Part shown: positions 1 through 64,000 of the stretch, one piece after another | How the letters are laid out: each line of letters starts with the position of its first letter | Numbering within the stretch: position 1 is the stretch's first letter | NCBI GenBank assembly: GCA_046329775.1 | Contig: JAXLTX010000003.1 | Span: 507,153 to 571,152 of the forward strand | Source: Chitinophagales bacterium | GTDB taxonomy: Bacteria; Bacteroidota; Bacteroidia; Chitinophagales; JADIYW01 | Reading direction: 5' to 3' | Length of the DNA: 64,000 nt | Program-made: the position numbers and the translations under genes | The notes under the pieces: generated by a model | Databases searched by the model: none | What the model was told of the DNA's origin: nothing | What the model saw: only the letters and a program-made list of their open reading frames with translations

Positions 1-1164
1 AAAAACCACCAACTGAATTACGGCATCAAGTTAAGTCAACGAACCTTCACCATCAACCAAGTTCATGTGACGATAAAAGACAGCACAGGCAATGTTTTTA
101 CAGATAATTTTTCCAGACAGCCCAAGGTTCCCGCGTTGGAGTTTTATCCGTTCCTCGATTACTCATTCACCTGGAAAGACAAGCTGGAATTAAATGCCGG
201 TGTCCAGTTCTTTGTGTACCATGCCAAAGGCAAAACATTCTTTTATCCGCAACCGAGAGCAGAAATCATTTATCACCCTGTCAGCGGGTTAAGTCTGAGA
301 AGTTCGGTCGTACGTACCGTGCAGCCTATGCATCTGTTAACCAACAATACAGGAGACATCCTGAATGACGTATGGGTACCTGCCACTGCAAGGGTGGAAC
401 CGGAAACGGCCTGGCAGTATTCCGGCGGTGTACAGTATGACCATCTGAAAGGCTATACGGCAAGCATCGACGCCTACTACAAGACCATGTATCATTTATC
501 GGAGTATAGATACGGCACCACCTTTATCCTGGATAATATTGCCTGGGATGAGCAATTGCTGAACAGTGGCAGAGGCACCTCATACGGTCTGGAACTTTTC
601 TTCGCAAAAACGAAAGGACAATTCACGGCCTGGTTCAAATACAATCTTGGCTGGAGTACAAGACAATACCCTGAACTGAATGAGGGAAAAATGTTTTATT
701 ACAAATACGACAGAAGACACGATGTTTCCATTGTCTTACAATATAAATTGAAAAAGCATTTCGATTTTACAGCGGCCTGGACCTATGGCACCGGTTGGCG
801 TATGACAACTCCAAAGAGTCAATATACGAGTGACCAGACATTATACAATTACGACAAAGAAAATGAACCGCTGATAGGCAATCAGGGGCTAATCACCTAC
901 TGGAATGAGCGTAACAACTATGTACTCCCGGCCTATCACCATCTGGACATCAGCATGAATTATACCAAACAGGGAAAACGTGCAAAACACCAGTTTAATG
1001 TCAGTGTCTACAACCTGTACAATCGTATGAACATATTCACCGTATACCGCGATTCAGATGTTGATGCGGATGGAAACAGATTCAGAAAATACAAACAACT
1101 GAGTATGTTCCCTGTCATTCCATCCCTTGGTTACACCATCAGTTTTGAAAAGCTAAAAAGATGA
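1..1164 (+). CDS. TonB-dependent receptor, C-terminal part (5' truncated by window edge)
   Basis: Frame is open from base 1 (KNHQLNYGIK...). Alternating beta-strands, YGLELFFAK, YDRRHD, LPAYHHLD and NVYNR-like motifs of Bacteroidota TBDR barrels; ends LGYTISF; followed by a DUF4249 lipoprotein as usual. Confidence 0.85.
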   Translation, partial: KNHQLNYGIKLSQRTFTINQVHVTIKDSTGNVFTDNFSRQPKVPALEFYPFLDYSFTWKDKLELNAGVQFFVYHAKGKTFFYPQPRAEIIYHPVSGLSLRSSVVRTVQPMHLLTNNTGDILNDVWVPATARVEPETAWQYSGGVQYDHLKGYTASIDAYYKTMYHLSEYRYGTTFILDNIAWDEQLLNSGRGTSYGLELFFAKTKGQFTAWFKYNLGWSTRQYPELNEGKMFYYKYDRRHDVSIVLQYKLKKHFDFTAAWTYGTGWRMTTPKSQYTSDQTLYNYDKENEPLIGNQGLITYWNERNNYVLPAYHHLDISMNYTKQGKRAKHQFNVSVYNLYNRMNIFTVYRDSDVDADGNRFRKYKQLSMFPVIPSLGYTISFEKLKR

Positions 1165-2117
1165 CACCGCAGAAATATCGCCATATCGCAGACTCCCTCC
1201 ATACCTTGAAAAAGGCTGTGAGTACTGTATTGCTTGCACTGGTCTTATTGTTTGGATTCAATGCCTGCGAAAAGAACTTAAAACTGAACTATGCCGATAC
1301 CGAAATCAAACAGGTGGTGATTGCAAATCTGAATCCGGGTGCATTTTTAAAAGTCAACATCAGCAAGAGCAAGAGACCGGATGATTTTTCGTCCGTTGTA
1401 TTTTTGCCGGACTGCAAGGTGGATCTTTATGAAGATGATCTTTTTACAGAGACATTACCATTTATCCTGAAAGACACCTTATCCGGATTAGGCTATTACA
1501 CCTCTTCGTATAAACTCAGGCCCAACCATGTCTATAAAATAATTTCCACTCATTCCTCATTAGGTACGGTGGAAGCAACAGAGTATTTGCCGAACATTCC
1601 TACGCTTCTCAACTTCACCCTTCTGCAACATGCGGACAGTCTGCACCCGAACATTACGGGACAATATGTCCTTACCTTTCAGGATAGTGCATCATTCAGC
1701 AACTACTATTTTCTGTCTACCTATTATAAGGTGCTGAAACCCACCATCAACAATGACGGTGATACCATATATAAATATGAATACATGGGAGTTCCGTCTT
1801 ATGCTCCGGAAATTCCCAATCCGGGCAATTTCACGCGCTCCTTTACGTCAGATGCGAACTTTGACGGACAGACCAGCTCCTTCTCGGTCAGTTTTCCCAG
1901 CCAATACAATACCCTTTTCAAAGAGATTGAACTGATTATAGAACTCTCAAATACCGGAAAGAATTTCTACGACTGGAATGTGCAGCAATTGAGATACGGT
2001 ACGGACTACCTGAATGAAGGACAGTTGGAACGTATTAATCTGAAAGGCAATATCATCAATGGTTACGGCCATTTCACGGCGAACAGCAGCGCATACATCG
2101 GCATCCGTATCCGATAG
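1161..2117 (+). CDS. DUF4249 family lipoprotein (TBDR partner)
   Basis: Lipobox FNAC; VNISKS, C-terminal NIINGYGHF; 4-bp overlap with the TBDR stop. True start may be downstream (MKKAVS-like). Confidence 0.75.
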   Translation: MTPQKYRHIADSLHTLKKAVSTVLLALVLLFGFNACEKNLKLNYADTEIKQVVIANLNPGAFLKVNISKSKRPDDFSSVVFLPDCKVDLYEDDLFTETLPFILKDTLSGLGYYTSSYKLRPNHVYKIISTHSSLGTVEATEYLPNIPTLLNFTLLQHADSLHPNITGQYVLTFQDSASFSNYYFLSTYYKVLKPTINNDGDTIYKYEYMGVPSYAPEIPNPGNFTRSFTSDANFDGQTSSFSVSFPSQYNTLFKEIELIIELSNTGKNFYDWNVQQLRYGTDYLNEGQLERINLKGNIINGYGHFTANSSAYIGIRIR

Positions 2118-2127
2118 AGCATAAAAA

Positions 2128-2149
2128 ATGTCCGCCAATGGGCGGACAT
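2128..2149. terminator. Bidirectional intrinsic terminator
   Basis: ATGTCCGCC-aatg-GGCGGACAT 9-bp stem with A/T tracts on both sides, between convergent genes. Confidence 0.8.
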
Positions 2150-2180
2150 ATATTTTAGACATTCAATTCTCTGAGAGAAA

Positions 2181-2402
2181 TCAATATTCATCTTCATTGA
2201 AGAGGAAATCTTCTTTTGTCGGGTATTCCGGCCAGATATCTTCGATACTTTCATATAACTCCTCATCATCATCCAGCTCCTGAAGGTTTTCAATCACTTC
2301 AAGCGGTGCGCCTGTGCGGATGGCAAAATCAATCAATTCATCTTTTGAAGCCGGCCATGGTGCTTCTTCCAAATACGATGCTAATTCTAGTGTCCAATAC
2401 AT
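2181..2402 (-). CDS. DUF2795 domain protein
   Basis: MYWTLELASYLEEAPWPASKDELIDFAIRTGAPLEVIENL matches the highly conserved Bacteroidota DUF2795 sequence. Confidence 0.9.
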   Translation of the reverse strand: MYWTLELASYLEEAPWPASKDELIDFAIRTGAPLEVIENLQELDDDEELYESIEDIWPEYPTKEDFLFNEDEY

Positions 2403-2447
2403 ATTCTTATTCTTTTATTTTAGTGGTTAATTTCTTAAAAGGGATTG

Positions 2448-2455
2448 CAAATATA
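2448..2455 (-). promoter_or_regulatory. Bacteroidota sigma-A -7 element (TATATTTG)
   Basis: Exact TAnnTTTG 46 nt upstream of the DUF2795 start. Confidence 0.6.
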
Positions 2456-2510
2456 TGCCTAAAAATTAAAAATCAAAGCAAAAAATAGACTACTTCTTAT
2501 GAACTGATTA

Positions 2511-3056
2511 TCAATGACTTTTCCACACAATTTCAGACACACCTGCGTCATGAGCCAATTTTCTGGCCAATACGAACAGGAAATCCGATAACCTGTTGAG
2601 GTACTGCATCAATACAGGTTCGGTTTCATCCACCTCTGACAGACGTACGACGCAGCGCTCCGCACGACGGCAGACCGTTCTGGCAACATGGCATGCCGCA
2701 GCCGCCTTATTTCCTCCGGGTAATATAAAAAATTTGAGTTCCGGCAAACGTTCATTCATCTTGTCGATGTATTGCTCTAATAACGTAATCGAAGCATCCG
2801 GTATTTCAGGCAGTATCAGATTTTTCTTTCCCGGTTCTGCGGCAAGATGTGTTCCGATATCAAATAGCCTGCTTTGTATATTATGCAACAGGTCGGTATA
2901 TTCCTTCTCTTCCATGTACGTTGTCACCATACCCAGAAAGGAATTCACTTCATCCACGGTACCGTATGCCTCAATGCGCAATTCCGCCTTTGACAAGCGC
3001 TTGCCACCATACAATGCAGTGGTGCCGGCATCTCCTGTTTTGGTATATATCTTCAT
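2511..3056 (-). CDS. PduO-type ATP:cob(I)alamin adenosyltransferase
   Basis: MKIYTKTGDAGTT, RIEAYGTVDEVNS, FILPGG, ARTVCRRAER, YLNRLSDFLF. Start set at MKIY (3056) rather than the ORF-track start at 3125. Confidence 0.92.
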   Translation of the reverse strand: MKIYTKTGDAGTTALYGGKRLSKAELRIEAYGTVDEVNSFLGMVTTYMEEKEYTDLLHNIQSRLFDIGTHLAAEPGKKNLILPEIPDASITLLEQYIDKMNERLPELKFFILPGGNKAAAACHVARTVCRRAERCVVRLSEVDETEPVLMQYLNRLSDFLFVLARKLAHDAGVSEIVWKSH

Positions 3057-3173
3057 CTCCGTCTTTTTAAATTCAACAACAATGTACGATGCCGGTTCAT
3101 TTTTTTCAATTCTTTTTATAAACAAGAAACCTTTCCTGAATGGAAAGGTTTCTTGTTTATGTTACAAAGAAAA

Positions 3174-3950
3174 TTATTTTCCTTGTGCCTGTTTTTTCAT
3201 GGCTTCTTCAATCATTTTCTGCATAGCTGCCTGATCACCGCCCTGTTGTGGTTTCTGGGCCTCAATGCTTTTCAGTTCCACTTCAAACACCAGCGTTTCG
3301 TTTGGACCGATACCCGCTTGTTGTTGTCCCTGTGCGCCATAAGCCAATTTGCCCGGGATATACAGTTTGTATTTAGAGCCTACGGTCATCAACTGCAATC
3401 CTTCGGACCAGCCCGGTATAACGCCGTTTAGAGGGAAGGTAGCAGGTTCGCCACGTTTGATGGAACTATCAAACACGGTACCGTCCAGCAATGTTCCTGT
3501 GTAATCCACTTTCACCACATCAGACAATGTTGGCTTAGGACCTGTACCTTCTGTGATTACTTCATATTGCAGACCACTTGCCGTTGTTTTCACACCGGCT
3601 TTTTTAGCATTCTCTTCAAAGAACTTTTTTCCTTTGCTTTCGTTTTCCTGCATCATCGCATATGCCTGTGGATTGAAGTGCTTCATCAATACCGTATTGA
3701 TGGTATCACCTCCGAACAATAATTTCTTATTGTTCAATGCTTCATAAATACCACGAGCCAATACTTCGATATTCAAGGTGCTGTCCAACCCGTTTTGTTT
3801 CAGGTTTTCACCCATTTGTATTCCTATGGCATACGACACGGAGTCGATTTCTTTCTTAGGAGCAGAACTTACAAAACTGTTTTTTGATTTGCAGGCAGAC
3901 ATCAACGCCACTACCGCAATCATCATTAATTTAAAAGTGTGTTTATTCAT
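3174..3950 (-). CDS. FKBP-type peptidyl-prolyl cis-trans isomerase, lipoprotein (FKBP_N + FKBP_C)
   Basis: SYAIG, TASGLQYEV, YTGTLLDGTVFDSS, VIPGWSEGLQLM, LAYG, FEVEL; lipobox LMSAC. Confidence 0.95.
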   Translation of the reverse strand: MNKHTFKLMMIAVVALMSACKSKNSFVSSAPKKEIDSVSYAIGIQMGENLKQNGLDSTLNIEVLARGIYEALNNKKLLFGGDTINTVLMKHFNPQAYAMMQENESKGKKFFEENAKKAGVKTTASGLQYEVITEGTGPKPTLSDVVKVDYTGTLLDGTVFDSSIKRGEPATFPLNGVIPGWSEGLQLMTVGSKYKLYIPGKLAYGAQGQQQAGIGPNETLVFEVELKSIEAQKPQQGGDQAAMQKMIEEAMKKQAQGK

Positions 3951-3974
3951 TTGTTTAAAGATTTTATAGATTGA

Positions 3975-4757
3975 TTATTGTTGTTCAATTTTAATGTTGG
4001 TGGGCACCTGTGGCACTTGCGGAGCCGGTTTTTCTATTTTCAGCAATTCCACTTCGAAGATCAGCGTTTCGTTTGGTCCGATACCTGCCTGTTGAACCCC
4101 TTGTTCTCCGTAGGCCAAATTTCCCGGAATATAGAATTTGTATTTGGCACCAACGGACATCAACTGTAAGCCTTCGGTCCAGCCTTTAATCACCTGATTT
4201 AAAGGGAAGGTTACAGGTTCGCCACCAATGGAACTGTCAAACACTTTTCCATTTACCAACGTTCCTGTATAATGTACGGTGACCTTATCCGTTGCTATCG
4301 GCTTTTGCCCAACTGTATCCTTCAATATTTCATATTTCAAACCGCTGGCTGTTGTTTTTACGGCAGGATTGACAGCCAAATCTTCAAAGAATTTTTTAGC
4401 TTTTGCTTCTTCTTCCGCTTTTTTCAGCGCCTGTTTTTCTGTAAAATAACTCTGCGCATACATCATACCCACTTGTGTATTGATTTTAGGCTCCTTGGCT
4501 TTAAGTGCATCCGACAATCCTTTCTGCAAAGCCTCCGGATTGATATCGATGGCGCCATTTTTTAGCATGTCTGCACCTATTTGCGTCCCCAAAAAGTAAG
4601 AAACGGTATCTGCCTTGGTTTTAAACTCCACCGTATCTTTCACAACAAGTGCAACTGAATCTGCCTTTGCGGTGTTTTTCTTAGTTTTCTTCGGCTTGGC
4701 CGCTGCTGTGGAGACAAACACCATTGCAATTATAAAAATGGAAAAAACTTGTTTCAT
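3975..4757 (-). CDS. FKBP-type peptidyl-prolyl cis-trans isomerase (FKBP_N + FKBP_C)
   Basis: [37 protein letters not shown]; Sec signal without lipobox. Confidence 0.95.
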
Positions 4758-4777
4758 CTATATTGAAATTTGAAGTG

Positions 4778-4785
4778 CAAAAATA
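4778..4785 (-). promoter_or_regulatory. -7 element (TATTTTTG) for the FKBP pair
   Basis: Exact TAnnTTTG 21 nt upstream of the start codon. Confidence 0.6.
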
Positions 4786-4834
4786 AGGTATTTGCGACGA
4801 TAAATGTGCATATTAACTATTTTTAATGGTGCTT

Positions 4835-5959
4835 TCAGACCGATTCCGACAACTTCTTCATGATCGGATACCAATCCACCCCGCCTCGGTCTCTGCCCAA
4901 TCTGATGATGATGACATTTCTTGTTTCGTTAATCATCATGATCTGCCCGTTGAAGCCGGCTGCATAATAAACATCGCTTTGGTCGTCATCATTGGAATAA
5001 TACCAGCCCATGCAGTATTTATCGTCTTCCTTACAGCGGTGCAGGGTATCGTCGCAGTAATTGAACCATTCTTTAGGAAATAATTGATGGCGCTTGTATT
5101 TACCGTCATGCAACACCATAACGCCGAATTTCGCCAAATCACGTGCTGACATGTTCAGCCCTCCGTAATATTTCGGATTCCGCATGATGCGGCTATCCAG
5201 CGCCCAGTATGCCGTATCCTGCATCCCCAGTTTATTCCACATTCTTTCGTAGAAATAATCCAGTACTTTTTTTTTGCCCAATGCTTTTTTTATGCACTCC
5301 CCTAAAATCTGTGTGTCGATGGATTTATATTTGAATTGTTTTCCGGGCGGACTGTCAAATTTTGCGCTGTAGATGGCGCGTGTCAGATTCTTTTCGTAAT
5401 AATACTGCAATGTCTGGAATATATTCCCGTACTCGTCATAATTCAATCCCGATTCCATCTGCAAAAGATGCCGAAGTGTGAGCTGCTGAAACTGCTTATC
5501 CGGCAAATCTTTGAAATAGGCGGTTACGGGCGTTTCCACATCTGAGATGTACTTATCCTGTATGGCCATACCCAGCAAAGCCGTTACAAACACCTTGGTA
5601 ACGGAAAACAGTTGTGTGTTATCTCCTTCTTTTATTCCGTTGAGGTATCGTTTAAAGATGACGGTATCATTACGGATCACCAGAAAAGACGTGGTGCTGG
5701 TATTTTGCAGGAAGAAATCCGGATACTGGTACTTGTCGGCAGAAGCACTATCCAGCCAGAGAGACACCTCCGGCAGTGCCACTGATTTTTCGGGCAACGG
5801 AGCAGGCTTTTCCGATTGCTTGATCATGGCCGTCGTGTAGAATTTTCCGTCGAAGATGGATGGAACGCGCAGGGTTTCGTTATAACTTAGCACGATACCA
5901 CTCAACAACAGGATTATGCATACCGTAAAAACTTTGAGTGGTGTTATCTTTTTCTTCAT
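4835..5959 (-). CDS. Serine hydrolase, beta-lactamase class C / 6-aminohexanoate-dimer hydrolase family
   Basis: SxxK motif (FSVTK), LTLRHLLQMESG, PGKQFKYKS, SARDLAKFG, AAGFNGQ. Start set at MKKKIT (5959). Confidence 0.88.
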   Translation of the reverse strand: MKKKITPLKVFTVCIILLLSGIVLSYNETLRVPSIFDGKFYTTAMIKQSEKPAPLPEKSVALPEVSLWLDSASADKYQYPDFFLQNTSTTSFLVIRNDTVIFKRYLNGIKEGDNTQLFSVTKVFVTALLGMAIQDKYISDVETPVTAYFKDLPDKQFQQLTLRHLLQMESGLNYDEYGNIFQTLQYYYEKNLTRAIYSAKFDSPPGKQFKYKSIDTQILGECIKKALGKKKVLDYFYERMWNKLGMQDTAYWALDSRIMRNPKYYGGLNMSARDLAKFGVMVLHDGKYKRHQLFPKEWFNYCDDTLHRCKEDDKYCMGWYYSNDDDQSDVYYAAGFNGQIMMINETRNVIIIRLGRDRGGVDWYPIMKKLSESV

Positions 5960-5978
5960 GCTTGTCGCGAGGCAACGC

Positions 5979-6827
5979 TTATTGTTTTTTCGTATTGACG
6001 GAAACATTCAGATAAATGCCTGCATTCAGGTGGATATTGCTGAAGGTGGTGTACTGATATGTATCTTTCTGGAAGATATCATCGTATCCTTTTTTCTTGT
6101 ATCGTAGAAAATCATAATCAAATCCGAGACTGAACCCGGCTTTGCGTTTAATAAGATATCGAATCTGCAGATCGGTACCGAAATAGAACTTTTTCCCTTT
6201 GCCGCTGTCGTAGTAATCATCCGCCGTATAGCCACCTACCCGAACTGACGGGTGTATCTGCAGGCTTTTATCTTTCAGGAATTCGAATACATACCCGAAC
6301 TGGCCGGATACGATGAAGAACATGGTGTTTACTCTGGATAACAGGTTGCCGAGATTTGGATCTTTCTTATATTTCTTAACACTAAAAAACTGATAATTCA
6401 TTCCTACAAACAACCCTTTCCAGAAATTCCCCTGTATGCTAAACTGAAAATTTCCGCCTTTATATGATCTTGCAAGATTATTCTTTGTATCGCGCTCTGT
6501 CCAAACCGAGGATGAGTCTTTAACCGGATAGTAAGCCCCTCTGAAGGCATCTCTTTCATTCATCACCGGATTCAAAAAGGAATAATTGATACCGAAAAGC
6601 AGACGCACCCTATCCACACTGAATTTCTTCTTTTTTACAGCCAACTCGGCAACTGCTGGAGCTATGGCATTTGTTTCGGCAAGAGGAGCAGCCATTACCT
6701 CTCCTATCGTTTGTGGTGATGAATGAAATTCCTGTTTTGACAAGGTATCTGTCGCGGCAGGAATGGAATCCTGTGCGAAGGAACTGAAAACAAAAAGCCA
6801 GCAGAAAAACAGGAAGCAATACTTCAT
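5979..6827 (-). CDS. Hypothetical exported protein, probable outer-membrane beta-barrel
   Basis: Sec signal (…SSFAQD); amphipathic strands with alternating aromatic residues; no family recognised. Confidence 0.55.
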   Translation of the reverse strand: MKYCFLFFCWLFVFSSFAQDSIPAATDTLSKQEFHSSPQTIGEVMAAPLAETNAIAPAVAELAVKKKKFSVDRVRLLFGINYSFLNPVMNERDAFRGAYYPVKDSSSVWTERDTKNNLARSYKGGNFQFSIQGNFWKGLFVGMNYQFFSVKKYKKDPNLGNLLSRVNTMFFIVSGQFGYVFEFLKDKSLQIHPSVRVGGYTADDYYDSGKGKKFYFGTDLQIRYLIKRKAGFSLGFDYDFLRYKKKGYDDIFQKDTYQYTTFSNIHLNAGIYLNVSVNTKKQ

Positions 6828-6842
6828 ATCTACAAAAATAAA

Positions 6843-6867
6843 AAATCCCGACCAATAGTCGGGATTT
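6843..6867 (-). terminator. Intrinsic terminator after the giant T9SS gene
   Basis: AAATCCCGAC-caata-GTCGGGATTT with a T-tract on the minus strand. Confidence 0.8.
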
Positions 6868-6887
6868 AATTTTGTTATGACTGAAAA

Positions 6888-9800
6888 TTAATCTTTCACA
6901 AATTTGGACTGCAGGATCTCTCCATCGTTTGGATCTTGGATATTAATAATGTACACACCATTAGCCAAGCTACTGACATCCAATTGGATCAGTTGATTCC
7001 CTTTAATGACATTTTTATTACCCAATAATACTTCCTGTCCAATCACATTTAATATTTTAAGTTTAATCTGACTATTTGCCATGGATTGATACTCAATGTT
7101 TATCAACTGATTGGTTGGATTTGGGTAAACTCCGTTGATTGAATTGACATACGTATTCTGTTTGTCATTTCTGATCAATATGGTTTGAGAATATTTATAC
7201 GATCCATCTCTGTCTGTCATTTTTAATCTGTAATAATTTTCACCTGAAAGTGGGGTATTATCATTCAGGCTGTAAGACAGTAAACTATTGCTAAATCCGG
7301 CTGCGGGTACTTCTCCAATCCTAACAAACACGCCATTACTGCTTTGCGGACTGCGCTCCACTTCAAATTTCAATGTATTTAATTCAGAAGCGGTCGTCCA
7401 ATTCAGCACATTTTTGTCACCATCATTGTATCCTGTAAAGCTGGTCAGTTCAACTGGTAAGGGTGAAACATCCCAAGGGCTGACGCCTGTACCGCCGGTG
7501 CCACCAGAGAAGCCCGTTAATCCATTATATTGCACATAATGCACACCATTACACCATTGGTTCAAGTTATCATCTTCCCAATCGCTAGCAGATAATGATT
7601 GACATCTAGATATTCCGGGAGGTCCTACGAAAACACCCAGATCATTCCAGTAGCTCAAACAACCGGTTTCTGTGAACCCGTTAGGGCCTACTGAGATAAC
7701 TTTTGGTGTAACATCATTTACCACATCAAATACATGTCCGTTTGCAGATTTAAACCACTCAAAGTCTTCGTAGAATCCGCCGTAAGCATTCTTAAAAGTA
7801 TTAGCCGCATCAATGATATCCTGCTTCTCGGCTGTCTGATAATAAAATCTCACTTTAACTGGTTTGGCCGGGTCTATACTACCGCTGGAGAGTGTAAAAT
7901 CCCATCTTCTTCTCATTACATATTCTGCATAATCTCTTGGTATGTCTTCATAATTGTATCGGGTTGGATTTAATGTAACCGTTGCAGTACCTTCAATATT
8001 ATTTCCATTGGGGTACAATGAGAATATGTATTTATCATCTGCTGTAGATATTGTCCCTTTGTCATCGTAATAATGCCTCCAACCATCTCTAGTTGTACAA
8101 TATTTATTTGTAGAGACAGCGCCTATGGTCGTAGTATATTCCCATACCCTTCCTTTACAACGTCTTCCAATTTCAATAGTTCCATCAGCAATTGTGCGTC
8201 CGCTGAATTGCAATGCGTTCAGCACTTTATAATCCAATACGATGTAATATGTTTTGTTGGGTAAGAAGGAAAATCCTGTTCCATTGTTAAACCAAACGGT
8301 ATCATTTATCACCCCTCCATTTCCATGTGGACCCGAGACGTTCGAACCGAATGAGCCTGTTCCGCAATCATTGAAAGAATAGCAATCTCTTTGTGATACA
8401 TTTGCTGCACCAGGAGTGCATAAACTTCCACCAGCCTGTACCTCCCAGATAGTAGCCGTAAATTGTACAGTAGGAGATGTTCCGCCCAGACAATTTTGCA
8501 AAGCGGATCCTGCAATTTCTTTTGCCAAGCCCTGCAGATTGATATACATGTAATAATCATCACAGAAATTGGTTGCCGCATCCGTTGTAAATTTAAAATA
8601 CGTAGAGTGTTGCGGATCTCCGCTGCCACAATATGATTTAAGGCCGGAACCTATGACCGCTGAGTTTGCCGTTTCGCCTCCATTAGATGCCACACTAAAA
8701 CAATATGGAATATCTAATGTCATGGCAGTAGCATCACTGCAATCATCCGCACTCTTTTGTTCGGATATACACAGTTGAAAATCCTTTCCAAAATCATCCC
8801 CATTCTGATCCCAGACTTGTAAATAAATGGTTTCGCCTGGCGTGCCAGAAATACTGAAATCAGGATCTCCACCAGAACCGCCCGTATTGCATTTTATGTA
8901 TGTCAATGCTCCACAGGTTCCACGATACGCCGCCACGGCAAGGTTAGAATTTGTTACCCCTAATGTTCCCATTTCATCATTGCCTTCAATCTTGACAAAA
9001 CTCTGTGTATTATTTCCACAAGCGGCCGGCATGGTAAATTTATACCAGATATCTCCACAATCCGCAGTACATCCTCCGGGGTTTCTTGACCATGTTGGAT
9101 CGCCATAATTAAATGTCGTCCAGCTGCCACCACTCACCTGACAAGATTTTGCGCCTACCGTAAGTGCTGTAGCGCCTGCACATTCATTATTTGAAGGACC
9201 AACATAAGCCGGTTGATTATCTTTAATCTTTACATCAAAATATCCGTCGATACCAATACCTGCAACGCCATCTACTTGTACATAATATGTATACCCAGGT
9301 TTCAGGCATAAAGGCGTAAGATTCACCGTAGGATAAATGCCATTCGCCAATGAATTAGGAATATCCTGATGCCAGCTGTCGCTTAATTTTGACCACGTAG
9401 GTATGGAACAAGTTCCGCCTACAGCTGAAGTTCCATCATTGACTTCCCAAATGGTTACATCCGGTAAAAAATAATCGGTTGTGAATGGAATAAAGCTATT
9501 TCCGACAACTTGTACTGTAACATCTGCAGAAGAAGGGCAAACAAATTTATACCACACAGAACGTTGTACACTGGATGCAGTATGCTGCACTTCATTGCTT
9601 TCCAACGTTGCACAGATATTATTATCACCCGTATAACCTGTATATGCGCCTGTTATAGTTCCACTACCAGGTAATGTCTTAGCATTACAAATATTATCAT
9701 TAGCGGGTGCTGATGGCGTACCCATGTTCTCTACTTCCAATGTAAAATATCCTTGTTTATTTAATCCACTTCCATCTACTTGAATATAAAAATCCTGGTT

Positions 9801-12800
9801 AGGTGGCAAACAAACATCTATTGTCGCATTGAAGGTTAATGCTGGGTCAGCAGATTCTATTGGAGTTAAGGTGCTAAATGTTGATGCGCTTGACGGGCAA
9901 GAAGGGTTGCCTTGTACCAGTAACATTTGTAAATCAATCTGATCGCCTACGTTATTTGGATCGTTCAACGCTCGTATTTCTACATTTACGTTATTCGATA
10001 CATTTGGAGTTTTAAAATGGAACCAAACAGTTTGATCTAAAGAATAAGCACCATCTGTTATTAATAAATTTTCATTGGTCTCCACAGATGAACAGAAATT
10101 ATGCCAATTCGTGGTGGTATTACCTACTTTATTTCCATTTGAAGAACCAAGTACGCCTAAATATCCGTTTGCAGTAGTTGTGCCAACATTACAAATATTA
10201 TCGTTGGTCGCCAATGGATGCGGATTTATACGTTTTACCGATACATTGAAGTTGCCTTGTTCATTTAACCCACTGCCATCAACCATCAGATAATAAGTGG
10301 TGTTGGGTTCTAAACAATGAAACTCCATAGTTTCCGAAAACGGCAGACCTGCTGCACTATATTGGTCATCTACCAGATTAAAGGAAGTGGCGCAAGGACC
10401 ACTTGTCGGGTTCATCTTATACAATGCAATTTGCGGATCCATGGCGTCGCCGAAAGGCCAAGGCAAACCACTTGTTACATTTACTTCTACTGCATGTGGC
10501 CCGGTAGTATTAGGTGTTGTAAATTTATACCAAACATCTGCATCTGCTGTAAATGTGGTTGGAGATGGATATATATTCTGAATAGTGGCACATCTATTGG
10601 TTTGGTTAGAAAGTGTTGTGCTTGCTCCGATAGAGGCCGGATAGGTCATATTTGTAGCATTGCAAATATCATCGTTAGCGGGTCCGGATTGTGTTGCTGG
10701 TACTGCTTTCACTTGTACTTCAAAATAACCTCTTGTATTTAATCCAGAACCATCTACCATCAACCAATAGGTTTGTCCGGGATTTAGACATTTAACGGTC
10801 ATATCTTCATCAAATGAACCAACATTATATTCTGCCTTTATGGGAACAAGCGTTCCACTGCATAAGCCATTATCCGACTCGTACAACGCCAATTGTAAAT
10901 CTATCTGGTCGCCTAAACTGTTTGGATCATTGTATGCACTGATTAATACCTCACCGGTTGCTGGCGCTGTAAATTTATACCATACTGTTGCATCGGGACT
11001 GAAATCTGTCAAGAAAGTACCTCCAGCTACCGCAGGTTCTCCGGCAATACCTGAACAAAAATTATTTTCTGCACGCATGCAATTACCGGTTCCTCCTCTT
11101 GCTGAAGCATATAAGCCGGCAGTTCCGGGATAACCTGTTGTAGGTGATGGATTGGTAGCAGCACCGCTTGCCGGTGGTACTTTTGTATCTACAATGGTTG
11201 TATTGTAAACCGGAGTACCTAAATCAATTGCATTACATGGCATGTCGTTTGTTGATGGTCTGTCACGAGGATCGGGAGTTAGCGTTAGATAGAACTCACC
11301 TCTGTCACATGTCGGGCATAGTGTTTCCGGTGTTCCCGATACCAGTAAGTAATAGGTTGAGTCCGGCATTAAACATTCTACTGTAAAGTCCTCATCATGA
11401 AAAGCTCCATCATGGTCTGATGCTATATATTGTAATCTATCTTTTTCTGTAGCAACATCTGTACAAACGCCTTGATACCCTCCTGGTAAAAAATAAACCG
11501 CCAACTGAGCGCTGATTTCGGGTTCATCGAAAGGAGGAATAGCATCTGATACCGTATTTGTGGCAGCAATAGTCAATTTTCCGGATTTGGGTGCTCTGAA
11601 TTTATACCACACGCCACTTGTATTGGTTGTCCATGTGTTTGGAATACCGCCCGGCTGCGAGGCAGGCATATCATTAGTTGGAGTTGCACAATAATTATTT
11701 TGTCCTGTAAGTACTACTGCTGAGCTGCTGTTGCAATCTATATATGGAGACGAATAGGTTCCTGTTATTGTGGTAGCATTACATAACAAGTCATTGGGTG
11801 TAGATTTTCCATAATCAGAGATTGTTATGTCATAATAGCCACTTTGGTTTATCCCGGAACCATCTACCAGTAAATAATATTCTGTATTAGGATTCAGGCA
11901 GTTCACAATCAAGTCTTCGTTAAACCCATTAGTGGCATCGTAATTATTTCCTTTTGGGATATAATTTGCTGTTGAACACACAGCACCTTGTTTTTCAAAA
12001 ACGGCTAATTGCAGATCTATTTCATCACCGGCAAGTGTACCCATTTGCCCTGGATAATAAGGGTTGCTGGTAGCATCTATTCTTACGGAACCCGATGACG
12101 GAGTTGTAAATCTATACAAAACGGCATTATCTAAGGAAAAACCACTTGGAAGAGTAACAGTACCCGAAGTTCCAAAACTACTAACTGAAGAAACACCACA
12201 TTTATTAGCTAGATTTAATTTTGTTATGCTACCTGCGTTAGGTACCGTTCCAATATTTTCTGCATTACAGAAAGTGGTTTCTCCTTCTTCGGGAAACCAT
12301 GTACGAATGGAGAAATTCCCTTGTTCTAATGCTGATGCAATTCCTGTTCCTGTTACATCGGAACCATCTACCAAGAGCCAGTAATATTTAGTAACATCTA
12401 AACAATTAAAGTAGGCATCTTCATCCCAGCTAACACCTGCTCCTGCATATTCTTTCTGAACTTCCGTTAAGCTTGCATTACAAGAATTAGAGGTGGTTGA
12501 ATACAATGCCAATTCTAAATCTATATTATCACTACCTAAGCTATTGGCATCTACCACCATTGTTCTGCCAGGTACCTGACCTATATAATACCACACACCA
12601 TAGTCATTATCTTTTCCGAGCTCTGCCCAATCAGGTTGCGGATCGAAACAATCAGTACCGTTAATATTTGTTTCGGCAGACAATACTGCTGAATTATAAG
12701 TGTAAGGTGATTGTACAGCAATATTTTTTGCGCCACAGATTCTATCATTTACCGGTACTGTAATATTATCATAAGACACCTCTACTTTAAAATTTCCAAT

Positions 12801-15377
12801 GTCGTAGCCACCGCAAACACTAACGCCACCTGGATTACTGCCAAATACCTGCAAGTAGTAAGTGGTATTGGGTTCCAAACATAATTGATCATAGGAGGCA
12901 TCCATATAAGTATTGCCAACACAGGTAATTTGTCCATCCTGAAACCAATAGTTTTGTTGTAAATCTGTGTAATTACAAGTGGCAGGTGTTGGATCCTTGA
13001 ACAATCTAAAATCTGCATTAATATAAGAACTCGATTGAGATAATATTTTGATTGTAGCATATCTGCCAATAGTAGCACCGGTAGTAAATTTATACCAAAC
13101 GGTTTCGTTTCCGCTGTTGGGGTTATTTACTTCACCCGCAGCTGTGTTGTTGGTAGCGCAACGATTTGTCTGTACTTTATCACCCAATGGTTTCAATACT
13201 GTATTTTTAGAGAGTGTACCTAAATTTTCTGCATTGCAGATTTCGTCGGCTCCGGCAACGATATCAGGTGTAGTTACCTTTATATAATAATCTCCCGTTG
13301 ATTCACCACTGGCAACACAAGTAACGCTATTATTGCTGTTATATGCAGTACCTGCTTGTATATAATATGTGGTGTTTGGTGATAAGCAATCAAATGAGAC
13401 GGTGCCCCCAGACGAGTTACACCACCAGTTGAATGCTTTTTCTGTAAGTGCACCAAATGTACAGCCTCCGGAGGATTGGTAGACGGCAATTGCGGAGTTA
13501 TTTGCGCCTGCCCCATTCTCTTGTATCTCTATGGTAACAGATGGCGGTACATTGGTTGCCGGTGTTGTGAAACTGTACCATGCTGTATTATGCATTCTGT
13601 CGCCGGATGTGGTGTGTGGTTCACCGGCTTGCTCGCCATCACAGTTATTATTAAACACTATATTTCCACTGTTGTAATTTACAGGTAAACTTGCAGTAAT
13701 GGAGGTAGCTGAACAAATATTGTCAGGACCACGTGGTGTTGTAGATCCATTTACATAAATCCTGAAATTGCCGTCATCGTCATTTCTATCCGAACATGGC
13801 CATCCTCCGTTATTCTGATATCCTTTTACTTGTATATAATATGTTGAATTGGGCGAAAGGCATGTATAAGAACGATATGAATTATTACTACCAACCACTA
13901 TACAAGCAGAGGTTACATTTACGTAATTATCTCCTCCATCTCCGTCTCCTAAATCCGTTAGTTTAGTCCAATTTACACTACACCTCGGAAACACATAAGA
14001 ATTATCATTTAATTTCCACAATTTAAAATCCGCATCAATAGTATTTGAACCATTACTTTCTACCCCAATATCAATAACAGAAGGAGGATTGCTACCTGTT
14101 GTAAACTTATACCAATCGGTTCGTTTATCATTATCATCCGTATTTATCCAAGGTTCTCCGCTTTCATACCATGATCCAATATTATCTTCTGAGTTTAATT
14201 GCAACAAGCCTCCTGCGTCCGGCATTGATCCCATACCGGTTGCGTTGGCTATATAATCATTAGATAATACTGGGGTTGAAACAGAGACAGTATTTGAATT
14301 ACCCGAAGTAGAACAGCCTATTGCTCTTACTCTATAATAGTAAGTAACACCTGCCGGGAAATTAATGTAATAAGAGGTAACATTACCAACATTGCCGCTG
14401 TATAGCATTGGTGAAAATCCCGGGTTGTTTGCTAAATCTATTTCATAAGAAGCAGCACCCACTACAGCATTCCAGTTTGCCTGATAACCCGAAATCGCGC
14501 ATGTCTGTGCCGTGGAGCTTGTGGCTGCCGGCACTCCTGTGGTAAACGTTATATTTGTATAAGAGCCACCTGTCAGTTCTCGTGTCTTTATTTCTACCAC
14601 ATCAGATGAACTGAGAAAAGTTTTAACGGCTGCACTATGAGCATCACAGCATCCTGTATTGTGATTGAATTGAGAAACGCCGTTAATTAAAATTTCTGTA
14701 TAATCATCGTGACCGATTACATTGATATCATATAATCCACACGGGAAATTCGTTCTCTTATAATTGTAGGAATGATTATCCACTGGTATCGGGCAACCGG
14801 TGTACGCCAATCCCGATGTATTGTTTGCCGCAGAAGGAGTTTCTGTTGCTGCTCCTGTACCTCCATTGCTCCAACGGGTTCCTGTATTAAAATTCAAACC
14901 GGTTTCAGTATAATATCCGCTATATGTATTAAAATTATTCCCATTATAACATGCCACATTCCATTGGCTTGCCGTAGTTGGAACAGCTGGAGGTGCACTT
15001 ACATTTATTGTTACGGATGCACAAGCTGTAGCTGCATTGAAGCAATCCTCCGCTCTTACATAATATGTTGTCGTAGAGGATGGAGTTACGGTTATTGAAG
15101 TTCCACTACCAATGGATGTGCCACTGCCACAGCCTCCTGCATACCATACCCAAGATGCTTTGGAGCCAAGAGCACCACCTGAAACAGTCAAGGTAACTGA
15201 ATTATCACACGTATATACAGACGTTCTGCTGGCAGATATGCCTGTGGCTGCCGTGGATGTGGTAGGTGCCGTATAATTTACTGCCAAATAAGGCTGGTTG
15301 GCATTACCCCTTGCACCCATAAAGTTTAGCCAGTAGGAATCATCACTTAATGATCCTGACCAACCATCCTCAATCAT
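6888..15377 (-). CDS. C-terminal part of the split T9SS protein: Ig-like, PA14-like and FN3 domains, 12 Cys repeats, pre-CTD domain, type A CTD
   Basis: TTTYYVRAE (Ig), GHDDYTEILING (PA14-like), TYYYRVRA (FN3), repeats NDxIC...VWYKF...CLxPxxTYY..VDG, PLPVELTSFTG and VYPNPT. No signal peptide of its own. Confidence 0.8.
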   Translation of the reverse strand: MIEDGWSGSLSDDSYWLNFMGARGNANQPYLAVNYTAPTTSTAATGISASRTSVYTCDNSVTLTVSGGALGSKASWVWYAGGCGSGTSIGSGTSITVTPSSTTTYYVRAEDCFNAATACASVTINVSAPPAVPTTASQWNVACYNGNNFNTYSGYYTETGLNFNTGTRWSNGGTGAATETPSAANNTSGLAYTGCPIPVDNHSYNYKRTNFPCGLYDINVIGHDDYTEILINGVSQFNHNTGCCDAHSAAVKTFLSSSDVVEIKTRELTGGSYTNITFTTGVPAATSSTAQTCAISGYQANWNAVVGAASYEIDLANNPGFSPMLYSGNVGNVTSYYINFPAGVTYYYRVRAIGCSTSGNSNTVSVSTPVLSNDYIANATGMGSMPDAGGLLQLNSEDNIGSWYESGEPWINTDDNDKRTDWYKFTTGSNPPSVIDIGVESNGSNTIDADFKLWKLNDNSYVFPRCSVNWTKLTDLGDGDGGDNYVNVTSACIVVGSNNSYRSYTCLSPNSTYYIQVKGYQNNGGWPCSDRNDDDGNFRIYVNGSTTPRGPDNICSATSITASLPVNYNSGNIVFNNNCDGEQAGEPHTTSGDRMHNTAWYSFTTPATNVPPSVTIEIQENGAGANNSAIAVYQSSGGCTFGALTEKAFNWWCNSSGGTVSFDCLSPNTTYYIQAGTAYNSNNSVTCVASGESTGDYYIKVTTPDIVAGADEICNAENLGTLSKNTVLKPLGDKVQTNRCATNNTAAGEVNNPNSGNETVWYKFTTGATIGRYATIKILSQSSSYINADFRLFKDPTPATCNYTDLQQNYWFQDGQITCVGNTYMDASYDQLCLEPNTTYYLQVFGSNPGGVSVCGGYDIGNFKVEVSYDNITVPVNDRICGAKNIAVQSPYTYNSAVLSAETNINGTDCFDPQPDWAELGKDNDYGVWYYIGQVPGRTMVVDANSLGSDNIDLELALYSTTSNSCNASLTEVQKEYAGAGVSWDEDAYFNCLDVTKYYWLLVDGSDVTGTGIASALEQGNFSIRTWFPEEGETTFCNAENIGTVPNAGSITKLNLANKCGVSSVSSFGTSGTVTLPSGFSLDNAVLYRFTTPSSGSVRIDATSNPYYPGQMGTLAGDEIDLQLAVFEKQGAVCSTANYIPKGNNYDATNGFNEDLIVNCLNPNTEYYLLVDGSGINQSGYYDITISDYGKSTPNDLLCNATTITGTYSSPYIDCNSSSAVVLTGQNNYCATPTNDMPASQPGGIPNTWTTNTSGVWYKFRAPKSGKLTIAATNTVSDAIPPFDEPEISAQLAVYFLPGGYQGVCTDVATEKDRLQYIASDHDGAFHDEDFTVECLMPDSTYYLLVSGTPETLCPTCDRGEFYLTLTPDPRDRPSTNDMPCNAIDLGTPVYNTTIVDTKVPPASGAATNPSPTTGYPGTAGLYASARGGTGNCMRAENNFCSGIAGEPAVAGGTFLTDFSPDATVWYKFTAPATGEVLISAYNDPNSLGDQIDLQLALYESDNGLCSGTLVPIKAEYNVGSFDEDMTVKCLNPGQTYWLMVDGSGLNTRGYFEVQVKAVPATQSGPANDDICNATNMTYPASIGASTTLSNQTNRCATIQNIYPSPTTFTADADVWYKFTTPNTTGPHAVEVNVTSGLPWPFGDAMDPQIALYKMNPTSGPCATSFNLVDDQYSAAGLPFSETMEFHCLEPNTTYYLMVDGSGLNEQGNFNVSVKRINPHPLATNDNICNVGTTTANGYLGVLGSSNGNKVGNTTTNWHNFCSSVETNENLLITDGAYSLDQTVWFHFKTPNVSNNVNVEIRALNDPNNVGDQIDLQMLLVQGNPSCPSSASTFSTLTPIESADPALTFNATIDVCLPPNQDFYIQVDGSGLNKQGYFTLEVENMGTPSAPANDNICNAKTLPGSGTITGAYTGYTGDNNICATLESNEVQHTASSVQRSVWYKFVCPSSADVTVQVVGNSFIPFTTDYFLPDVTIWEVNDGTSAVGGTCSIPTWSKLSDSWHQDIPNSLANGIYPTVNLTPLCLKPGYTYYVQVDGVAGIGIDGYFDVKIKDNQPAYVGPSNNECAGATALTVGAKSCQVSGGSWTTFNYGDPTWSRNPGGCTADCGDIWYKFTMPAACGNNTQSFVKIEGNDEMGTLGVTNSNLAVAAYRGTCGALTYIKCNTGGSGGDPDFSISGTPGETIYLQVWDQNGDDFGKDFQLCISEQKSADDCSDATAMTLDIPYCFSVASNGGETANSAVIGSGLKSYCGSGDPQHSTYFKFTTDAATNFCDDYYMYINLQGLAKEIAGSALQNCLGGTSPTVQFTATIWEVQAGGSLCTPGAANVSQRDCYSFNDCGTGSFGSNVSGPHGNGGVINDTVWFNNGTGFSFLPNKTYYIVLDYKVLNALQFSGRTIADGTIEIGRRCKGRVWEYTTTIGAVSTNKYCTTRDGWRHYYDDKGTISTADDKYIFSLYPNGNNIEGTATVTLNPTRYNYEDIPRDYAEYVMRRRWDFTLSSGSIDPAKPVKVRFYYQTAEKQDIIDAANTFKNAYGGFYEDFEWFKSANGHVFDVVNDVTPKVISVGPNGFTETGCLSYWNDLGVFVGPPGISRCQSLSASDWEDDNLNQWCNGVHYVQYNGLTGFSGGTGGTGVSPWDVSPLPVELTSFTGYNDGDKNVLNWTTASELNTLKFEVERSPQSSNGVFVRIGEVPAAGFSNSLLSYSLNDNTPLSGENYYRLKMTDRDGSYKYSQTILIRNDKQNTYVNSINGVYPNPTNQLINIEYQSMANSQIKLKILNVIGQEVLLGNKNVIKGNQLIQLDVSSLANGVYIINIQDPNDGEILQSKFVKD

Positions 15378-15398
15378 GTCATCGGAGCCAATATTTAT

Positions 15399-16835
15399 CT
15401 ATCCTTGACCAATTCTACTGGCGACGTCAGTAGCGCTAGCCGTCATGTTAAACCAGCCTGCTGTATTTGAGTTGTTTCCAAATGGATCAGGTAAAAATCC
15501 GCTGTAAGTAGTACTTGAATTATTCCATCCATATCTGGCATATTCTGTCACCATATTATTTATATTGTTATGAATGGTATTCCATGAATCAGATACAGGA
15601 TCTCCGTTAAAGGTTCCAAACCTGATTTTTATATCATTATTTCCCGGATAATTACTCAAACTTGTCTTGTAAATATTGAATGTGGCAGAATTTATGGTAT
15701 AGCAGGTATATAATGAACTGAGATTAATTTTTGCAAATCCTTCATAATATTCATCATCTGTCAAATCATTATGCCCCACTCTCCAGTCGTTATCTACTCC
15801 ATCATTGGCAGCAACCACATGATGACGAAAATAACCTGTGCCATAAGTTACATTAGATGGTACACAATTAATAACTGGGTCAAAGATTATCGGGAATTGT
15901 CTATTGGGGTTTTGAAACCAAGCCAGTTCGGCATAATAAATTATTTCATACTCATTATTTGATAATTGATTTATTTTAAATTTACCATTTATAGCATGGG
16001 AAGAAGAGTCTTTAAAATTACTTGAAAGAGATTCAGAGATTATCGGATTTTCATATTCCATTATCTCGTTTCCATTCTTGTCTGCAAGTACTACTAAAGT
16101 GCCTCTTTTTTCATCTTGTTTCAATAATAATTTAGCATCATTTTGTATTGTAACTCTTTCCTTGAAACCAAAATAAGAAGCACGGTTATTTCCAAAGACA
16201 GAAGGATCTGATATAATATAACTCAATTCTGTACCCACTGCCAATTGTTTAATTTTTGCTGTAATAGATAATTCAGAACTATGATAAGAGAGCTCATCAT
16301 CTTTTACAACAGGATTATTAAAGGATAAATCATGATTATCAATCTCATTGGCATTTGCATCTAAAAATAAATACTCGGGATGTTGCCATAATTTTATTTT
16401 GGATTTGTTCTTAAGTATAATAGATATTGCATCTTTCGTATATCGTGTTTTAAACTCGTTCCATTTGTTATAATAGCTATTACCATCTTGTACAATCTCA
16501 TTAGAGATTGTCTTCCATAAATTATTTTCCAAATAATGAACCGGCCCTGAACCTAAAACTGCCGTATAACTACCATCTGTATTTTTAAAAGTCTTTGAAC
16601 TGGCATTTCTTTTTTCTACAACCTCATCCTCTTGTATATAATTTGACAAGAAACCATTGTACTCCTTAGCATATAATTTTTTAATCACCTTATCATCCTG
16701 TTCAAAATTACCGGGATAAGATTTGGAGTTGTAAGCTTTGTCTGAGAAATCACTCTTAGCACCTTCTTTTGCCTGTGAGAATTGCATCGAGAAAACAAAA
16801 CAGATAGAAAATAATGCAATGTAAATATTATTCAT
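15399..16835 (-). CDS. N-terminal part of the split T9SS protein: signal peptide, WapA-like N-terminal region, start of DNRLRE-like domain
   Basis: Sec signal; EKRNASSKTFKNTDGSYTAVLGSGPVHY resembles the N-terminus of wall-associated/RHS proteins; YEGFAKINLSSL...INSATFNIY resembles the DNRLRE core. Confidence 0.65.
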   Translation of the reverse strand: MNNIYIALFSICFVFSMQFSQAKEGAKSDFSDKAYNSKSYPGNFEQDDKVIKKLYAKEYNGFLSNYIQEDEVVEKRNASSKTFKNTDGSYTAVLGSGPVHYLENNLWKTISNEIVQDGNSYYNKWNEFKTRYTKDAISIILKNKSKIKLWQHPEYLFLDANANEIDNHDLSFNNPVVKDDELSYHSSELSITAKIKQLAVGTELSYIISDPSVFGNNRASYFGFKERVTIQNDAKLLLKQDEKRGTLVVLADKNGNEIMEYENPIISESLSSNFKDSSSHAINGKFKINQLSNNEYEIIYYAELAWFQNPNRQFPIIFDPVINCVPSNVTYGTGYFRHHVVAANDGVDNDWRVGHNDLTDDEYYEGFAKINLSSLYTCYTINSATFNIYKTSLSNYPGNNDIKIRFGTFNGDPVSDSWNTIHNNINNMVTEYARYGWNNSSTTYSGFLPDPFGNNSNTAGWFNMTASATDVASRIGQG

Positions 16836-16990
16836 AATATTCTTATTTAAAACAAGGAATCATAAATTTATACACAAATAAACTAACTCGCAAGATTTTA
16901 CGCAATAAAAATATTAACACAGATGATATTTATTAAAAAACCATTTATATATTAAAAAAAACCTTAAATATATTACAGAGATTAAAAAAA

Positions 16991-17013
16991 ATCCCAACCT
17001 GAATGGTTGGGAT
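16991..17013 (-). terminator. Intrinsic terminator between the two giant genes
   Basis: ATCCCAACC-tgaat-GGTTGGGAT followed by a T-tract on the minus strand. Confidence 0.8.
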
Positions 17014-17034
17014 CGCATTTATATTTATTTGAGT

Positions 17035-20000
17035 TTATTCTTTCACAAATTTGGACTGGTATTTTGTGCCACCCGAAACATTCTGAAGGTTAATGACATA
17101 CATTCCTTTTGCATATTCCGCGGCTTCCACCACTATCGTGTTCAATCCGGCATTAAACGAATAGTCATTACTGAACATATTCTGCCCGATAGCGTTGTAG
17201 ATATCCAGATTGACTTTCTGATTGGCACCGGCCTGATAGACAATATTCACTTTATCATTCGTAGGGTTAGGATATACAGCCACGATACCATCAGCAGAAG
17301 CATTGATTTCCGTCACCTTTATGATGATGATTTCAGAATATTTGTACTGACCGTCTCTGTCTATCATTTTCAGCCTGTAATAATTGTTGCCCAATACAGG
17401 ATGTAAGTCGTTGAGTGTATAGGAACGTGGCGTGCTGCTGTTACCGGCTGCAGGACGTTCTCCTATGTACTCAAAGTTTATCGCATCCAGGCTCTTTTCC
17501 ACTTCAAACCTCAACGAATTCAATTCTGAGGCGGTAGTCCAGTTCAGCACATTGATGCTGCCATTGTTGTATCCAGTAAACGTTGTCAATTCGACAGGCA
17601 ATACCTGTGTCGGATTCAGAACGGTTTGCAACACCACCACCTGACCTGCAGCTGCACATCCCGCAGTATTCTCATCGCTGATGATTTGCATTACATAGGA
17701 AGTACAACCCGGTAGAATAAAGGTGGAAGAGAAATTAGTGGAAGTTGTACCGCCCAATACCTCTTCAAACACCGCGCAGTTGATGAGAATATCATCATAC
17801 TGACCAAACGGAGCGACACAAGGGGTATTATCGACAAACATGGACATGGCGGTTGTTCCGCAACCGATTTCGGTAACGGAGAAGACCACCGTAACCGTGT
17901 CCACCGGTGTTCCATCACAATTGGTGGAGAAGGAGAAATAATTCACCGAGTTATTTGACCCTGGCAAACAATCATAATATTGAGGTTGCAAATTAGTTCC
18001 ATTGGTATTCATATTCCAGCACTGCGCCTGTCCGTATATCAGGTTATTGGCGGTACATGCGGTTTTGGCAGGGCAATCCACGGAAATACAGAATCCGAAT
18101 CCTGTATTGCTTGGGCTGGTTGGGGCATTTTCATTAAATACCTGTAAGTACAAGGTTTCGCCCGGGAAGGCAGCTAAGGTATAGTCGACATCTCCGAAAA
18201 CGCCTCCGTCTCCACAGTTGATGCGCTGTAAGGTTCCTCCACAGCCGCCTGTAGCCCTGTATACACCTATGTTCTGATGGGAATTATTCACCAGATAAGG
18301 TGCAGGATATTCATCATTTCCCTGAATACGGATACCGGTTGCATCCAAAGGAACCGTAAACTTAAACCAGTAGTCGTTACAGTTATTTTCGCCGTTACAA
18401 CCCAATGCCTGTACGGATCTGGTAGCTCTGTCTATATCAACGGCAGCATCCAGCACACTATAGTTATTCGTGTAATATTGTCCATCAGCAGTACATGGTG
18501 TAGTTCTGATAAACTGTGTGACATCTATTGCTCCGCACGGTTCATCATTTACCACAGAAGGATATGAAGTTGAGTTATCCAGATTGGAGATATTGAAATT
18601 CCAGGTACCTCTGTCAGGCGGTATACCCAATACACCGTCATTACCATCAAAACGCAGATAGTATGTATTCCCTGGAATCAGACATCTCAAGTCCCAGGTA
18701 CTGGATATCGAGGTTAATGTGGTGGTATTATCCTCTCTGGTTAATCCACCAAATCCGGATACTCCGCAATTATAGCCTGCAGGTACACTGTATAAATCTG
18801 CATTTAACGTCAGCGTTCCCGGACTGTAGGATGAAGTATTAACGCGTACTTCACCGGAAGACGGAGCGACGAATGTATACCACAACGTTTCATCGTAATT
18901 ACTGCCGTTAGCTGGGCTTTGTGGCACCGGAGAAATATTGGGTTCACCACTTTGCGTAGTGGCACATCTGTTATCCGCTGCCGTATTACCGGCACCTACC
19001 GTTACGGAAGGGGCTGTACATATATTATCTGCCGGATTTGTGGAACCGGAAGCAAACGATACTGATACATTAAAGTTATCCCCGACATCTCCGCCGAATA
19101 CACCGTCAAAGCCTTGCACCTGGATGTAATACGTTCTGCCTTCTTCAATTTCCCAGCATTCCAGGTTCAATGTTTCGTTATTCGTTGCGGAGTTTACCAC
19201 AGGTGTTTCACTTACTAATGTAAGACTACCAAATGTTGGAGTGGCACCGCTGCAGACTGTTGCATCCTGACGATACACACCTATATAACCATTGATCTGG
19301 TCTCCACCGACATTTGTAATACTGACAGCATAAGAACCATCTGAATTGCTTGCCACAAATCTATACCAGAGCGTATGGTCGTATCCCGCATCCGTGATAT
19401 CGTTATATGGTCCGTTTACAGCCGGCTCACCCACTTCCTGAGTGGCGCATCTGTTATCCTGATTGGTGGCTGTAACGGTAGCAGAAGTAGTGAAAGTACC
19501 GAAATTGCCATTATTAGGGATGGCACCAATGCCGCAAATATTATCATTTACAGGAGTTGCCTTGGATACATGCGTCAACTGTATGTTGAAATTACCCACT
19601 TCTGCTGTTGCCGGCCAGTCATTGCCATCTACCTGGATATAATAACGTTTACCAGCCAACAAACATGGCCATGTTTCAACTACCTGATCCGTTGTCCCGA
19701 TTGTATTTAAAGCCAATCCTGTACCACTTGCTAACTCAGTCAGCTGGCTCCAATTCGGTAGGTCAGCAGGAGTACCGGAACAGGAAATGGCTGATGTATT
19801 TGGCATCTGGTATAGCACGTAATTGATACCGCCATTCATCCCATTTATCGGCTCCAGCAACATGGTGACATCGCCGTCAGTCGGAGGCACGAAGGAAAAC
19901 CATACTGTCTCATCATAATTATTCGATGTGACATCATCCCCCGAACCACCGATATTCCCGCTGGTGTTGGGTTCTCCGGTTTCCTCCCATGAGCATCTGT

Positions 20001-23000
20001 TAGTTCTGCTCAGCACACCTGTTGTTCCGTTAGATGGAATTGACAATGTTTCTGCATTACAGATCAAATCATTGGAAGGCCCCGGATTTCCTGAACCATC
20101 ATCTGTTACCGTGACGATGAAATCTGCCTGATCCAAGGTAAACGGCGTGTTGTCATTGCCATCCACCTGGATATAATATTTCTGATTGGGCAACAAACAA
20201 GTGAAGGTTCCTGTAGTGGATGAAACTCCAGTATAAGATGGTCCTTCTTGAATGATACTTGCTGTCGGTGCATTGGTTACGCGATAGGTTGGAGAGAATC
20301 CATTATTGTAATACAATCTGAAATTAGGGCTGAACGTGCCTGAGATGCCCGGATCGTCTTCCACTCTTACCGAAATATTACCCGGTTTGTTAGGTGTGGT
20401 AAAATAATACCAAACGGTCTCATCTTCTGCACCAAAGGCAGCGGTATGGTCGGTGGTATTACTTCCGCAATAATCTCCGATTTCGCCACTCTCACAGGTG
20501 GCACATCTGTTATGCCCTTTAACGGTAAGTGAACCACCGGCAGTCAATTGTCCGTCTAGTGGTGCCACATCATCCACCGGAAGTGCGTTGGCTAAATTAT
20601 CATTGATGGCCCTTCCTGTTCCTGCGCCCAGGTCTTTCACTGTAATATTATAATAGTAATTATCCGTAAAGCCGGGGAATGTAAATCCAAACAAACTCAC
20701 ATCAGCACCGTCAACCTGAATGTAATAGGTTGTATTCGGAGACACGCATGGCAATGTAACTTTTGCAGTAAAATCTGTCACACCGCCTAAGATGGTAGCA
20801 AATCCCATATCTGAATCCAGTGATGCCAGATTAGCAAACGGCGTTGTGGAGCAGTTGTTTCCGTTTGGCACATATTTATAAACCGCAAGTGATGGGACAG
20901 AAAAGAAACCACCTATACCCAATAAGGAAGTAACCTCCACTTCGACCGCTCCCGGAGTTGGTCCTGTGGTAAATTTATGCCACATCGTCTCGTCGTATTC
21001 CGGCTCATTCTGCACGGCGCTCTGTGTGGTATTGGGTTCTCCTATTTCCTGAGTTGCACAGATATTATTTTGGTTATTCAGTGTGAGCGTACTTCCACTG
21101 GTCAGGTTTCCTGAACCCACATTGGTGGCACCGCAAATATCATCATTCGTCTGGAAGTTGATGCCGACGCTGCTTTCTGAGATGGAAACGGTGAAGTCAC
21201 CCTGGTCAGAACCGAACAGTGGACAGGTACTGGATCCCAGGATTCTGAGGAAGTAGGTTTTATTCGGCTTCGGACAGGTAATCTTGATTTCTTCTTCTCG
21301 TGGTTTGAGAATATCAAATACCTTCCCCTCTCCGATTCTCACCAGATTGTTAAATTGAGTGTTTGTAGCAGCCTGAGTATTACAGGAGGCTGTTGTAAAT
21401 GAACCATTATATTCATACAAGTCCATGTCAGGATCAAAGCATATTCCGGATGGATTTGTCACTCGTATGGTTATATCTCCCGGGCCAAAAGGACCAATAC
21501 TTGGACCTGTATTAAACTGATACCATACCGTCGGGTCACTTCCTTCATCAAACGGATTCAAATCCCATCCGTTCGCTTCCGGTTCATTCTGTTCGGCAGT
21601 GGCACATCTGTTGTTATGATTGAAGACAATCGTTTCATTCAAACCTAAATAGGTATTTGCATTAAGCGGGTTATACGCACCTCCGGCATTGGCAACCGGA
21701 TGCGCCTGACAGAACATATCATTTCCACCTGGTCTTGTCGTAGCCGGTGAGGAATAAACGACATTGCTCGCGTAAGTAGGATCTGCAGGAAGATGGGTGA
21801 TTTTCAATTTAAACTGACCTGTTTCACAATCTGACCCTACAAATGCAGGACCGCACAAACTGGCATTTCTTGTACCATCTACCTGTACCCAATAGGTCCT
21901 GTTGGGCACCAGACAGGAAACAGTGATTTCTTCATCCTGAGTATTGGCAATACCGAATACGGCAGGATCATAATCATCATCGAATTTGAATCCGCCTGTC
22001 TGAATATCGGCACAATTTTGACTAGGTATATCAAAAATAGCTATGCCTAAATCTATAGGGTCGACAGAACCGTCATTCAGCGCTTCAATTTTCACTTTAC
22101 CTGATGCGGGTGCCTGAAACTTAAACCATAAGGTATGTTCAACATTAAAATCAAATACCATGCCTGAAATGTTGTGTGCCACTTTTCCGCTACCCTCATA
22201 GGATTGGTCTACTGTTGCACACTCATTGTTAAATGGTATTGGTGTAGTGTAAGACGCATTCAATGCCAATGAATTCACTCCTGTCATATTATAGGCATTA
22301 CAGATGGAATCATTGGTAGAAGCAGGAATCCCGTTCAGTTCCTGTACGGAAATCCTGAAATCCCCTTCAACGTCTTCCACATCTGCACCACATACATAAC
22401 CGGCATCTCCGTCTATCATGATGTAATAGGTCTGTCCCGGAACTAAACATCGTCCAACATAATACTCATCATATCCGCAAGTGCCTGTACAAGGAACACA
22501 TAGGCCTGTATAATCATCATCATTCAGTGGGTCCGTTTCCACCAGACCTCCGTCAAATCCATTGCCATTGCCCACTTCCACCAGTCTGTACTTATCAAAA
22601 CAATTCGGTGTTTGATACAATGCCAGTTGCAAGTTTATATTCTCATGGTAATCCGCATCTCCCTTAATCTGCGAGATATTCTCAGCACGAATCTGCACCT
22701 TGCCACTCGGAGGAGCGACAAATCTTGCCCAGACGGTCTTATCTGTGGAGGAATTGTTTGCAGCCCATTGTGCAGGAATCGGATCATTGATGGAAGTTGC
22801 GCAACGATTCGTCATCCTAGTCCAGTTCAAAGAGCCATAAGATGTAGAGGATGCATTCATTGGCAGACTCTGTGCAAAACATGGTTCGTCGTGTTTCAGA
22901 TTTGCATTTGGTACTCCTAGTGATGTGTAAGGGGTCCCTACATCCGCAGGAGATGCTGCATTGTACAATCCCAGTCCTGCATCTGCCACCTGAATTTTAA

Positions 23001-25881
23001 AATATCCCATCACACAGTCTCCCGCATCAAACAAGTCACAACCCAAATAGCTTCCTCCGTCAATCTGGAGGTAATAATATTTATTGGGATCGAGACAGGT
23101 TGCTATCAGACTGTTTCCTTCATTACATACAACGCTGTTTCCGCAAGTATTATAAATGTCATAATAAGAAGTGGTGATAACCCCTGCTTCGGTTGCTTCC
23201 TGTATTCCATGATCCTGCGCAACAATTGGTGTCCACAGAAAACGAGGATCGGAACAATGTGCATTGGTACCGTCACCCAGAATTGGTTCCCATATAGCCG
23301 CCTGAATATCCAAATCATCATCTATGCTTGGAGAGCCTGATGGTGCTGACTGTGCCGTTATTCGTACGGAGCCCGATGCAGGCGGTCTGAATCTGAACCA
23401 GACATCCGCATCCAGAGATTGTGTAAAATCAGATCTCCAGGGCAAATCAGGCGTTGCACAGAAATTATCATAGATTACTCCATTATTTATCTGCCCTCCA
23501 TTGGGAACCGTACCCAGATTAATGGCACCACAGATGGTATCATTGATTGGTGCGCCACCCAGCGTTGGAGCGGTGGTCACCTTGTAGGATCCATTGTCAA
23601 AAGACCATTGTCCTTCATAACAGATGGAAATGGCACCGGCATCCTCTACCTGAACATAGTAGGTGGTATTTGGTTCAGGGCATTTCAAACGGAACATATC
23701 CTGATAGCAAGGAGCACCAAAACCGAGTCCGGTTGTGGCGTCACATAAATCGCCCGGTATGTTCATTTCATTGCCGGCAACTAAATTGCCACCTACAGGG
23801 CAGGCATACGATGTTACATTTTTATAGAATGTTACTTTAGACTGAAATCCCAATCCCAGACAAACAGAACCTCTGTTTGCATTACTCAAGGTATTGTCAT
23901 CTTCATACCAGTAAATCCAATCCGGTGGAATATTACTGCCCGTGGTGAATTTGTACCACACCGTTGCTGTATGTGTACCGCCTGTACCTGGTCCACCCGG
24001 CGTAGCGCTTGGTTCTCCGGCTTCGGCAGATGTACACTTATTGGTATGTGGTAATCCGAAGAATTTGGCGGTGCCGAATTTTGAGGCAGGTCCGTTATTC
24101 GCCCAGTTTACACCTGTTGTAACGCCGTTTTGTAATCCATTCGTGGTGATATATCCTAAGTCTACCGCTTCGCAAATCATATCTGAAGGGCGGAACTGAT
24201 CTTTCACTACTTTAATATTGAAGTCTACCCTATCCGTCACACCAACCGGATCAACCTGAATGTAATAATTGGTATTCGCTTTCAAACAAAGTCTCTTAAC
24301 CTCTGCATTACCGCCATTGAAGATATTGAGAGGGTCAATTTCGTCTCTGTCTATATAAGACAGATTTGCGTAATCACCATTACTGTTCGGACAGGTTCTC
24401 ACGGTAGCTGCATTTGTTTCTTCGTACACATACACCGAAGGATACGTTAGCGTTCCTGAAGAACCCAAGCGTTCAACCAGTACCTTATAGGTATGCGCCA
24501 GCTGGGCCAATGCCGGTGCGGATGGATAATCTGCTGCGGGTGTGCGGAAACGATACCAGACACTTTTATTCAGAGAAGATAGGATGGAAGTATTGTCAGG
24601 TTCCCCGATAGATTTGCTTTGAGATGCGCAATCTGTAGACTGGTTAAAAATGGCAAGGTCATAATCCGTATTATCCCATGCAGTAGCCGAACCGGTGGAA
24701 GTTCGGGGGTCATAAGAACTGTTTAAGATTCCCATATATCCGTCTATGCCAATCGTGGAAGAATTGGCCGGCTGGCAAATATAGTCCGGACCGGCGCTGA
24801 CACCGTTATCCTGAACAGTAATATTAAACCTTCCCATATCGCAAGTGGATATACCCTGCGTCTCCACCTGAATATAATAGGTTTGGTTGGCTTTTGGACA
24901 GCTGATGTCGATAAGGCTGTTATCTGTTCCGAGAGAACCGACTGAACCGACCTGACTTAATTGTGAAAAAGGGTTTGTTGAATAGGTAAACGGACAGCCT
25001 GCCAAAGAGGAAGGTCCTTCATAGACTCTTGTCCATCCAAATACCGTATTGCCACCGAGACACAAGGCTCCGCCGGAACCAGAACCTCCTATCGCATCCA
25101 CATCTACGGTGATGGCGGTTCCGGGATTCGGACCGGTCGTATATTTCAACCAAACGGTTTCATCGTTGGAGTCATTGTTGGGTTCATTTGAGGCGCAAAT
25201 ATCTTCTGCCGAATACCCTATATTGGTAAAATTATTTCTGGTCCTGGTACCGCCCAATCCCAATATACCCAAATCATATGCACCGCAGAGGTAATCATCG
25301 GAAGCTTGTGATTTGAAGTTACCGCTCACCTCCCACTGATATGTCACCGTGATGGTTCCGGCACAATTTGGAGTTCCGTTAAAATTCCTGTTGTAATTAC
25401 AGGTGGATGTAAACGGCCCATAGACCCCAATGGCTGAGGATGGAAATGCGCTGTTGACATTAACGGTGCAGGCGATATCACTGACAACATTTCCAAAACC
25501 TCCACCAATACAAAGATCCGCACAATCCTGGTCCCATCCTTCCACATTAAAATCGACCGTACCGTTCCACTGGCAGGCGAAATCATAATTCTGATCAAAC
25601 ACCACAAAGGACGGTGATACAGAATTGCTGTTGTTATCGTCGCTCAAATCATAGCAATCTTCATTCACGTCCGTGCCACCGTCATCGATATCAAACACCC
25701 AGTCAATTCGGTTATCTGACGTTCCGAGGCAATTGGCATCACAATCCGTACCTGACGATGTATTGGCCGCAATGCTGATAACCCTCAGTTTCAGGTTTTT
25801 TTGTCCGAATGCGTTATTGGACATGGCCAGCAATGACAACACCAATATTACAGAACTAAGTTTTAGGTATATAGTTTTCAT
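17035..25881 (-). CDS. Giant T9SS type A cargo protein (2948 aa) with 13-14 Cys-containing repeats; putative adhesin
   Basis: Sec signal (…NAFGQ); repeats NDxICxA...NxCATxExGEP...TVWYxF...CLxPxxxYYIQVDG; VLPVELTTFTG...VYPNPT...KFVKE CTD. Confidence 0.88.
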   Translation of the reverse strand: MKTIYLKLSSVILVLSLLAMSNNAFGQKNLKLRVISIAANTSSGTDCDANCLGTSDNRIDWVFDIDDGGTDVNEDCYDLSDDNNSNSVSPSFVVFDQNYDFACQWNGTVDFNVEGWDQDCADLCIGGGFGNVVSDIACTVNVNSAFPSSAIGVYGPFTSTCNYNRNFNGTPNCAGTITVTYQWEVSGNFKSQASDDYLCGAYDLGILGLGGTRTRNNFTNIGYSAEDICASNEPNNDSNDETVWLKYTTGPNPGTAITVDVDAIGGSGSGGALCLGGNTVFGWTRVYEGPSSLAGCPFTYSTNPFSQLSQVGSVGSLGTDNSLIDISCPKANQTYYIQVETQGISTCDMGRFNITVQDNGVSAGPDYICQPANSSTIGIDGYMGILNSSYDPRTSTGSATAWDNTDYDLAIFNQSTDCASQSKSIGEPDNTSILSSLNKSVWYRFRTPAADYPSAPALAQLAHTYKVLVERLGSSGTLTYPSVYVYEETNAATVRTCPNSNGDYANLSYIDRDEIDPLNIFNGGNAEVKRLCLKANTNYYIQVDPVGVTDRVDFNIKVVKDQFRPSDMICEAVDLGYITTNGLQNGVTTGVNWANNGPASKFGTAKFFGLPHTNKCTSAEAGEPSATPGGPGTGGTHTATVWYKFTTGSNIPPDWIYWYEDDNTLSNANRGSVCLGLGFQSKVTFYKNVTSYACPVGGNLVAGNEMNIPGDLCDATTGLGFGAPCYQDMFRLKCPEPNTTYYVQVEDAGAISICYEGQWSFDNGSYKVTTAPTLGGAPINDTICGAINLGTVPNGGQINNGVIYDNFCATPDLPWRSDFTQSLDADVWFRFRPPASGSVRITAQSAPSGSPSIDDDLDIQAAIWEPILGDGTNAHCSDPRFLWTPIVAQDHGIQEATEAGVITTSYYDIYNTCGNSVVCNEGNSLIATCLDPNKYYYLQIDGGSYLGCDLFDAGDCVMGYFKIQVADAGLGLYNAASPADVGTPYTSLGVPNANLKHDEPCFAQSLPMNASSTSYGSLNWTRMTNRCATSINDPIPAQWAANNSSTDKTVWARFVAPPSGKVQIRAENISQIKGDADYHENINLQLALYQTPNCFDKYRLVEVGNGNGFDGGLVETDPLNDDDYTGLCVPCTGTCGYDEYYVGRCLVPGQTYYIMIDGDAGYVCGADVEDVEGDFRISVQELNGIPASTNDSICNAYNMTGVNSLALNASYTTPIPFNNECATVDQSYEGSGKVAHNISGMVFDFNVEHTLWFKFQAPASGKVKIEALNDGSVDPIDLGIAIFDIPSQNCADIQTGGFKFDDDYDPAVFGIANTQDEEITVSCLVPNRTYWVQVDGTRNASLCGPAFVGSDCETGQFKLKITHLPADPTYASNVVYSSPATTRPGGNDMFCQAHPVANAGGAYNPLNANTYLGLNETIVFNHNNRCATAEQNEPEANGWDLNPFDEGSDPTVWYQFNTGPSIGPFGPGDITIRVTNPSGICFDPDMDLYEYNGSFTTASCNTQAATNTQFNNLVRIGEGKVFDILKPREEEIKITCPKPNKTYFLRILGSSTCPLFGSDQGDFTVSISESSVGINFQTNDDICGATNVGSGNLTSGSTLTLNNQNNICATQEIGEPNTTQSAVQNEPEYDETMWHKFTTGPTPGAVEVEVTSLLGIGGFFSVPSLAVYKYVPNGNNCSTTPFANLASLDSDMGFATILGGVTDFTAKVTLPCVSPNTTYYIQVDGADVSLFGFTFPGFTDNYYYNITVKDLGAGTGRAINDNLANALPVDDVAPLDGQLTAGGSLTVKGHNRCATCESGEIGDYCGSNTTDHTAAFGAEDETVWYYFTTPNKPGNISVRVEDDPGISGTFSPNFRLYYNNGFSPTYRVTNAPTASIIQEGPSYTGVSSTTGTFTCLLPNQKYYIQVDGNDNTPFTLDQADFIVTVTDDGSGNPGPSNDLICNAETLSIPSNGTTGVLSRTNRCSWEETGEPNTSGNIGGSGDDVTSNNYDETVWFSFVPPTDGDVTMLLEPINGMNGGINYVLYQMPNTSAISCSGTPADLPNWSQLTELASGTGLALNTIGTTDQVVETWPCLLAGKRYYIQVDGNDWPATAEVGNFNIQLTHVSKATPVNDNICGIGAIPNNGNFGTFTTSATVTATNQDNRCATQEVGEPAVNGPYNDITDAGYDHTLWYRFVASNSDGSYAVSITNVGGDQINGYIGVYRQDATVCSGATPTFGSLTLVSETPVVNSATNNETLNLECWEIEEGRTYYIQVQGFDGVFGGDVGDNFNVSVSFASGSTNPADNICTAPSVTVGAGNTAADNRCATTQSGEPNISPVPQSPANGSNYDETLWYTFVAPSSGEVRVNTSSYSPGTLTLNADLYSVPAGYNCGVSGFGGLTREDNTTTLTSISSTWDLRCLIPGNTYYLRFDGNDGVLGIPPDRGTWNFNISNLDNSTSYPSVVNDEPCGAIDVTQFIRTTPCTADGQYYTNNYSVLDAAVDIDRATRSVQALGCNGENNCNDYWFKFTVPLDATGIRIQGNDEYPAPYLVNNSHQNIGVYRATGGCGGTLQRINCGDGGVFGDVDYTLAAFPGETLYLQVFNENAPTSPSNTGFGFCISVDCPAKTACTANNLIYGQAQCWNMNTNGTNLQPQYYDCLPGSNNSVNYFSFSTNCDGTPVDTVTVVFSVTEIGCGTTAMSMFVDNTPCVAPFGQYDDILINCAVFEEVLGGTTSTNFSSTFILPGCTSYVMQIISDENTAGCAAAGQVVVLQTVLNPTQVLPVELTTFTGYNNGSINVLNWTTASELNSLRFEVEKSLDAINFEYIGERPAAGNSSTPRSYTLNDLHPVLGNNYYRLKMIDRDGQYKYSEIIIIKVTEINASADGIVAVYPNPTNDKVNIVYQAGANQKVNLDIYNAIGQNMFSNDYSFNAGLNTIVVEAAEYAKGMYVINLQNVSGGTKYQSKFVKE

Positions 25882-25890
25882 AGTTTATTT

Positions 25891-26430
25891 TTAGTGCGTG
25901 GTTCCCTGTACAGGGACAGCCTCATTGGAAATTTTGTTACGTTTTGCCTGTTCACTCATGTACTCTTCATAAGAAGTCTGGCTCTTACTCTTTAGAAAAT
26001 CTGCCGGCGGCATAGATTCAAAATAATGGAATGCGATTCTGGCCGCCGCTTCAAAAGATGCAACATCAAAATCTGCCGTCGTAAGCAACATGAAAGCATC
26101 CCATTCTTTCATGGAAACCTTGTATACGGAAGCATCCCCTTCCAATGCTTTAAATAACTTGGCCATGGCTGCAGGGGAGTCCCCGAAATTGAACCGATAG
26201 GCATGTAGGTTGTAATAGGTCACATCATTCTTACCCAATGCCTTATTCAGGTCATGGGTTCTCTGTGTCTTCTGATTGCAATTACACGGGATACCGTCAT
26301 CAAAATTTATACTCTGATAATACCCGCTCTTTAGCTCTTCCGCTTTCGACTGAGCGGCAAATTCCTGCGCCTGGGAATTGAGATATAAAGACACCAATAG
26401 CACAAAACATAATTGTATATTTTTTTTCAT
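25891..26430 (-). CDS. Hypothetical secreted protein, first gene of the T9SS operon
   Basis: Sec signal (…NSQAQE); stop 9 bp from the giant gene start; CNC motif. Confidence 0.7.
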   Translation of the reverse strand: MKKNIQLCFVLLVSLYLNSQAQEFAAQSKAEELKSGYYQSINFDDGIPCNCNQKTQRTHDLNKALGKNDVTYYNLHAYRFNFGDSPAAMAKLFKALEGDASVYKVSMKEWDAFMLLTTADFDVASFEAAARIAFHYFESMPPADFLKSKSQTSYEEYMSEQAKRNKISNEAVPVQGTTH

Positions 26431-26554
26431 AATTTTTATTATTTCGGAGAATAGATAAAGTTATTTAAAAATTCTGATTTATTGTGTTAAATTTCAACTG
26501 AATAAGCAGACAAATCAACATAATAACAAAAGAAGAAAAGTAGCCGAAAAAGAA

Positions 26555-28459
26555 ATGAAGAAATCAGACCATTTGCCAAAAACATTTCAATCTACAGGGG
26601 CCATCTGCATTCTGTTCCTGGTTCTAACACTGCTAATCTACGGCCAAACCATATTATATGATTTTTCATTAGATGATTTTCTCGTAAAGGATGATATTCC
26701 GGGCAGAAGGGAAGGCATAGATGGTATCCTTCACCTCTTTGCTTCCCATTATAATCAGACGGATTACAGGCCTGTCGTATTGCTGAGTTTTGCATTGGAA
26801 AAATGGATTACGGGGGGAATTCATCCGGCGGTCTCTCACGTCGTCAATCTGCTACTTTACTGGCTGAGTATCGTGTGCGTATACAAGACCATCTCCCTTT
26901 TCCTGAAAACGGAAGAGCATCGGCTGAGCCTGCTGGTTGCAGTCCTCATTTTTCTGGCTCATCCGGTTCATGCGGAAGTGATTGCCAACCTGAAGAGCAG
27001 GGATAACTTGCTAAGTTTTCTTTTCACCGTATTGTCCGGCAATTTTTTGCTCCGACATATTTACCACCAGAAGAGTTTAAAGCATCTATTTGCTGGTGTG
27101 CTGTTATTTCTGCTGGCCTTGTATTCCAAACTGGACAGTGCGGGGCTGATCCTGTTCATTCCAATGCTGATGGTTGTTTCAGATCCCAAATCCATAAAAC
27201 AATCAGTGGGCTATTTCATCGGGCTGTTTCTGATGGTCGTGCTGCTTCGTCTCTTGCTCGTTGACATATTGCTTCCCGTTGACATGTCATTGGTTTCCAA
27301 CAAGGGGACCACTTTTACGGAAAACCCCATCAGCCAAGATTTCACCATCCCAAAAGGAATTGCCGCAGCGGCACTGACATTCTGGTATTATATCAAGATG
27401 CTGCTGCTTCCCATCGGGTACAGGTACTACTACGGATTCGATGAAATAAGATTATACAACATCAATACATGGCAAAGTATCCTTGCATTATTTTCCACCA
27501 TCATCCTATTGCTTATCACATTAAAATACTTTAGAAAAGAGAAGATACCGCTCATCTCCCTGATGGGCTTTATTGTCTTTATCTTATACGCCCTGAACAT
27601 CATCACCCCCGTTGCCGGCATCATTGCCGACAGATATGTGTTCATCAGTTCATTCTTCTTTTGTGGCTTTATTGCTTATCTTCTACACACACTAATTAAA
27701 GACGGGAAAACATACGTGCTGATATCCGGATCAATAATCCTGTTTCTTATGCTGATCAGCTTTTACAGAACCACCGCCTGGAAAGACCAGCTAACCCTGA
27801 TAGAAAGGGATGCTCCATATTTGCAGAAATCATACGAAGCCATGCGCATCGCCGCCTCCACCTACATTGAATACGCAGACAAGGAGACAGACCTGAGTAA
27901 AAGAGATGAATTACTTGAAAAGGCCATAAAATGCGCTGAATATGGCAATACCGTTTACAATGAGAACGTTTTATTGCACAAATTAGAGGCCACCGCCTAT
28001 TTCAAAAAAAACAAACTCGACGATGCGAGAAAGGCTTTTTCCGAAGCTTTAAAAAATGACAGCACAGACTTTGAATCCTATAATTTCCTTGGTGACATAT
28101 ACTATCTGGATAACAATCTGGATAAAGCCTATGATGCCTACCTGAAAGCATTTTCTCTCAACAATAAGGATGCGACCCTGATTACCAATATTTCGAGCGT
28201 ACTGTACGAGAAAGGCAATAAGGCGGAATGTCTGACATTCAATAAAAATCTGCTTTCTGAAAATGACTCCACTTTTGCTGCATGGGAAAACCTCGGATAT
28301 TTCTACCTTCTGGAAAAAGACACCATGCAGGCCGTGTCATATTTTGAACGCGGATACCAATATGGCTTACAAAATCCTGAGATGGCGGGAATAATGAGCA
28401 ATTATCTGCTTCGAAATAGACAGAAAGAAAAGGCTGTCTTCTTCAACAGGTACAGATGA
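26555..28459 (+). CDS. TMTC-like (GT-C fold) membrane glycosyltransferase with C-terminal TPRs
   Basis: FSLDD, YRPVVLLSFALE, HPVHAEVIANLKSRDNLL, ADRYVF, RTTAWKD match TMTC/O-mannosyltransferase motifs; about 11 TM segments, then TPR helices. Confidence 0.8.
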   Translation: MKKSDHLPKTFQSTGAICILFLVLTLLIYGQTILYDFSLDDFLVKDDIPGRREGIDGILHLFASHYNQTDYRPVVLLSFALEKWITGGIHPAVSHVVNLLLYWLSIVCVYKTISLFLKTEEHRLSLLVAVLIFLAHPVHAEVIANLKSRDNLLSFLFTVLSGNFLLRHIYHQKSLKHLFAGVLLFLLALYSKLDSAGLILFIPMLMVVSDPKSIKQSVGYFIGLFLMVVLLRLLLVDILLPVDMSLVSNKGTTFTENPISQDFTIPKGIAAAALTFWYYIKMLLLPIGYRYYYGFDEIRLYNINTWQSILALFSTIILLLITLKYFRKEKIPLISLMGFIVFILYALNIITPVAGIIADRYVFISSFFFCGFIAYLLHTLIKDGKTYVLISGSIILFLMLISFYRTTAWKDQLTLIERDAPYLQKSYEAMRIAASTYIEYADKETDLSKRDELLEKAIKCAEYGNTVYNENVLLHKLEATAYFKKNKLDDARKAFSEALKNDSTDFESYNFLGDIYYLDNNLDKAYDAYLKAFSLNNKDATLITNISSVLYEKGNKAECLTFNKNLLSENDSTFAAWENLGYFYLLEKDTMQAVSYFERGYQYGLQNPEMAGIMSNYLLRNRQKEKAVFFNRYR

Positions 28460-28466
28460 GAATGGT

Positions 28467-29954
28467 TTAAAAGCTGACGTTTAGCATATAATTTCCGCTT
28501 ACCGTGACATTTGCGATATAGCCGCCTTCCACTTTTGTCACTACAGTGGAAAGTATGTTTGTTCCAGCTATATGCGGCTCTCCGAATCTATCCGGAATCC
28601 ATATTGTGGTAACACCCTGCGAGGTTGATTTTGCCTGTAACTCCATCGTCCCATTATCCGGACTGGAAACTAATTTTACGGGCTTACCGAAAATGGCATT
28701 CGGTCTTGACCTGTTCAACACATTCAGATAGTATTCGTTTTTGACTCCCGTAAAATTTCCATTCTTATCTACTTCCAAAAGATGTGTGGAAGTATTGTCA
28801 TATTGCATACCGTCCCAGCTGATACCATGCGGATCGCCGGGAGCCTGTGCCCATTGCCACCAGGTGGAGCTACTGAAATTGGCATCTTCTTTTTTGGCAA
28901 ATCGCTTATATTTTTCCACATCGTCCACCGGATTCCCGAAGAACCCAAACTCACCGATAAAGGTGCCCGTTTTGTAGGCGCCGGACAGACCGTACAATAA
29001 ATCCAAGCCCTGTTCAATCGTCAACAGATAGGAAATGGACTCAAAATAGTGATGCGGCGCGAAGATGGTGTTTTCATCCGTAATCAAATCAACAGAGGGA
29101 ACAAAAGGAATCGGTTGCCCGTTCCAGGTTACACTCATTTCAAAGAAGATAATATGCCGAAATGCCTTAGACTCCTGCTCTGCAGCACGAATGGCATTCG
29201 TTGCCTTTCTGTAAAATTTGGCCAGTTTATCCGCTTCCAGATTGATAGGTCTGTATCCTAAATTAGGTTCATTCAACAGGTCGTATCCCACTACATTTGC
29301 ATAGCCAGCCGTCTGTTTCGCCAATGCCTTCCAGGCATTCACCGCCGCATCCTGGATGCCATCGGTATTATCCCAAAAATGCTGAAAGGCGTGATAAACG
29401 GCGGGTGCACTTTCGCGAGAGCCATCGCTTGTGCAGGTGGAAGCACCGTCTGTCGTGGTTGCCCAATCGGGAGCGCCATCCCAGCCTTTGTTGGGCTTAT
29501 CGCAAGCCTCACTTGCAGGGCTAACTATATACTTTCCCCAGGCATCCTGATGCATATCCAGCAGCACGTAGATATCATATTTTGCAGCTGTTTCAATGAC
29601 GGTCTTTAGTTGATTGATATAATCCTGATCATACTGACCTCGTACCGGTTCCAATTTACTCCAACTAAACAACAATCGAATACAGTTGACACCATAACTT
29701 GCCATCAGCTTCAGGTCATTTTCTTCATATGGCTTGACATTGGCTACAGCTGCATTTCCCTGCCAGTAATCGCCCAGTGAATTATAGTTTACTCCGCGTA
29801 AAATGACGAACCTTCCTTGCTGGTCGTAAATCCCAGGATTATCGCCCCGTTTAGCGTATAGCAACGTTTCTGGAACGGCATTGGATTTTTCCTTTTTGCA
29901 GGAAAAGAACAAAATGCCAAGCATAACCATCAAAAAATATCTTGACAACTTCAT
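28467..29954 (-). CDS. GH5 glycoside hydrolase lipoprotein, endoglycoceramidase-like
   Basis: LRGVNYN, IRLLFSWSKLEP, VLLDMHQD, GAPDWA, GYDLLNEP (acid/base), APHHY, IGEFG (nucleophile), WWQW; lipobox FFSC. Confidence 0.85.
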   Translation of the reverse strand: MKLSRYFLMVMLGILFFSCKKEKSNAVPETLLYAKRGDNPGIYDQQGRFVILRGVNYNSLGDYWQGNAAVANVKPYEENDLKLMASYGVNCIRLLFSWSKLEPVRGQYDQDYINQLKTVIETAAKYDIYVLLDMHQDAWGKYIVSPASEACDKPNKGWDGAPDWATTTDGASTCTSDGSRESAPAVYHAFQHFWDNTDGIQDAAVNAWKALAKQTAGYANVVGYDLLNEPNLGYRPINLEADKLAKFYRKATNAIRAAEQESKAFRHIIFFEMSVTWNGQPIPFVPSVDLITDENTIFAPHHYFESISYLLTIEQGLDLLYGLSGAYKTGTFIGEFGFFGNPVDDVEKYKRFAKKEDANFSSSTWWQWAQAPGDPHGISWDGMQYDNTSTHLLEVDKNGNFTGVKNEYYLNVLNRSRPNAIFGKPVKLVSSPDNGTMELQAKSTSQGVTTIWIPDRFGEPHIAGTNILSTVVTKVEGGYIANVTVSGNYMLNVSF

Positions 29955-29984
29955 GCCTACTAATCTACTGATTTTACTTTAAAT

Positions 29985-30018
29985 AAAAAACCGCCAGGAA
30001 GTCCCGACGGTTTTTTTT
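29985..30018 (-). terminator. Imperfect hairpin terminator after aconitase
   Basis: AAAAAACCG...CGGTTTTTT flanked by A/T tracts. Confidence 0.55.
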
Positions 30019-30056
30019 CAGATTGACACTATCGCATTAAGCGTTAGTATCTGATA

Positions 30057-32324
30057 TTATCCTGCTACCTGTTGTTTAATCAGATTCAAGGCTGAACCCG
30101 CTTTAAACCAGCCGATTTGCTGCTCATTGTAAGAATGTGCCACCTCGAATGCATCCGTAGATCCATCTGCATGGTGTAATACTATCGTCAGGTTTTTACC
30201 CGGAGCGAATTCCGTCAAACCAATGATATCAATGGTATCATTTTCCTGCACTTTTTCATAATCTTCCTTGTTTACGAAGGTTAGTGCCAACATGCCTTGT
30301 TTCTTCAGGTTGGTTTCATGGATACGAGCGAATGATTTCACCACCACCGCACGTGCACCTAAGTGACGTGGCTCCATGGCAGCATGCTCACGGGATGAAC
30401 CTTCACCATAGTTTTCGTCGCCGAATACCACAGACCCCAAACCGGCAGCCTTATATGCTCTTGCTGTAGCAGGTACCGCACCGTATTCGCCTGTCAGTTG
30501 ATTCAGCACGTTGTCTGTTTTATCATTGAACGCGTTTACCGCACCGATCAACATATTATTAGAGATGTTATCCAAATGACCTCTGTAACGCAACCATGGT
30601 CCAGCCATAGAGATATGGTCAGTGGTACATTTTCCTTTTGCCTTAATCAATAATTTCAAGCCTTTCAGGTCTGTTCCCTCCCAAGGTTTGAAACCTTCAA
30701 GCAACTGCAAACGATCTGAGGTAGGGTTTACAATCACTTCAACGGAAGAACCATCTTCTGCCGGCGCCTGGAATCCCGCATCTTCTACGGCAAAACCGTT
30801 TGGCGGCAATTCAAAACCTGTCGGTTCGTCCAGTTTCACCTGGTCTCCGTTTTCGTTCGTTAAGGTATCTGTCAATGGATTGAAATCTAAACGACCTGCA
30901 ATCGCTAACGCAGTCACCAATTCCGGAGAACCTACGAAAGCATACGTATTGGGATTACCATCTGCACGTTTTGCGAAGTTTCTGTTAAACGAGTGAACGA
31001 TGGTATTTTTTTCACCCAGTTCAGCACCTTCTCTGCTCCATTGTCCGATACAAGGTCCACATGCATTGGCGAATACATTGGCACCGATCTCATCAAACAA
31101 CTTGATGAATCCGTCTCTTTCAATAGTATACCTTACTTGCTCTGAGCCCGGTGTGATGGTAAATTGCGCCTTTGATTTCAAGCCTTTTTCCTTCACCTGT
31201 TTTGCAAGGGAAGCGGCACGAGAAATATCTTCATATGAAGAGTTGGTACAAGAACCGATCAAACCAACTTTCACTTCCAGAGGCCAGCCGTTCTTTACCG
31301 CTTCTTCTTTCATTTTAGAGATAGGAGTCGCTAAATCCGGAGTGAAAGGACCATTTAAATGTGGCTCTAACGTATTTAAATCGATTTCAATCACCTGATC
31401 GAAATATTTCTCAGGCTCGTCGTAACATTCTTTATCAGCGTTCAGGTATGTCTTGATGGTATCTGCCAATTCAGCCACTTCCGCTCTTCCCGTTCCTTTA
31501 AGGTATCTCGACATAGAGTCATCGTAACCGAAAGTAGAGGTGGTGGCACCGATTTCAGCACCCATGTTCGCGATGGTACCTTTTCCTGTGCAAGACATCG
31601 AAGTCACCCCTTCACCAAAATATTCCACGATAGCACCTGTACCGCCTTTCACGGTCAGAATACCTGCCACTTTCAAAATCACATCTTTAGGAGATGTCCA
31701 GCCATTCAGTTTTCCGGTCAATTTAACACCAATCAATTTAGGCCATTTCAATTCCCAGGCCATGCCTGCCATCACGTCTACCGCATCTGCGCCACCAACA
31801 CCAATGGCTATCATACCCAGACCACCTGCGTTTACCGTGTGTGAGTCTGTACCAATCATCATGCCGCCCGGGAAAGCATAATTTTCCAAAACCACCTGAT
31901 GGATGATTCCTGCGCCCGGCTTCCAGAAACCTAAGCCGTATTTATTAGAAACAGAAGCTAAGAAATTATAGACTTCGTTGTTTTTATTGATTGCTTCCTG
32001 CAAATCCTTGTCTGCACCGATTTTTGCCTGAATCAGGTGATCGGCATGTACCGTTGAAGGAACGGCCACTTTTTTACGTCCAGCCTGCATGAACTGCAAT
32101 AAGGCCATCTGTGCCGTAGCATCCTGCATGGCTACTCTGTCCGGAGCAAAATCCACATACGACTTTCCACGTTCAAAATTTTGCAGATCCTGCGACTCGT
32201 GTAGGTGTGCAAAAAGGATTTTTTCCGCCAGTGTTAAAGGGCGGTTTAACAATGCTTTCGCTCTGTCTACTTTTGCAGGAAATTCTGCGTAGACCTTTTT
32301 AATCATATCCAAATCAAAAATCAT
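30057..32324 (-). CDS. acnA: Aconitate hydratase (mitochondrial-type, Bacteroidota)
   Basis: [49 protein letters not shown] (Fe-S Cys), [17 protein letters not shown]. Confidence 0.97.
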
Positions 32325-32369
32325 GGAATAAATATTTAAAAGATTAGAAATAAGATTTTAAATCGACCG

Positions 32370-32377
32370 CAAAGGTA
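32370..32377 (-). promoter_or_regulatory. -7 element (TACCTTTG) for aconitase
   Basis: Exact TAnnTTTG upstream of the start codon. Confidence 0.6.
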
Positions 32378-32436
32378 CGATTTTTTGATTAGAAATATTT
32401 ATTTATCACTTGAAAACCATGTAAATTATTCATAAT

Positions 32437-32883
32437 TTGAGGAGAAATAACAAATTTCAGAAGATGCCAGCATATTCGACCCACGAAGAGATCCTGAAAG
32501 GAATTCAAGCCTTCAACAAACGTGCTTATAATGCCGGCTTTGAGTTTAAGGTCTACACTTCCGACCAACATTGCCTGTATATTCAGGCCAGTTTTGATTT
32601 TGCCTATTACGTAAATGTAGATATTGAATGCCGTGAAGTGTTCTATACCAATATCTCACCTAATGATTCCTGGCCGGACGCCTGGCATGCCGACCAGATG
32701 TTCCTGCTGGATGATGATGAATTGGCAAATATCATTGAATTCCGAGAAGTTGAGATTCCGGAGGGAAAGACAGTATTCGGAATTGTCTTTAATATTATCG
32801 GAAGGGACAATCACCACATCACTGGCACGGTTATCTGTTCTTCACTCTATATCAACTGGCGGTTTCCTCAACGAGAAGAGTAG
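32437..32883 (+). CDS. Hypothetical protein
   Basis: 148-aa ORF filling the gap, with plausible acidic globular composition; start may be MPAYST (~32464). Confidence 0.55.
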   Translation: MRRNNKFQKMPAYSTHEEILKGIQAFNKRAYNAGFEFKVYTSDQHCLYIQASFDFAYYVNVDIECREVFYTNISPNDSWPDAWHADQMFLLDDDELANIIEFREVEIPEGKTVFGIVFNIIGRDNHHITGTVICSSLYINWRFPQREE

Positions 32884-32884
32884 A

Positions 32885-33988
32885 CTAAATCTTCATCTTG
32901 CTCAAAATAAAATCTGCCACTCTCCTGTTTACCTGCCGGCTGGCGTGCGGATCAGAGTCATTGATCATTTTTTCTTCCCGTCTCATATCTTTCGTTAATG
33001 CATCCACGCGAACAACATCGACCGCCTTGGATGCAAAATGGTCCGCTATAAATCTTGTATGCTTGTTGAAAACATGATTGTCATCCACTGCAAACAGCGG
33101 AAAACTGAGCAGTACCAGCTTTATGTCATTATCCTTACAATACGTTATGACGGCATCGCAGTCGCTGAGGTGCTGTTTGATGAGTTCCTTATTTCTGATA
33201 CCTTTTTCAAGGGCACGCAAGTAAGCAGATGCATCTTCATGTGGAATTGACCAATACAGATAATTGAAGAAAAAACTGCCTTTTGTGATTTTGCGGATCC
33301 ATACATTATTCTCCCGATAAGGCGTAAAGGAAAACGCATAGTCATATGCCAGCAAAAGTTCATCAATATCATTAAAGAAATACTGCCAGAATACTATGGC
33401 GGGCTTTACCGGCGCCGACTTCAGGATATCCAACTCCTTTTGAGTCCCTATGCCGTTAATGCCCAGATTGTACACATTGCAATCTATCCTTGACGCTTTG
33501 AACAAATCACTGTATCGATCGCTGACATCTTCTATGCCGTGGCCTGCCGTAAAGGAATCGCCGATAAAGAATATCGTTCTTTTACCAGAGTCCTGTGGTT
33601 TAGCATCATCTCTGAATCCGTTTCCATTTATTGGATTCCAATACTTCAGCATCCATAATTTTCCGGCATAAGAATAGCCGATGGCATGACTTTTTGTTTT
33701 GCAGGTAAAATACAATTCCACTCCGTAAAAAATGATAACGGAGCTAATGACCGAAAAGAACACCGGCTTCCATTTTGCTGCGATTGTCGGATTCTTGGAG
33801 ATATATCTCACATAAGTCAGCAGCAGCATAAGCAGCATTACAACCAGATAAATCTTTCTGTTCAGTAGAATCCGTTGCAGTTCGGGAATATGCTGATTGC
33901 CGGAAAACTGCTTTGGAATATCGATAAATACCGCGTAATTCAATACGAGCAACGTAATGGAAATCAGGGCTATCCGGATATATTTCAT
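32885..33988 (-). CDS. SGNH/GDSL hydrolase family protein with N-terminal TM segments
   Basis: FIGDSFTAGHG (block I), NLGING (block II), FFND (block III), DPHAS (block V); NGNGFRD. Confidence 0.85.
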   Translation of the reverse strand: MKYIRIALISITLLVLNYAVFIDIPKQFSGNQHIPELQRILLNRKIYLVVMLLMLLLTYVRYISKNPTIAAKWKPVFFSVISSVIIFYGVELYFTCKTKSHAIGYSYAGKLWMLKYWNPINGNGFRDDAKPQDSGKRTIFFIGDSFTAGHGIEDVSDRYSDLFKASRIDCNVYNLGINGIGTQKELDILKSAPVKPAIVFWQYFFNDIDELLLAYDYAFSFTPYRENNVWIRKITKGSFFFNYLYWSIPHEDASAYLRALEKGIRNKELIKQHLSDCDAVITYCKDNDIKLVLLSFPLFAVDDNHVFNKHTRFIADHFASKAVDVVRVDALTKDMRREEKMINDSDPHASRQVNRRVADFILSKMKI

Positions 33989-34078
33989 CGCATGCTTTGT
34001 TTGTAAAAATATGAATAAAACACAGCAGATTGTAAGGTTTCTGTAATTTTTGGGACAAATAACATCTATATTTACAAC

Positions 34079-35314
34079 ATGAACTTTCTGGAAGTTTTAC
34101 AATTAGCCTACCGTTCGGTCAAAGCCAATATCGTTCGCACCGTGATTACCTGCTGTATCATCGGTTTCGGCATCATGGCGTTGGTAGGCATCCTGACTTC
34201 GGTAGATGGGCTAAAAAGCTATCTCTCCAAGAGTTTCAGCAGCATGGGCGCAGGTACGTTCAAGATACGCAACAGAAGCCTGGGGTTCAACCTCGACTCG
34301 GACAAGGATGCTCCGGTAAAGGTATTTAGAAGCATCACCTATCTGGAAGCCATGCAGTTCAAGGCAAAATTCAATGAGCGATACGCCACTTCCATTCAAT
34401 ACATAGGCAATCAGGGTTCTACGGTGAAATACAGCAATAAGAAAACCAACCCCAACATACTGGTTTTCGGCTCCGATGAGAATTACATCACCAACGAAAG
34501 CTACACCCTGCTTCAGGGACGGAATTTTACGGAGACAGAGTTAAAAACAGGCACCAATGTGGTATTGCTTGGATTTACGGTTGCCAAGAAACTGTTTGGA
34601 AAGCAGTATGACATAACAGACAAGATTGTCAGGATTGACGATGTTAAATTCAAGGTAATCGGCGTGCTGGATGAAAAAGGGTCCAGTTTCATCACAACAG
34701 ACAACCTTGCACTGATTCCGCTTTCAAAAGCTAGACAGCTATATCCGCAGAACAATCCTTCTTTTGTCATAAGTGTAAAGGGCAAAGATCCGGAAAACAT
34801 GACTCCGGTGCAGGATGAAGCCACCCTACTGATGCGCAATGTCCGCAAGTTGCATCCCGGTGAAGACGTCAACTTCGACCTGCTCAAGAGCGACAGCATC
34901 TCCGGCATGTTTGTAGAAAAGATGAGTTATGCCACCACTGCGGGATTCATCATCGGCATCATCACGCTGATTGGAGCTGCCATCGGTTTAATGAATATCA
35001 TGCTGGTGAGTGTAACGGAACGGACGAAGGAAATCGGAACATTGAAAGCCATTGGTGCCATGAATCAAACGATACGATTACAGTTCCTGCTGGAAGCCAT
35101 CGTCATCTGCCAGATGGGTGGAATCTTAGGTATCCTTTTGGGCATCATTGCCGGCAATGCCGTATCGCTCTCTATCGGCGGTACATTCATTATCCCATGG
35201 GTATGGATGTTGATGGGGGTTGTATTTTGCCTGGTGGTCGGGCTGGTTTCCGGCATCTATCCGGCCTTTAAAGCGTCGAAATTAAATCCGATCGAAGCAT
35301 TGAGATATGAGTAA
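34079..35314 (+). CDS. ABC transporter permease, MacB/FtsX family
   Basis: GIMALVGILT, IGAAIGLMNIMLVSVTERTKEIGTLKAIGA, YPAFKASKLNPIEALRYE. Confidence 0.95.
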   Translation: MNFLEVLQLAYRSVKANIVRTVITCCIIGFGIMALVGILTSVDGLKSYLSKSFSSMGAGTFKIRNRSLGFNLDSDKDAPVKVFRSITYLEAMQFKAKFNERYATSIQYIGNQGSTVKYSNKKTNPNILVFGSDENYITNESYTLLQGRNFTETELKTGTNVVLLGFTVAKKLFGKQYDITDKIVRIDDVKFKVIGVLDEKGSSFITTDNLALIPLSKARQLYPQNNPSFVISVKGKDPENMTPVQDEATLLMRNVRKLHPGEDVNFDLLKSDSISGMFVEKMSYATTAGFIIGIITLIGAAIGLMNIMLVSVTERTKEIGTLKAIGAMNQTIRLQFLLEAIVICQMGGILGILLGIIAGNAVSLSIGGTFIIPWVWMLMGVVFCLVVGLVSGIYPAFKASKLNPIEALRYE

Positions 35315-35646
35315 ATTGTCATCTTAAAAGTAAAAATGTGCCTTTTATTATTTTCGTTATTTCTTTTTTCTTTAAACTCACAAATAAATACATAACTGTC
35401 TTGAGATGCATTTGAGTTGTTGTAGATTCCGTTCCATTTATCGGTCAATTGAAAAGCCTCAAAGACTTTATTTCCCAAACGATTAAATATCTGCAAATGA
35501 TAGATATTTCAAATTTTTAAAAAAAATACAAACTATTTTAACAAACTAGGTGATATTGGTTTCAAAATATTATTGTGTTTAGACACATTAAAAATGAAAT
35601 AAAAGCCTCTAAACTAGATCCGATTGAAGCGTTGAGATATGAGTAA
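35270..35646 (+). repeat. Direct repeat of the permease 3' end (35270-35314 and 35602-35646)
   Basis: 39/45 nt identical. Copy 1 reads KASKLNPIEALRYE*, copy 2 KASKLDPIEALRYE*. The terminal TTGAGATATGAGTAA (15 bp) is identical. Confidence 0.9.
35319..35580 (-). pseudogene. Remnant of a T9SS type B (CHU_C / gliding-motility-associated) C-terminal domain
   Basis: LQIFNRLGNKVFE...WNGIYN...DSYVFIC, then after a frameshift IIKGTFLLLR*; upstream NNILKPIS fragment in another frame. Confidence 0.7.
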
Positions 35647-35651
35647 TTGTA

Positions 35652-35753
35652 TCGTGCTATGATCAATCGAGATGCACATATAAAATAAGGTTGTGTGCGA
35701 GATTATCCGTATTTTCTGTTCCATTCGCCAGATTCTAAACCATCTTTTAAGCG
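35652..35753 (-). pseudogene. Remnant of the C-terminus of a class I SAM-dependent methyltransferase
   Basis: RLKDGLESGEWNRKYG*SRTQPYFICASRLIIAR resembles the remembered family tail L..DL.SGEWD.KYG..RTQP.F.(G/C)ALRL(I/V).A; one in-frame stop. Confidence 0.5.
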
Positions 35754-35866
35754 CTAACATTTGATTTATATCGAATAAAAGCGTTAATATGTAATTACAT
35801 AATAAAATATTTTTTTTGCAATATTCATTTTTTAATATTAATATTGTACAAACTAAAATCATTCAC

Positions 35867-36232
35867 ATGAAAAACACATTAACAATTTCAATCTTTATTT
35901 TAGTTAATTTATTTGCAATGAGTAAAGAAAGTAAGTCAAATTATACAAAAAGAAAAGGACACTATGGTACTTGTACTCCAGTACCCGGCGATTGTCCTAT
36001 GCCCGAAATAGGTTGTTTTTCAGGCGGTGAACAATGCTTCGTAAAAGATTGCGAGTGTCCTTCATTTAGTGGATATACTACTCAATTATCATCACTGAGT
36101 GATACAGATAAATTAGCTATTGCTAAAAGGTTTGCAGAAAAAAATATGAAAGATGGAATGATTGATAATGAGAATGGAAAGAAAGAGTTAATAGAATTTG
36201 TTATCCAAACCATCAATTCATCTTTAAAATAG
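35867..36232 (+). CDS. Small secreted Cys-rich protein (121 aa)
   Basis: Sec-like leader MKNTLTISIFILVNLFA; C-x6-C-x6-C-x6-C-x4-C-x-C at residues 36-64. Start set at ATG 35867. Confidence 0.7.
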   Translation: MKNTLTISIFILVNLFAMSKESKSNYTKRKGHYGTCTPVPGDCPMPEIGCFSGGEQCFVKDCECPSFSGYTTQLSSLSDTDKLAIAKRFAEKNMKDGMIDNENGKKELIEFVIQTINSSLK

Positions 36233-36243
36233 TTTTTTTTGTA

Positions 36244-37398
36244 ATGTACTTATTAAATAGACTATCTTTTTTATACTTCTTTGGTATTTCCGCTACGCTA
36301 TTTAGTAAACAAAATTACGTTGAACTAAAAACAAAATATAGCGACTCTAAAATTGAAATTTCTCTCGGATCTCAAAGAATAATTAACGTAGGTAAGCCAA
36401 TCAATTTTACCCGTAAACTACATTACACCATAGATGATACCTCATTCATTGTATGGAATAATAAGCTGACAAATAAAATTGAATTTTATACTATTGAACC
36501 TTTCAAAATGATTGATTCAATAGATGTTAGTAATTTAATGTTGTCAGAAGACAATAATGTACTTGATATTATTCCCAACAAATCAACCGTTATTATTGTA
36601 ACTAAAAATTATTTACATATTATAGATCGAAAAGGAACTATTCTTTACAGCGAGAAAATAAATGATTACAACAACTCGAAACAAAAATATTATTATGGAA
36701 ATATTTACAACTGTTATGAATCGTATATATACGGAAATATTTTGTACATGTACGAATCATTTTATAAAGGTCCGCAAAATTTAGATTATTTTAACAAACC
36801 GATTGAGGTTAAATTTGATTTGGAAAATAAGACTAAAGTTTCCAATACAATTTACCAATCAAAATTACTGCAAAATAAAAAAATAAATTATGGATTGGTT
36901 AGAAATGCGTCAAAAATATCACATGATTCAATAGGGGTAATAACATTCCAAAATGATGCAAATATCTACCAATATAATTACGTAAACAATAAAATGGATA
37001 CTTTTGGTGGGAAATCAAGTTATCAAATTAAACCAATAGCTTCATTATCAAAAAAGTATTTCAAAGACCAGGAAATACAATTTAAACATTATTCACATCA
37101 GCCTTGGTATACTAATATTGTTTGGGATCCTTACAGAAAATGCTATTTTAGATTTTATCTTCAAGAAAGACTAAAAAATGATTCGACTCAAACCAATTCT
37201 TCTTTTCTTGACCGACATCTTATAATGATGTTATTTAATGATAGATTTGAATTAATAAATGAAAAAGATGTTGGACAATACAAACAATTCGGGTATGGTT
37301 ATTTGTTTATAACAAAAAATAATATTTATTTACAAGAAATAAGTAACTATATGAATAAAAGTGTAATAAGTCTTAAAGAAATACTGTTAAAAAAATGA
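36244..37398 (+). CDS. DUF4221-like 6-bladed beta-propeller protein
   Basis: WYTNIVWDPYRKCYFRF resembles the DUF4221 motif Y..L.YD.YR.VYYR; MMLFNDRFELINE; N-terminal hydrophobic leader. Confidence 0.65.
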   Translation: MYLLNRLSFLYFFGISATLFSKQNYVELKTKYSDSKIEISLGSQRIINVGKPINFTRKLHYTIDDTSFIVWNNKLTNKIEFYTIEPFKMIDSIDVSNLMLSEDNNVLDIIPNKSTVIIVTKNYLHIIDRKGTILYSEKINDYNNSKQKYYYGNIYNCYESYIYGNILYMYESFYKGPQNLDYFNKPIEVKFDLENKTKVSNTIYQSKLLQNKKINYGLVRNASKISHDSIGVITFQNDANIYQYNYVNNKMDTFGGKSSYQIKPIASLSKKYFKDQEIQFKHYSHQPWYTNIVWDPYRKCYFRFYLQERLKNDSTQTNSSFLDRHLIMMLFNDRFELINEKDVGQYKQFGYGYLFITKNNIYLQEISNYMNKSVISLKEILLKK

Positions 37399-37850
37399 AT
37401 AGGTATATTTTCCCTCTTCTGCTTCTGTTTAGTTCTTCTTTGATTAGCAAGGATTTTATAGATAGAGAAAAGAGAAAGAATATTGAGAATTATCTAAAGA
37501 ATGGTATAAAATGTATGGAAGACAAAGAATCTATTCATATTTATTTATTGCAATCTATAAAATGTGTTGGTTGCGCAGAGCACAATTTTGAGAATGTTAC
37601 TAAGAATGAAAATCCTAATATTAAGAAGCTTGCTATAGTTACAAGTCCAATAAAAAAAGATTTTCAAAGTATGATTACTAATATCCCGAATACAACTATT
37701 TATAATGATACTAGTTACATATATGGCAACTATGACATTTTTGTGAAAGATGATATTTTTGTAGATGTTAAGGCTGGCAAGATAGAAACCATTTTGTTAG
37801 TTTCATCCCATAAGTTTACTAAGTATCTTAGAAGAAAAGGTACTAAATAA
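37395..37850 (+). CDS. Hypothetical exported CxxC (thioredoxin-fold-like) protein
   Basis: Leader peptide; beta-strand IHIYLL followed by CVGC; 4-bp overlap with the propeller gene. Confidence 0.6.
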   Translation: MNRYIFPLLLLFSSSLISKDFIDREKRKNIENYLKNGIKCMEDKESIHIYLLQSIKCVGCAEHNFENVTKNENPNIKKLAIVTSPIKKDFQSMITNIPNTTIYNDTSYIYGNYDIFVKDDIFVDVKAGKIETILLVSSHKFTKYLRRKGTK

Positions 37851-37855
37851 AAAAC

Positions 37856-37874
37856 GCCGAACAGATTGTTCGGC
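37856..37874. terminator. Bidirectional terminator
   Basis: GCCGAACA-gat-TGTTCGGC with A/T tracts, between the cassette and rplI. Confidence 0.75.
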
Positions 37875-37901
37875 ATTTTATGTAATAAACATAGGGATTT
37901 A

Positions 37902-38348
37902 CTATTCAGCTACCACTTCAAATTCAATTTCAGCAGTAACTTCTTTGTACAAGTTAACGACAGCCTTGTGCGTACCCAGTTCTTTTACTTCACCTGTAAT
38001 ATGCACTTTTTTTCTATCAACAGTGAGGTCGAATTGTTTTTTCAACGCTTCAGCCACCTGAATATTGGTAACACTTCCGAACAATTTACCGGTAGTACCG
38101 GCTTTTGCCCCCACCACAATCTTAGATGTCTTCAACTTCTCTGCCAATACCTTATAATCTTCGATTAATTTGGCGATTTTAGCAGACTGTTGTTTTTTAA
38201 TCTCTTCATTGTGTTTTTTGTTCGACACGTTCGCTACCTGAGCGAAACCTTTTGGTATCAGGAAATTACGACCATAGCCCGGCTTTACGGTTACTACATC
38301 GAATTTGGTTCCTAAATTATCTACGTCTTTTAATAAGATTACTTCCAT
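37902..38348 (-). CDS. rplI: 50S ribosomal protein L9
   Basis: MEVILLKDV...VKPGYGRNFLIP...GKLFGSVT. Confidence 0.98.
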   Translation of the reverse strand: MEVILLKDVDNLGTKFDVVTVKPGYGRNFLIPKGFAQVANVSNKKHNEEIKKQQSAKIAKLIEDYKVLAEKLKTSKIVVGAKAGTTGKLFGSVTNIQVAEALKKQFDLTVDRKKVHITGEVKELGTHKAVVNLYKEVTAEIEFEVVAE

Positions 38349-38355
38349 GGTTGTT

Positions 38356-38622
38356 TTACTTTAAAAGGTCAGTAACATATGGCAATATTGCCAGGTGACG
38401 CGCTTTTTTCACAGCCTGTGAAATCTTACGCTGAAACTTCAGGGAGTTTCCTGTAATACGACGTGGCAATAATTTTCCCTGATCGTTTACGAATTTCAAC
38501 AAGAATTGCGGATCCTTGTAGTCGATGTACTTAATACCGCTTTTTTTGAATCGGCAGTATTTCTTTCTGTTAATTCCTATCTTCGGTGAATTTAAGAACT
38601 TGATTTCTTCGTGTGTTGCCAT
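38356..38622 (-). CDS. rpsR: 30S ribosomal protein S18
   Basis: YCRF...IDYKD...GKLLPRRITG...ARHLAILPY. Confidence 0.98.
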   Translation of the reverse strand: MATHEEIKFLNSPKIGINRKKYCRFKKSGIKYIDYKDPQFLLKFVNDQGKLLPRRITGNSLKFQRKISQAVKKARHLAILPYVTDLLK

Positions 38623-38624
38623 AA

Positions 38625-38978
38625 TTACGCCTCCGCTTTTTTAGATTTACCACTTAATTTGTTTCTGCGTTGCTCAGCATAAGCCAGCGCGTGTTTGTCA
38701 AATCTGGTCGTCAGAAAACGCATGATGTTCTCATCACGTTTAAATTCCACTTCAAATTTGCGGATGAACTGAGGATCTACCTCAAATTGCAACAAGGTGT
38801 AGAAACCCGTTGTTTTTTTCTGAATCGGGTAAGCCAGCTGCTTAATACCCCAATCTTCTTTTTGAACCACCTTTCCACCAGCTTTCTCAATCAGCTCGGT
38901 GTACTTCTTTACGGTTCTTGTGTACTCATCGTTACTGAGTACGGGCGTTGTAATAAAAACCGTTTCGTAATTACTCAT
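38625..38978 (-). CDS. rpsF: 30S ribosomal protein S6
   Basis: YETVFITTP...WGIKQLAYPIQKKTTGFY...IMRFL. Confidence 0.98.
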   Translation of the reverse strand: MSNYETVFITTPVLSNDEYTRTVKKYTELIEKAGGKVVQKEDWGIKQLAYPIQKKTTGFYTLLQFEVDPQFIRKFEVEFKRDENIMRFLTTRFDKHALAYAEQRRNKLSGKSKKAEA

Positions 38979-39020
38979 AATTGTTAATAATTTTGTTTAA
39001 AATACCGAAAATTCGGACTG

Positions 39021-39028
39021 CAAAGGTA
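39021..39028 (-). promoter_or_regulatory. -7 element (TACCTTTG) for rpsF operon
   Basis: Exact TAnnTTTG upstream of rpsF. Confidence 0.65.
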
Positions 39029-39092
39029 CAAATTAATTGGAGAATGAGGTAATAAGAGGAAGAGAAAATGCAGAATTTATGTTAAGTTTCTG

Positions 39093-39236
39093 TGATTTTG
39101 AGTACAAATTCAGCTGATTTTGAGGATTTTGAGGGATTATTTTGTCTGAATCAGGATTTGTCGGATTGCTGGATTGCTGGATTTTTCAATCTCATAACAA
39201 CATAAATCTCAATTCTGAAATCTCAAATCCAAATTC
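39093..39236. repeat. Short GATT/GGATT tandem-repeat tract
   Basis: GATTTTGAG three times, TGTCTGAATCAGGATT, GGATTGCT twice, then complementary AAATCTC/AAATCC units. Confidence 0.55.
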
Positions 39237-39238
39237 TA

Positions 39239-39673
39239 CTAAATCTTCTCCACCCTTTTCTGATGTCTGCCGCCTTCAAAAGCGGTGGTCAGGAAGGTAT
39301 GCACCATTTCTTCCGCTTCATCAATCGTAACAAAACGCGCTGGCAGACAAATGATATTGGCATCATTATGCAGTCGAGCCAGACTTGCAATATCGTTTTG
39401 CCAGCACAAGGCGGCACGGATTTTCTGGTGTTTATTGGCTGTAATGGCCACACCGTTGGCTGAGCCACAAATCAAAATGCCAAATTCTGTATTACCATTC
39501 TCAATTTCCCGAGCAGCAGCGTGCGCATAATCCGGATAATCACAACTCTCTAAACCATGCGTTCCCACATCAATAAGTTCCACATCATTTTTTGCAAGAT
39601 AGCTTTTGATGGCCTCTTTGTATTCAAAGCCGGCATGGTCGGAGCCGATAACTATTTTGGATGGAATGTTCAT
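39239..39673 (-). CDS. rpiB: Ribose-5-phosphate isomerase B
   Basis: GSDHAG, DYPDYA, CGSANGV, ARLHNDAN, FEGGRHQKRV. Confidence 0.97.
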   Translation of the reverse strand: MNIPSKIVIGSDHAGFEYKEAIKSYLAKNDVELIDVGTHGLESCDYPDYAHAAAREIENGNTEFGILICGSANGVAITANKHQKIRAALCWQNDIASLARLHNDANIICLPARFVTIDEAEEMVHTFLTTAFEGGRHQKRVEKI

Positions 39674-39681
39674 AAAACAAA

Positions 39682-39712
39682 TTTAGGATTTAAGATTTAG
39701 GATTTAGGATTT
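39682..39712. repeat. Heptamer tract (GATTTAG-like)
   Basis: tttaggat taagatttag gatttaggat tt between rpiB and dinB. Confidence 0.45.
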
Positions 39713-39762
39713 CTGGCAATTAAAATTTGATTTTGTTTTTAAAATTTGTCTAACTTAAACTC

Positions 39763-41049
39763 GTGAATCAAAACTCACTTCATACCAAAACAGAAGCCCG
39801 TGTCTTATTCATAGACATGAACAGTTTTTTTGCAAGTTGCGAACAACAGACCAATTACTGGCTGCGCGGCAGACCGGTAGCGGTTTGTGTGTACACAGGT
39901 AAATACGGTTGTGTGATTGCGCCTTCGATAGAAGCGAAAAAATATGGCATCAAATTGGGCGTTCGACTGAATGAAGCCATGAAGCTATGTCCTGATCTAG
40001 TGCCACTGGAAACCAATCCAGACAAATACAGAACATTCCATGCGCGCATCATGAACATTCTAAAAAGATATTCGGAGGATGTCATTCCGCGCAGCATTGA
40101 TGAAGCCGTGGTGGATTTAACGAGTTACAAAAACATCTATCCCGACGTCATTGAAGTGGCGAAGCAAATCAAGCGGGATATCAATGAGCACGTCGGAGAT
40201 TACCTGAAATGTTCTATCGGCATTGCTCCGAATGCGTTTCTGGCAAAACTAGCTTCCGACATCCAGAAACCCGATGGCTTGACGGTCATAAATCCGGAAA
40301 ACATCGACCGCGTTTTAAAAAAACTGGAACTGACTGACCTTCCCGGTATCGGTAAGGGCATGGCCAGAAGATTAATTGATGCAGGCATCTACACACCGTA
40401 TGACTTACGCCATTCCACACCCGAAAAATTAAAAGCAGCCTGCAAAAGCATTGTCGGCCTGCACTGGTACCATCGTCTGCATTTTCAGGAAGTGGACATG
40501 CAAACGACAGAGGAATACAAGAACATGTCGGCGATGCGTATGGTATCCAAAGAACAGCGCAGGGATGTGCAAAACCTGCAGGATATCCTGATGATGCTAT
40601 GCCTGACGCTGGAGAAACGCATGATGAAAAAACACCTCTTCTGCAAGCGTGTATCCTTTTTCACCCGTTATGAAAACGGTGCCTCCCATGAGGACAAATT
40701 TCACACCAGCCAGCCACTGCAGGACGGCATGGAACTCTATCACATACTACTGGACAGGCAAAAGGCATTTGAACAGAAAAACAAGCTGCAGCAACCCGTC
40801 ATCAATCAGGATACCACCAGCATCGGTGTGGTCATCGGAGATTTTATTGATGAAGATGTCATGCAATTAAATATCTTCGACAACTCGCATATGAAAACCA
40901 ACAAACTTCGCAAAACAGTATATGATATAAAGAATAAATATGGAAACAAAACCATCAAGAGAGTTTCTGAACTGAGAGATGAGGACGTAGTGGACGATGT
41001 CATCGGTTTTGGCAACATAAAAGATGTAAACAGTGGTGAGTACGGTTGA
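39763..41049 (+). CDS. dinB: Y-family DNA polymerase (Pol IV/DinB-like)
   Basis: FIDMNSFFASCEQ, SIDEA (catalytic acids intact), LAKLASDIQKPDG, LPGIG; GTG start. Confidence 0.9.
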   Translation: MNQNSLHTKTEARVLFIDMNSFFASCEQQTNYWLRGRPVAVCVYTGKYGCVIAPSIEAKKYGIKLGVRLNEAMKLCPDLVPLETNPDKYRTFHARIMNILKRYSEDVIPRSIDEAVVDLTSYKNIYPDVIEVAKQIKRDINEHVGDYLKCSIGIAPNAFLAKLASDIQKPDGLTVINPENIDRVLKKLELTDLPGIGKGMARRLIDAGIYTPYDLRHSTPEKLKAACKSIVGLHWYHRLHFQEVDMQTTEEYKNMSAMRMVSKEQRRDVQNLQDILMMLCLTLEKRMMKKHLFCKRVSFFTRYENGASHEDKFHTSQPLQDGMELYHILLDRQKAFEQKNKLQQPVINQDTTSIGVVIGDFIDEDVMQLNIFDNSHMKTNKLRKTVYDIKNKYGNKTIKRVSELRDEDVVDDVIGFGNIKDVNSGEYG

Positions 41050-41115
41050 TAAAAAATATCGGAATGCGGCTCCATTATTTAAAAAATAGACTACCTTTAA
41101 TTAAATTTTATTAAC

Positions 41116-41448
41116 ATGGGAAAATTTGTAATCAAAACACAGAAAGACGGACAATTCGTATTTCGTCTCTTAGCAGGAAATGGACAGGAAATCTTACGCA
41201 GTGAAGCGTACACCACCAAACCTGCCTGTTTGAACGGCATCAACTCAGTAAAAACAAATGCAGGAGATGACAGCAAGTACGACAGAAAGGTTTCGACAAA
41301 CGGAAAACCGTATTTCAACCTGAAAGCCGGAAACGGACAGATTATCGGCACCAGCGAATTGTACGAGAGCGAAGCCGGCAGGGACAATGGTATTGAAAGC
41401 GTAAAGAGCAATGCTCCGGATGCACCAACAGAAGATACTACCGCATAG
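41116..41448 (+). CDS. yegP: YegP family protein (tandem DUF1508)
   Basis: FRLLAGNGQEILRSEAY and FNLKAGNGQIIGTSELY duplicated halves. Confidence 0.92.
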   Translation: MGKFVIKTQKDGQFVFRLLAGNGQEILRSEAYTTKPACLNGINSVKTNAGDDSKYDRKVSTNGKPYFNLKAGNGQIIGTSELYESEAGRDNGIESVKSNAPDAPTEDTTA

Positions 41449-41474
41449 GATTTATTCCCTATCAGACATTTCAG

Positions 41475-41498
41475 GGCTTGCCGTTGCAAGCCTTTTTT
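41475..41498 (+). terminator. Intrinsic terminator
   Basis: GGCTTGC-cgtt-GCAAGCC-TTTTTT. Confidence 0.8.
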
Positions 41499-42714
41499 AT
41501 TTTTGCTTCTGTGACTGTGAAAGCAGCAGCAATGATATGCCTGAAAACATCAGCAGTGCCATGCACAAGAGCAGTTCATTTGCATAAGGAATGCTATTAT
41601 AGCTGAAAGAGGCAATCCCCTGCAACATCAGCACCAACTCATTCAGAAAAATACCGGTCGAAAAAGCTACGAGGCCATATTTCGCAAGCATTCTTACCTG
41701 AACGATATGGAGGGAAAAAATATAACCCAGCAAAAACATTGTAATGACACCCAATAGGACCAGATGCAGATAAGCGATAACGATGGAACGAAAACCAAAG
41801 GCAAGCTGACTTAATGCCGGAATGGTAGAACCAAGCTGCAACAGCAGTTTTATGGTTAATGCCATTGCACTTAGCCCCATCAGCCACCTCCCCTCTTTCG
41901 AAATGCTTTCTGTCAGCAATACTCTGTGGGTAAACAATATCCTGATAAAGATACCCCATGCAAGCACTTGTGCAAATGCGGCAAACACCACCAGGATATA
42001 CATCCAGGTGGGCAATGCCATCCATAATGTGGACAGAAAATAAGCAGGGATGCTTGCTAATGCAAACAGATGAAATACCGTACGGAGCCTTGTGTTTTCT
42101 AAAATGCCGGAAGGCAGCAATGTATGCAGCAAACCCATACAGGCAAAGAAAAACCAGCCGTTGTATTGGAAGTGCAGATAAAAATAAACAGCCGCCAGAT
42201 ACCAGTCCTGGTGAATCATCTTGTTTGCCATCATAAACGCCAGTGCAAAAGTGCCTGCAGATGAGAATACAGCCGACAATAACGCTGCTTTGAGCCAAAG
42301 ATGGGCAATATCATCCTTATTTATTCCATTCAGATCTTTCCAGTACCGGATTGCAAAGGCGTATGATGTAAAGACTGAGAGCGTAGAGAATGTGATGGAA
42401 ACGGCGCCATAACCCTGAATTGGAAAAGCAATCAGCATGCCATAGGCCGTTACAAGATTCGCGAGCAGCAACCACTTATAACGGACAAATTCATCGCGTC
42501 TGTTTGCACGGGACAAATAGACCAGCATCAGCACCATCAAGGTTTGTGTAATCCAGCCGGCAAATGCAAAATGCGAATGTCCATGCAGCAGGTGTTTCTG
42601 ATCGACGAACGGAAGTGAATATAATATCTTGTATCGTAGCACCACGCCGATGGAAGCCACCAACAACAGGTTGAAGATAGAGATCCTAAGGTAACGTTTG
42701 AAAGAAATATCCAT
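41497..42714 (-). CDS. Polytopic membrane protein with conserved His motifs (NnrS / heme-copper oxidase subunit I-like)
   Basis: About 12 TM segments; HGHSHFAFAGW, YLHFQYNGWF, YLHLVLLG; adjacent to the nos/Crp locus. Confidence 0.6.
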   Translation of the reverse strand: MDISFKRYLRISIFNLLLVASIGVVLRYKILYSLPFVDQKHLLHGHSHFAFAGWITQTLMVLMLVYLSRANRRDEFVRYKWLLLANLVTAYGMLIAFPIQGYGAVSITFSTLSVFTSYAFAIRYWKDLNGINKDDIAHLWLKAALLSAVFSSAGTFALAFMMANKMIHQDWYLAAVYFYLHFQYNGWFFFACMGLLHTLLPSGILENTRLRTVFHLFALASIPAYFLSTLWMALPTWMYILVVFAAFAQVLAWGIFIRILFTHRVLLTESISKEGRWLMGLSAMALTIKLLLQLGSTIPALSQLAFGFRSIVIAYLHLVLLGVITMFLLGYIFSLHIVQVRMLAKYGLVAFSTGIFLNELVLMLQGIASFSYNSIPYANELLLCMALLMFSGISLLLLSQSQKQK

Positions 42715-42749
42715 TTTGCAGATTAGAGGCGATGTTTAAAAATCAACTG

Positions 42750-42793
42750 CAAAAATACAGGACACTATATGAATGATTTATGATTTGAATCAT
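42750..42793 (-). promoter_or_regulatory. Crp/Fnr-type box (ATGAT-N4-ATCAT, 42780-42793) plus -7 element (TATTTTTG, 42750-42757)
   Basis: Perfect inverted arms around a 4-nt spacer; 22-nt gap to the -7 element. Confidence 0.75.
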
Positions 42794-43394
42794 TATTCAT
42801 CAGATACACCTTTCCTTTATTGATGGTAAGCATTCCTTTTTCACATAGCTTCTTAATGGTTCTGATAACCGTTTCCACCCTCAAACCCGTCATACCGGCG
42901 AGTTGCTGTCTGGTAAAGTTTATCCGGAATGGTTCGTTGACGGAATGATGATATTTCTCTTTATAGAAGTTGAGCAGAGAGATGATCTGCTGCTCGGGAT
43001 TATGACAGGCAAGCTCCTTTAAAATGAAAAATTTATAGCGCACCCTTTGTGCTAGCAAGCGAGAGAATGCCATATGTAAATCGTAGTTATCCTTTAGCAA
43101 CTGGAGAAATGTTGTCTTAGGCAACTGGATGATTATGGAATCACATTCCGCCATAGAATTGGCTGCATAGGCTTCATCATCAAACAACGGCAACTCTCCG
43201 AAACACTCACCGGGCATTATAATGGACTGGATAAAAACCTTTCCTTCCGCATCATAGTTCACCCAGCTTACCTTCCCTTCCACCAGCTGATAATAAAAAT
43301 TGCACTTCGCCCCTTCAGAGAAAATGAAATCGCCTTTTTTTATCTTTTTATAGACGGCACCTCTTGAAAGCAGTATATCTTCATTTACCATCAT
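42765..43394 (-). CDS. Crp/Fnr family transcriptional regulator
   Basis: GECFGELPL cNMP-type domain; TRQQLAGMTGLRVETVIRTIK HTH; no N-terminal FNR Cys cluster. Start set at MMVNED (43394). Confidence 0.93.
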   Translation of the reverse strand: MMVNEDILLSRGAVYKKIKKGDFIFSEGAKCNFYYQLVEGKVSWVNYDAEGKVFIQSIIMPGECFGELPLFDDEAYAANSMAECDSIIIQLPKTTFLQLLKDNYDLHMAFSRLLAQRVRYKFFILKELACHNPEQQIISLLNFYKEKYHHSVNEPFRINFTRQQLAGMTGLRVETVIRTIKKLCEKGMLTINKGKVYLMNNDSNHKSFI

Positions 43395-43467
43395 GACATT
43401 AAGAAAAATTGCAATGTAATTTAATCCAAATATCACACAAATGCCGTTAATATTAAACAACCTAAAT

Positions 43468-43481
43468 ATGATTTATATCAT
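43468..43481. promoter_or_regulatory. Crp/Fnr-type box ATGAT-TTAT-ATCAT
   Basis: Perfect arms in the divergent crp/nos intergenic region; likely autoregulatory site. Confidence 0.7.
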
Positions 43482-43538
43482 GTTTTGAATTTTTCTACCA
43501 TCTAAATCCATTGGAAAAACAAGCCTTTTCGAGCTATT

Positions 43539-43582
43539 ATGACTGCAATCATAAATCTTTAAAAGTTATCTGTATAACCTTG
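43539..43582 (+). promoter_or_regulatory. Crp/Fnr-type box (ATGAC-TGCA-ATCAT, 43539-43552) plus -7-like TAACCTTG (43575-43582): nos promoter
   Basis: Same 22-nt gap as at 42750-42793. Confidence 0.72.
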
Positions 43583-43601
43583 CAGCATAAAATCAATTCA
43601 A

Positions 43602-44099
43602 ATGAAAAAGTTATTAATTATCCTAAGCATCTCTTCTTTAGCCGCATTCTTTACAGGATGCAATTCGAATCCGTCCAAAGAGGACTTCAGCACCAAAGAA
43701 GAAACCACAGAAACTCCGGCAGCCACCACGACGGAAAATGGCAACCCTTCTTATGACCCGAAAAGAGGAGAAGGTAAATTTACAAAAGTGGAACTGGGTG
43801 CCACACTGGATGCCGCTATGGCCACTTCCGGTGAGAAGGTGTATGGGGTAAAATGTTCTTCCTGCCACAAGACCACGGATGAGAAACTGGTGGGCCCCGG
43901 ATGGAAAGGCGTAACCACACGTCGTACCCCGGAATGGATCATGAATTTCATCACCAATACGGATGCCATGATTGATAAGGATCCTGCCGCACAGGCACAA
44001 CTGGAAATCTGTCTGGTAAGAATGCCGAACCAGAGTTTATCTGATGATGATGCAAGACATCTGCTTGAATTTATGCGCAAAAACGATGGCGTTAAATAA
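43602..44099 (+). CDS. Monoheme cytochrome c lipoprotein of the clade II nos cluster
   Basis: Lipobox FTGC; CSSCH heme motif; distal Met (VRMPNQ); immediately upstream of nosZ. Confidence 0.92.
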   Translation: MKKLLIILSISSLAAFFTGCNSNPSKEDFSTKEETTETPAATTTENGNPSYDPKRGEGKFTKVELGATLDAAMATSGEKVYGVKCSSCHKTTDEKLVGPGWKGVTTRRTPEWIMNFITNTDAMIDKDPAAQAQLEICLVRMPNQSLSDDDARHLLEFMRKNDGVK

Positions 44100-44129
44100 A
44101 ATAATTTGAATACACACTAAATCTAAGAA

Positions 44130-46121
44130 ATGAAAAAGATAAATCTAAATATGGCAGTATGCATCGCTATCATCACAGCGATGGCCATGACAGCCTGCAA
44201 ACCAAAGAACATCGGCAATGCGGTAAGTGCTGATGCTGCTGCAAAAGCATATGTGGCGCCCGGCAAATACGATGCTTTCTACAATTTTGTGAGTGGCGGA
44301 TTCAGCGGGCAGATGAGTGTATACGGCTTACCGAGCGGACGTTTATTAAGAGTGATTCCGGTATTCTCCGTGGACCCCGAAAAAGGCTGGGGGTACAGCG
44401 AAGAGACCAAACCTATGTTAAACACTTCTCATGGTTTTGTGCCTTGGGATGACCTGCACCATACAGAGTTATCACAAACCAATGGTGAAATCGACGGACG
44501 CTGGATCTTCGGCAATGCCAACAATACGCCGCGTGTGGCTCGTATCGATTTGAAAACATTCCGCACGGCAGAAATCATCGAGTTGCCAAACAGTGCCGGC
44601 AACCACTCTTCTCCTTTCATCACCGAAAATACTGAATATGTGGTGGCAGGTACTCGCTTCAGTGTTCCACCGGATAACGCAAACGGAGATATTCCAATCA
44701 ACACCTACAAGCAAAACTTTAAAGGCTACTTAAGCTTCATCAGCGTGGGCAAAGAAGATGGTAAAATGGATATCGCATTCCAGATTGAATGTCCGGGTGT
44801 GAATTTTGACTTAAGCCATGCAGGCAAAGGAAAATCGCACGGATGGTTCTTCTTCTCTTGTTACAATACAGAACAGGCCAACACCATGTTAGAGGTGAAT
44901 GCATCTCAAAAAGACAAAGACTTCATCATGGCGGTGAACTGGAAAAAAGCGGAAGAATACCTGAAAGCGGGTAAAGGCAAAAAAGTTCCTGCAAAATATG
45001 CTCACAACACCTACAGCGACAAAACACACAGTGCCACTTCTGAAATCAAGTCAGAGGTAACGGTGTTAAGCGCCAAAGAACTGAAAGATATCTGCTATTT
45101 CATTCCTTGTCCGAAATCACCACACGGTTGCGATGTGGATCCAACAGGTGAATACATCGTAGGCAGCGGTAAATTGGCTGCATTGATTCCGGTCTTCAGT
45201 TTTGACAAATTACAAAAAGCCATCGCTGCTAAGGACTTCGCAGGAGACTTCGATGGTATCCCTGTCGTCAAATATGAATCCGCCTTATATGGTGAAGTAC
45301 AGAAACCGGGCTTGGGACCTCTGCATACGGAATTTGACGGAAACGGAAATGCCTACACCTCTTTCTTCGTTTCTTCAGAAGTGGTAAAATGGAACATCAA
45401 GGACTTGAAAGTGATAGACCGCGTTCCGACTTATTACTCTGTAGGCCACTTATGTGTACCGGGCGGAGACAGCAAGAAACCGTCTCCGAAATACCTGATT
45501 GCGTATAACAAGATTACCAAAGACAGATACCTTCCAACTGGTCCTGAATTGTCTCAAAGTGCTCAATTGTATGATATCAGCGGAGATAAGATGCAACTGA
45601 TTCTCGACTTCCCGACCATCGGTGAACCACACTATGCACAGGCTGTACCGGCGGAAGTGATCAAAGGAAATTCAGTAAAAATATTCAAGATTGAAGAAAA
45701 CGGAAATCCTTATGCTTCTAAAGGAGAAGGGGCATCCAAAGTAGTAAGAGAAGGTAATAAGGTACATGTATACATGACCTCTATCCGCTCTCACTTCTCA
45801 CCGGACAACATTGAAGGTATCAGAATGGGCGACGAAGTTTACTTCCATGTAACCAACTTAGAACAAGACTGGGACGTACCTCATGGCTTTGCCGTAAAAG
45901 GCGCCAACAATGGTGAGTTGCTCATCATGCCGGGAGAAACACAAACGCTGAAATGGGTACCGGACAGAGTGGGCATGTTCCCGATGTATTGTACCGATTT
46001 CTGCAGTGCGTTACATCAGGAAATGCAGGGATACGTGAGAGTATCACCGGCAGGCAGCAGCGTTCCCCTCACCTTCAGTACGGGCAAAAATCTACCTGCA
46101 GCCACTCCGGAAACAAAATAA
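44130..46121 (+). CDS. nosZ: Sec-dependent (clade II) nitrous-oxide reductase
   Basis: VSGGFSGQ, DDLHH, GNHSS, PKSPHG, PLHTEF, VGHL, EPHYA (CuZ His); CuA motif HGF...CTDFCSALHQEM; no Tat RR; lipobox MTAC. Confidence 0.97.
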   Translation: MKKINLNMAVCIAIITAMAMTACKPKNIGNAVSADAAAKAYVAPGKYDAFYNFVSGGFSGQMSVYGLPSGRLLRVIPVFSVDPEKGWGYSEETKPMLNTSHGFVPWDDLHHTELSQTNGEIDGRWIFGNANNTPRVARIDLKTFRTAEIIELPNSAGNHSSPFITENTEYVVAGTRFSVPPDNANGDIPINTYKQNFKGYLSFISVGKEDGKMDIAFQIECPGVNFDLSHAGKGKSHGWFFFSCYNTEQANTMLEVNASQKDKDFIMAVNWKKAEEYLKAGKGKKVPAKYAHNTYSDKTHSATSEIKSEVTVLSAKELKDICYFIPCPKSPHGCDVDPTGEYIVGSGKLAALIPVFSFDKLQKAIAAKDFAGDFDGIPVVKYESALYGEVQKPGLGPLHTEFDGNGNAYTSFFVSSEVVKWNIKDLKVIDRVPTYYSVGHLCVPGGDSKKPSPKYLIAYNKITKDRYLPTGPELSQSAQLYDISGDKMQLILDFPTIGEPHYAQAVPAEVIKGNSVKIFKIEENGNPYASKGEGASKVVREGNKVHVYMTSIRSHFSPDNIEGIRMGDEVYFHVTNLEQDWDVPHGFAVKGANNGELLIMPGETQTLKWVPDRVGMFPMYCTDFCSALHQEMQGYVRVSPAGSSVPLTFSTGKNLPAATPETK

Positions 46122-46208
46122 TAACTCTTGTTTGATCCTTAATAGTGGAACAGGTGAATGAAAGCCTGTTCCATTTTTTTTGAATCTTCAATTTTTAAAA
46201 TACAAGCC

Positions 46209-47231
46209 ATGCAAAACAATCAATTAAATCTCTGGATCAGGATCGCAGTGGCAATTTGCGGACTTGCTTTATTTGCAGTCTTATTCTTACCCATCTGGAG
46301 AATCGACCTCGCCGCACCGCAATATCCGGAAGGGCTACGCATGCTGATTTATGCCAATAAACTGGGCGGAGATGTAGAAATCATCAATGGACTCAACCAC
46401 TATATCGGGATGAAAACCTTGCATGCGGAAGATTTTATAGAATTCAGTGTATTAACCTATATTATAGGTGTCTATGCCTTATTATTTCTTATTGTTGCAG
46501 CTATCGGAAACAGAAAATTATTATATGCCATGTTCGGACTGTTTGCCGCTTTCGGCGTTCTGGCCATGGTGGATTTCTGGCGATGGGAATACAACTACGG
46601 ACACAACCTTGACCCTAAAGCAGCCATTGTCGTTCCCGGAATGGCTTATCAGCCGCCGCTCATCGGTTTCAAACAACTGCTTAATTTCGGTGCATACTCC
46701 ATTCCGGATATCGGCGGATGGATCTTCATCGGAGTCGGTGTCATACTGATAGTTTGTGTAATCATCGAAGCGAGGGGTACAATTAAATTGAAAAAATCAG
46801 GCTCCCTGACTACAGTAATATTGGGTCTCCTGACACTCACCCTATTCTCTTCCTGTTCGGCACAACCCAAACCGGTAAGGATAGGAATTGACCAGTGCGA
46901 CCACTGCAAGATGACTGTCAGCGACGCACGTTTTCCGGCAGAGATTCTTACCAAAAAAGGTAAAATCTATATTCTGGATGACATCCATTGTGTGCTTGGA
47001 CTTCTGAAAGAAAAACCGGAAATAAAAAAAGAGATAAAAGATATCTTTCTGAGTGATTACACGGGAAATCATTCCTTCATTAATGCTTCCGCTGCACATC
47101 TGATAAAAAGCGTTGAGCTAAGAAGTCCGATGGGCGGCAATATCGCTGCGTTCTCCAACATAGACAGCATGAATATTGTAATGGAAACATTTAAAGCGGA
47201 AAGCGTTATATGGAATGACATCATTCAATGA
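46209..47231 (+). CDS. nosL: NosB-like membrane domain fused to NosL copper chaperone
   Basis: WRIDLAAPQYPEGL, NGLNHYIGMK, YGHNLDP N-terminal domain; CDHCKM and SPMGGN NosL motifs. Start set at 46209. Confidence 0.85.
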   Translation: MQNNQLNLWIRIAVAICGLALFAVLFLPIWRIDLAAPQYPEGLRMLIYANKLGGDVEIINGLNHYIGMKTLHAEDFIEFSVLTYIIGVYALLFLIVAAIGNRKLLYAMFGLFAAFGVLAMVDFWRWEYNYGHNLDPKAAIVVPGMAYQPPLIGFKQLLNFGAYSIPDIGGWIFIGVGVILIVCVIIEARGTIKLKKSGSLTTVILGLLTLTLFSSCSAQPKPVRIGIDQCDHCKMTVSDARFPAEILTKKGKIYILDDIHCVLGLLKEKPEIKKEIKDIFLSDYTGNHSFINASAAHLIKSVELRSPMGGNIAAFSNIDSMNIVMETFKAESVIWNDIIQ

Positions 47232-48463
47232 TTCTCATGAAAATTCTGATTCGATATATAACACTCCTCTTCATTCTGCCGGCATTTGGTGCATCTTATC
47301 AGGTTGACATAAAACATAGCAGCATTCAGCAAGTGATTGACAGATCTTCAGATGGCGATACCATATGGGTGCCAGCAGGAACATATCATGAAAGGAATCT
47401 CCTCATCAATAAAGCCATTACATTGAAAGGAATCGACCATCCGACACTGGACGGCGAAAGCAAATATGAAATCATCTCTATAAAATCCAATCATGTAACT
47501 ATTGATGGATTCAAGATCATACACTCAGGAAGAGGAACTCTGGAAGATCCTGCCGGCATCAAGATTTATGACGGAAGAAACGTGACCATCATCAATAATA
47601 TCCTGGAAGATAATTTCTTCGGCATTTATACGCAATACGGAAAAAACTGTGTCATCAAGAATAACACCTTAAAGTCTTTTGCTGTGGCAGAGCAACAAAT
47701 CGGCAACGGTATCCATTGCTGGAAGTGCGACAGTATGCAGATTATCGGCAATAAGATTAGCGGACACCGGGATGGCATCTACTTTGAATTTGTCACCAAT
47801 TCCATCATATGGAGAAACATCTCCACCAAAAACATACGTTACGGCTTGCATTTCATGTTCTCCAACAACGACGCCTACATCACCAATGTATTCAAGAATA
47901 ATGGCGCCGGTGTCGCCGTTATGTTTACACATGGCGTGAAGATGTTCAACAACCTTTTTGAAGAAAACTGGGGTGATGCCGCGTACGGTTTACTGTTGAA
48001 AGAAATTTCGGACAGCTACATGGATGGCAACCGTTTTATCAAAAATACCAGCGGAATATTTATGGAAGGTGTCAGCCGCGTACAGATGCAGGATAATCTC
48101 TTCCAGAACAACGGTTGGGCCATGAAGGTCCAGGCCAGTTGCATGGACATCACGGTGACCAGAAATAATTTCATCAGCAATACCTTTGACGTAGGCACGA
48201 ACGGTTCTCTGGTTCTGAACACCTTCAACGGCAACTATTGGGATAAATACGAAGGCTATGATCTGAATAAAGACAAACTCGGAGACGTTCCCTTCAGACC
48301 TGTCAGCCTTTTTTCCATGATTCTGGAAAAAATGCCGCCTGCCATGATGCTGTTCCGGAGTTTCATGGTGACCATCCTGGATAAGACAGAAAAGATAATC
48401 CCGAGCATCACACCGGAAAACCTGAAAGACGACTCCCCATTAATGAAAGCGCTACCCTTATGA
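47228..48463 (+). CDS. nosD: Nitrous-oxide reductase maturation protein NosD
   Basis: Beta-helix repeats; GNGIHCW, HRDGIYFEF, RYGLHFMFS, GNYWD. Confidence 0.95.
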   Translation: MILMKILIRYITLLFILPAFGASYQVDIKHSSIQQVIDRSSDGDTIWVPAGTYHERNLLINKAITLKGIDHPTLDGESKYEIISIKSNHVTIDGFKIIHSGRGTLEDPAGIKIYDGRNVTIINNILEDNFFGIYTQYGKNCVIKNNTLKSFAVAEQQIGNGIHCWKCDSMQIIGNKISGHRDGIYFEFVTNSIIWRNISTKNIRYGLHFMFSNNDAYITNVFKNNGAGVAVMFTHGVKMFNNLFEENWGDAAYGLLLKEISDSYMDGNRFIKNTSGIFMEGVSRVQMQDNLFQNNGWAMKVQASCMDITVTRNNFISNTFDVGTNGSLVLNTFNGNYWDKYEGYDLNKDKLGDVPFRPVSLFSMILEKMPPAMMLFRSFMVTILDKTEKIIPSITPENLKDDSPLMKALPL

Positions 48464-49173
48464 TCACCGTATCAAATGTGATAAAGAAATTTGGCAAACT
48501 GGCCGCGCTCGATGACGTTTCCATCGACTGCAAGAGCACGGAATGCATTGCCCTGATTGGGCCGAACGGCAGCGGAAAGACCACGCTGATCAAAAGCATA
48601 CTGGGCATGGTGGTTCCTGACAAAGGCACCATCCTGTTCAATGAAAGAAATATTGCAAACGACTGGACATACCGCAGCCAAATCGGCTATATGCCGCAAA
48701 TCGGAAGATACCCCGAAAACATGACCATAGGACAGGTATTCGAAATGATGAAAAGCATCCGGAAAGATGATGATACGCAGCTGGATGAAGAATTATATGT
48801 TGAATTCGGATTGGATAAGCTATCCGACAAAAGGATGGGTACCTTGTCCGGCGGAACCCGGCAGAAAGTGAGCGCCACGCTTGCCTTCATGTTCAATCCG
48901 GATGTGTTGATACTCGACGAACCCACGGCTGGTTTGGACCCCGTGTCTTCTGAAATCCTTAAGGAAAAAATCATCCGTGAAAAAGAGAAAGGGAAACTGG
49001 TACTCGTCACCTCCCACATCCTGAGTGAACTGGATGACCTGGTGACGCATGTCATCTTTATGCAGGACGGGAAACTGAAATTCCATAAATCCATAGAAGC
49101 ATTGCGTAACGAAACGGGAGAAGTAAAATTATCTAAGGCGATTGCCAGCATCATGTTAAACGCAGCACATTGA
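48460..49173 (+). CDS. nosF: ABC transporter ATPase NosF
   Basis: GPNGSGKT, LSGG, ILDEP; located between nosD and nosY. Confidence 0.93.
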   Translation: MITVSNVIKKFGKLAALDDVSIDCKSTECIALIGPNGSGKTTLIKSILGMVVPDKGTILFNERNIANDWTYRSQIGYMPQIGRYPENMTIGQVFEMMKSIRKDDDTQLDEELYVEFGLDKLSDKRMGTLSGGTRQKVSATLAFMFNPDVLILDEPTAGLDPVSSEILKEKIIREKEKGKLVLVTSHILSELDDLVTHVIFMQDGKLKFHKSIEALRNETGEVKLSKAIASIMLNAAH

Positions 49174-49937
49174 AAAAGATTATAAAATTTGTCATCATCG
49201 ATATCCTCAGAAATAAGATTGTTCTGGTGTATACTTTATTCCTGCTGATTACCTCCTTAAGTGTCTTTAATCTGGAAGACAATACTGCCAAAGGGCTGTT
49301 GAGTTTACTGAACCTCATCCTGTTTATTGTCCCTTTGGTTTCCATCATTTTTTCCACCATTTACATCTACAACAGCGCGGAATTCATTGAACTCCTCGTC
49401 AGCCAGCCGCTGCAACGCAAGAACATCTGGTTGAGCCTGTTTTTCGGACTTGCCGGCTCCATGGTGCTGGCGTTCTTCATCGGCGCAGGCATCCCGATAT
49501 TGCTGTATGAGGCATCCCCCACCGGTCTGATGATGCTGGGCATAGGATGCATCATTACCGTCATCTTCGTGGCCATCGCATTTCTTACGACGGTGAACAC
49601 GCGGGATAAGGCAAAAGGAATCGGCACCGCAATCTTGTTGTGGCTGTATTTCGCCCTGCTGTTTGACGGTCTCGTTCTGTTCATCCTGTTCCAGTTCTCC
49701 GACTATCCGCTGGAAAAGGCGGTGGTCGTCATCAGTGCCCTCAATCCAATTGACCTCGGAAGAATACTGATCCTGTTGCGGCTGGATGTATCCGCACTGA
49801 TGGGTTACACCGGTGCCGTGTTCAAGGATTTTTTCGGCACCAATGTGGGACTCGTTGTCGCCTTTACAACGCTGCTGCTCTGGTGTGTACTTCCTATAGG
49901 ATTATCTGTTCTCAAATTCAGAAAAAAAGACTTATGA
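49170..49937 (+). CDS. nosY: ABC transporter permease NosY
   Basis: Six-TM ABC-2 type; SQPLQR, NPIDLGR; TTG start overlapping nosF. Confidence 0.9.
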   Translation: MKKIIKFVIIDILRNKIVLVYTLFLLITSLSVFNLEDNTAKGLLSLLNLILFIVPLVSIIFSTIYIYNSAEFIELLVSQPLQRKNIWLSLFFGLAGSMVLAFFIGAGIPILLYEASPTGLMMLGIGCIITVIFVAIAFLTTVNTRDKAKGIGTAILLWLYFALLFDGLVLFILFQFSDYPLEKAVVVISALNPIDLGRILILLRLDVSALMGYTGAVFKDFFGTNVGLVVAFTTLLLWCVLPIGLSVLKFRKKDL

Positions 49938-49984
49938 TGAAATTTTATCTGCACGCCGTGCGATGAATTTAAAAATGAATATCT

Positions 49985-50359
49985 ATGAAAAAGGATATTA
50001 AAAACAGGGCCGATATCGAATTGTTAGTGGATACCTTCTACGACAGGGTCAGGAATGACAAAATCATCGGTTATTTCTTTACAGATATTGTAAATATGAA
50101 CTGGAAAAAACATCTGCCGGCCATGTACAATTTCTGGGAGAACATCGTCTTCTTTACGGGAAATTATGAAGGCAATCCTTTAACCCTGCATCAGCACCTC
50201 AACAGGATTACCAATATTAACAAGAAGCATTTCAACCGATGGAACAAACTGTTCATCGCCACTACCGATGAATTATTCGAGGGAGAGAAGGCCACATTGC
50301 TGAAAAACAAAGCAATCAGCATCTCTTCAGTGATACAAAAGAATCTTTTCAAAAAATAA
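49985..50359 (+). CDS. Group III truncated hemoglobin
   Basis: DIELLVDTFYDRVR, HLPAMYNFWE, Y.GNP...H, HFNRWNKLF..T.DELFEG. Confidence 0.9.
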   Translation: MKKDIKNRADIELLVDTFYDRVRNDKIIGYFFTDIVNMNWKKHLPAMYNFWENIVFFTGNYEGNPLTLHQHLNRITNINKKHFNRWNKLFIATTDELFEGEKATLLKNKAISISSVIQKNLFKK

Positions 50360-50387
50360 AATTTTCAAAACCTTAAAAACAACTCCA

Positions 50388-51119
50388 ATGGATACACAAA
50401 ATAAGACAATAGGCGAAATGGTAGCGCAAGACTACCGCACAGCAGCTGTTTTCAAAAAACATAAGATTGATTTCTGTTGCAAAGGCAACCGCAGCATCCA
50501 GCAGGTATGTGAAGAAAAGAAACTGGATGTCAACATGCTCACAGAAGAATTGGATTCCGTGACGAAACCCATGGAGAGCAATGTGATTGACTTCAACTCC
50601 TGGCCAATGGATCTGCTGACAGATTATATCGAAAAGAAGCACCACCGTTATGTGGAAGAGAACATTCCTGTACTCCTGCAATACCTGAATAAATTATGTA
50701 AGGTGCATGGACCACAACACCCCGAATTGTTTGAAATCAACAGGGAATTCAACGAATGCGCAGGCGCACTGAGCGCTCACATGAAAAAGGAGGAACTCGT
50801 ATTGTTTCCCTATATCCGCAAGATGGTGAAGACCATGCTTGCACGTCAGGAAATGGGACAGGCACCGTTTGGCACCGTTGAAAACCCCATCCACATGATG
50901 ATGCACGAACACGACACGGAAGGCGAACGCTTCAGGAGAATCGCCCTGCTGAGCAATGACTATACGCCGCCGGCAGATGCCTGCAATACCTACCGGGTGG
51001 CCTACAACCTGCTGAAGGAATTTGAGAATGATCTGCATACCCACATTCACCTGGAAAACAACATCCTTTTCCCGAAAGCGGTAAAAACTGAATCTTTACT
51101 TAACACATCTGTCGCCTGA
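50388..51119 (+). CDS. ric: Iron-sulfur cluster repair di-iron protein (RIC/YtfE/ScdA)
   Basis: IDFCCKG, HHRYV, HMKKEE.VLFP, MMHEHD, HIHLENNILFP. Confidence 0.95.
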   Translation: MDTQNKTIGEMVAQDYRTAAVFKKHKIDFCCKGNRSIQQVCEEKKLDVNMLTEELDSVTKPMESNVIDFNSWPMDLLTDYIEKKHHRYVEENIPVLLQYLNKLCKVHGPQHPELFEINREFNECAGALSAHMKKEELVLFPYIRKMVKTMLARQEMGQAPFGTVENPIHMMMHEHDTEGERFRRIALLSNDYTPPADACNTYRVAYNLLKEFENDLHTHIHLENNILFPKAVKTESLLNTSVA

Positions 51120-51172
51120 AATCATTAAATTCAATGTTGATATGTCTTCACTATCCAACCTAAAACATCCTT

Positions 51173-52897
51173 ATGAACGGTGGTGAAATCATTGCTAAAG
51201 TCTTGCAGAATCACGGAGTCAAATTTTTATTTACCCTTTGTGGCGGACACATCTCCCCTATTTTTGTCAGTGCAGAAAACCTGGGTATCCGCGTTATTGA
51301 TACCAGACATGAAGTGAATGCCGTGTTTGCGGCGGATGCAGTGTCGCGCTTGACAGGTGTTCCCGGTGTTGCAGCGGTGACTGCCGGCCCCGGATTGACA
51401 AACACCATTACGGCGGTAAAGAATGCATATCTCGCACAGTCACCCTTGATATTATTGGGTGGCGGGGCGGCGACCATTTTAAAAGGCAGGGGATCTCTCC
51501 AGGATATCGACCAGATGAGCATGATGAAACCGAACGTAAAATGGGCCGCTCGCATCACCAAAGTGAAAGATATTATCCCCACCCTGGAAAAGGCATTTGC
51601 CGTAGCACAGGACGGCATTCCCGGACCTGTCTTTGTAGAATGTCCGATTGATACCCTCTACAACGAAGAATTGGTGCGGGAATGGTATGGCGCAAAAAGC
51701 AAAGATGTTCCGCCACGCAACATGCAGGAACGCGTCATACAGTGGTATATCAACCGGCATGCGAGAAAACTGTTTGAAGGAAAAGACAATGTTCAGTTCA
51801 ATCAACCTCACTCGTTTTCAACGCCCTCACACAATTCTTCCGATGTTGAGAAAGTGATTTCCAGGCTAAAACAGGCTAAGAGCCCTCTGATGCTGGTGGG
51901 CAGCGGCGCCATGATGCAGCCGCACAAAGCAGATGAACTGGCGAAAGCCGTACTGCAATTAGGCATTCCCGTCTACCTCAGCGGTATGGGACGTGGATTG
52001 CTTGGCAAAGACCATCCATTGCAGATGCGCCACAAACGCAAGGAAGCCATCAAGGAAGCTGATTTAATAATACTCGCCGGTGTTCCCAATGACTTCCGTT
52101 TGGATTATGGCAACCACATTGGGCATCGTCCCTTTGTTTCCATCAATCGCAGCAGGGAGGATTTGAATAAGAACAAAAGGCCTAGCCTTGGCATACTGGC
52201 AGACCCGCAGAATTTTCTGATAGACCTGGCAAAAAAATACAGCGGCAATTATTCCGAATGGATGCAAAAATTGCGCAGCAATGACAATGCACGCGAAAAG
52301 CATATTGACGAACAGGCTGCAAATGACCTGAACGGCATCAATCCGGTTAAATTGTTCAGGGCTTTGGATACGATACTTGACCACAATACCATCTTAGTGG
52401 CAGACGGCGGCGACTTTGTGGCCACATCCGCCTACACCTTAAAGCCGCGTGCACCACTTTCCTGGCTCGACCCGGGCGTATTCGGCACACTGGGAGTCGG
52501 CGCCGGTTTTGCATTGGGCGCCAAACTGGTGTTTCCTGAAAAAGATGTCTGGATCATATACGGCGATGGTAGTGCCGGATATAGCTTAGTGGAATACGAC
52601 ACATTTGTAAGACATAAGCTGCCGGTCATTTCCCTCATCGGAAACGATGCCTGCTGGGCTCAGATAGCAAGAGATCAGGTGGATTTTTTAAAGAGTGACT
52701 GTGCGGTTCAACTGGAACATTCCAATTATGAAATGATCGGCAAGGCATTCGGGGCGGAGGGTGTCCGTGTGGAAAATCAGGCGGCATTTGAAACCGCTGC
52801 GAAAGAAGCAAAAGAAAAAAGCAGAAACGGCATTCCGTATATCATCAACGCCATCATAGGTAAATCAGATTTTAGAAAAGGGTCCATTTCCATGTAA
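51173..52897 (+). CDS. ThDP-dependent enzyme, ILVBL/HACL2-like (putative 2-hydroxyacyl-CoA lyase)
   Basis: [52 protein letters not shown]...ND ThDP motif; motif wording follows the ILVBL lineage rather than IlvB. Confidence 0.8.
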
Positions 52898-52907
52898 AAA
52901 AAATAAG

Positions 52908-53459
52908 ATGACAACATCAGGGTTATTACAAAAAGAAAATACGGCATTAATAGTCATAGATGTGCAGGAAAGACTGATGCCCGTCATACACCACAGCGAA
53001 CAGATTTTTGCAAATGTCAATCGACTGATTAAAGGCGCGGAGGTGCTGCATATTCCGCTGCTGGTGACGGAACAATACCCGAAAGGATTGGGAAATACCT
53101 GTAAGGAAATTGAATTGCCGGAAAATACCGATACCATAGAAAAGATGTGTTTCAGTTGCATGCAATCGGATGAAGTTCTGCAACAGCTAAAACAATTGAA
53201 TCTACGTTCTCTTATCCTATGCGGAGTGGAATCGCATATATGCGTATTTAAAACAGCCTTAGAGGCATTGGAAAAAGGATTTGAAGTACATGTGGTGGCA
53301 GATGCGGTCTCCTCCAGAACCCCTGAAAATAAGGCAATAGCACTTGAGAGGCTCCGGCAATCTGGCGTCTTTATCGTTTCCACGGAAATGGTTCTATTCC
53401 AGCTACTGGATGAAGCCGGCACAGATACGTTTAAAGCCATCAGCAAAATCATCAAATAA
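52908..53459 (+). CDS. Isochorismatase-family hydrolase (YcaC/ISOC-like)
   Basis: IDVQERL, TEQYPKGLG, K.CFS, GVESHICV, DAVSSR. Confidence 0.9.
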   Translation: MTTSGLLQKENTALIVIDVQERLMPVIHHSEQIFANVNRLIKGAEVLHIPLLVTEQYPKGLGNTCKEIELPENTDTIEKMCFSCMQSDEVLQQLKQLNLRSLILCGVESHICVFKTALEALEKGFEVHVVADAVSSRTPENKAIALERLRQSGVFIVSTEMVLFQLLDEAGTDTFKAISKIIK

Positions 53460-53467
53460 ACTCGCAC

Positions 53468-55237
53468 ATGGAAGCCAGATGTCTTTTTGATTTGTTAACG
53501 ATACAGAAAGAAAGGAATCCAGACAAGCCTTTTCTCTCTTCCAAAGAAAACAAGAAATGGGTCACTCATTCTTTTGCTCAAGTACAGCAGATGGCGGACC
53601 GTGTTAGCCAACTCCTGTTGAATCTGGGATTGAAGAAGGGAGACACCATTGCCCTCATTTCCACCAACCGTCCGGAATGGAATTTCATAGACCTGGGCGC
53701 ACAACAGACCGGCATCATTGTTGTGCCGATGTATCCGACGATTTCTGAAAAGGATTATGAATATATCTTTCAGGATGCCGCCATCAGCTATGCATTCGTG
53801 AGCGATGAAGACATCTACCATAAGGTGGAACCATTGCTGAAAAAGATACCTTCATTTAAGGATGTGTATGCATTCGACGAGATTCCGATGGTAAAGAAAC
53901 TTTCGGAAATGCTTCCTGCACAGGCTGATGCGGCAGCCATCCATTCTGTAAAAGAAACGGTAGCGGAAGCGGATATCGCCACCATCATCTATACTTCCGG
54001 CACCACCGGAAATCCCAAAGGCGTGATGCTGACCCACAATAACATCGTAAGCAACATCAAAGGCGTGAAAGAAGTGACACCCTTTGGCGAAGGAGAAAAG
54101 GCTTTGAGTTTTCTTCCCTTATGCCACAGTTTTGAGCGCATGGTCTTTTACGCCTATCTTTCTTATGGCATACACATCCACTATGCAGAAAACCTGGAAA
54201 CCATCGGCGAAAACCTGCTGGAGGTGAAACCCTACTGTTTCACCACAGTGCCGCGCATGCTGGAAAAGGTATACGACAAGATCATTGCCAAAGGCACCGA
54301 TTTGACGGGCATCAAAAAGAAATTATTTTTCTGGGCCGTGGAAGTGGGTGCCGAATATGAAATCGGTAAAGAGAGGAATTGGTGGTATGAAAAGAAATTG
54401 GCACTTGCACGAAAGCTCATCTTCAGCAAATGGAAAGAAGCACTCGGCGGCAATGTGCATTTCATCATTACCGGCGCGGCTGCCATGCAACCGCGGCTCA
54501 TCACCCTCTTTACCGCAGCAGGCATTGACATCATTGAGGGATACGGTCTGACGGAAACATCTCCGGTTTTATGCAGCAACCGCATTGAAGAGAAACAGCG
54601 CTGCATAGGCACGGTGGGCATGCCTTTGCCGAATGTGATTATTGAACTGGCGGATGACGGAGAGATATTGGCAAAAGGTCCGAATATCATGAAAGGATAC
54701 TATCATCAGCAAGCCTTCACCGAGGAGGTGATTGATGCGAACGGCTGGTTCCATACCGGCGATATCGGGACCTGGGTTTCACAAAACGGATATCAGTTCT
54801 TAAAGATCACAGACCGAAAAAAGGAATTATTCAAGACCGCAGGCGGAAAATATGTGGCGCCTCAGGTGATTGAAAACAAGATGAAAGAGAGTCCTTACAT
54901 AGAGCAAATCATGATAGTGGGAGGCGATGACAAAAAATTCGTATCGGCACTGATAGTACCTTCCTTCCTGCAAGTGACCTCATGGGCAAAACAAAACGGT
55001 TTATCGTTTAAGACGACTCAGGAACTTGTCTCCAATAAGAAGATACACGACCTGATCCACAAAGACGTCCACAAATTCAATCATGATTTCGGACACTGGG
55101 AACAGGTTAAAAAGTTTGTATTGCTGCCGGAAGAATGGTCGGTGGAAAGCGGTGAACTGACACCTACCATGAAACCCAAACGCAAAGTCATCAATGAACG
55201 TTATAAGGCCGTCATTGAAAGCATGTATCACGTATGA
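53468..55237 (+). CDS. fadD: Long-chain fatty acid-CoA ligase
   Basis: YTSGTTGNPKG, FLPLCHSFER, EGYGLTETSP, TGDIG, DRKKELFKTAGGKYVAP, ELTPTMK. Confidence 0.92.
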   Translation: MEARCLFDLLTIQKERNPDKPFLSSKENKKWVTHSFAQVQQMADRVSQLLLNLGLKKGDTIALISTNRPEWNFIDLGAQQTGIIVVPMYPTISEKDYEYIFQDAAISYAFVSDEDIYHKVEPLLKKIPSFKDVYAFDEIPMVKKLSEMLPAQADAAAIHSVKETVAEADIATIIYTSGTTGNPKGVMLTHNNIVSNIKGVKEVTPFGEGEKALSFLPLCHSFERMVFYAYLSYGIHIHYAENLETIGENLLEVKPYCFTTVPRMLEKVYDKIIAKGTDLTGIKKKLFFWAVEVGAEYEIGKERNWWYEKKLALARKLIFSKWKEALGGNVHFIITGAAAMQPRLITLFTAAGIDIIEGYGLTETSPVLCSNRIEEKQRCIGTVGMPLPNVIIELADDGEILAKGPNIMKGYYHQQAFTEEVIDANGWFHTGDIGTWVSQNGYQFLKITDRKKELFKTAGGKYVAPQVIENKMKESPYIEQIMIVGGDDKKFVSALIVPSFLQVTSWAKQNGLSFKTTQELVSNKKIHDLIHKDVHKFNHDFGHWEQVKKFVLLPEEWSVESGELTPTMKPKRKVINERYKAVIESMYHV

Positions 55238-55253
55238 ACACCATGAATAATAA

Positions 55254-55283
55254 CAAACGCCGAAGAAATCTCTTCGGCGTTTG
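55254..55283. terminator. Bidirectional terminator
   Basis: 13-bp stem CAAACGCCGAAGA-aatc-TCTTCGGCGTTTG. Confidence 0.85.
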
Positions 55284-55305
55284 CTAATTAAACCAATCTT
55301 AAATC

Positions 55306-55872
55306 TTATTTTGCCGGTGGGAGCAACACACCGTCTATTACATGGATGATTCCGTTGCTGGCCGGAATGGAGGCAACAATCATTGCCGTTCCGTTGAGCA
55401 TAATTTTTCCGTCTTTCTTGCTGACCTTCACATTACCGCCATTCACCATTCCGAGTGACTGACCATCCTGCAATGATTCAGCACTTAAAGAACCTACGTA
55501 AACATGATACTGAAGAATATCAGCCAGGTCGTTCTTCTTTTCAGGTTTCAATAATCCCTCTACCGTACCGGCAGGTAATTTATCAAAAGCGGCATTGGTA
55601 GGTGCAAATACGGTAAAAGGTCCGGCATTGCTTAAGGCATCAACCAATTCTGCCGCTTTGACGGCCGTTACCAGCGTCGTGTGGTCTTTACTGCCTACTG
55701 CAACCTGTACCACATTCTTTGCAGATTCATCATCCAGCACCGCAGATTGTCCAGCACCCTGCTCCTGCTCGGTTGCATCAGATGTACCGCTATCTGCCGT
55801 GCCCTTGTTATTACAGGAAATCATCAGAAAGCTCATGCAAGCGGTTAATAAGATTATTACATTCTTTTTCAT
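55306..55872 (-). CDS. Fasciclin (FAS1) domain lipoprotein
   Basis: Lipobox MISC; TVFAPTNAAF (H1), ILQYHV, SNGIIHVIDGVL (H2). Start set at MKKNV. Confidence 0.92.
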   Translation of the reverse strand: MKKNVIILLTACMSFLMISCNNKGTADSGTSDATEQEQGAGQSAVLDDESAKNVVQVAVGSKDHTTLVTAVKAAELVDALSNAGPFTVFAPTNAAFDKLPAGTVEGLLKPEKKNDLADILQYHVYVGSLSAESLQDGQSLGMVNGGNVKVSKKDGKIMLNGTAMIVASIPASNGIIHVIDGVLLPPAK

Positions 55873-55907
55873 AATGGTGTGTTTTGACATTTAAAAATAA
55901 ATACATA

Positions 55908-55983
55908 CAATACTACCATTATTGTCAAAAGATATTTATGCGTGGAATCATACTTTTCCGGAAATAAAGATGACAGTTATCAG
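55908..55983 (-). promoter_or_regulatory. Two Crp/Fnr-like boxes (55938-55951, 55970-55983) plus -7-like TAGTATTG (55908-55915)
   Basis: ATGCG-TGGA-ATCAT and ATGAC-AGTT-ATCAG; the proximal box is again 22 nt from the -7-like element. Confidence 0.6.
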
Positions 55984-56032
55984 GGTTTTTAAAATTACAG
56001 GATGAAAGATATTCGAAAAGTGGTAAAATAAA

Positions 56033-56060
56033 AAAGCCCCACATTGCTGTGAGGCTTTTC
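56033..56060 (-). terminator. Terminator after tRNA pair
   Basis: AAGCCTCAC-agcaat-GTGGGGCTT (G-U pair) followed by a T-tract on the minus strand. Confidence 0.65.
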
Positions 56061-56068
56061 TTGGTTAG

Positions 56069-56143
56069 TCGGGATGGCTGGATTCGAACCAACGACCTCC
56101 TGGTCCCAAACCAGGCATTCTAACCGGACTGAACTACATCCCG
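56069..56143 (-). tRNA. tRNA-Pro(TGG)
   Basis: Acceptor CGGGATG/CATCCCG; anticodon arm CCTGG-TT-TGG-GA-CCAGG; GTTCGAATC T-loop; CCA not encoded. Confidence 0.95.
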
Positions 56144-56159
56144 TAGTTGTTGTTTGCTG

Positions 56160-56246
56160 CGGTGAGGGAGGGATTCGAACCCTCGGTACAGTTACCCGTA
56201 CGTCAGTTTAGCAAACTGGTGGTTTCAGCCACTCACCCACCTCACC
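56160..56246 (-). tRNA. tRNA-Ser(GCT)
   Basis: Acceptor GGTGAGG/CCTCACC; loop TT-GCT-AA; long variable arm; GGTTCGAATCC. Confidence 0.93.
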
Positions 56247-56277
56247 TCCTTTTTTCTTTATAAGAACTTTGGGACGG

Positions 56278-56285
56278 CAAAGATA
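56278..56285 (-). promoter_or_regulatory. -7 element (TATCTTTG) for the tRNA pair
   Basis: Exact TAnnTTTG about 32 nt upstream of tRNA-Ser. Confidence 0.6.
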
Positions 56286-56409
56286 GGATTTTTAAAGAAC
56301 TTTGCAAATATAAAACAAAAAATGTGCGCAGATATTACTTTAATAAATTGATAACATCTTTTGTTTGCCAGAAAATCCCGATGAAGGGCATTCCTGTTTG
56401 CATATTTTA

Positions 56410-57846
56410 TTATAGACTCAACTCAATTCGTTTTTTCAATTCTTCTACTGAATCTCTGAATTCCTCATCTGTGTCAATAAGATTGCGTACTGCCTGACAG
56501 GAATGAATCACCGTACTGTGGTCTCTTCCTCCGAATTGCTGTCCGATTGCTTTTAAAGAAGACTTAGTATATTCTTTTGCAAAAAACATGGATAATTGTC
56601 TGGCCTGCACGAACTGACGCTTACGGGTAGGTTCTTTCAATTTTTCCACAGGAACTTCGAAGAAATCGCATACTGTCTTTTGTATCATGTCCAATGAAAT
56701 TTCTTTCGTGGCATGTTTTACGAAATTGATGACGGTTTTCTTTGCCAGCTCCAGCGTGATGTCCTGTCTGTTCAGGGTTGCCTGTGCCAGGATGGAGGTC
56801 AATACACCTTCCAGTTCACGGACATTGGTTTTAATATTGGTGGCGATGAAACGTGTAACATCCTCGTGCATCTCGATACCGTCTGCATGCAGTTTCTTTT
56901 GCAGTATGCTGATGCGGGTATCGTAATCAGGAGTCTGCAAATCGGTCGTCAGGCCCCATTTGAAGCGCGACAACAAACGTTCTTCCATATTTTCCAGATC
57001 TTTCGGAGCCCTGTCTGAGGTCAGAATCAACTGCTTGCCGTTTTGGTGCAGGTGATTGAAGATATGGAAAAAGATATCCTGTGTTTTCGTCTTATTGGCA
57101 AAGAACTGAATATCATCAATAATCAATACATCTATCTGTTGATAGAAATGGATGAAATCATTGGTGCTGTTATCTTTCAGTGCAGTAAGGAACTGACTGG
57201 TGAATTTTTCGGAACTCACATACAATACCGTTTTGGTAGAGTTGTGTACTTTAATGTAATTTCCGATGGCCTGTCCCAAATGGGTTTTACCCAAACCTAC
57301 TCCTCCGTATATCACCAAAGGGTTAAAGGCAGTGCCCCCCGGAGACTTGGCAACCGCCATGCCCGCACTGCGTGCAAATTTGTTACAGTCACCTTCTATA
57401 AAAGAATCAAAAGTATAGTTAGGATTCAGTTGTGAATCAACGTGTATTTTCTTAAGACCGGGAATCACAAAAGGATTCTTCACCATAGGGCTTGAGAAGA
57501 CCGCAGGCATGGATACTTCGTTGGTACCGTAGACACCTTCTCTGTGATTCGGCACATCGATGGTTTTAGGTTCTGATTTCACACCATTGGATGCATCGAC
57601 CAGAATTCTATATTCCAGTTTTGCATCTTCTCCCAATTCTCTCTTGATGGTTTTGCGTAGTAAGGTAACGTAGTGTTCTTCCAGCCATTCGTAAAAGAAT
57701 TGACTTGGGACCTGAATGGTTAAACTTTTACCGTCGAGTTTAACGGGTTTAATCGGTTCGAACCATGTTTTATAGCTTTGTACATTGATGTTATCTTTGA
57801 TAATTTTGAGACAATTTTCCCACACAAGTTCATGCTTGTTCTTCAT
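56410..57846 (-). CDS. dnaA: Chromosomal replication initiator DnaA
   Basis: YTFDSFIEG, FNPLVIYGGVGLGKTHL, LIIDDIQF, TSDRAP, NVRELEG, FGGRDHSTVIH. Confidence 0.98.
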   Translation of the reverse strand: MKNKHELVWENCLKIIKDNINVQSYKTWFEPIKPVKLDGKSLTIQVPSQFFYEWLEEHYVTLLRKTIKRELGEDAKLEYRILVDASNGVKSEPKTIDVPNHREGVYGTNEVSMPAVFSSPMVKNPFVIPGLKKIHVDSQLNPNYTFDSFIEGDCNKFARSAGMAVAKSPGGTAFNPLVIYGGVGLGKTHLGQAIGNYIKVHNSTKTVLYVSSEKFTSQFLTALKDNSTNDFIHFYQQIDVLIIDDIQFFANKTKTQDIFFHIFNHLHQNGKQLILTSDRAPKDLENMEERLLSRFKWGLTTDLQTPDYDTRISILQKKLHADGIEMHEDVTRFIATNIKTNVRELEGVLTSILAQATLNRQDITLELAKKTVINFVKHATKEISLDMIQKTVCDFFEVPVEKLKEPTRKRQFVQARQLSMFFAKEYTKSSLKAIGQQFGGRDHSTVIHSCQAVRNLIDTDEEFRDSVEELKKRIELSL

Positions 57847-57927
57847 ACGCTCTATTCGGTTTTTAGAAATTTAAAATTGACTGCTATCGACGAAACTAAG
57901 TTGAGGAAAAATTCTCTAATAAAAAAA

Positions 57928-58863
57928 TTATTTTTCTATTGATTTTTTATCAACAATTACAGTTTGAGAGTTTGATAACTTTTTTCTGAAACTTTTTTCA
58001 AAATAATATTCCAGCTGTCCGAATTGCACGCCGGCCCATCCTACCTGATTGATTAAGACTGTTTTTCCGTCCTTATTTTTTTCGCTGACAGGTGCATCCA
58101 GGAAGGTATGAGTATGCCCTCCGATGATCAGATCAATGTTGGCAGTCTGTTGTGCCAACATGATATCCGATACTTTGGCGTTGTCGTATTTATAGCCCAG
58201 ATGAGACAGGCAAATAATCAGGTGACACTTCTCTTTGTACTTGAGAATGTCCGCCTGTTCCTGCACACATTTCACAGGGTCGAGGTATCTTGTTTGTGCG
58301 TATAATTTATCCGGCACCAGTCCGTCCAGTTCCACCCCACATCCGGTAATGCCTATCTTTAAGGTTCCTTTTTTCAACACAACATGCTTGTGCACCTTAC
58401 CTTCCACCGGTGTTCCCGTAAAATCATAATTGCAATTTACGAAGGGAAAATCCGCCCGGCTTATCTGCCTGGCCAACGTGTCAATTCCTCCGTCAAAATC
58501 ATGATTACCGATAGTGGCGGCATCGTACCCCATCTTGTTCATCAGGTCTATTTCCAGATCGCCGTGAAAGAAATTGAAATAGGGTGTTCCCTGAAAGATG
58601 TCGCCGGCATCCAACACCAATACGTTATCCTTTTGCCTGCGAATATTTTGTATGATTGCGGAGCGGTATTCCGCTCCGCCCAAGCCCGGATATTTCTTAT
58701 CATCTTCCGGAAAAGGTTCAATATGGCTGTGCACATCATTCGTATGCAGGATGGTAAGTTGCACTTGCGCTGCTGCTGCCAGCAAATCCAGCGGACTTGA
58801 AGCCATACCGACTACAGCACCGCCCAATACGGTATTGCTAATGAAACGTCTTCTACTTTGCAT
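57928..58863 (-). CDS. 5'-nucleotidase metallophosphatase subunit (Tat-like leader)
   Basis: SRRRFI leader; HTNDVHSH, LDAGD, GNHDFD, CLSHLG, GGHTH. Start set at MQSRRR (58863). Confidence 0.92.
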   Translation of the reverse strand: MQSRRRFISNTVLGGAVVGMASSPLDLLAAAAQVQLTILHTNDVHSHIEPFPEDDKKYPGLGGAEYRSAIIQNIRRQKDNVLVLDAGDIFQGTPYFNFFHGDLEIDLMNKMGYDAATIGNHDFDGGIDTLARQISRADFPFVNCNYDFTGTPVEGKVHKHVVLKKGTLKIGITGCGVELDGLVPDKLYAQTRYLDPVKCVQEQADILKYKEKCHLIICLSHLGYKYDNAKVSDIMLAQQTANIDLIIGGHTHTFLDAPVSEKNKDGKTVLINQVGWAGVQFGQLEYYFEKSFRKKLSNSQTVIVDKKSIEK

Positions 58864-59602
58864 AGCTGATTCTGTTTTCAAGTTGTGCTGAAATCGTTCT
58901 TCCTGCTTTTGTTTCTGCAGCCCAGTATTCCAGAATGGCATCTCTGAACAGTTTACCGGTCTGTATCTGTGGAATCGCCTTCAGGAATGTCATTCCGTCA
59001 CCTCCGTTGGCCAGATAATCATTAATGGCAACCTTATATTTTCTGTTCACATCAAGCGGTTTACCGTTCACCAGAACATGAATTGCCTTTTTCTCTTTTA
59101 TCTGAAAAGAAATTCCTGAAACCGGCCATCCATTCTTCATCGCAATAGAATCGCAGAAATCGTTCAGCTGCTGTCCCGTCAGGATCTGTTCTACCACATA
59201 ATTGTCAAACGGCATCAGCAGATAGGCATGCTCCACATTGAGTGCACCTTTTGTAAGCGAAGCGGTCCGAATGCCTCCGTAGTTCAGCACCGCAACGTCA
59301 ATCTCATCTTTAGTATATTCGGCTGTCTTTTTCTTCAGGATATCTGCCATCATATTCCCAAGCGTGCTTTCCGGCAATTTCTTGGTGAGGTCTTCTGTCA
59401 GTTCAGCAAGTTGCACCTTCATGATCTTATCCAGAGAATCTTTATATGGCTGATAGAAAACACGCATGCCTGTATCCGGCACAAACATCTTATTGGCTTT
59501 CACCAGAGAGGCGCTTTCCCGAACCGGAAAATAGGTTTTACAGGCCGTCGTGCTCACAACAGCCAGCAACAGCATTACGATTTTAGAACAACTTCTTAAC
59601 AT
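58853..59602 (-). CDS. 5'-nucleotidase C-terminal-domain lipoprotein
   Basis: Lipobox TTAC; LGNMMAD, NYGGIR, MPFDN, DYLANGGD. Confidence 0.92.
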   Translation of the reverse strand: MLRSCSKIVMLLLAVVSTTACKTYFPVRESASLVKANKMFVPDTGMRVFYQPYKDSLDKIMKVQLAELTEDLTKKLPESTLGNMMADILKKKTAEYTKDEIDVAVLNYGGIRTASLTKGALNVEHAYLLMPFDNYVVEQILTGQQLNDFCDSIAMKNGWPVSGISFQIKEKKAIHVLVNGKPLDVNRKYKVAINDYLANGGDGMTFLKAIPQIQTGKLFRDAILEYWAAETKAGRTISAQLENRISYAK

Positions 59603-60125
59603 CGCTTTTTACAAAATTGATGGCAATCTGAACCGGCACCTGTTTATCCGAATTCATATAATAATTGAAGATCGCTTTATTCAATTCAATACCATCCGCC
59701 TCGTCCGGCATCTGGGATGCAAACATGTTAATCACCTTAATGGTTTCCTCTTTTGCCGTCGCCACCATTTGCCATGCTTCCTCGTTGATATACATCTGTT
59801 GCGACAAATTGTATTCATACTCTATACGGATGCTTTTGATCAGTTCCAACTGCAGTTCCGCCACCAGCATATTCGGCTGATAGACTCTGGTCAGCAAACT
59901 GAAGGGATGTATCCTTTCCAGAAAAACGATGATACGTTCATACGCCTGCAAACGCAATGGTAAGGACACCTTTCGCTGTTCCAGCACCAGCACCTTGCTG
60001 CTCTCATGGTTTCTGCGAACCGCTTCATCATCAATAAATGCCTTTACAATCATGTAAACGAAACCCAATGCCACCAGAGAGGGCAATACGTACTTGACTA
60101 CATCAAAAAATCCGGAAGTATCCAT
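59583..60125 (-). CDS. Conserved Bacteroidota hypothetical protein with N-terminal TM segment
   Basis: LPLRLQAYERIIVFLERI, IRIEYEYNLSQQMY conserved pattern. Confidence 0.7.
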   Translation of the reverse strand: MDTSGFFDVVKYVLPSLVALGFVYMIVKAFIDDEAVRRNHESSKVLVLEQRKVSLPLRLQAYERIIVFLERIHPFSLLTRVYQPNMLVAELQLELIKSIRIEYEYNLSQQMYINEEAWQMVATAKEETIKVINMFASQMPDEADGIELNKAIFNYYMNSDKQVPVQIAINFVKSDVKKLF

Positions 60126-60253
60126 GTCTTAATTTTATTTATGCTGTATAATTATCCCCTGTAAAACGGGACTATAAAAATAGGCTATTTTTTACAATTA
60201 ACCACACATCTTAAACGCAGTTATGCATCCTGTATTTTATAACTTTTTTGAAC

Positions 60254-60261
60254 TAACTTTG
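60254..60261 (+). promoter_or_regulatory. -7 element (TAACTTTG)
   Basis: Exact TAnnTTTG upstream of iscA. Confidence 0.6.
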
Positions 60262-60283
60262 CCGAAGTAATGTTTATAGAGTT

Positions 60284-60634
60284 ATGAATACAACGGCAGC
60301 ACAGAAAACACCGGTAACACTGACACCAAAAGCCCTGCAGGAAGTGAAAGACCTGCTTGCAAAAGGAAATTACGCACCGGGCTTCGGATTACGGCTGGGC
60401 GTAAAAGGCGGCGGCTGTGCCGGATTCACCTATATCCTGGACTTTGATGCTAAGAAGGAAAACGATCATGTTTTTGAACTGGATGGAATCACCCTGTTCA
60501 TCGACAAATCTCAGGAGATATATCTATACGATTGCGAAATAGATTTTAAAAGCGGACTGGACAACAGAGGTTTTATTTTCAATAACCCGAACGCCTCCTC
60601 CACTTGCGGTTGCGGCACCTCGTTCTCTGCCTAA
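60284..60634 (+). CDS. iscA: Iron-sulfur cluster assembly accessory protein (HesB/IscA/SufA)
   Basis: VKGGGCAG, FNNPNA, TCGCGTSF. Confidence 0.93.
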   Translation: MNTTAAQKTPVTLTPKALQEVKDLLAKGNYAPGFGLRLGVKGGGCAGFTYILDFDAKKENDHVFELDGITLFIDKSQEIYLYDCEIDFKSGLDNRGFIFNNPNASSTCGCGTSFSA

Positions 60635-60733
60635 AAAGCCAGTAAAACCAAGCGTTTCGGGCTGTAATTTTACACAGAGTCCCATTTTTACTAACATTTT
60701 CCGCTAATTATTTGGATAATTGAATAAAGCATT

Positions 60734-60741
60734 TAACTTTG
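60734..60741 (+). promoter_or_regulatory. -7 element (TAACTTTG)
   Basis: Exact TAnnTTTG upstream of hup. Confidence 0.6.
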
Positions 60742-60778
60742 TGGCATAATGTTTTTTTAACTTTTAAATAAGACAATA

Positions 60779-61060
60779 ATGAACAAAGGAGATTTAGTAA
60801 AAGTAATTGCTGACGCAGCAGGCGTAACAAACGCAACAGCAAACGACACTTTGAATGCCGTATTAGACAGCATTCGTAAAACCTTGAAAAAAGGTGACAA
60901 AGTTACCTTGATCGGTTTCGGTACTTTCAGCACAGCTAAAAGAGCTAAAAGAGACGGAAGAAACCCATCAACCGGTGCTAAAATCAAGATTCCTGCTAAA
61001 ACGTTGGTGAAATTCAAAGCTGGTAAAGAGTTGGGTGACGCTGTGAACAAAAGCAAATAA
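60779..61060 (+). CDS. hup: HU family DNA-binding protein
   Basis: MNKGDL, VTLIGFGTF, GRNPSTG, KFKAGKEL. Confidence 0.97.
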   Translation: MNKGDLVKVIADAAGVTNATANDTLNAVLDSIRKTLKKGDKVTLIGFGTFSTAKRAKRDGRNPSTGAKIKIPAKTLVKFKAGKELGDAVNKSK

Positions 61061-61082
61061 GATTACTTCTTACTTAAAAGAT

Positions 61083-61105
61083 AAGCCTCAGCAATGCTGA
61101 GGCTT
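61083..61105. terminator. Bidirectional terminator
   Basis: AAGCCTCAGC-aat-GCTGAGGCTT. Confidence 0.8.
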
Positions 61106-61131
61106 TCTTATTTTTAGTTTCACATCTTATG

Positions 61132-61773
61132 CTACGGTGCTAAACGTTCCATCTTCCACTTATCATCCGCTACCCGCGTATATTGTATCCTGTCGTGCAA
61201 ACGGCTCACCCTGCCCTGCCAGAATTCAATCAGCTGCGGCACCACGACATAACCGCCCCAGTGCTCCGGATACGGCACTTCTTTACCGCGGTAGGCATGC
61301 TCTGCTTCCTTGAATTTTTCTTCCAGTACAAATCTGTTTTCCAGTACCTGACTTTGCGGAGATACAATGGCACCGATCTGACTGCCTTTGGGACGGGAAT
61401 GGAAATATTTCTGCGCAGCTTCCTTATCTACTTTTGTAATCACGCCCTCAATCCTTACCTGACGCTCTGCCCACCAGAACAATAATGCCACCTTCTCATT
61501 CTCCTGCATCTGCCGGCCTTTCCTGCTTTCGTAGTTGGTATAAAATACAAACCCCTCCTTACTGAAACTCTTGAGCAGAACGATTCTTGCGGAGGGCTGT
61601 CCGTCACTTCCTGCGGTGGCCAATGTCATGGCATTCGGCTCCGGCAGTTTCATCTCTATGGCATGATGAAACCATTCATCAAACTGCAGAAACGGATCTT
61701 CGTTACAATGCTCTTCCAGCAAAAAGGAAGACTCATAACTTTCTCTCATGTGGTGTACATCTCTGTTTGGCAT
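61132..61773 (-). CDS. pdxH: Pyridoxamine 5'-phosphate oxidase
   Basis: EPNAMTLAT, SARIVLLK, FYTNYESRKG, IEFWQGRVSRLHDR, RLAP. Confidence 0.96.
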   Translation of the reverse strand: MPNRDVHHMRESYESSFLLEEHCNEDPFLQFDEWFHHAIEMKLPEPNAMTLATAGSDGQPSARIVLLKSFSKEGFVFYTNYESRKGRQMQENEKVALLFWWAERQVRIEGVITKVDKEAAQKYFHSRPKGSQIGAIVSPQSQVLENRFVLEEKFKEAEHAYRGKEVPYPEHWGGYVVVPQLIEFWQGRVSRLHDRIQYTRVADDKWKMERLAP

Positions 61774-61824
61774 ATTCTAAAATTAGCGATTATATTTGAC
61801 ACACAAAAGCTAAACAAAAATCCC

Positions 61825-62502
61825 ATGAACCAGCGCAACAGGAACGTCATGTTACCGTTAATTATTTTCTCCAACCTGTTTCCTCTCTATGGTGTCATCC
61901 ATTACAACTGGACCATCTTTTCAGTGGTCTACATCTATTGGATAGAATTACTCATCAACAGCACATTCAGACTCCTGAAAATCATTGGAGCTCAGGGCGA
62001 TCCGGAAGCAGGTTTCGCTGAAAAACTATCCATGGGAATTAAATTCTTTTTGTTCAGGACCGGCATCTTTTTCTTCTATCTGATTTTTATCGTCACCTTT
62101 CTCGGGCTGATGGTCAACGCAAAAGCAGACGACACTTCATCGGCCATGAGCATGTTTGATGTACTTTTCTTTAAGGGTACCTTTTACAGAATCACCCTAT
62201 TAAGTTTCATCACCTACAATCTGGTGGAATTCTTAGTGCTTTTCATCCTGAACGGAGCATATAAGACCTTAAAACCTCAGGATAATTATGAAATCCTGGA
62301 CATGCATATCCTGGTGGTACACATTGTGGTGGTCCTTGGCACCTTTCTGCATCAGGCAGTTACGGAAAACCTGCATTGGAACCACAAAAATGCCATGATT
62401 GCCTGTGTCAGTCTGTTTGTGGTGGTAAAGGTCATTGCAGACATTGTCCGCCAGAGCCTTTCAGGCGACATCACAGATGAGCAAAATGAAAAATTCATTT
62501 AG
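61825..62502 (+). CDS. DUF6498-like membrane protein
   Basis: NLFPLYGV...W...VVYIYWIE, HILVVHIVVVLG. Start set at MNQRNR; -7 TATATTTG at 61791-61798. Confidence 0.65.
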   Translation: MNQRNRNVMLPLIIFSNLFPLYGVIHYNWTIFSVVYIYWIELLINSTFRLLKIIGAQGDPEAGFAEKLSMGIKFFLFRTGIFFFYLIFIVTFLGLMVNAKADDTSSAMSMFDVLFFKGTFYRITLLSFITYNLVEFLVLFILNGAYKTLKPQDNYEILDMHILVVHIVVVLGTFLHQAVTENLHWNHKNAMIACVSLFVVVKVIADIVRQSLSGDITDEQNEKFI

Positions 62503-62920
62503 GCTCATCGATAAACATACGCACGAATTGCTCACAGTAAATCTTTATATCTTGCCGGGTGGTTCTGAATGCCGCCGCTATCTCTTCTTCCGTTCCCTTT
62601 ACTTTGGAAGGGTCCTGGAAATCATGATGCAGCATAACGGCATCCGTTGGAAAATAAGGACATACCTCTTTTGCATGATCGCATACCGTAATCACAAAAT
62701 CAAAACGAATGTCTTTATATTCCAAAATATTGTTGGAGGTATGACATGAGATGTCTATTCCATCTTCCTTCATGAAGTAAATGGCGTTCGGATTTACACC
62801 ATGCGTTTCAACGCCTGCACTGTAAACAGCGGCCCTGCCTTTCACAAAATATTCCAGATAGCCGTGTGCCATCTGACTGCGGCAACTATTGCCGGTGCAT
62901 AAAACGAGGATATTGATCAT
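62495..62920 (-). CDS. arsC: Arsenate reductase, thioredoxin-coupled LMW-PTP type
   Basis: [15 protein letters not shown]...CP, HDFQDP. Confidence 0.95.
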
Positions 62921-63981
62921 TTGAATTTCTTCATTTGTTTTAAAGCCACATTCACCAGCAACACCAGCACCGGCACTTCTATCAGCGGACCGATTACAGC
63001 TGCAAAGGCGGCTCCAGAATGCAATCCGAAAACAGCAATGGCCACGGCGATTCCCAATTCAAAATTATTGCTACCTGCTGTGAAAGACAAGGTTGTCGTT
63101 TCCTTATAATTACCTCCCAGCGATTTTACCAGAAAGAAAGTGGAAAAAAACATCAGTATAAAAAAGATGGTTAATGGTACGGATATCAGGATAACGTCCA
63201 GAGGAATCTGTACAATCAGTTCACCTTTCAGGCTAAACATCAGCACAATGGTTGCCAATAAGGCGATTAAGGTAATCGGGCTGACCTTAGGAATGAAGTG
63301 CGTGGTGTACCAGTGTTTCCCTTTAGTCCTTATGAGAACAAATCTGGTCATCATGCCGGCAAAAAACGGGATGCCCAGATAGATAAAAACACTCTTGGTA
63401 ATCTGCCAGATTTCAATATTCACCTGATATCCTTTGATACCAAACACCGGTGGCAATATGGTGATAAAAAACCAGGCATATGTGCTGTAAAATAAGATTT
63501 GCATGACACTGTTAAATGCCACTAAACCGGCGGCAAGTTCATTATCCCCCTTTGCCAGATCATTCCAGACCAATACCATTGCAATACAGGGAGCGAGAGA
63601 GATAAGAATGAGTCCTGTCATGTATTCGGGATGATTGTGCAGGAATACCGTAGCGAGCACAAACATCAGAGACGGCCCAACTATCCAGCTCTGAAATAAT
63701 CCGAGCAATAATAATTTAGGATGCTTGAATATCTTGCCGATTTCTTCGTATTTCACTTTTGCAAGCGGCGGGTACATCATCAGAATCAGTCCGATGGCCA
63801 GCGGGACATTGGTGGTCCCAGATGAAAGCGTATTCAGTTTAACAGGAATCGACGGAAACACATATCCGACCAGTACGCCGGAAATCATAGCCAGAAAGAT
63901 CCAGAGGGTCAGATACCTGTCAAGAAAAGAAAGCTGCTTTACCGTTATGTTGTTTTCAGTCATATCACTCATGGAAATCAT
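62917..63981 (-). CDS. acr3: Acr3 family arsenite efflux transporter
   Basis: [49 protein letters not shown]. Confidence 0.96.
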
Positions 63982-64000
63982 TTTACAGTTAACAACAACC

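Follow-up and report, generated by a model that had tools for sequence, protein, structure and literature searches.

An inserted three-gene cassette encoding a small cysteine-rich protein, a DUF4221 propeller and a thioredoxin-fold CxxC protein in a Chitinophagales bacterium

We found that positions 35867–37850 of the window, the whole 64,000-nt stretch of DNA analyzed here, carry three genuine genes, P1, P2 and P3, which encode exported-type proteins, are linked and co-diverging, and are inserted and transcribed. The same trio recurs across Bacteroidota, and no description of it was found in the literature searched. Do the three genes act as one system? We put the chances at about even that they form a self-contained envelope module in which P3 manages the disulfides of P1 and P2 binds P1.

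Layout, insertion and transcription of the cassette

As read from the open reading frames, P1 (35867–36232, 121 aa from the ATG), P2 (36244–37398, 384 aa) and P3 (37395–37850, 151 aa) all lie on the plus strand. P1 and P2 are separated by a gap of 11 bp, and P2 and P3 overlap by 4 bp (ATGA), P3 being translationally coupled to P2. The list of open reading frames starts P1 at an upstream in-frame TTG (35816); the homologs favor the ATG at 35867. Judged by eye from the sequence, each protein begins with a leader in which a basic residue is followed by a hydrophobic stretch without a lipobox cysteine, and the first 25 residues of all three proteins contain no cysteine. The initial annotation had described three tightly coupled plus-strand genes with leaders, and this description is confirmed.

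The GC content of the cassette is 27% overall (0.24–0.32 along its length) versus 0.42–0.50 for the neighboring permease and 0.417 for the genome. The AT-richness reported initially therefore stands, but the value of ~53% that had been given for the permease was slightly high. Low GC is seen in the DNA of the trio in every host. With 384 codons in DNA of 27% GC, P2 is no chance ORF, and the homologs, synteny and transcripts described below confirm that P1–P3 are real genes. No paralogs of P1, P2 or P3 were found elsewhere in the host genome, and a six-frame search of that genome returned P2 as its only DUF4221 gene.

The inserted segment, ~2.5 kb of low GC (0.27), occupies 35315–37850, with the permease stop codon on one side and the resident rplI terminator on the other. 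Of the 8 same-genus genomes examined, 7 lack it at the corresponding permease/rplI site, and in these the 3′ ends of permease and rplI lie ~80–185 bp apart with the hairpin region alone between them. This empty site marks the cassette as an insertion, probably a horizontally acquired one, in line with the initial proposal. The hairpin (GCCGAAC-AGATT-GTTCGGC, 37856–37879, flanked by an A-run and a T-run) is the resident bidirectional rplI terminator and also terminates the cassette; the P3 stop codon abuts it, and homologous hairpins adjoin rplI in all congeners.

The insert holds three genes only, with no transporter, regulator or immunity gene among them. Two remnants lie upstream of P1. The first, a 79-aa ORF on the minus strand (35257–35496) that converges on the permease end, keeps the C-terminal part only of a C-terminal sorting domain of the T9SS; it matches Pfam CHU_C at 6.8e-9 (profile positions 31–79 of 86) and, at 3.6e-6, which is under the family cut-off, the T9SS type B sorting domain of NCBIfam. 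The second (35602–35646, plus strand) is a relic in which the 3′ end of the permease occurs once more, identical to 35270–35314 at 39 of 45 positions and ending in the same TAA; it is closer to the permease ends of the congeners (TTAGATCCGATTGAAGCG...) than the first copy is. Apart from this 45-nt duplicate, no regulator or operator repeats were found upstream of P1. A reading of 35652–35753 (minus strand) as a methyltransferase stump was rejected, as Pfam gives it no support.

Could the cassette be an assembly artifact or an inactive relic? Both junctions are spanned by independent metagenome assemblies from four studies, which shows that the cassette contig is not a chimeric MAG contig; in run X1, a single 6430-nt contig covers 34600–38090. 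Four metagenomes show no variation in the cassette, the runs with the identical sequence number at least 20 and the studies behind them at least 10, and the host is an abundant wastewater Chitinophagales bacterium. Furthermore, four metatranscriptome runs yield contigs that match P1 with zero mismatches, and such contigs also run on from P1 into P2, P1 being the most consistently transcribed portion of the cassette. In two runs the RNA contigs begin at 35869 and 35871, and no contig covers 34900–35867. A putative Bacteroidota-type −7 promoter box (TAATATTG, 35839–35846, plus strand), with one mismatch to TAnnTTTG, can be proposed from the sequence 21 nt upstream of the P1 ATG.

Foreign DNA that is silent or in decay, and that serves no purpose today, is one way to read the strongly atypical composition, the sorting-domain stump and relic permease end nearby, and the locus L014, in which the DUF4221 gene is split into two ORFs. 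This reading is largely refuted and hardly credible to us, since the three ORFs are intact at 27% GC, their products remain conserved (30–42% identity) and keep invariant cysteines, and the same sequence is both transcribed in four metatranscriptomes and preserved unchanged across the runs and studies counted above.

The three proteins

In P1, the Sec-type leader is followed by a run of basic residues (KRK), a six-cysteine core (C36, C43, C50, C57, C62 and C64) and a tail that forms a two-helix hairpin. In the AF2 model the tail has a pLDDT of 78–88 and the core one of 40–48, so the disulfide topology, be it the knotted three-disulfide kind of a knottin (inhibitor cystine knot) or another, is not readable from it. 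P1 has no match in Pfam, NCBIfam (E ≤ 1), PADLOC or the PDB. Word-indexed protein searches with P1 and P3 returned near-identical copies only, and both families were reached solely through synteny and one exhaustive HMMER run, which found about 10 relatives of P1 among 1.84 billion representative proteins. Four cysteines are invariant in this family, cysteine totals are even (4, 6 or 8) in nearly all members, and relatives carry CxC and CPC clusters (CECP, CKCPC, CWCPC). A cytochrome c4 match at E 0.36 in the P1/P3 family searches is noise.

Two properties that the initial annotation had suggested for P1 were not found. P1 is not an NVEALA-type precursor, having neither an NVEALA motif nor a Pfam or NCBIfam match. 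Nor is it hypervariable, a point that had been put forward for testing: the cysteine scaffold and the tail are conserved within the family, and the cassette does not vary across the four metagenomes. The Trp preceding the core is not invariant, being a Tyr in the window, which makes a TTQ-like cofactor unlikely. P1 as a cofactor-bearing small subunit like that of MADH or QHNDH was rejected because this Trp is variable, cysteine patterns vary widely and maturation genes are absent.

P2 scores 30.3 bits against PF13970 (cut-off 23.4) and covers positions 9–310 of the 311 in the profile. By this profile evidence it is a member of DUF4221, a family of six-bladed β-propellers, in a very divergent subfamily, in agreement with the DUF4221-like assignment made initially. 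A profile of the P2 subfamily matched 3s9j_A ("Member of DUF4221 family") in the PDB at E 9.1e-5, over the C-terminal blades only. P2 has no NCBIfam match and no match to an NHL-repeat profile, a profile scan of genome contigs with a close propeller alignment found nothing, and the literature searched contained no paper on DUF4221 and no function for these propellers or their partners. The relatives L007–L010, L014, L016, L084 and L086 carry a lipobox, so its absence is particular to the subfamily in the window; the earlier remark that the P2 and P3 leaders have none was borne out. P2 has no conserved cysteine. Across eight divergent members, the motif WDPYRKxYYRF and residues Y289, D295, R298, R303 and D323 are invariant.

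Is the propeller itself the center of the system? P2 might be an enzyme or receptor for a non-protein substrate, with P1 as a structural small subunit, by analogy with the light chain of amine dehydrogenase, or as an unrelated neighbor, and with P3 as an assembly factor, by analogy with MADH/MauD and ASST/DsbL/DsbI. P2 is the largest and best-conserved partner, its invariant residues fit such a role, and Bacteroidaceae-like genomes hold tandem DUF4221 arrays with no peptide or Trx partner, so a DUF4221 propeller can function alone. On the other hand, P2 offers P3 no conserved cysteine as a target, and genes for cofactor maturation are absent. We regard this explanation as rather unlikely.

P3 carries the motif C57-V-G-C60 at the N-terminus of helix 1. 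Its AF2 model (pLDDT 83, pTM 0.77) runs β-α-β-α-β-α-β-β-α, with strand 47–52 followed by C57xxC60 and helix 58–71, and P3 is confidently modeled as a thioredoxin fold. The best Foldseek matches are ResA, Mtb DsbE, TlpA and CcmG at E ~2e-4, with TM-scores of only 0.45–0.5 that make any subclass assignment weak; the TlpA–ScoI and TlpA–CoxB complexes are also among the matches. C57 and C60 are the only residues invariant in 13 P3 homologs; some relatives have CxC or C-x5-C in place of CxxC. P98, the candidate for the cis-Pro in the loop facing the active site, precedes strand 100–104 in the window, L001 and L002 and is replaced in L082, L084, L086, L007 and L009, so a cis-Pro appears not to be conserved. 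At E ≤ 1, P3 matched no thioredoxin-type profile of Pfam or NCBIfam (Redoxin, AhpC-TSA, Thioredoxin_8, etc.), nor did it match PADLOC or, at E ≤ 10, a PDB sequence; Redoxin matched one relative only, at E 0.21. Several observations run counter to the envelope module as we propose it. The nearest structures of P3, which the initial annotation had taken as a possible oxidant of P1, are reductases and not oxidases; P3 is without membership in a thioredoxin-family profile, its cis-Pro appears not to be conserved and its relatives include the CxC and C-x5-C variants; the P1 core is without a confident fold; DUF4221 propellers also occur in arrays without partners; and the cassette has no transporter, regulator or immunity gene.

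The structural matches raise the question of whether the chemistry might be reductive. By analogy with TlpA acting on ScoI and CoxB, a TlpA/ResA-like P3 fed by a DsbD-type protein could keep the cysteines of P1 reduced, and P1 would then bind Cu or Zn or serve as a thiol relay, while P2 would be the acceptor or scaffold. The host genome does encode a DsbD-type (DsbD_TM) protein and has no DsbB, VKOR or Thioredoxin_4, the Foldseek matches include both TlpA complexes, and the CxC and CPC clusters of P1 relatives are reminiscent of metal sites. Structural disulfides nevertheless fit better with upstream peptides whose cysteine number (2 to 10) and spacing vary; furthermore, even cysteine counts dominate, conserved His or Met ligands are absent, and the TM-scores lend little to a TlpA/ResA assignment. 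A reductive or metal-handling role therefore seems quite improbable to us.

Recurrence of the trio and the proposed mechanism

Every relative found through P1, P2 or P3 on a contig of sufficient length lies within the same trio. The order, strand and tight coupling are the same in the window, L001, L002, L082, L084, L086, L014, L007–L010 and L016; in nearly every locus the P2 and P3 genes either overlap or adjoin, and the trio occupies a different chromosomal site in each host. P1, P2 and P3 fall into the same four clades, with Mantel r values of 0.75 for P1/P2, 0.92 for P2/P3 and 0.73 for P1/P3 (p < 0.001). In an unbiased sample of the phylum comprising 19 non-array DUF4221 genes, 9 have a downstream CxxC lipoprotein partner, 12 have an upstream small signal-peptide protein with cysteines and 8 have the full trio, against a baseline frequency of about 1% for a CxxC protein with a leader. 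The association of DUF4221 propellers with small cysteine-containing and CxxC proteins, which the initial annotation had suggested, is thus found both in the synteny of relatives and in the phylum sample. A further point against the module is that two loci, L015 and L017, have the DUF4221 and CxxC genes without an upstream cysteine-containing ORF of at least 65 aa; L017 is a DUF4221+CPSC pair in the cultivable Chitinophaga filiformis ZLX-1. From one lineage to another the upstream peptides are unrelated, whereas P2 and P3 stay conserved, and none of ten other upstream peptides matched a Pfam family.

Such a pattern invites comparison with toxin–immunity or bacteriocin systems, an alternative that the initial annotation had raised, in which P1 would be a secreted, disulfide-stabilized antibacterial matured by P3, and P2 an envelope immunity protein. 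The patchy and mobile distribution, the differing sites and the low GC in every host are what competition genes typically show, P1 has the best transcript coverage, the peptides change between lineages while their partners persist, and the bacteroidetocins set a precedent for a cysteine peptide with its own thiol oxidoreductase. Against this, mature P1 has 100 aa and an ordinary Sec leader, with no GG leader or ABC exporter, and nothing in the cassette would carry it through the outer membrane. Within its family P1 shows conservation and not diversification, and the cassette is invariant across the four metagenomes; DUF4221 arrays occur without a peptide, and bacteroidetocin producers lack an immunity protein altogether (PMC6671954). 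We would give a toxin–immunity system only a small chance.

How, then, might the self-contained envelope module operate? What we infer is that P3 acts on P1 and in which redox direction, that P2 binds P1, and what P1 finally does. The horizontally acquired module would be transcribed from its own promoter, and all three proteins would be exported by Sec. P1 would be the client or product, its conserved, even-numbered cysteines forming disulfides, and P3, a CxxC protein of thioredoxin fold private to the cassette, would set or shuffle the thiol–disulfide state of P1. P2, made in step with P3, would serve as a binding platform that holds P1 during or after folding, the contact probably being made through the cysteine core or the helical tail. 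Jointly, P2 and P3 may represent a split version of the fused Trx–propeller proteins NHLRC2 and SOQ1. P1 is favored over P2 as the client of P3, since P1 has four invariant cysteines and P2 has no conserved one. The cassette would bring its own thiol catalyst because its hosts are without a general oxidative folding pathway driven by DsbB or VKOR. As to the final role of P1, we lean toward a disulfide-stabilized extracytoplasmic effector, used for competition or as a ligand.

A wider version of this model is one that we hold tentatively and consider possible rather than probable. The trio would be a mobile, Sec-dependent extracytoplasmic system for disulfide-rich proteins, in which a split Trx–propeller "foldase", the counterpart of NHLRC2 and SOQ1, travels with its private client and would let Bacteroidota without DsbB or VKOR make cysteine-rich effectors that they could not otherwise fold. 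The clade in the window would then be a rare variant without lipoproteins, in which the client has acquired a helical tail for docking.

Several percent of Bacteroidota genomes, gut genera included, carry DUF4221 propellers and their partners, and the present locus, three transcribed genes in an abundant host, is a clean and minimal version whose insertion boundary is defined. It offers an entry point into how Bacteroidota without DsbB or VKOR fold disulfide-rich exported proteins, into what six-bladed propellers do as partners of thioredoxin modules, a question relevant to NHLRC2 and SOQ1 too, and into whether the many unrelated small cysteine peptides encoded upstream are a hidden class of secreted effectors.

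Comparison with known systems

In general gene order (peptide, propeller, thiol protein), the cassette is like the NVEALA/BF3164-type neighborhoods of Bacteroidales, which we take to consist of a small exported peptide, a six-bladed propeller lipoprotein and a thiol protein; the literature searched contained no paper on NVEALA. It differs from them in that P1 has no NVEALA motif or Pfam match and P2 no NCBIfam match. With the DUF4221 family (PF13970, 3s9j), P2 shares a score above the curated cut-off over a near-full profile; unlike most relatives, it has a Sec-type and not a lipoprotein leader. P3 resembles the TlpA/ResA/CcmG/DsbE group as an exported-type protein with a thioredoxin fold and CxxC at the start of helix 1, but it has no profile match, its cis-Pro appears not to be conserved, and it has relatives with CxC or C-x5-C.

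Bacteroidetocins (class IIf) are small secreted peptides with four cysteines and a GG leader; their loci also encode a C39-ABC exporter and a 5-TM protein, and activity needs their own thiol oxidoreductase, Bacteroides being without general disulfide machinery (PMC6671954). The cassette is like these loci in placing a cysteine protein next to a thiol protein in a host without DsbB or VKOR. It is unlike them in that all of its proteins have Sec leaders, a transporter is absent, the client measures ~100 aa and has a tail of helices, and the third component is a propeller.

In NHLRC2 and SOQ1, a Trx-like domain is fused to a six-bladed NHL propeller (PMC6107167; bioRxiv 10.1101/2021.03.16.435614). 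Here, too, a Trx-like CxxC module and a six-bladed propeller form a pair outside the cytoplasm. The cassette differs in encoding separate polypeptides, without the third, β-stranded domain, and in encoding a small cysteine-rich client upstream. The overlap of the P2 and P3 genes, together with their correlation of r = 0.92, is the pattern expected of a split NHLRC2 or SOQ1.

Gene layout, products and transcription

We observed three plus-strand genes in close succession, encoding P1, a small exported six-cysteine protein (35867–36232), P2, a DUF4221 beta-propeller protein (36244–37398), and P3, a thioredoxin-fold CxxC protein (37395–37850). The ORF list places all three where the initial annotation had put them, and the 11-bp P1–P2 spacing and the 4-bp ATGA overlap of P2 and P3 are both as it had described. 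For P1 the list takes an in-frame TTG further upstream as the start, but all homologues start at the ATG. Read by eye, each leader has a basic residue followed by a hydrophobic stretch and contains no cysteine, in line with the lack of a lipobox Cys reported earlier. A hairpin flanked by A and T runs (37856–37874) directly follows the P3 stop codon. The GC content in 300-nt windows is 0.24–0.32 over 35250–37950, compared with 0.42–0.50 in the permease gene and 0.38–0.40 in rplI-rpsR-rpsF, and that of the cassette is 26.9% compared with 41.7% for the genome.

The proposed DUF4221-like propeller proved to be a member of that family, since P2 scored 30.3 bits across the full Pfam profile, above the cut-off of 23.4. 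The window genome has no other DUF4221 gene, and the only PDB match of the P2 subfamily profile was 3s9j, "Member of DUF4221 family". P1 is not an NVEALA-type precursor, and it gave no match in Pfam, NCBIfam, PADLOC or PDB. Its relatives keep G-x-W/Y-x-T-C ... C ... P-x-G-C-F-x-G-G-x-Q-C ... C-x-C-P and then a tail, which was modeled as a two-helix hairpin (pLDDT 78–88); in the same model, the Cys core has a pLDDT below 50, at which its topology, knottin or otherwise, is unreadable. P3 belongs to no family by sequence (Pfam, NCBIfam, PDB sequences). Its model, built on a nine-sequence alignment (pLDDT 83, pTM 0.77), has a beta-alpha-beta-alpha-beta-alpha-beta-beta-alpha topology with C57-V-G-C60 at the start of helix 58–71. 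Foldseek against PDB matched it to ResA, M. tuberculosis DsbE/DsbF, TlpA and CcmG, and then to peroxiredoxins (E about 2e-4, TM 0.45–0.5). Across 13 P3 homologues, only the two cysteines are invariant, and the expected cis-Pro, P98, is retained in only part of them.

Zero-mismatch contigs for the cassette region were present in four metatranscriptomes, covering P1 in all four and P2 in patches, and one contig (36215–36466) bridged P1 and P2. Two contigs begin at 35869 and 35871, and 34900–35867 had no coverage in any of the four, consistent with a promoter immediately before P1; a TAATATTG box at 35839–35846 is a plausible candidate for a Bacteroidota −7 element. Contig depth is a poor gauge of expression and DNA carry-over is possible in metatranscriptomes, but the silence of the permease end and the gene remnants beside a covered P1 argues for an RNA origin. 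That the cassette is dead DNA is essentially excluded.

Insertion between the permease and rplI

The window genome comprises 2.96 Mb in 15 contigs. We found rplI in 27 of 31 same-genus genomes and retrieved the region from eight; in seven of these, the permease and rplI are convergent and ~80–185 bp apart, whereas 2587 bp separate their stop codons in the window, so that ~35315–37850 represents extra DNA. The spacers of the seven congeners contain a hairpin homologous to that following P3, so the terminator is part of the resident rplI side. An exact match to the cassette was found in DNA runs from activated sludge or wastewater, at least 20 in number and drawn from at least 10 studies, and a single 6430-nt contig from one metagenome run (X1), spanning 34600–38090, crosses both junctions. 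Four runs from four studies showed no variants at 35406–38290. The cassette is single-copy, with no paralogues of its genes found elsewhere in the genome. It is an insertion and not an artefact.

The junction beside the permease carries gene remnants. The permease 3′ end is duplicated over 45 nt (35270–35314 and 35602–35646, 39/45 identical), and the second, relic copy is closer to the congeners' permease ends than the functional first copy, which suggests a layered replacement in which the current permease end came with the incoming DNA. Between the copies, a minus-strand ORF of 79 aa (35257–35496) encodes a T9SS sorting domain (CHU_C/type B, 6.8e-9) reduced to its C-terminal half, the stump of a convergent cargo gene. 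Among strain variants in X1 and a second run, X4, 12 substitutions cluster at 35263–35336 beside an invariant cassette, and four of them (35275, 35278, 35285 and 35293) turn copy 1 into the base of copy 2; recombination or gene conversion, between copies or between strains, could account for the cluster. A further minus-strand candidate, a "methyltransferase tail" stump at 35614–35862, is unsupported, with no Pfam match at E ≤ 10. In the unrelated hosts of loci L001 (2718–4094) and L009 (3052–4056), a convergent minus-strand alpha/beta-hydrolase-like gene with a T9SS sorting tail follows the cassette, which, together with the stump, hints at a recurrent neighborhood with T9SS cargo genes.

Recurrence and co-divergence of the three genes

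Among 5.8 billion proteins, only two close P2 relatives were found (42% and 35% identity), both flanked by P1 and P3 homologues, and a P3-based metagenome scan returned the same two organisms. An exhaustive HMMER search of 1.84 billion representatives with the P1 profile gave only 12 matches, including four rows of the query itself and one spurious. Four new matches were looked up (P0010, P0012, P0014 and P0016): three lie in the same trio, each at another chromosomal site, and the contig of the fourth (L085) stops within the gene immediately downstream of P1. The initial annotation had named unrelated distributions of the three genes as evidence against a common module; over ten cassettes, the pairwise identities of P1, P2 and P3 instead gave the same four clades, with Mantel correlations of 0.75 (P1/P2), 0.92 (P2/P3) and 0.73 (P1/P3) (p < 0.001). 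Cassette GC was below that of the flanks in 12/12 host loci.

More distant DUF4221 genes occur in three congeners, other Chitinophagales and Sphingobacteriales, with a small Cys-rich protein upstream, a 140–190-aa exported protein with CxxC, CxC or C-x5-C downstream, and mostly lipoprotein-type leaders. In L007, L008 and L009, from the window's genus, the cassette sites differ from the window's, all three proteins are lipoproteins, and the P3 homologue has C-N-C (CxC) instead of CxxC. In L010 (484–1403) and L016 (3353–4284), DUF4221 is followed by two thioredoxin-like paralogues, of about 143 aa with C-x5-C and of about 165 aa with CGSC, and the upstream peptide has 9–10 Cys. In L014 (2665–3825), a Chitinophagaceae MAG, the DUF4221 gene is in two ORFs of 110 and 245 aa; a frameshift, pseudogenization or misassembly may explain the split.

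DUF4221 was present in 14 of 400 genomes sampled without bias across the phylum. The neighbors of 19 non-array loci were assessed on ORF lists, and the anticipated association of propeller homologues with small Cys-rich genes was seen: 12 have a 60–140-aa signal-peptide protein with 2–10 Cys upstream. These peptides show no sequence relation across lineages, and none matches Pfam or NCBIfam. A CxxC protein of ~142–163 aa, mostly with a lipoprotein-type leader, lies downstream at nine loci, five of these proteins also being matched by the P3-family HMM; the background rate for a 130–200-aa ORF with CxxC at residues 40–90 and a crude leader is about 1%. Tandem DUF4221 paralogue arrays in one taxonomic family lack partner genes and form a second mode of these proteins. 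Those at G290:C6:187490–193395, G302:C8:298679–303076 and G441:C22, in other Bacteroidota genomes, contain 2–5 lipoprotein paralogues whose single Cys is that of the lipobox; within 1.5 kb of them there is neither a peptide nor a CxxC partner.

A possible division of labor and its relation to known systems

Could P3 act on the cysteines of P1? This is the simplest reading, because P3 has no invariant feature besides its two cysteines and, of its partners, P1 alone has conserved cysteines, usually even-numbered, P2 having none. P2 and P3 are translationally coupled in almost all loci and co-diverge more tightly than the other two pairs, as expected of two halves of one machine, and fusions of a Trx-like domain with a six-bladed propeller are known (NHLRC2, PMC6107167; SOQ1, bioRxiv 10.1101/2021.03.16.435614).

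In the host genome (92% complete assembly), no DsbB, VKOR or Thioredoxin_4 protein was detected, and one DsbD_TM membrane protein (C11:153342–154001) and one DSBA-family match (C9:95745–96329) were present. In bacteroidetocin loci, disulfide peptides carry their own thiol oxidoreductase, which is required for activity (PMC6671954). Cysteine conservation, P2–P3 coupling, the host complement and this precedent lead us to a joint model with roughly an even chance of being correct: P1 would be a client exported by Sec, P3 its private thiol-disulfide catalyst and P2 a platform binding P1. The redox direction could be either, because P3 has reductases as its structural neighbors and no membrane partner was found besides the DsbD-like one. 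Rivals to the client–catalyst–platform model, besides dead DNA, are a toxin–immunity module, a relay for reduction or metal handling, and a propeller-centered enzyme with a small subunit.

P2 is a member of DUF4221, P1 of no described family, and P3 is likened in its working to the TlpA/ResA/DsbE group without being a member by sequence. No paper in the literature searched mentions DUF4221 or NVEALA. The defining features of NVEALA are missing from this locus, as are both the GG leader and the ABC exporter that define bacteroidetocin loci. Secreted Cys peptides paired with their own thiol oxidoreductase are an already known kind of system, to which this locus adds, as new elements, a propeller partner and a Sec-only route. 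Particular to this locus are the non-lipoprotein leaders on all three proteins, a very rare tail-bearing P1 family, a clean empty-site comparison and in situ transcription in an abundant wastewater organism.

What the first reader, a model, noticed from the sequence alone, without database searches (positions are those of the whole stretch)
42750..43582. A readable Crp/Fnr regulon code: ATGAY-N4-ATCAT placed exactly 22 nt from the Bacteroidota -7 element
Seen: boxes at 42780-42793 (ATGAT-TTGA-ATCAT), 43468-43481 (ATGAT-TTAT-ATCAT) and 43539-43552 (ATGAC-TGCA-ATCAT). The first and third are each 22 nt from a TAnn(T/C)TTG; the second is 22 nt from GGCATTTG, facing the regulator. If the -7 G is at about -6, the boxes centre near -42, the class II position known for Crp/Fnr activators. 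The arms differ from the proteobacterial TTGAT-N4-ATCAA. The regulator lacks the FNR Cys cluster, so it is more DNR/NnrR-like. One box lies inside the regulator's own 3' coding end. An extra palindrome, GTTAT-CTGT-ATAAC (43565-43578), overlaps the nos -7 element and may be a repressor site.
Basis: partly seen in the sequence, partly recalled or inferred. Interest (0 to 1): 0.64.

Follow-up and report, generated by a model that had tools for sequence, protein, structure and literature searches.

The report
Activator boxes controlling N2O-reductase genes
Three short palindromic DNA boxes around a regulator gene in an uncultured Chitinophagaceae bacterium are real, strongly conserved binding sites for an FNR-type activator, and they sit at a fixed distance from the promoters of the genes that destroy the greenhouse gas N2O; this is a familiar kind of switch that I found no paper describing for this phylum.

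Summary

**Nos and membrane-protein boxes.** Each lies 22 nt from a Bacteroidota -7 element. That spacing is kept in about 90 related loci: 62 of 65 nos promoters have N22 and the other 3 have N23. With the -7 box at -12..-5, each box is centred at -41.5, the classic class II position.

**The box facing the regulator.** It is conserved, but its "22 nt from GGCATTTG" geometry is not. Relatives use tandem boxes: box-N8-box-N22-(-7).

**The extra palindrome.** GTTAT-CTGT-ATAAC is not conserved.

**Wider regulon.** The window holds a fourth site, before a fasciclin lipoprotein gene. The same genome has equivalent sites before nirK, norCBQD, cbb3 oxidase, its Cu-ATPase and an FNR-like gene.

**Two possible readers.** The nos-adjacent regulator (helix RVETVIR, invariant in 92 orthologues, no FNR Cys cluster, no cAMP residues) co-occurs with nosZ. 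A Cys-rich FNR-like paralogue (ETAIR) uses the same box in relatives that lack nos. This resembles the ANR/DNR arrangement. The signal is unknown; NO is the best guess.

**Verdict.** A new member of a known kind, with good predictive value. No transcription start site data could be obtained.

The parts
42780..42793 (-). Box 1 (ATGATTCAAATCAT on the minus strand). Predicted activator site for the promoter of the 405-aa membrane-protein gene. It overlaps the last codons (N-D-S-N-H-K) of the regulator gene.
   Evidence: Kept at the same place in 11 of 12 genus loci and in most of the 76 distant loci that hold the membrane-protein gene. In distant genera it lies 2-5 nt after the regulator's stop codon.
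42750..42757 (-). -7 element TATTTTTG of the membrane-protein gene promoter, 22 nt downstream of box 1. The predicted start site is near 42745.
   Evidence: In 71 distant loci the TTG of the -7 element ends 30 nt after the box in 49, 29 nt in 11 and 31 nt in 3.
41497..42714 (-). Target gene for a 405-aa, 12-helix membrane protein with no Pfam or NCBIfam hit. The model has the fold of heme-copper oxidase subunit I (CcoN/NorB).
   Evidence: AF2 model pLDDT 84. Foldseek against CcoN and NorB gives TM 0.70-0.78 at 10-13% identity. It follows the regulator in nearly all 80 loci.
42765..43394 (-). Crp/Fnr-family regulator of 209 aa with recognition helix RVETVIR. It has no N-terminal Cys cluster, and the cAMP-binding Arg-Ser pair is replaced by Tyr-Ala.
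   Evidence: Pfam cNMP_binding plus HTH_Crp_2. Alignment to CRP. Helix invariant in 92 orthologues. Co-occurs with nosZ in the genus: 12 genomes with both, 1 with each alone, 10 with neither, Fisher p = 9e-5.
43468..43481 (-). Box 2 (ATGATATAAATCAT on the minus strand), in the regulator's own promoter region. Probably an autoregulatory site, an input site for the FNR-like paralogue, or both.
   Evidence: Conserved 70-73 nt upstream of the regulator's ATG in genus loci. In distant loci it is the distal member of a tandem box-N8-box-N22-TAnnTTTG promoter.
43438..43445 (-). It is not conserved in congeners.
43412..43419 (-). TTACATTG, an alternative and better conserved -7-like element of the regulator promoter. 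It lies 48 nt from box 2 and 18 nt before the ATG.
   Evidence: TTACATTG, TTACATTA or TTACAATG at the same place in L001-L004 and L010, with the variant TTACAAAG in L011.
43539..43552 (+). Box 3 (ATGACTGCAATCAT), the predicted class II activator site of the nos operon promoter.
   Evidence: Present in 11 of 12 genus loci; the 12th contig ends before the site. In distant genera it takes the hybrid form ATGAY-N4-CGCAT in 55 of 65 loci.
43575..43582 (+). -7 element TAACCTTG of the nos promoter, 22 nt downstream of box 3. The predicted start site is near 43587.
   Evidence: Spacer N22 in 62 of 65 distant loci and N23 in 3.
43602..51119 (+). The nos operon: cytochrome c, clade II NosZ, NosL-like protein, NosD, NosF, NosY, a 124-aa weakly globin-like protein, and RIC/ScdA.
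   Evidence: Pfam and NCBIfam.
43565..43578 (.). Palindrome GTTAT-CTGT-ATAAC overlapping the nos -7 element. Judged a chance feature, because its right arm is part of the -7 box.
   Evidence: Not conserved in genus loci or distant loci. 5-N4-5 palindromes are expected about once per kb.
55938..55951 (-).
   Evidence: PWM scan and sequence. Box-N22-(-7) is kept in 12 of 12 genus orthologues.
55908..55915 (-). -7 element TAGTATTG of the fasciclin gene promoter, 22 nt downstream of the fourth box.
55306..55890 (-). Fasciclin (FAS1) lipoprotein gene, a predicted regulon member. Within the genus it is found in the genomes that hold nosZ or the nos regulator (all but G009), and in G020 it is the first gene of the nos operon.

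Best explanation
**What the boxes are.** They are binding sites for dimeric Crp/Fnr-family activators whose recognition helix is E-T-x-I-R. The consensus is tATGAYt-N2-aRTCATa. This is the FNR box with A in place of T at the outermost position.

**Single-box promoters.** At the nos operon, the 405-aa oxidase-fold membrane-protein gene and a fasciclin lipoprotein gene, one box ends 22 nt upstream of the sigma-A -7 element. That centres it at -41.5. There a bound dimer can replace the missing -33 contact and recruit RNA polymerase, which is class II activation.

**Likely reader.** The dedicated reader is most likely the divergently encoded regulator (42765-43394). It has no FNR cysteines and no cAMP-binding residues. 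Its genomic partners are nos, RIC/ScdA, a globin-like protein and a NorB-fold protein. I therefore infer that it senses NO or a related N-oxide signal, as DNR and NnrR do.

**Second reader.** A Cys-rich FNR-like paralogue at the cbb3 oxidase locus has the same helix type and uses the same box. The two probably form an oxygen-then-NO hierarchy like ANR/DNR.

**Box 2.** Box 2, in front of the regulator gene, is the likely point of autoregulation or of FNR-like input.

**Status of each step.**
- Shown: the sites, their spacing, their conservation, the regulon membership and the co-occurrence.
- Inferred: binding, activation, the -41.5 position, which paralogue acts where, and the signal.
For: - **Sites and chance.** The sites are real and the window count is above chance.
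- **Conservation of place.** All three are kept in 12 congeneric loci at 57-75% protein identity. They are also kept in 80 loci from Ferruginibacter, Flavihumibacter, Flavipsychrobacter and Sediminibacterium.
- **N22 spacing.**
  - nos: 62 of 65
  - membrane-protein gene: 49 of 71 exact and 63 of 71 within 1 nt
  - ric: 30 of 31
  - fasciclin: 12 of 12
  - proximal box of the regulator promoter: 35 of 69
- **Position.** The sigma-A -7 box lies at -12..-5 in Flavobacterium TSS maps (PMC9723704), which gives -41.5. Nss boxes in Campylobacterota start 48-49 nt before the TSS (PMC11539149).
- **Recognition helix.** RVETVIR is invariant in 92 orthologues and present in 26 of 28 phylum-wide relatives. 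It differs from FNR (E-T-I-S-R) at the position that reads the outermost base, and the box differs at that base (and established FNR/CRP knowledge; Rodionov 2005).
- **Co-occurrence.** Regulator and nosZ go together in the genus, p = 9e-5.
- **Other respiratory sites in this genome.** nirK (tandem), norCBQD, ccoNO (tandem), ccoI (tandem), fnr and hemA.
- **FNR-like reader.** FNR-like paralogue with N-terminal C10, C13 and C22 and helix ETAIR. Its tandem boxes persist in congeners that lack both nos and the nos regulator.
Against: - No transcription start site, binding or expression data exist.
- Two paralogues share the helix type, so sequence alone cannot say which one acts at nos. One congener (G020) keeps a box before its nos operon without the adjacent regulator.
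- No conserved heme or metal ligand was found in the window's regulator, so NO sensing rests on gene neighbourhood only.
- Box 2's geometry in this genome is ambiguous. There are three candidate -7 elements, and -67.5 is not a canonical position if TTACATTG is used.
- Most genera have a strongly conserved non-palindromic arm (CGCAT) at nos. A simple homodimer-consensus model does not explain this.
Confidence: 0.75

Rival explanations
1. Only the Cys-rich FNR-like paralogue (oxygen sensor) reads these boxes. The nos-adjacent regulator would then bind something else or act differently, and nos would be under plain low-oxygen control.
For: - The FNR-like protein has the same helix type (ETAIR) and an N-terminal Cys cluster.
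- Its tandem boxes persist in genomes without the nos regulator.
- G020 has a box before its nos operon but no adjacent regulator.
Against: - The adjacent regulator's helix RVETVIR is invariant, and its own promoter and both flanking promoters carry the box in about 90 loci.
- Regulator and nosZ co-occur.
- No other conserved motif was seen in these intergenic regions.
Confidence: 0.1
2. The boxes are operators for repression. The bound regulator would block RNA polymerase at nos and the neighbouring promoters until a signal releases it.
For: A box overlapping the -35/-33 region could in principle occlude the polymerase. Some Crp/Fnr proteins repress from such sites (established knowledge).
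Against: - The exact helical-phase spacing (N22 in 62 of 65) and the lack of a TTG -33 element next to the box are the marks of activator-dependent class II promoters.
- The same geometry is used at cbb3 oxidase genes, classic FNR/FixK-activated targets.
Confidence: 0.05
3. One reading: it is a class II site for the regulator's own promoter, using GGCATTTG 22 nt away.
For: The spacing is exact in this genome. In some distant loci the best box is itself 22 nt from TAGTTT(G/A) (L064, L079, L080, L086, L092).
Against: - No congener has a -7-like element at that place.
- GGCATTTG lacks the TA.
- Most relatives use box-N8-box-N22-TAnnTTTG, with the strong box distal.
- A better conserved TTACATTG lies 48 nt from box 2.
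Confidence: 0.3
4. The boxes are chance AT-rich palindromes with no function.
For: The genome has 42% G+C, and 39 exact matches exist genome-wide, many of them inside genes.
Against: Position and spacing are conserved in about 90 loci down to 50% regulator identity, while the surrounding intergenic sequence diverges.
Confidence: 0.01

Closest known systems
ANR/DNR of Pseudomonas aeruginosa and FnrP/NNR of Paracoccus (paired Crp/Fnr regulators of denitrification)
   Same: - One Cys-cluster oxygen sensor plus one Cys-less paralogue next to denitrification genes.
- Both read nearly the same 5-N4-5 box.
- Targets are nir, nor, nos and cbb3 oxidase.
- Class II placement at -41.5.
   Different: - The box is ATGAY-N4-RTCAT rather than TTGAT-N4-ATCAA.
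- The helix is E-T-V-I-R rather than E-T-I-S-R.
- The promoters use the Bacteroidota -7 element and no -35.
- No heme ligand was identified, and the signal is unknown.
- The regulon includes a NorB-fold protein of an unnamed family and a fasciclin lipoprotein.
E. coli FNR at class II promoters
   Same: A palindromic box centred at -41.5, and the same core TGA-N6-TCA.
   Different: - The nos-adjacent protein lacks the N-terminal Cys cluster (tested, not met).
- The outer base of the box differs.
- The sigma factor and promoter architecture are different.
NnrR of alpha-proteobacteria (Rodionov 2005, PMC1274295)
   Same: - A Cys-less Crp/Fnr protein controlling nir, nor, nos and the membrane protein NnrS.
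- Its CGCAA half-site resembles the conserved CGCAT proximal arm at most Chitinophagaceae nos promoters.
   Different: - The NnrR box is TTGCG-N4-CGCAA on both arms, whereas only one arm is of that type here.
- The 405-aa target protein gave no match to any Pfam family, the NnrS family (PF05940) included, even at a permissive E-value threshold of 10.
NssA/B/C of Wolinella and relatives (Crp/Fnr regulators of clade II nos; PMC11539149)
   Same: Crp/Fnr-type control of clade II nosZ. The boxes start 48-49 nt upstream of the TSS, which is the same geometry.
   Different: - The consensus is TTGA-N6-TCAA.
- The phylum and promoter type differ.
- Homology beyond superfamily level was not tested.
HcpR2 of Bacteroides/Porphyromonas (Rodionov 2005; PMC12750200)
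   Same: A Bacteroidota Crp/Fnr protein that responds to NO. The best PDB sequence match of the regulator is a P. gingivalis Crp/Fnr protein (2gau).
   Different: - The HcpR2 motif is GTAAC-N4-GTTAC, and the Glu of the helix is replaced.
- Here the Glu is kept and the motif is FNR-like.
- The HcpR2 regulon is hcp only.

Membership tests
Crp/Fnr superfamily | N-terminal cNMP-binding-like beta-roll domain | tested here: met
   PF00027, E = 8e-20, residues 16-103.
Crp/Fnr superfamily | C-terminal Crp-type helix-turn-helix domain | tested here: met
   PF13545, E = 1.5e-9. Aligned to the CRP recognition helix. The model of an orthologue matches CRP and GlxR at TM 0.77-0.83.
Crp/Fnr superfamily | Palindromic 5-N4-5 (TGA-N6-TCA core) operator | tested here: met
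   Consensus tATGAYtnnaRTCATa from 169 conserved sites.
FNR proper (oxygen sensor) | N-terminal Cys cluster plus a central Cys that ligate a [4Fe-4S] cluster | tested here: not met
   - There is no N-terminal extension.
- C31 is the only Cys invariant within the genus (C64 is kept in 10 of 12), and no Cys is invariant across the family.
- The paralogue P0123 does have C10, C13 and C22.
CRP proper (cAMP receptor) | Arg82-Ser83 phosphate-binding pair | tested here: not met
   These positions align to Tyr76-Ala77.
DNR/NnrR-type NO-responsive activators | Cys-less Crp/Fnr protein whose sites precede nir, nor and nos | tested here: met
   Sites occur before nos, nirK and norCBQD in the same genome. 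Which paralogue binds them is not resolved.
DNR/NnrR-type NO-responsive activators | Heme-dependent response to NO | not testable with these tools
   No invariant His, Met or Cys in the sensor domain. Biochemistry is needed.
Class II activator-dependent promoter | Site centred at -41.5 relative to the mapped TSS | tested here: inconclusive
   The spacing to the -7 element is fixed at 22 nt. With -7 at -12..-5 (PMC9723704) that gives -41.5.
HcpR2 | GTAAC-N4-GTTAC motif and loss of the helix Glu | tested here: not met
   The helix keeps Glu (RVETVIR) and the motif is ATGAY-N4-RTCAT.
REC-Crp/Fnr hybrid regulators (reading taken from earlier scan notes) | A receiver domain fused to a Crp-type HTH, encoded in the genome | tested here: not met
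   Only three Crp-type HTH proteins score above the cut-off in G000, all 209-235 aa. The genome is 92% complete.

The most novel reading that the evidence does not exclude
The nos-adjacent RVETVIR regulators may be a Bacteroidota-specific sensor class with an undescribed cofactor site.

- **Cys set.** Most members (57 of 92) carry C152-x2-C155, which lies in the loop that aligns with CRP activating region 1. They also carry a C-terminal Cys198 and often C64.
- **Link to the DNA site.** This Cys set tracks the conserved non-palindromic CGCAT promoter-proximal arm at nos: 51 of 52 regulators with the set against 4 of 13 without.
- **This genus.** The window's genus has lost both the cysteines and the hybrid nos arm, and its reading frame now runs through box 1.

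If this is real, a metal or Fe-S site in the DNA-binding domain would tune how the activator docks at the promoter. The signal could be NO or even N2O.
Probability: 0.15. Interest if true: 0.75.

Novelty: new member of a known kind. Interest (0 to 1): 0.5.

Why it matters
**Why the organisms matter.** Bacteroidota with clade II NosZ are among the main N2O consumers in soils and wastewater. I found no paper on how they switch the enzyme on. One metagenome paper only notes that rrf2 or nnrR-like genes sit next to Bacteroidetes nosZ (PMC6264515).

**What this locus offers.**
- A concrete, testable model with two candidate regulators.
- A 16-bp box and a fixed 22-nt rule that predicts start sites to the nucleotide.
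- A regulon list: nos, nirK, nor, cbb3 oxidase, RIC, a NorB-fold protein and a fasciclin lipoprotein.

**Practical value.**
- Cultured Flavihumibacter strains carry the same locus, so the experiments are feasible.
- The rule can be used to annotate activator-dependent promoters in thousands of Bacteroidota genomes.
- It points to two uncharacterised proteins as parts of N-oxide respiration.

Tried and rejected
- **Single-protein locus search.** Searching genome contigs with the regulator alone found nothing. The alignment-based search worked.
- **Strict genome scan.** Scanning for box-N22-TAnn[TC]TTG found only the nos and membrane-protein sites. It missed the tandem promoters, where the exact box is the distal one, and the hybrid CGCAT arms. 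A PWM scan recovered some of these. That PWM is built from pattern-selected sites and penalises T at the first position, so it missed the proximal TTGAT-type boxes at cbb3.
- **Weak regulator hits.** Those in nos-less congeners (L015-L019) turned out to be other RVETVIR paralogues without boxes, not the FNR-like protein, so they were uninformative.
- **Box-like sequence inside nosZ.** It encodes the CuZ ligand motif D-L-H-H (window 44449) and was rejected as a site.
- **First ric scan.** It found nothing because the -7 pattern was too strict. Relaxing it showed 30 of 31 at the N22 position.
- **Foldseek of the regulator model.** It returned only generic CRP, GlxR and Vfr matches and gave no clue to the ligand.
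- **Extra palindrome as a repressor site.** Rejected for lack of conservation.
Full report
**1. The observation**

The three 14-mers are at the stated coordinates:
- ATGATTTGAATCAT, 42780-42793
- ATGATTTATATCAT, 43468-43481
- ATGACTGCAATCAT, 43539-43552

They are the only matches to ATGAY-N4-RTCAT in the 64-kb window. About 0.58 were expected, and 2 of 100 shuffles reached three. The whole 2.96-Mb genome holds 39 matches.

The spacings to -7 elements are also as stated:
- Box 1 lies 22 nt from TATTTTTG (minus strand, 42750-42757).
- Box 3 lies 22 nt from TAACCTTG (43575-43582).
- Box 2 lies 22 nt from GGCATTTG (minus strand, 43438-43445).

Given how often TAnn[TC]TTG occurs in this genome, two of three boxes having one at exactly 22 nt has a chance probability of about 6e-6.

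**2. Genes around the boxes**

| Coordinates | Strand | Gene product |
|---|---|---|
| 41497-42714 | - | 405-aa membrane protein, no family hit |
| 42765-43394 | - | Crp/Fnr regulator (cNMP-binding-like domain plus HTH_Crp_2) |
| 43602-51119 | + | cytochrome c, Sec-type (clade II) NosZ, NosL-like, NosD, NosF, NosY, a 124-aa weakly globin-like protein, RIC/ScdA |

The organism is an uncultured Chitinophagales/Chitinophagaceae bacterium.

**3. Comparative test**

Twelve congeneric genomes carry an orthologous regulator at 57-75% identity. Eleven of the twelve genus loci keep box 1 (L012 lacks it). All twelve keep box 2. Box 3 is present in every locus whose contig reaches that far.

An alignment-based search then returned 80 more loci at 50-59% identity. 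They come from Ferruginibacter, Flavihumibacter, Flavipsychrobacter, Sediminibacterium and unnamed Chitinophagaceae. Gene order is almost invariant: nosD, nosL, nosZ and cytochrome c on one strand, and on the other the regulator, the membrane-protein gene and often ric.

Spacing in these distant loci:

| Promoter | Result |
|---|---|
| nos | box, then 22 nt, then TAAnCTTG in 62 of 65; 23 nt in the other 3 |
| membrane-protein gene | TTG of the -7 element ends 30 nt after the box (= N22 plus an 8-mer) in 49 of 71; 29 nt in 11; 31 nt in 3 |
| ric | -7 element ends at +30 in 30 of the 31 loci with a box |

The surrounding intergenic sequence is otherwise poorly conserved. So the boxes and the 22-nt rule are under selection.

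**4. Position relative to the start site**

In the Flavobacterium psychrophilum TSS map, the sigma-A TAnnTTTG box lies at -12 to -5 (PMC9723704). A 14-mer ending 22 nt upstream therefore spans -48 to -35 and is centred at -41.5. That is the canonical class II position of CRP and FNR (established knowledge).

It also matches the Nss boxes of Campylobacterota, which start 48-49 nt upstream of the TSS (PMC11539149). No TTG -33 element follows the boxes, as expected for activator-dependent promoters.

The -41.5 assignment is therefore an inference.

**5. Box 2 and the regulator's own promoter**

Box 2 is conserved 70-73 nt upstream of the regulator's ATG.

In the distant loci the regulator promoter is a tandem: a strong box, 8 nt, a degenerate second box (CTG/ATG-N6-ATCAT), 22 nt, then TAnnTTTG. 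The TTG ends 52 nt after the distal box in 35 of 69 loci. That places the boxes at about -63.5 and -41.5, two helical turns apart.

In the window the proximal box is degenerate (TGTTTAATATTAAC, 43446-43459). A better conserved TTACATTG (43412-43419) lies 48 nt from box 2. Box 2's exact role here therefore stays open.

**6. The box in the coding end**

In the window's genus the regulator's tail N-D-S-N-H-K is encoded by box 1 (aAT GAT TCA AAT CAT aaa). D and H are nearly invariant there. The DNA site probably constrains those codons.

In the other genera the protein ends 2-5 nt before the box, often in ...GKVYC. The overlap is thus a genus-specific extension of the reading frame, not a general design.

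**7. The extra palindrome**

GTTAT-CTGT-ATAAC is not kept in congeners or distant loci. Its right arm is simply the TAAC of the -7 element. Perfect 5-N4-5 palindromes occur about once per kb by chance. I reject it as an operator.

**8.

Sites found beyond the three boxes:

| Target | Site |
|---|---|
| Fasciclin lipoprotein gene (55306-55890) | fourth site in the window, ATGATTCCACGCAT (55951-55938, minus strand), N22, TAGTATTG; N22 kept in 12 of 12 genus orthologues |
| ccoNO | ATGATAAAAGTCAT-N8-TTGATAGCTGTCAT-N22-TACCTTTG |
| Cu-ATPase ccoI operon | the same tandem layout |
| FNR-like gene | single box |
| nirK operon (28-kb contig, nirK divergent from an Rrf2 gene) | tandem pair, N22, TAAGTTTA |
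| norCBQD (same contig) | single box, N22, TTAATTTT |
| hemA | candidate site |
| TetR gene | candidate site |
| 127-aa gene | candidate site |

Nine of the 39 exact boxes in the genome lie in the three respiratory loci.

The strict pattern is too narrow, however. The nos box of most genera is a conserved hybrid, ATGAY-N4-CGCAT, in 55 of 65 loci, always with CGCAT on the promoter side.

**9. Who reads the boxes**

The genome (92% complete) encodes only three Crp-type HTH proteins.

*The nos-adjacent regulator.*
- Its helix is RVETVIR, invariant in 92 orthologues and present in 26 of 28 relatives sampled across the phylum.
- Against CRP it has R180 to V, E181 kept, G184 to I and R185 kept.
- Against FNR (E-T-I-S-R, established knowledge) the Ser that reads the outermost T:A pair is Ile. 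This fits the one-base difference between ATGAT and TTGAT (Rodionov 2005).
- It has no N-terminal Cys cluster, and Tyr-Ala stands in place of the cAMP-binding Arg-Ser.
- In the genus it co-occurs with nosZ: 12 genomes with both, 1 with each alone, 10 with neither, p = 9e-5.

*The FNR-like paralogue (P0123), at the cbb3 locus.*
- It has C10, C13 and C22 plus central cysteines, and the helix ETAIR.
- Its tandem boxes persist in congeners that lack both nos and the nos regulator (G007, G014, G018). It therefore reads the same box type.
- One congener (G020) keeps a box before a fasciclin-cytochrome c-nosZ operon without the adjacent regulator.

*The third Crp protein* has an unrelated helix.

The picture is that of ANR/DNR or FnrP/NNR: two paralogues, one box family. 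Which protein acts at which promoter needs experiments.

**10. The signal**

Across the phylum the RVETVIR regulators sit next to nos, the 405-aa protein, RIC/ScdA or the globin-like protein. The 405-aa protein models with pLDDT 84. It superposes on CcoN and NorB at TM 0.70-0.78 with only 10-13% identity. It keeps a subset of invariant histidines: H44, H46, H48, H181 and H317.

RIC and NnrS-like membrane proteins are hallmark members of NO-responsive regulons in Proteobacteria (Rodionov 2005), and this organism makes NO itself through nirK. NO is therefore the most likely signal. No ligand residue was identified, so this is an inference.

**11. A side observation**

Of the 92 orthologues, 57 carry C152-x2-C155 plus a C-terminal C198, and often C64. 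By alignment, the CxxC falls in the loop equivalent to CRP activating region 1 (my inference numbering).

Having the CxxC goes with the CGCAT arm at nos: 51 of 52 with it against 4 of 13 without. The window's genus lacks both. This count is not corrected for phylogeny.

**12. Comparison with what is known**

- The mechanism is the well-known Crp/Fnr class II activation of denitrification genes.
- What differs is the phylum-specific promoter context (the -7 element), the A-variant box, the invariant RVETVIR helix, the hybrid and tandem site layouts, the unknown sensor, and two uncharacterised regulon members.
- I found no paper describing this. PMC6264515 notes only that rrf2 or nnrR-like genes neighbour Bacteroidetes nosZ.
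- Earlier notes of this scan report the same box in other Bacteroidota genomes. I treated them as leads.
- Their attribution of the box to a REC-Crp/Fnr hybrid does not apply here, since none is encoded.

**Verdict**

- It is incomplete on one point, because two regulators share the code.
- I rate it a new member of a known kind, of moderate interest because it makes the control of clade II N2O reduction in Bacteroidota directly testable.

Noticed in passing
L021-L100, regulator residues 64, 152, 155 and 198 in window numbering: Most orthologues (57 of 92) have a C-x2-C just before the HTH plus a C-terminal Cys, and often C64. The window's genus lacks all three. Presence of the CxxC goes with the CGCAT proximal arm at the nos promoter (51 of 52 against 4 of 13). 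The count is not corrected for phylogeny.
   Followed up: partly
window 41497-42714 (-): The 405-aa protein has no Pfam or NCBIfam family, yet it has over 6000 homologues. It models as a heme-copper oxidase / NorB-fold 12-helix protein and retains only some of the canonical histidines. It is a conserved partner of the regulator across Bacteroidota.
   Followed up: partly
window 44449-44462 (+), inside nosZ: ATGACCTGCACCAT looks like a one-mismatch box but encodes D-L-H-H of the CuZ site. The same look-alike recurs in nosZ of many loci. It is a coding artefact for any motif scan.
   Followed up: yes
G000 C8:383284-384069 (L101 9285-9992, minus strand): The FNR-like paralogue's box is followed after 22 nt by TATTTACA, which ends only 3 nt before the ATG. 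The mRNA may be leaderless, or the annotated start may be wrong.
   Followed up: no
L104 (G020) 219-3366: One congener lacks the nos-adjacent regulator, and its nos operon starts with the fasciclin gene (fasciclin, cytochrome c, nosZ) behind a single box. This physically links fasciclin to nos.
   Followed up: partly
G000 C6 (L169 6100-15409): A 28-kb contig carries norCBQD and a porin-like gene followed by nirK with a C-terminal cytochrome c domain. It also carries an FGE-sulfatase-like gene, SCO1/SenC and a divergent Rrf2 (NsrR/IscR-like) regulator. The organism is therefore a nitrite-to-N2 denitrifier, not a nosZ-only N2O reducer.
   Followed up: partly
window 49985-50359 (+): A 124-aa protein with weak globin and protoglobin similarity (E = 0.008) lies between nosY and ric. 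Its homologues sit next to RVETVIR regulators in other Bacteroidota classes.
   Followed up: no
window 56060-56120 (-): The 3' end of a tRNA gene and a terminator-like hairpin lie just upstream of the fasciclin promoter. They bound that promoter to about 100 nt.
   Followed up: no
G000 C9:574137-574775 (L102 3138-3773, minus strand): The third Crp-family protein (helix SRVVVSR) lies about 0.4 kb from a rhodanese-like gene, just outside the window. No ATGAY boxes are nearby and its role is unknown.
   Followed up: no

Follow-up and report, generated by a model that had tools for sequence, protein, structure and literature searches.

A HACL2-type lyase, an ISOC-like hydrolase and an acyl-CoA ligase as a putative alpha-oxidation-type module at the end of a Chitinophagales nos cluster

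In an uncultured Chitinophagales bacterium, a nos-type denitrification gene cluster ends with three genes, coding for a ThDP-dependent enzyme, an isochorismatase-family hydrolase and an acyl-CoA ligase, and the question raised by this locus is what three such enzymes would do together, and what they would do in such a setting. The window (the whole stretch of DNA that was analysed) is 64,000 nt long, and all positions are counted from its first nucleotide. A first-pass annotation had proposed a fatty-acid alpha-oxidation module. Its observations were confirmed, and its functional interpretation is partly supported.

Locus organization

The features of the cluster and of the module are, in map order:

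42765–43460, minus strand: Crp/Fnr-family regulator (Pfam cNMP_binding and HTH_Crp_2), divergent from the nos cluster
43602–44099, plus strand: cytochrome c (Pfam Cytochrom_C), the first co-directional gene of the cluster
44130–46121, plus strand: NosZ, clade II (Sec-dependent) nitrous-oxide reductase (TIGR04246, 938 bits; cut-off 625)
46144–46175, plus strand: hairpin of 12 pairs with a T-run (TTTTTTTGAAT tail), directly 3' of nosZ
46158–47231, 47228–48463, 48460–49173 and 49170–49937, plus strand: nosL-like gene, nosD, nosF and nosY (Pfam NosL, NosD/Beta_helix, ABC ATPase; nosY is named from its position and its orthology to cluster 6)
49985–50359, plus strand: small truncated-globin-like protein (a 65%-identical orthologue in locus L001 matches Bac_globin)
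50388–51119, plus strand: RIC/YtfE-type di-iron Fe-S repair protein (TIGR03652, 241.5 bits; cut-off 204.7; ScdA_N and Hemerythrin)
51120–51172, plus strand: spacer of 53 bp between ric and the lyase gene
51173–52897, plus strand: ThDP-dependent enzyme assigned to the ILVBL/HACL2 clade, 574 aa (Pfam TPP_enzyme_N/M/C, tree and alignment)
52908–53459, plus strand: ISOC1/ISOC2/MAR1-like isochorismatase-family cysteine hydrolase, 183 aa (Pfam Isochorismatase, PF00857, 124 bits)
53468–55237, plus strand: COG1022/FadD11-like AMP-forming acyl-CoA ligase, 589 aa (Pfam AMP-binding and AMP-binding_C_3)
55251–55286, both strands: strong bidirectional intrinsic terminator between the ligase gene and a convergent fasciclin gene

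The ORFs for nosL-like, nosD, nosF and nosY overlap or abut, and from nosZ through the ligase gene all genes are co-directional with gaps of at most 53 bp. Within the module the gaps are 10 bp (lyase-hydrolase) and 8 bp (hydrolase-ligase), and the three ORFs lie exactly where the first pass had placed them. A Pfam search gave no match for the window's own copy of the globin-like protein. TGAY-N4-ATCA boxes of the Crp/Fnr type were found by motif search at 42781, 43469 and 43540, and only upstream of the nos cluster, while the hairpin that follows nosZ is possibly a partial terminator or attenuator. Reading of the sequence and a terminator scan revealed no hairpin and no terminator-like site in the 53-bp spacer, as had been claimed earlier. 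The terminator behind the ligase gene has a 16-pair stem (7 G-C pairs) and a T-rich tail; it was scored on the minus strand, and direct reading of the sequence showed the same palindrome for the plus strand. Since no terminator separates ric from the lyase gene and a strong one follows the ligase gene, read-through from ric and the nos genes fits the sequence, and in this genome the module is probably co-transcribed with nosZ to ric. Downstream lie the fasciclin gene, two tRNAs and dnaA, and inspection of the ORFs and Pfam matches around the module likewise agreed with the first pass in finding no ilvN, ilvC or ilvD near the lyase gene.

Family placement of the ThDP-dependent enzyme

Sequence comparison places the product of the first gene in the ILVBL/HACL2 clade, as a putative 2-hydroxyacyl-CoA lyase. 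It has the three-domain POX-family ThDP fold, and its closest relatives outside its own clade are the eukaryotic HACL2/ILVBL proteins, with 43–48% identity over ~575 residues and E-values of 1e-166 to 0, a resemblance far beyond chance. Identity to IlvI, the genome's own IlvB and Oxc is 24–26% (26% for E. coli Oxc). The tree recovered a clade of 28 sequences (SH-aLRT 99) that contains the lyase and all four eukaryotic HACL2 sequences (Trichinella HACL2 and its orthologues from Ploeotia, Nonionella and Mastigamoeba), with the PRK05858-like enzymes, Oxc, IlvI, the genome's own IlvB, Gcl and PoxB all falling outside. The earlier reading of the protein as HACL2-like rather than IlvB, made from motifs and a WY insert that are all present in the translation, is thus borne out.

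In the alignment, the cofactor-activating Glu47 is found in the motif RHE, and the Mg/ThDP motif GDG...N appears as YGDGS...GND. An insert of ~40 residues between the Pyr and middle domains (lyase residues ~170–210) is specific to the clade: it aligns with the four eukaryotic HACL2 sequences, is missing in the PRK05858-like P0191, P0212, P0218 and P0231 and in Oxc, IlvI, IlvB, Gcl and PoxB, and is present in a partial version in P0178. Gln110 (in GSLQDIDQ) and an active-site Ile, whose motif matches Trichinella NDARWSQIHRTQ, occupy the Q128 and E493 positions of AcHACL, the columns having been assigned from the alignment, not from a structure. Human HACL2 has Q161 and I554 as the equivalents of these active-site residues (PMC13327070, Table 1). 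The C-terminal motif FRKGSISM is also shared with eukaryotic HACL2, in the form FR(K/D/E)GSIS. Eukaryotic HACL2, the ER lyase of 2-hydroxy fatty-acid alpha-oxidation, differs in carrying 30–55 extra N-terminal residues, hydrophobic in most sequences, whereas the bacterial lyase starts at the catalytic domain. As it lacks an N-terminal transmembrane anchor it is predicted to be soluble, as one would expect of a cytosolic bacterial enzyme. Its gene also differs in being operonic with those for a ligase and an ISOC-like hydrolase, within a denitrification cluster.

The best solved-structure match scored 238 bits, and the best NCBIfam matches were PRK05858 (409 bits; cut-off 587) and NF058623 (321 bits; cut-off 600). 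Enzymes of the actinobacterial HACL/PRK05858 type resemble the bacterial lyase in fold, in the GGHI motif and in the conserved Gln, but they lie outside the HACL2 clade, and the lyase scores below both cut-offs, carries the HACL2-clade insert and has Ile in place of the catalytic Glu493; identification as an actinobacterial 2-hydroxyacyl-CoA lyase was therefore rejected. Oxalyl-CoA decarboxylase was rejected as well (TIGR03254, 200 bits, cut-off 739; PRK09259, 224 bits, cut-off 557), as was biosynthetic acetolactate synthase (TIGR00118, 241–247 bits, cut-off 538; no ilvN, ilvC or ilvD nearby).

Source annotations name the lyase family "acetolactate synthase-like". That name would suit a pyruvate/2-oxo-acid carboligase, serving acetolactate or acetoin overflow under anoxia beside functionally unrelated neighbours, and a link of ILVBL to dimethylglyoxal derived from pyruvate has been described, the mouse protein contributing to this compound, and more so under hypoxia (PMC11237006). 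We nevertheless regard such a role as very improbable, given scores far under the AHAS cut-offs, the low identity to IlvB and IlvI, a true IlvB elsewhere in the genome (contig C8; TIGR00118, 704 bits) and the lack of an adjacent ilvN or alsD; the ligase fusions and the perfect co-inheritance with the hydrolase, described below, argue instead for a CoA-ester pathway.

Hydrolase and ligase

Judged by its matches, the hydrolase is closer to eukaryotic ISOC/MAR1 proteins than to nicotinamidase, YcaC, RutB or EntB. Solved structures rank in the order 8rkz (132 bits), C. elegans 2b34 (114), 8rl0 (105), trypanosomatid MAR1 (66–72), PncA (47) and YcaC (39), and all NCBIfam equivalogs score far under their cut-offs. 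The triad Asp18-Lys79-Cys112 is invariant in 49 orthologues and aligns with the same residues of 8rkz, and the motif T(E/T)QY..LG is conserved between the hydrolase and its ISOC relatives. ISOC1 has been found in human liver peroxisomes. Unlike the eukaryotic ISOC and MAR1 genes, that of the hydrolase is operonic and, in Chitinophagales, strictly co-inherited with a HACL2-type lyase, a linkage that was not found in the searchable literature.

The ligase combines an AMP-binding core with a C-terminal AMP-binding_C_3 domain and falls under every curated cut-off (best NCBIfam match FadD11, 322 bits; cut-off 950), and structure searches found no close solved relative. It is a dedicated third paralogue in the genome, the other two being on contig C2 (49–51% identity). 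Its orthologue in genome G009 is 62% identical.

Conservation of the module

Among 80 related lyase loci, the hydrolase gene is adjacent in 48 and a COG1022 ligase gene in 38, with no other conserved neighbours, so the three-gene linkage reported in the first pass is a conserved one. There are also natural fusions of a FadD-like ligase to the lyase (1137–1152 aa), and in locus L088 a MatB-like (malonyl/oxalyl-CoA-synthetase-like) ligase gene begins immediately after the lyase stop codon, which indicates that three different ligase families were recruited independently. The L088 partner hints that some members of the clade take small acids.

Both lyase and hydrolase were present in 23 of 150 Chitinophagales genomes and neither in the other 127 (Fisher p 1e-27, a statistic inflated by shared ancestry, with 9 genera represented), and the co-occurrence persists where the genes are separated by 476 kb or located on separate contigs. 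Such perfect co-inheritance would make the ISOC-like hydrolase an obligate partner in the Chitinophagales module, though it is not universally needed across lyase genomes: G369 lacks it altogether, and so do 16 of the 25 genomes in which it does not adjoin the lyase gene, Cyclobacteriaceae isolates among them. Genes for aldehyde dehydrogenase, fatty-acid 2-hydroxylase and formate dehydrogenase were linked in none of the loci examined. Taken together, the conserved hydrolase and ligase neighbours, the ligase-lyase fusions and the perfect co-occurrence make the interpretation of the three genes as an alpha-oxidation-type "activate and cleave" module well supported. The first-pass rationale that Bacteroidota are rich in 2-hydroxy fatty acids and sphingolipids is weakened, because the lyase is rare (4/300 Bacteroidota genomes, besides the 23/150 in Chitinophagales).

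Neighbourhoods also bear on the place of the hydrolase in the sequence of steps. With lyase and ligase acting as proposed, the ISOC-like protein could come first, as an amidase that would act on, for instance, N-acyl lipids, ceramide-like compounds or small 2-hydroxy amides and so free the acid for the ligase. Cys-type members of the isochorismatase family usually hydrolyse amides, a D-K-C triad is what nicotinamidase/carbamoylase-type amidases typically have, and ISOC-ligase pairs are kept together in G009 and G087 where the lyase gene does not adjoin. However, lyase-ISOC pairs that have no ligase gene are frequent (about 12 loci), and in L089 and L090 the lyase gene is adjoined by that of a 4HBT hotdog thioesterase, with no ISOC gene adjacent. 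The amidases of this fold that we know of take small substrates, whereas the ligase appears to be of a long-chain type, and an amidase-first order appears unlikely.

Nor do we give much credence to a module for small acids, in which acids such as lactate, glycolate, 2-hydroxybutyrate or oxalate would be converted by way of a CoA ester to formyl-CoA and either a short aldehyde or CO2, so that formate could be made under NO or anoxic stress without Fe-S clusters or radicals. In favour are the ligase in L088, the short substrates on which the nearest relatives of known structure (actinobacterial HACL and the HACL/S enzymes) act, and an island context in which class II RNR, RIC and a globin are among the NO-stress replacements. 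Against this are the apparent COG1022/FadD11 long-chain type of the ligase, with its AMP-binding_C_3 domain, the Ile that the lyase shares with human HACL2 in place of the Glu493 of short-chain actinobacterial HACL, and the preference of animal HACL2 for long and very-long 2-hydroxy acyl-CoAs (PMC10398889).

Denitrification and NO-stress setting

The nos neighbourhood had been treated as incidental in the first pass, and in this respect the annotation needs revision: unexpectedly, the module occurs repeatedly within denitrification/NO-stress islands (nos, nor, nirK, Rrf2, RIC). Such genes lie within 6 kb in 14 of the 80 loci and also beside the ligase-lyase fusion, an unrelated locus that adjoins qNor-NnrS-Rrf2. 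The association recurs in three families (f1, f15 and f25) and in one Cyclobacteriaceae locus. NosZ is encoded in 18/23 lyase-positive genomes vs 51/127 lyase-negative ones.

The setting may still have no functional meaning, the module being a passenger of a mobile island or a product of shared ancestry, with independent expression. NO-linked loci occur mainly among the closest relatives (L001–L021), genes of this kind are missing from most of the 80 loci, 5 of the 23 lyase genomes lack nosZ, and in many loci a promoter-like TATATTCAC element precedes the lyase gene. Set against these are the differing arrangements (nos upstream, Rrf2-norCB-nirK downstream, or Rrf2-RNR upstream) across the three families and the Cyclobacteriaceae locus, the distant fusion gene, the Crp/Fnr-like boxes, which are ~5-fold enriched upstream of the lyase gene and directly upstream in about 7 lineages, and the lack of a terminator between ric and the lyase gene in this genome. 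We consider a setting devoid of meaning a serious but somewhat unlikely alternative.

Proposed pathway and its relatives

On balance we favour, as probable though by no means certain, an oxygen-independent module of alpha-oxidation type that would activate, cleave and release, with expression linked to the nos cluster. The ligase, to judge from its family and the fusions, would first form the CoA thioester of a 2-hydroxy carboxylic acid, most likely of a 2-hydroxy fatty acid with a medium or long chain. By the chemistry of its family, the HACL2-type enzyme would then split the C1–C2 bond to yield formyl-CoA and an aldehyde one carbon shorter. For the last step, the most plausible, if speculative, role of the ISOC-like cysteine hydrolase is to hydrolyse formyl-CoA, yielding formate and regenerating free CoA so that the CoA cycle would be closed. 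Support for this role is contextual, from the co-inheritance with the lyase and from the 4HBT thioesterase gene that adjoins the lyase gene in L089. To our knowledge, the isochorismatase family has no known thioesterase member. No enzyme has been identified as a formyl-CoA hydrolase (PMC9090294).

HACL2 likewise cleaves 2-hydroxy acyl-CoAs after a CoA-addition step (PMC10398889), and the bacterial lyase is encoded beside a ligase. A comparable order (acid, CoA ester, ThDP enzyme, formyl-CoA, disposal) is seen in HACL1/Oxc-Frc and in the plant AAE3-OXC-'formyl-CoA hydrolase'-FDH route, but no CoA-transferase of the Frc type was noted in the neighbourhood, and a cysteine hydrolase stands in that position. 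The net result, a 2-hydroxy fatty acid shortened by one carbon, would be that of yeast Mpo1, an unrelated Fe2+/O2-dependent 2-hydroxy fatty-acid dioxygenase that performs alpha-oxidation in one step; Mpo1 requires O2, on which the HACL route does not depend. This genome carries an Mpo1-like gene, and such a gene occurs in 17/23 lyase-positive genomes.

The module has in front of it neither a terminator nor a recognisable promoter of its own, and is probably the tail of the cytochrome c-nosZLDFY-globin-ric transcript under Crp/Fnr-type control, in which case it would be made at low oxygen or in the presence of N-oxides. A possible rationale is that it provides an anoxic substitute for the O2-dependent dioxygenation of 2-hydroxy fatty acids. 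For the ISOC family, the co-inheritance of lyase, ISOC1/2-like hydrolase and ligase offers a testable lead on the role of the orphan ISOC proteins.

Gene organization around the lyase

Twelve co-directional plus-strand genes span 43602–55237 of the window, in the order cytochrome c, nosZ, nosL-like, nosD, nosF, nosY, globin-like, ric/ytfE, lyase, hydrolase and ligase. The last three are referred to here as the module. The nosZ product belongs to clade II (TIGR04246, 938 bits), and ric/ytfE, which lies directly 5' of the lyase gene, matches TIGR03652 (241 bits).

Features of the gene cluster in the window
42765–43460, divergent, 5' of the cluster: Crp/Fnr-family regulator
46144–46175: terminator-like hairpin just 3' of nosZ, the only notable such site besides that at 55251
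51173–52897, + strand: ThDP lyase, 574 aa (TPP_enzyme_N/M/C)
52908–53459, + strand: hydrolase, 183 aa (Isochorismatase)
53468–55237, + strand: acyl-CoA ligase, 589 aa (AMP-binding and AMP-binding_C_3)
55251–55286: hairpin with a 16-pair stem, 3' of the ligase gene and facing the convergent fasciclin gene

The module genes are separated by gaps of 10 bp (lyase-hydrolase) and 8 bp (hydrolase-ligase), and a scan for terminator-like sites found no hairpin in the 53-bp spacer between ric and the lyase gene. Every element of the three-gene arrangement described in the first-pass annotation (ORFs, domains, gaps and hairpin-free spacer) was thus recovered. Neither a TPP nor any other riboswitch was detected within 42000–58500, where two tRNAs were the only hits, and sites predicted by a sigma-70 promoter scan, a model ill-suited to Bacteroidota, did not exceed those in shuffled sequence.

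The end of the cluster is adjoined by the two tRNA genes and dnaA (56069–56246 and 56410–57846, both minus strand). Cumulative GC skew reaches its maximum at about 55 kb and declines beyond it, with the turn near 55–56 kb, so the nos-lyase region seems to abut the replication origin. The fasciclin-domain gene (55306–55890, minus strand) has a Crp/Fnr-like box, TGACAGTTATCA, at 55971–55982, about 81 bp 5' of its start, and the orthologue at another lyase locus (L003) has ATGATAGATGTCAT 93 bp 5' of its start; judged from these boxes, the gene may share the nos low-oxygen regulon.

The lyase belongs to the HACL2 clade

HACL2 (ILVBL), the eukaryotic 2-hydroxyacyl-CoA lyase, was recognized as an alpha-oxidation enzyme only in 2017, and the searchable literature yielded neither a counterpart in bacteria nor an operon context for it. 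The first-pass annotation had proposed that the window enzyme tracks HACL2 and not the acetolactate synthase IlvB, and several lines of evidence agree. On TIGR00118 (cut-off 538) it scores 241 bits, compared with 704 bits for the true IlvB of the same genome (contig C8), and it is distant from IlvB in both identity and tree position, so the acetolactate synthase reading was rejected. Its best curated-model matches, mycobacterial PRK05858 (409 bits) and an actinobacterial 2-hydroxyacyl-CoA lyase (321 bits), both fall below cut-off, and its closest solved structure is the actinobacterial HACL. When 1.84 billion representatives were searched exhaustively, proteins of 608–672 aa with 44–49% identity fell just outside its bacterial clade, and the named members among these are all eukaryotic (Trichinella, and EukProt entries from Ploeotia, Nonionella and Mastigamoeba). 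By BLASTP, the lyase is 43–48% identical to these eukaryotic proteins over about 575 residues, as against 24–26% to E. coli IlvI, the IlvB of its own genome and E. coli Oxc. In a 68-sequence maximum likelihood tree, a 28-sequence clade (SH-aLRT 99) unites it with all four eukaryotic HACL2 proteins, and the PRK05858-like enzymes, Oxc and the IlvI/IlvB/Gcl/PoxB group lie outside.

The alignment gives a similar picture. An insert of about 40 residues (window residues ~170–210), noticed earlier as a "WY insert", is found only in the HACL2 clade and its immediate sister group, and a C-terminal FRKGSISM motif is common to the lyase and the clade. Gln110 is conserved, and an Ile occupies the position of the proton-relay Glu493 of the actinobacterial HACL; human HACL2 has Q161 and I554 at these two positions (PMC13327070, Table 1). 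The one family feature absent from the window lyase is the N-terminal membrane anchor of the eukaryotic proteins. In mouse, ILVBL has further been connected with dimethylglyoxal derived from pyruvate (PMC11237006).

Conservation and co-inheritance of the module

Lyase relatives (54–86% identity) were collected from 80 loci of GTDB species genomes, and all flanking ORFs were clustered. Only two neighbor families recur broadly, the hydrolase (48/80 loci) and the ligase (38/80), so the linkage anticipated from the window is conserved. All partial combinations occur: lyase and hydrolase without ligase, lyase and ligase without hydrolase, and hydrolase and ligase apart from the lyase. The last is seen in two genomes (G009 and G087), in which the lyase gene is 476 kb away or on a different contig, and an IS element marks the module break in G009. 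Elsewhere a FadD-like ligase is naturally fused to the lyase (1137–1152 aa), and at L088 a MatB-like ligase gene begins directly after the lyase stop codon. That other ligase families have been recruited independently supports a "CoA ester first" logic.

No aldehyde dehydrogenase or hydroxylase gene was linked to the lyase, either by ORF clustering across the 80 loci or on inspection, and the inspected loci without an ISOC-like hydrolase or ligase gene showed no linked aldehyde dehydrogenase, formate dehydrogenase or CoA-transferase. Their neighbors are unrelated (beta-eliminating lyase, MFS transporter, PQQ propeller, fucosidase). Genes of the Beta_elim_lyase (tryptophanase/tyrosine-phenol-lyase) family lie beside the lyase or lyase-ligase pair at two unrelated loci, L041 (7740–9152) and L051 (9581–10966 and 11942–13396). 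At 12 loci a secreted GDPD-like phosphodiesterase gene is divergent just 5' of the lyase gene (e.g., L016, 5089–5970, minus strand), and a PI-PLC_X-domain protein is encoded 3' of it in L089 (8823–9845) and L090. Similarity between the GDPD-like and L089 proteins is undetectable, and their treatment as a single recurring partner was rejected; both have head-group phosphodiesterase folds, a hint of lipid catabolism.

The strongest evidence is a phylogenetic profile: across 150 evenly sampled Chitinophagales genomes, lyase and hydrolase occur in the same 23, and both are absent from all 127 others (Fisher p 1e-27, a value inflated by shared ancestry across only 9 genera). The two genes co-vary in presence and absence within three genera and are co-retained even where unlinked. 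The 23 include G020, whose insertion-bearing lyase variant initially fell below threshold: its orthologue (C24:17419–19224) gives a two-piece match inside one 640-aa open frame, so it has an additional insertion near residue 390. The partnership has exceptions: the hydrolase is missing altogether from 16 of 25 further lyase genomes without an adjacent copy, notably cultured Cyclobacteriaceae and lyase-ligase-only lineages.

The hydrolase and its possible role on formyl-CoA

The closest solved structures to the hydrolase are those of the ISOC/MAR1 group (8rkz, 132 bits; C. elegans 2b34, 114 bits; trypanosomatid MAR1), and nicotinamidase and YcaC score far lower. All 49 orthologues compared retain Asp18, Lys79 and Cys112, so the protein is in all likelihood a functional cysteine hydrolase. 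The searchable open literature assigns no substrate to ISOC1 or ISOC2, and in the searchable literature isochorismatase/ISOC proteins were not linked with HACL or formyl-CoA. The existence of a formyl-CoA hydrolase in alpha-oxidation and plant oxalate catabolism has been proposed, but the enzyme "has yet to be identified" (PMC9090294).

A hydrolase acting on formyl-CoA would complete a three-enzyme CoA cycle, and such a role fits its tighter linkage to the lyase. It also fits the arrangement in L089/L090, where a 128-aa 4HBT hotdog thioesterase is encoded at 6516–6902, 98 bp 5' of a HACL2-clade lyase gene with no adjacent ISOC gene; this thioesterase may be a non-homologous stand-in for the hydrolase. 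Against formyl-CoA as substrate, we know of no precedent for thioesterase chemistry in the hydrolase's fold, and an upstream amidase function is a live alternative.

Denitrification context and regulation

The nos neighborhood had been regarded as incidental, but it recurs: N-oxide genes occur within 6 kb of the lyase gene at 14/80 loci and in at least three layouts: nosZLDFY-globin(-ric) 5' of it, Rrf2-norC-norB-nirK 3' of it, or Rrf2 with a class II ribonucleotide reductase and norD/norQ further out. A distant ligase-lyase fusion gene lies directly 3' of qNor, NnrS/DUF1858 and an Rrf2 regulator. Among the 150 Chitinophagales genomes, NosZ is found in 18/23 with the lyase versus 51/127 others (p 0.001), and in six genomes from three families nosZ and the lyase gene are within 20 kb on the same contig. 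The B12-dependent class II reductase gene sits right behind the Rrf2 regulator and beside the module in L001 (3983–5989), L020 (10092–12098) and L021 (~3982 onward), and looks like an NO-resistant substitute for the tyrosyl-radical class I enzyme in an NsrR-like regulon.

The 250 bp 5' of the lyase gene show an approximately five-fold enrichment of a Crp/Fnr-like half-site pair, TGAY-N4-RTCA. About seven lineages carry the pair there, and L020 and L074 have exact ATGAC-N4-ATCAT boxes. The strict ATGAY-N4-ATCAT box has only two upstream matches, and because enrichment is confined to the looser pattern, the regulon link is suggestive. Many loci (L016, L018, L022–L039, L044, L053, L066, L068, L077 and others) carry a CTATATTCAC element about 25–35 bp 5' of the lyase start, at a fixed distance from the ATG, that resembles a variant Bacteroidota -7 promoter box (TAnnTTTG). 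Only a degenerate copy, GATATGTCTTCAC, is present in the window, which would fit a module relying on upstream transcription. Perfect palindromes, ACGACAAATTTGTCGT and CGTTGTAAACATAAACAACG, are found 5' of the lyase gene in L004, L005 and L007 (~90 bp 5' in these three) and in L011–L013, and may be operators, perhaps for Rrf2.

Distribution, Mpo1 and ligase paralogues

The lyase gene is rare across Bacteroidota (4/300 genomes), which argues against a general housekeeping role in membrane lipids. A possible rationale for the denitrification context is that the HACL route would be the O2-independent way of shortening 2-hydroxy acids. A homologue of Mpo1, the O2-dependent 2-hydroxy fatty-acid dioxygenase of yeast, is encoded in the window's own genome (PF06127; C8:523783–524238, L093), and the family is present in 17/23 lyase genomes and 69/150 Chitinophagales genomes, often in two copies. 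The module ligase reaches none of the curated cut-offs and lacks a close solved structure. Two tandem COG1022 acyl-CoA ligase paralogues of the same genome (C2:68926–72446), 49–51% identical to it, are presumably housekeeping long-chain ligases.

Discussion

Sequence comparisons support the reading that the window encodes a HACL2-type lyase of bacteria, conserved as a module together with an acyl-CoA ligase and an ISOC-like hydrolase. The best model at present is that this module would carry out alpha-oxidation of 2-hydroxy fatty acids and that its hydrolase would use formyl-CoA. Three observations are new: lyase and ISOC-like hydrolase are perfectly co-inherited in the Chitinophagales sample, ligase-lyase fusions exist, and the module is repeatedly embedded in islands of denitrification and NO-response genes. 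Bacterial alpha-oxidation has been documented physiologically in myxobacteria, and to our knowledge none of its enzymes has been assigned.

A bolder proposal, which we consider unlikely when its parts are taken jointly, is that ISOC1/ISOC2/MAR1 hydrolases are the dedicated partner of HACL-type ThDP lyases and supply the formyl-CoA-hydrolyzing step missing from both alpha-oxidation and CoA-dependent oxalate catabolism. This would hold for bacteria and, by extension, for eukaryotes, and the denitrifier module would be an NO/low-oxygen-induced, O2-independent replacement for Mpo1-type 2-hydroxy fatty-acid dioxygenation. The extension to eukaryotes draws on the detection of ISOC1 in human liver peroxisomes, alongside HACL1.

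ISOC1 and ISOC2 are conserved human proteins. The strictly co-inherited HACL2-ISOC pair with its dedicated ligase offers a simple three-protein system, expressible in E. coli, that allows tests of both the ISOC substrate and the identity of the formyl-CoA hydrolase. The repeated placement in nos/nor/Rrf2 islands points to an unrecognized accessory function in N-oxide respiration or NO stress, one that concerns clade II N2O reducers from wastewater and freshwater.
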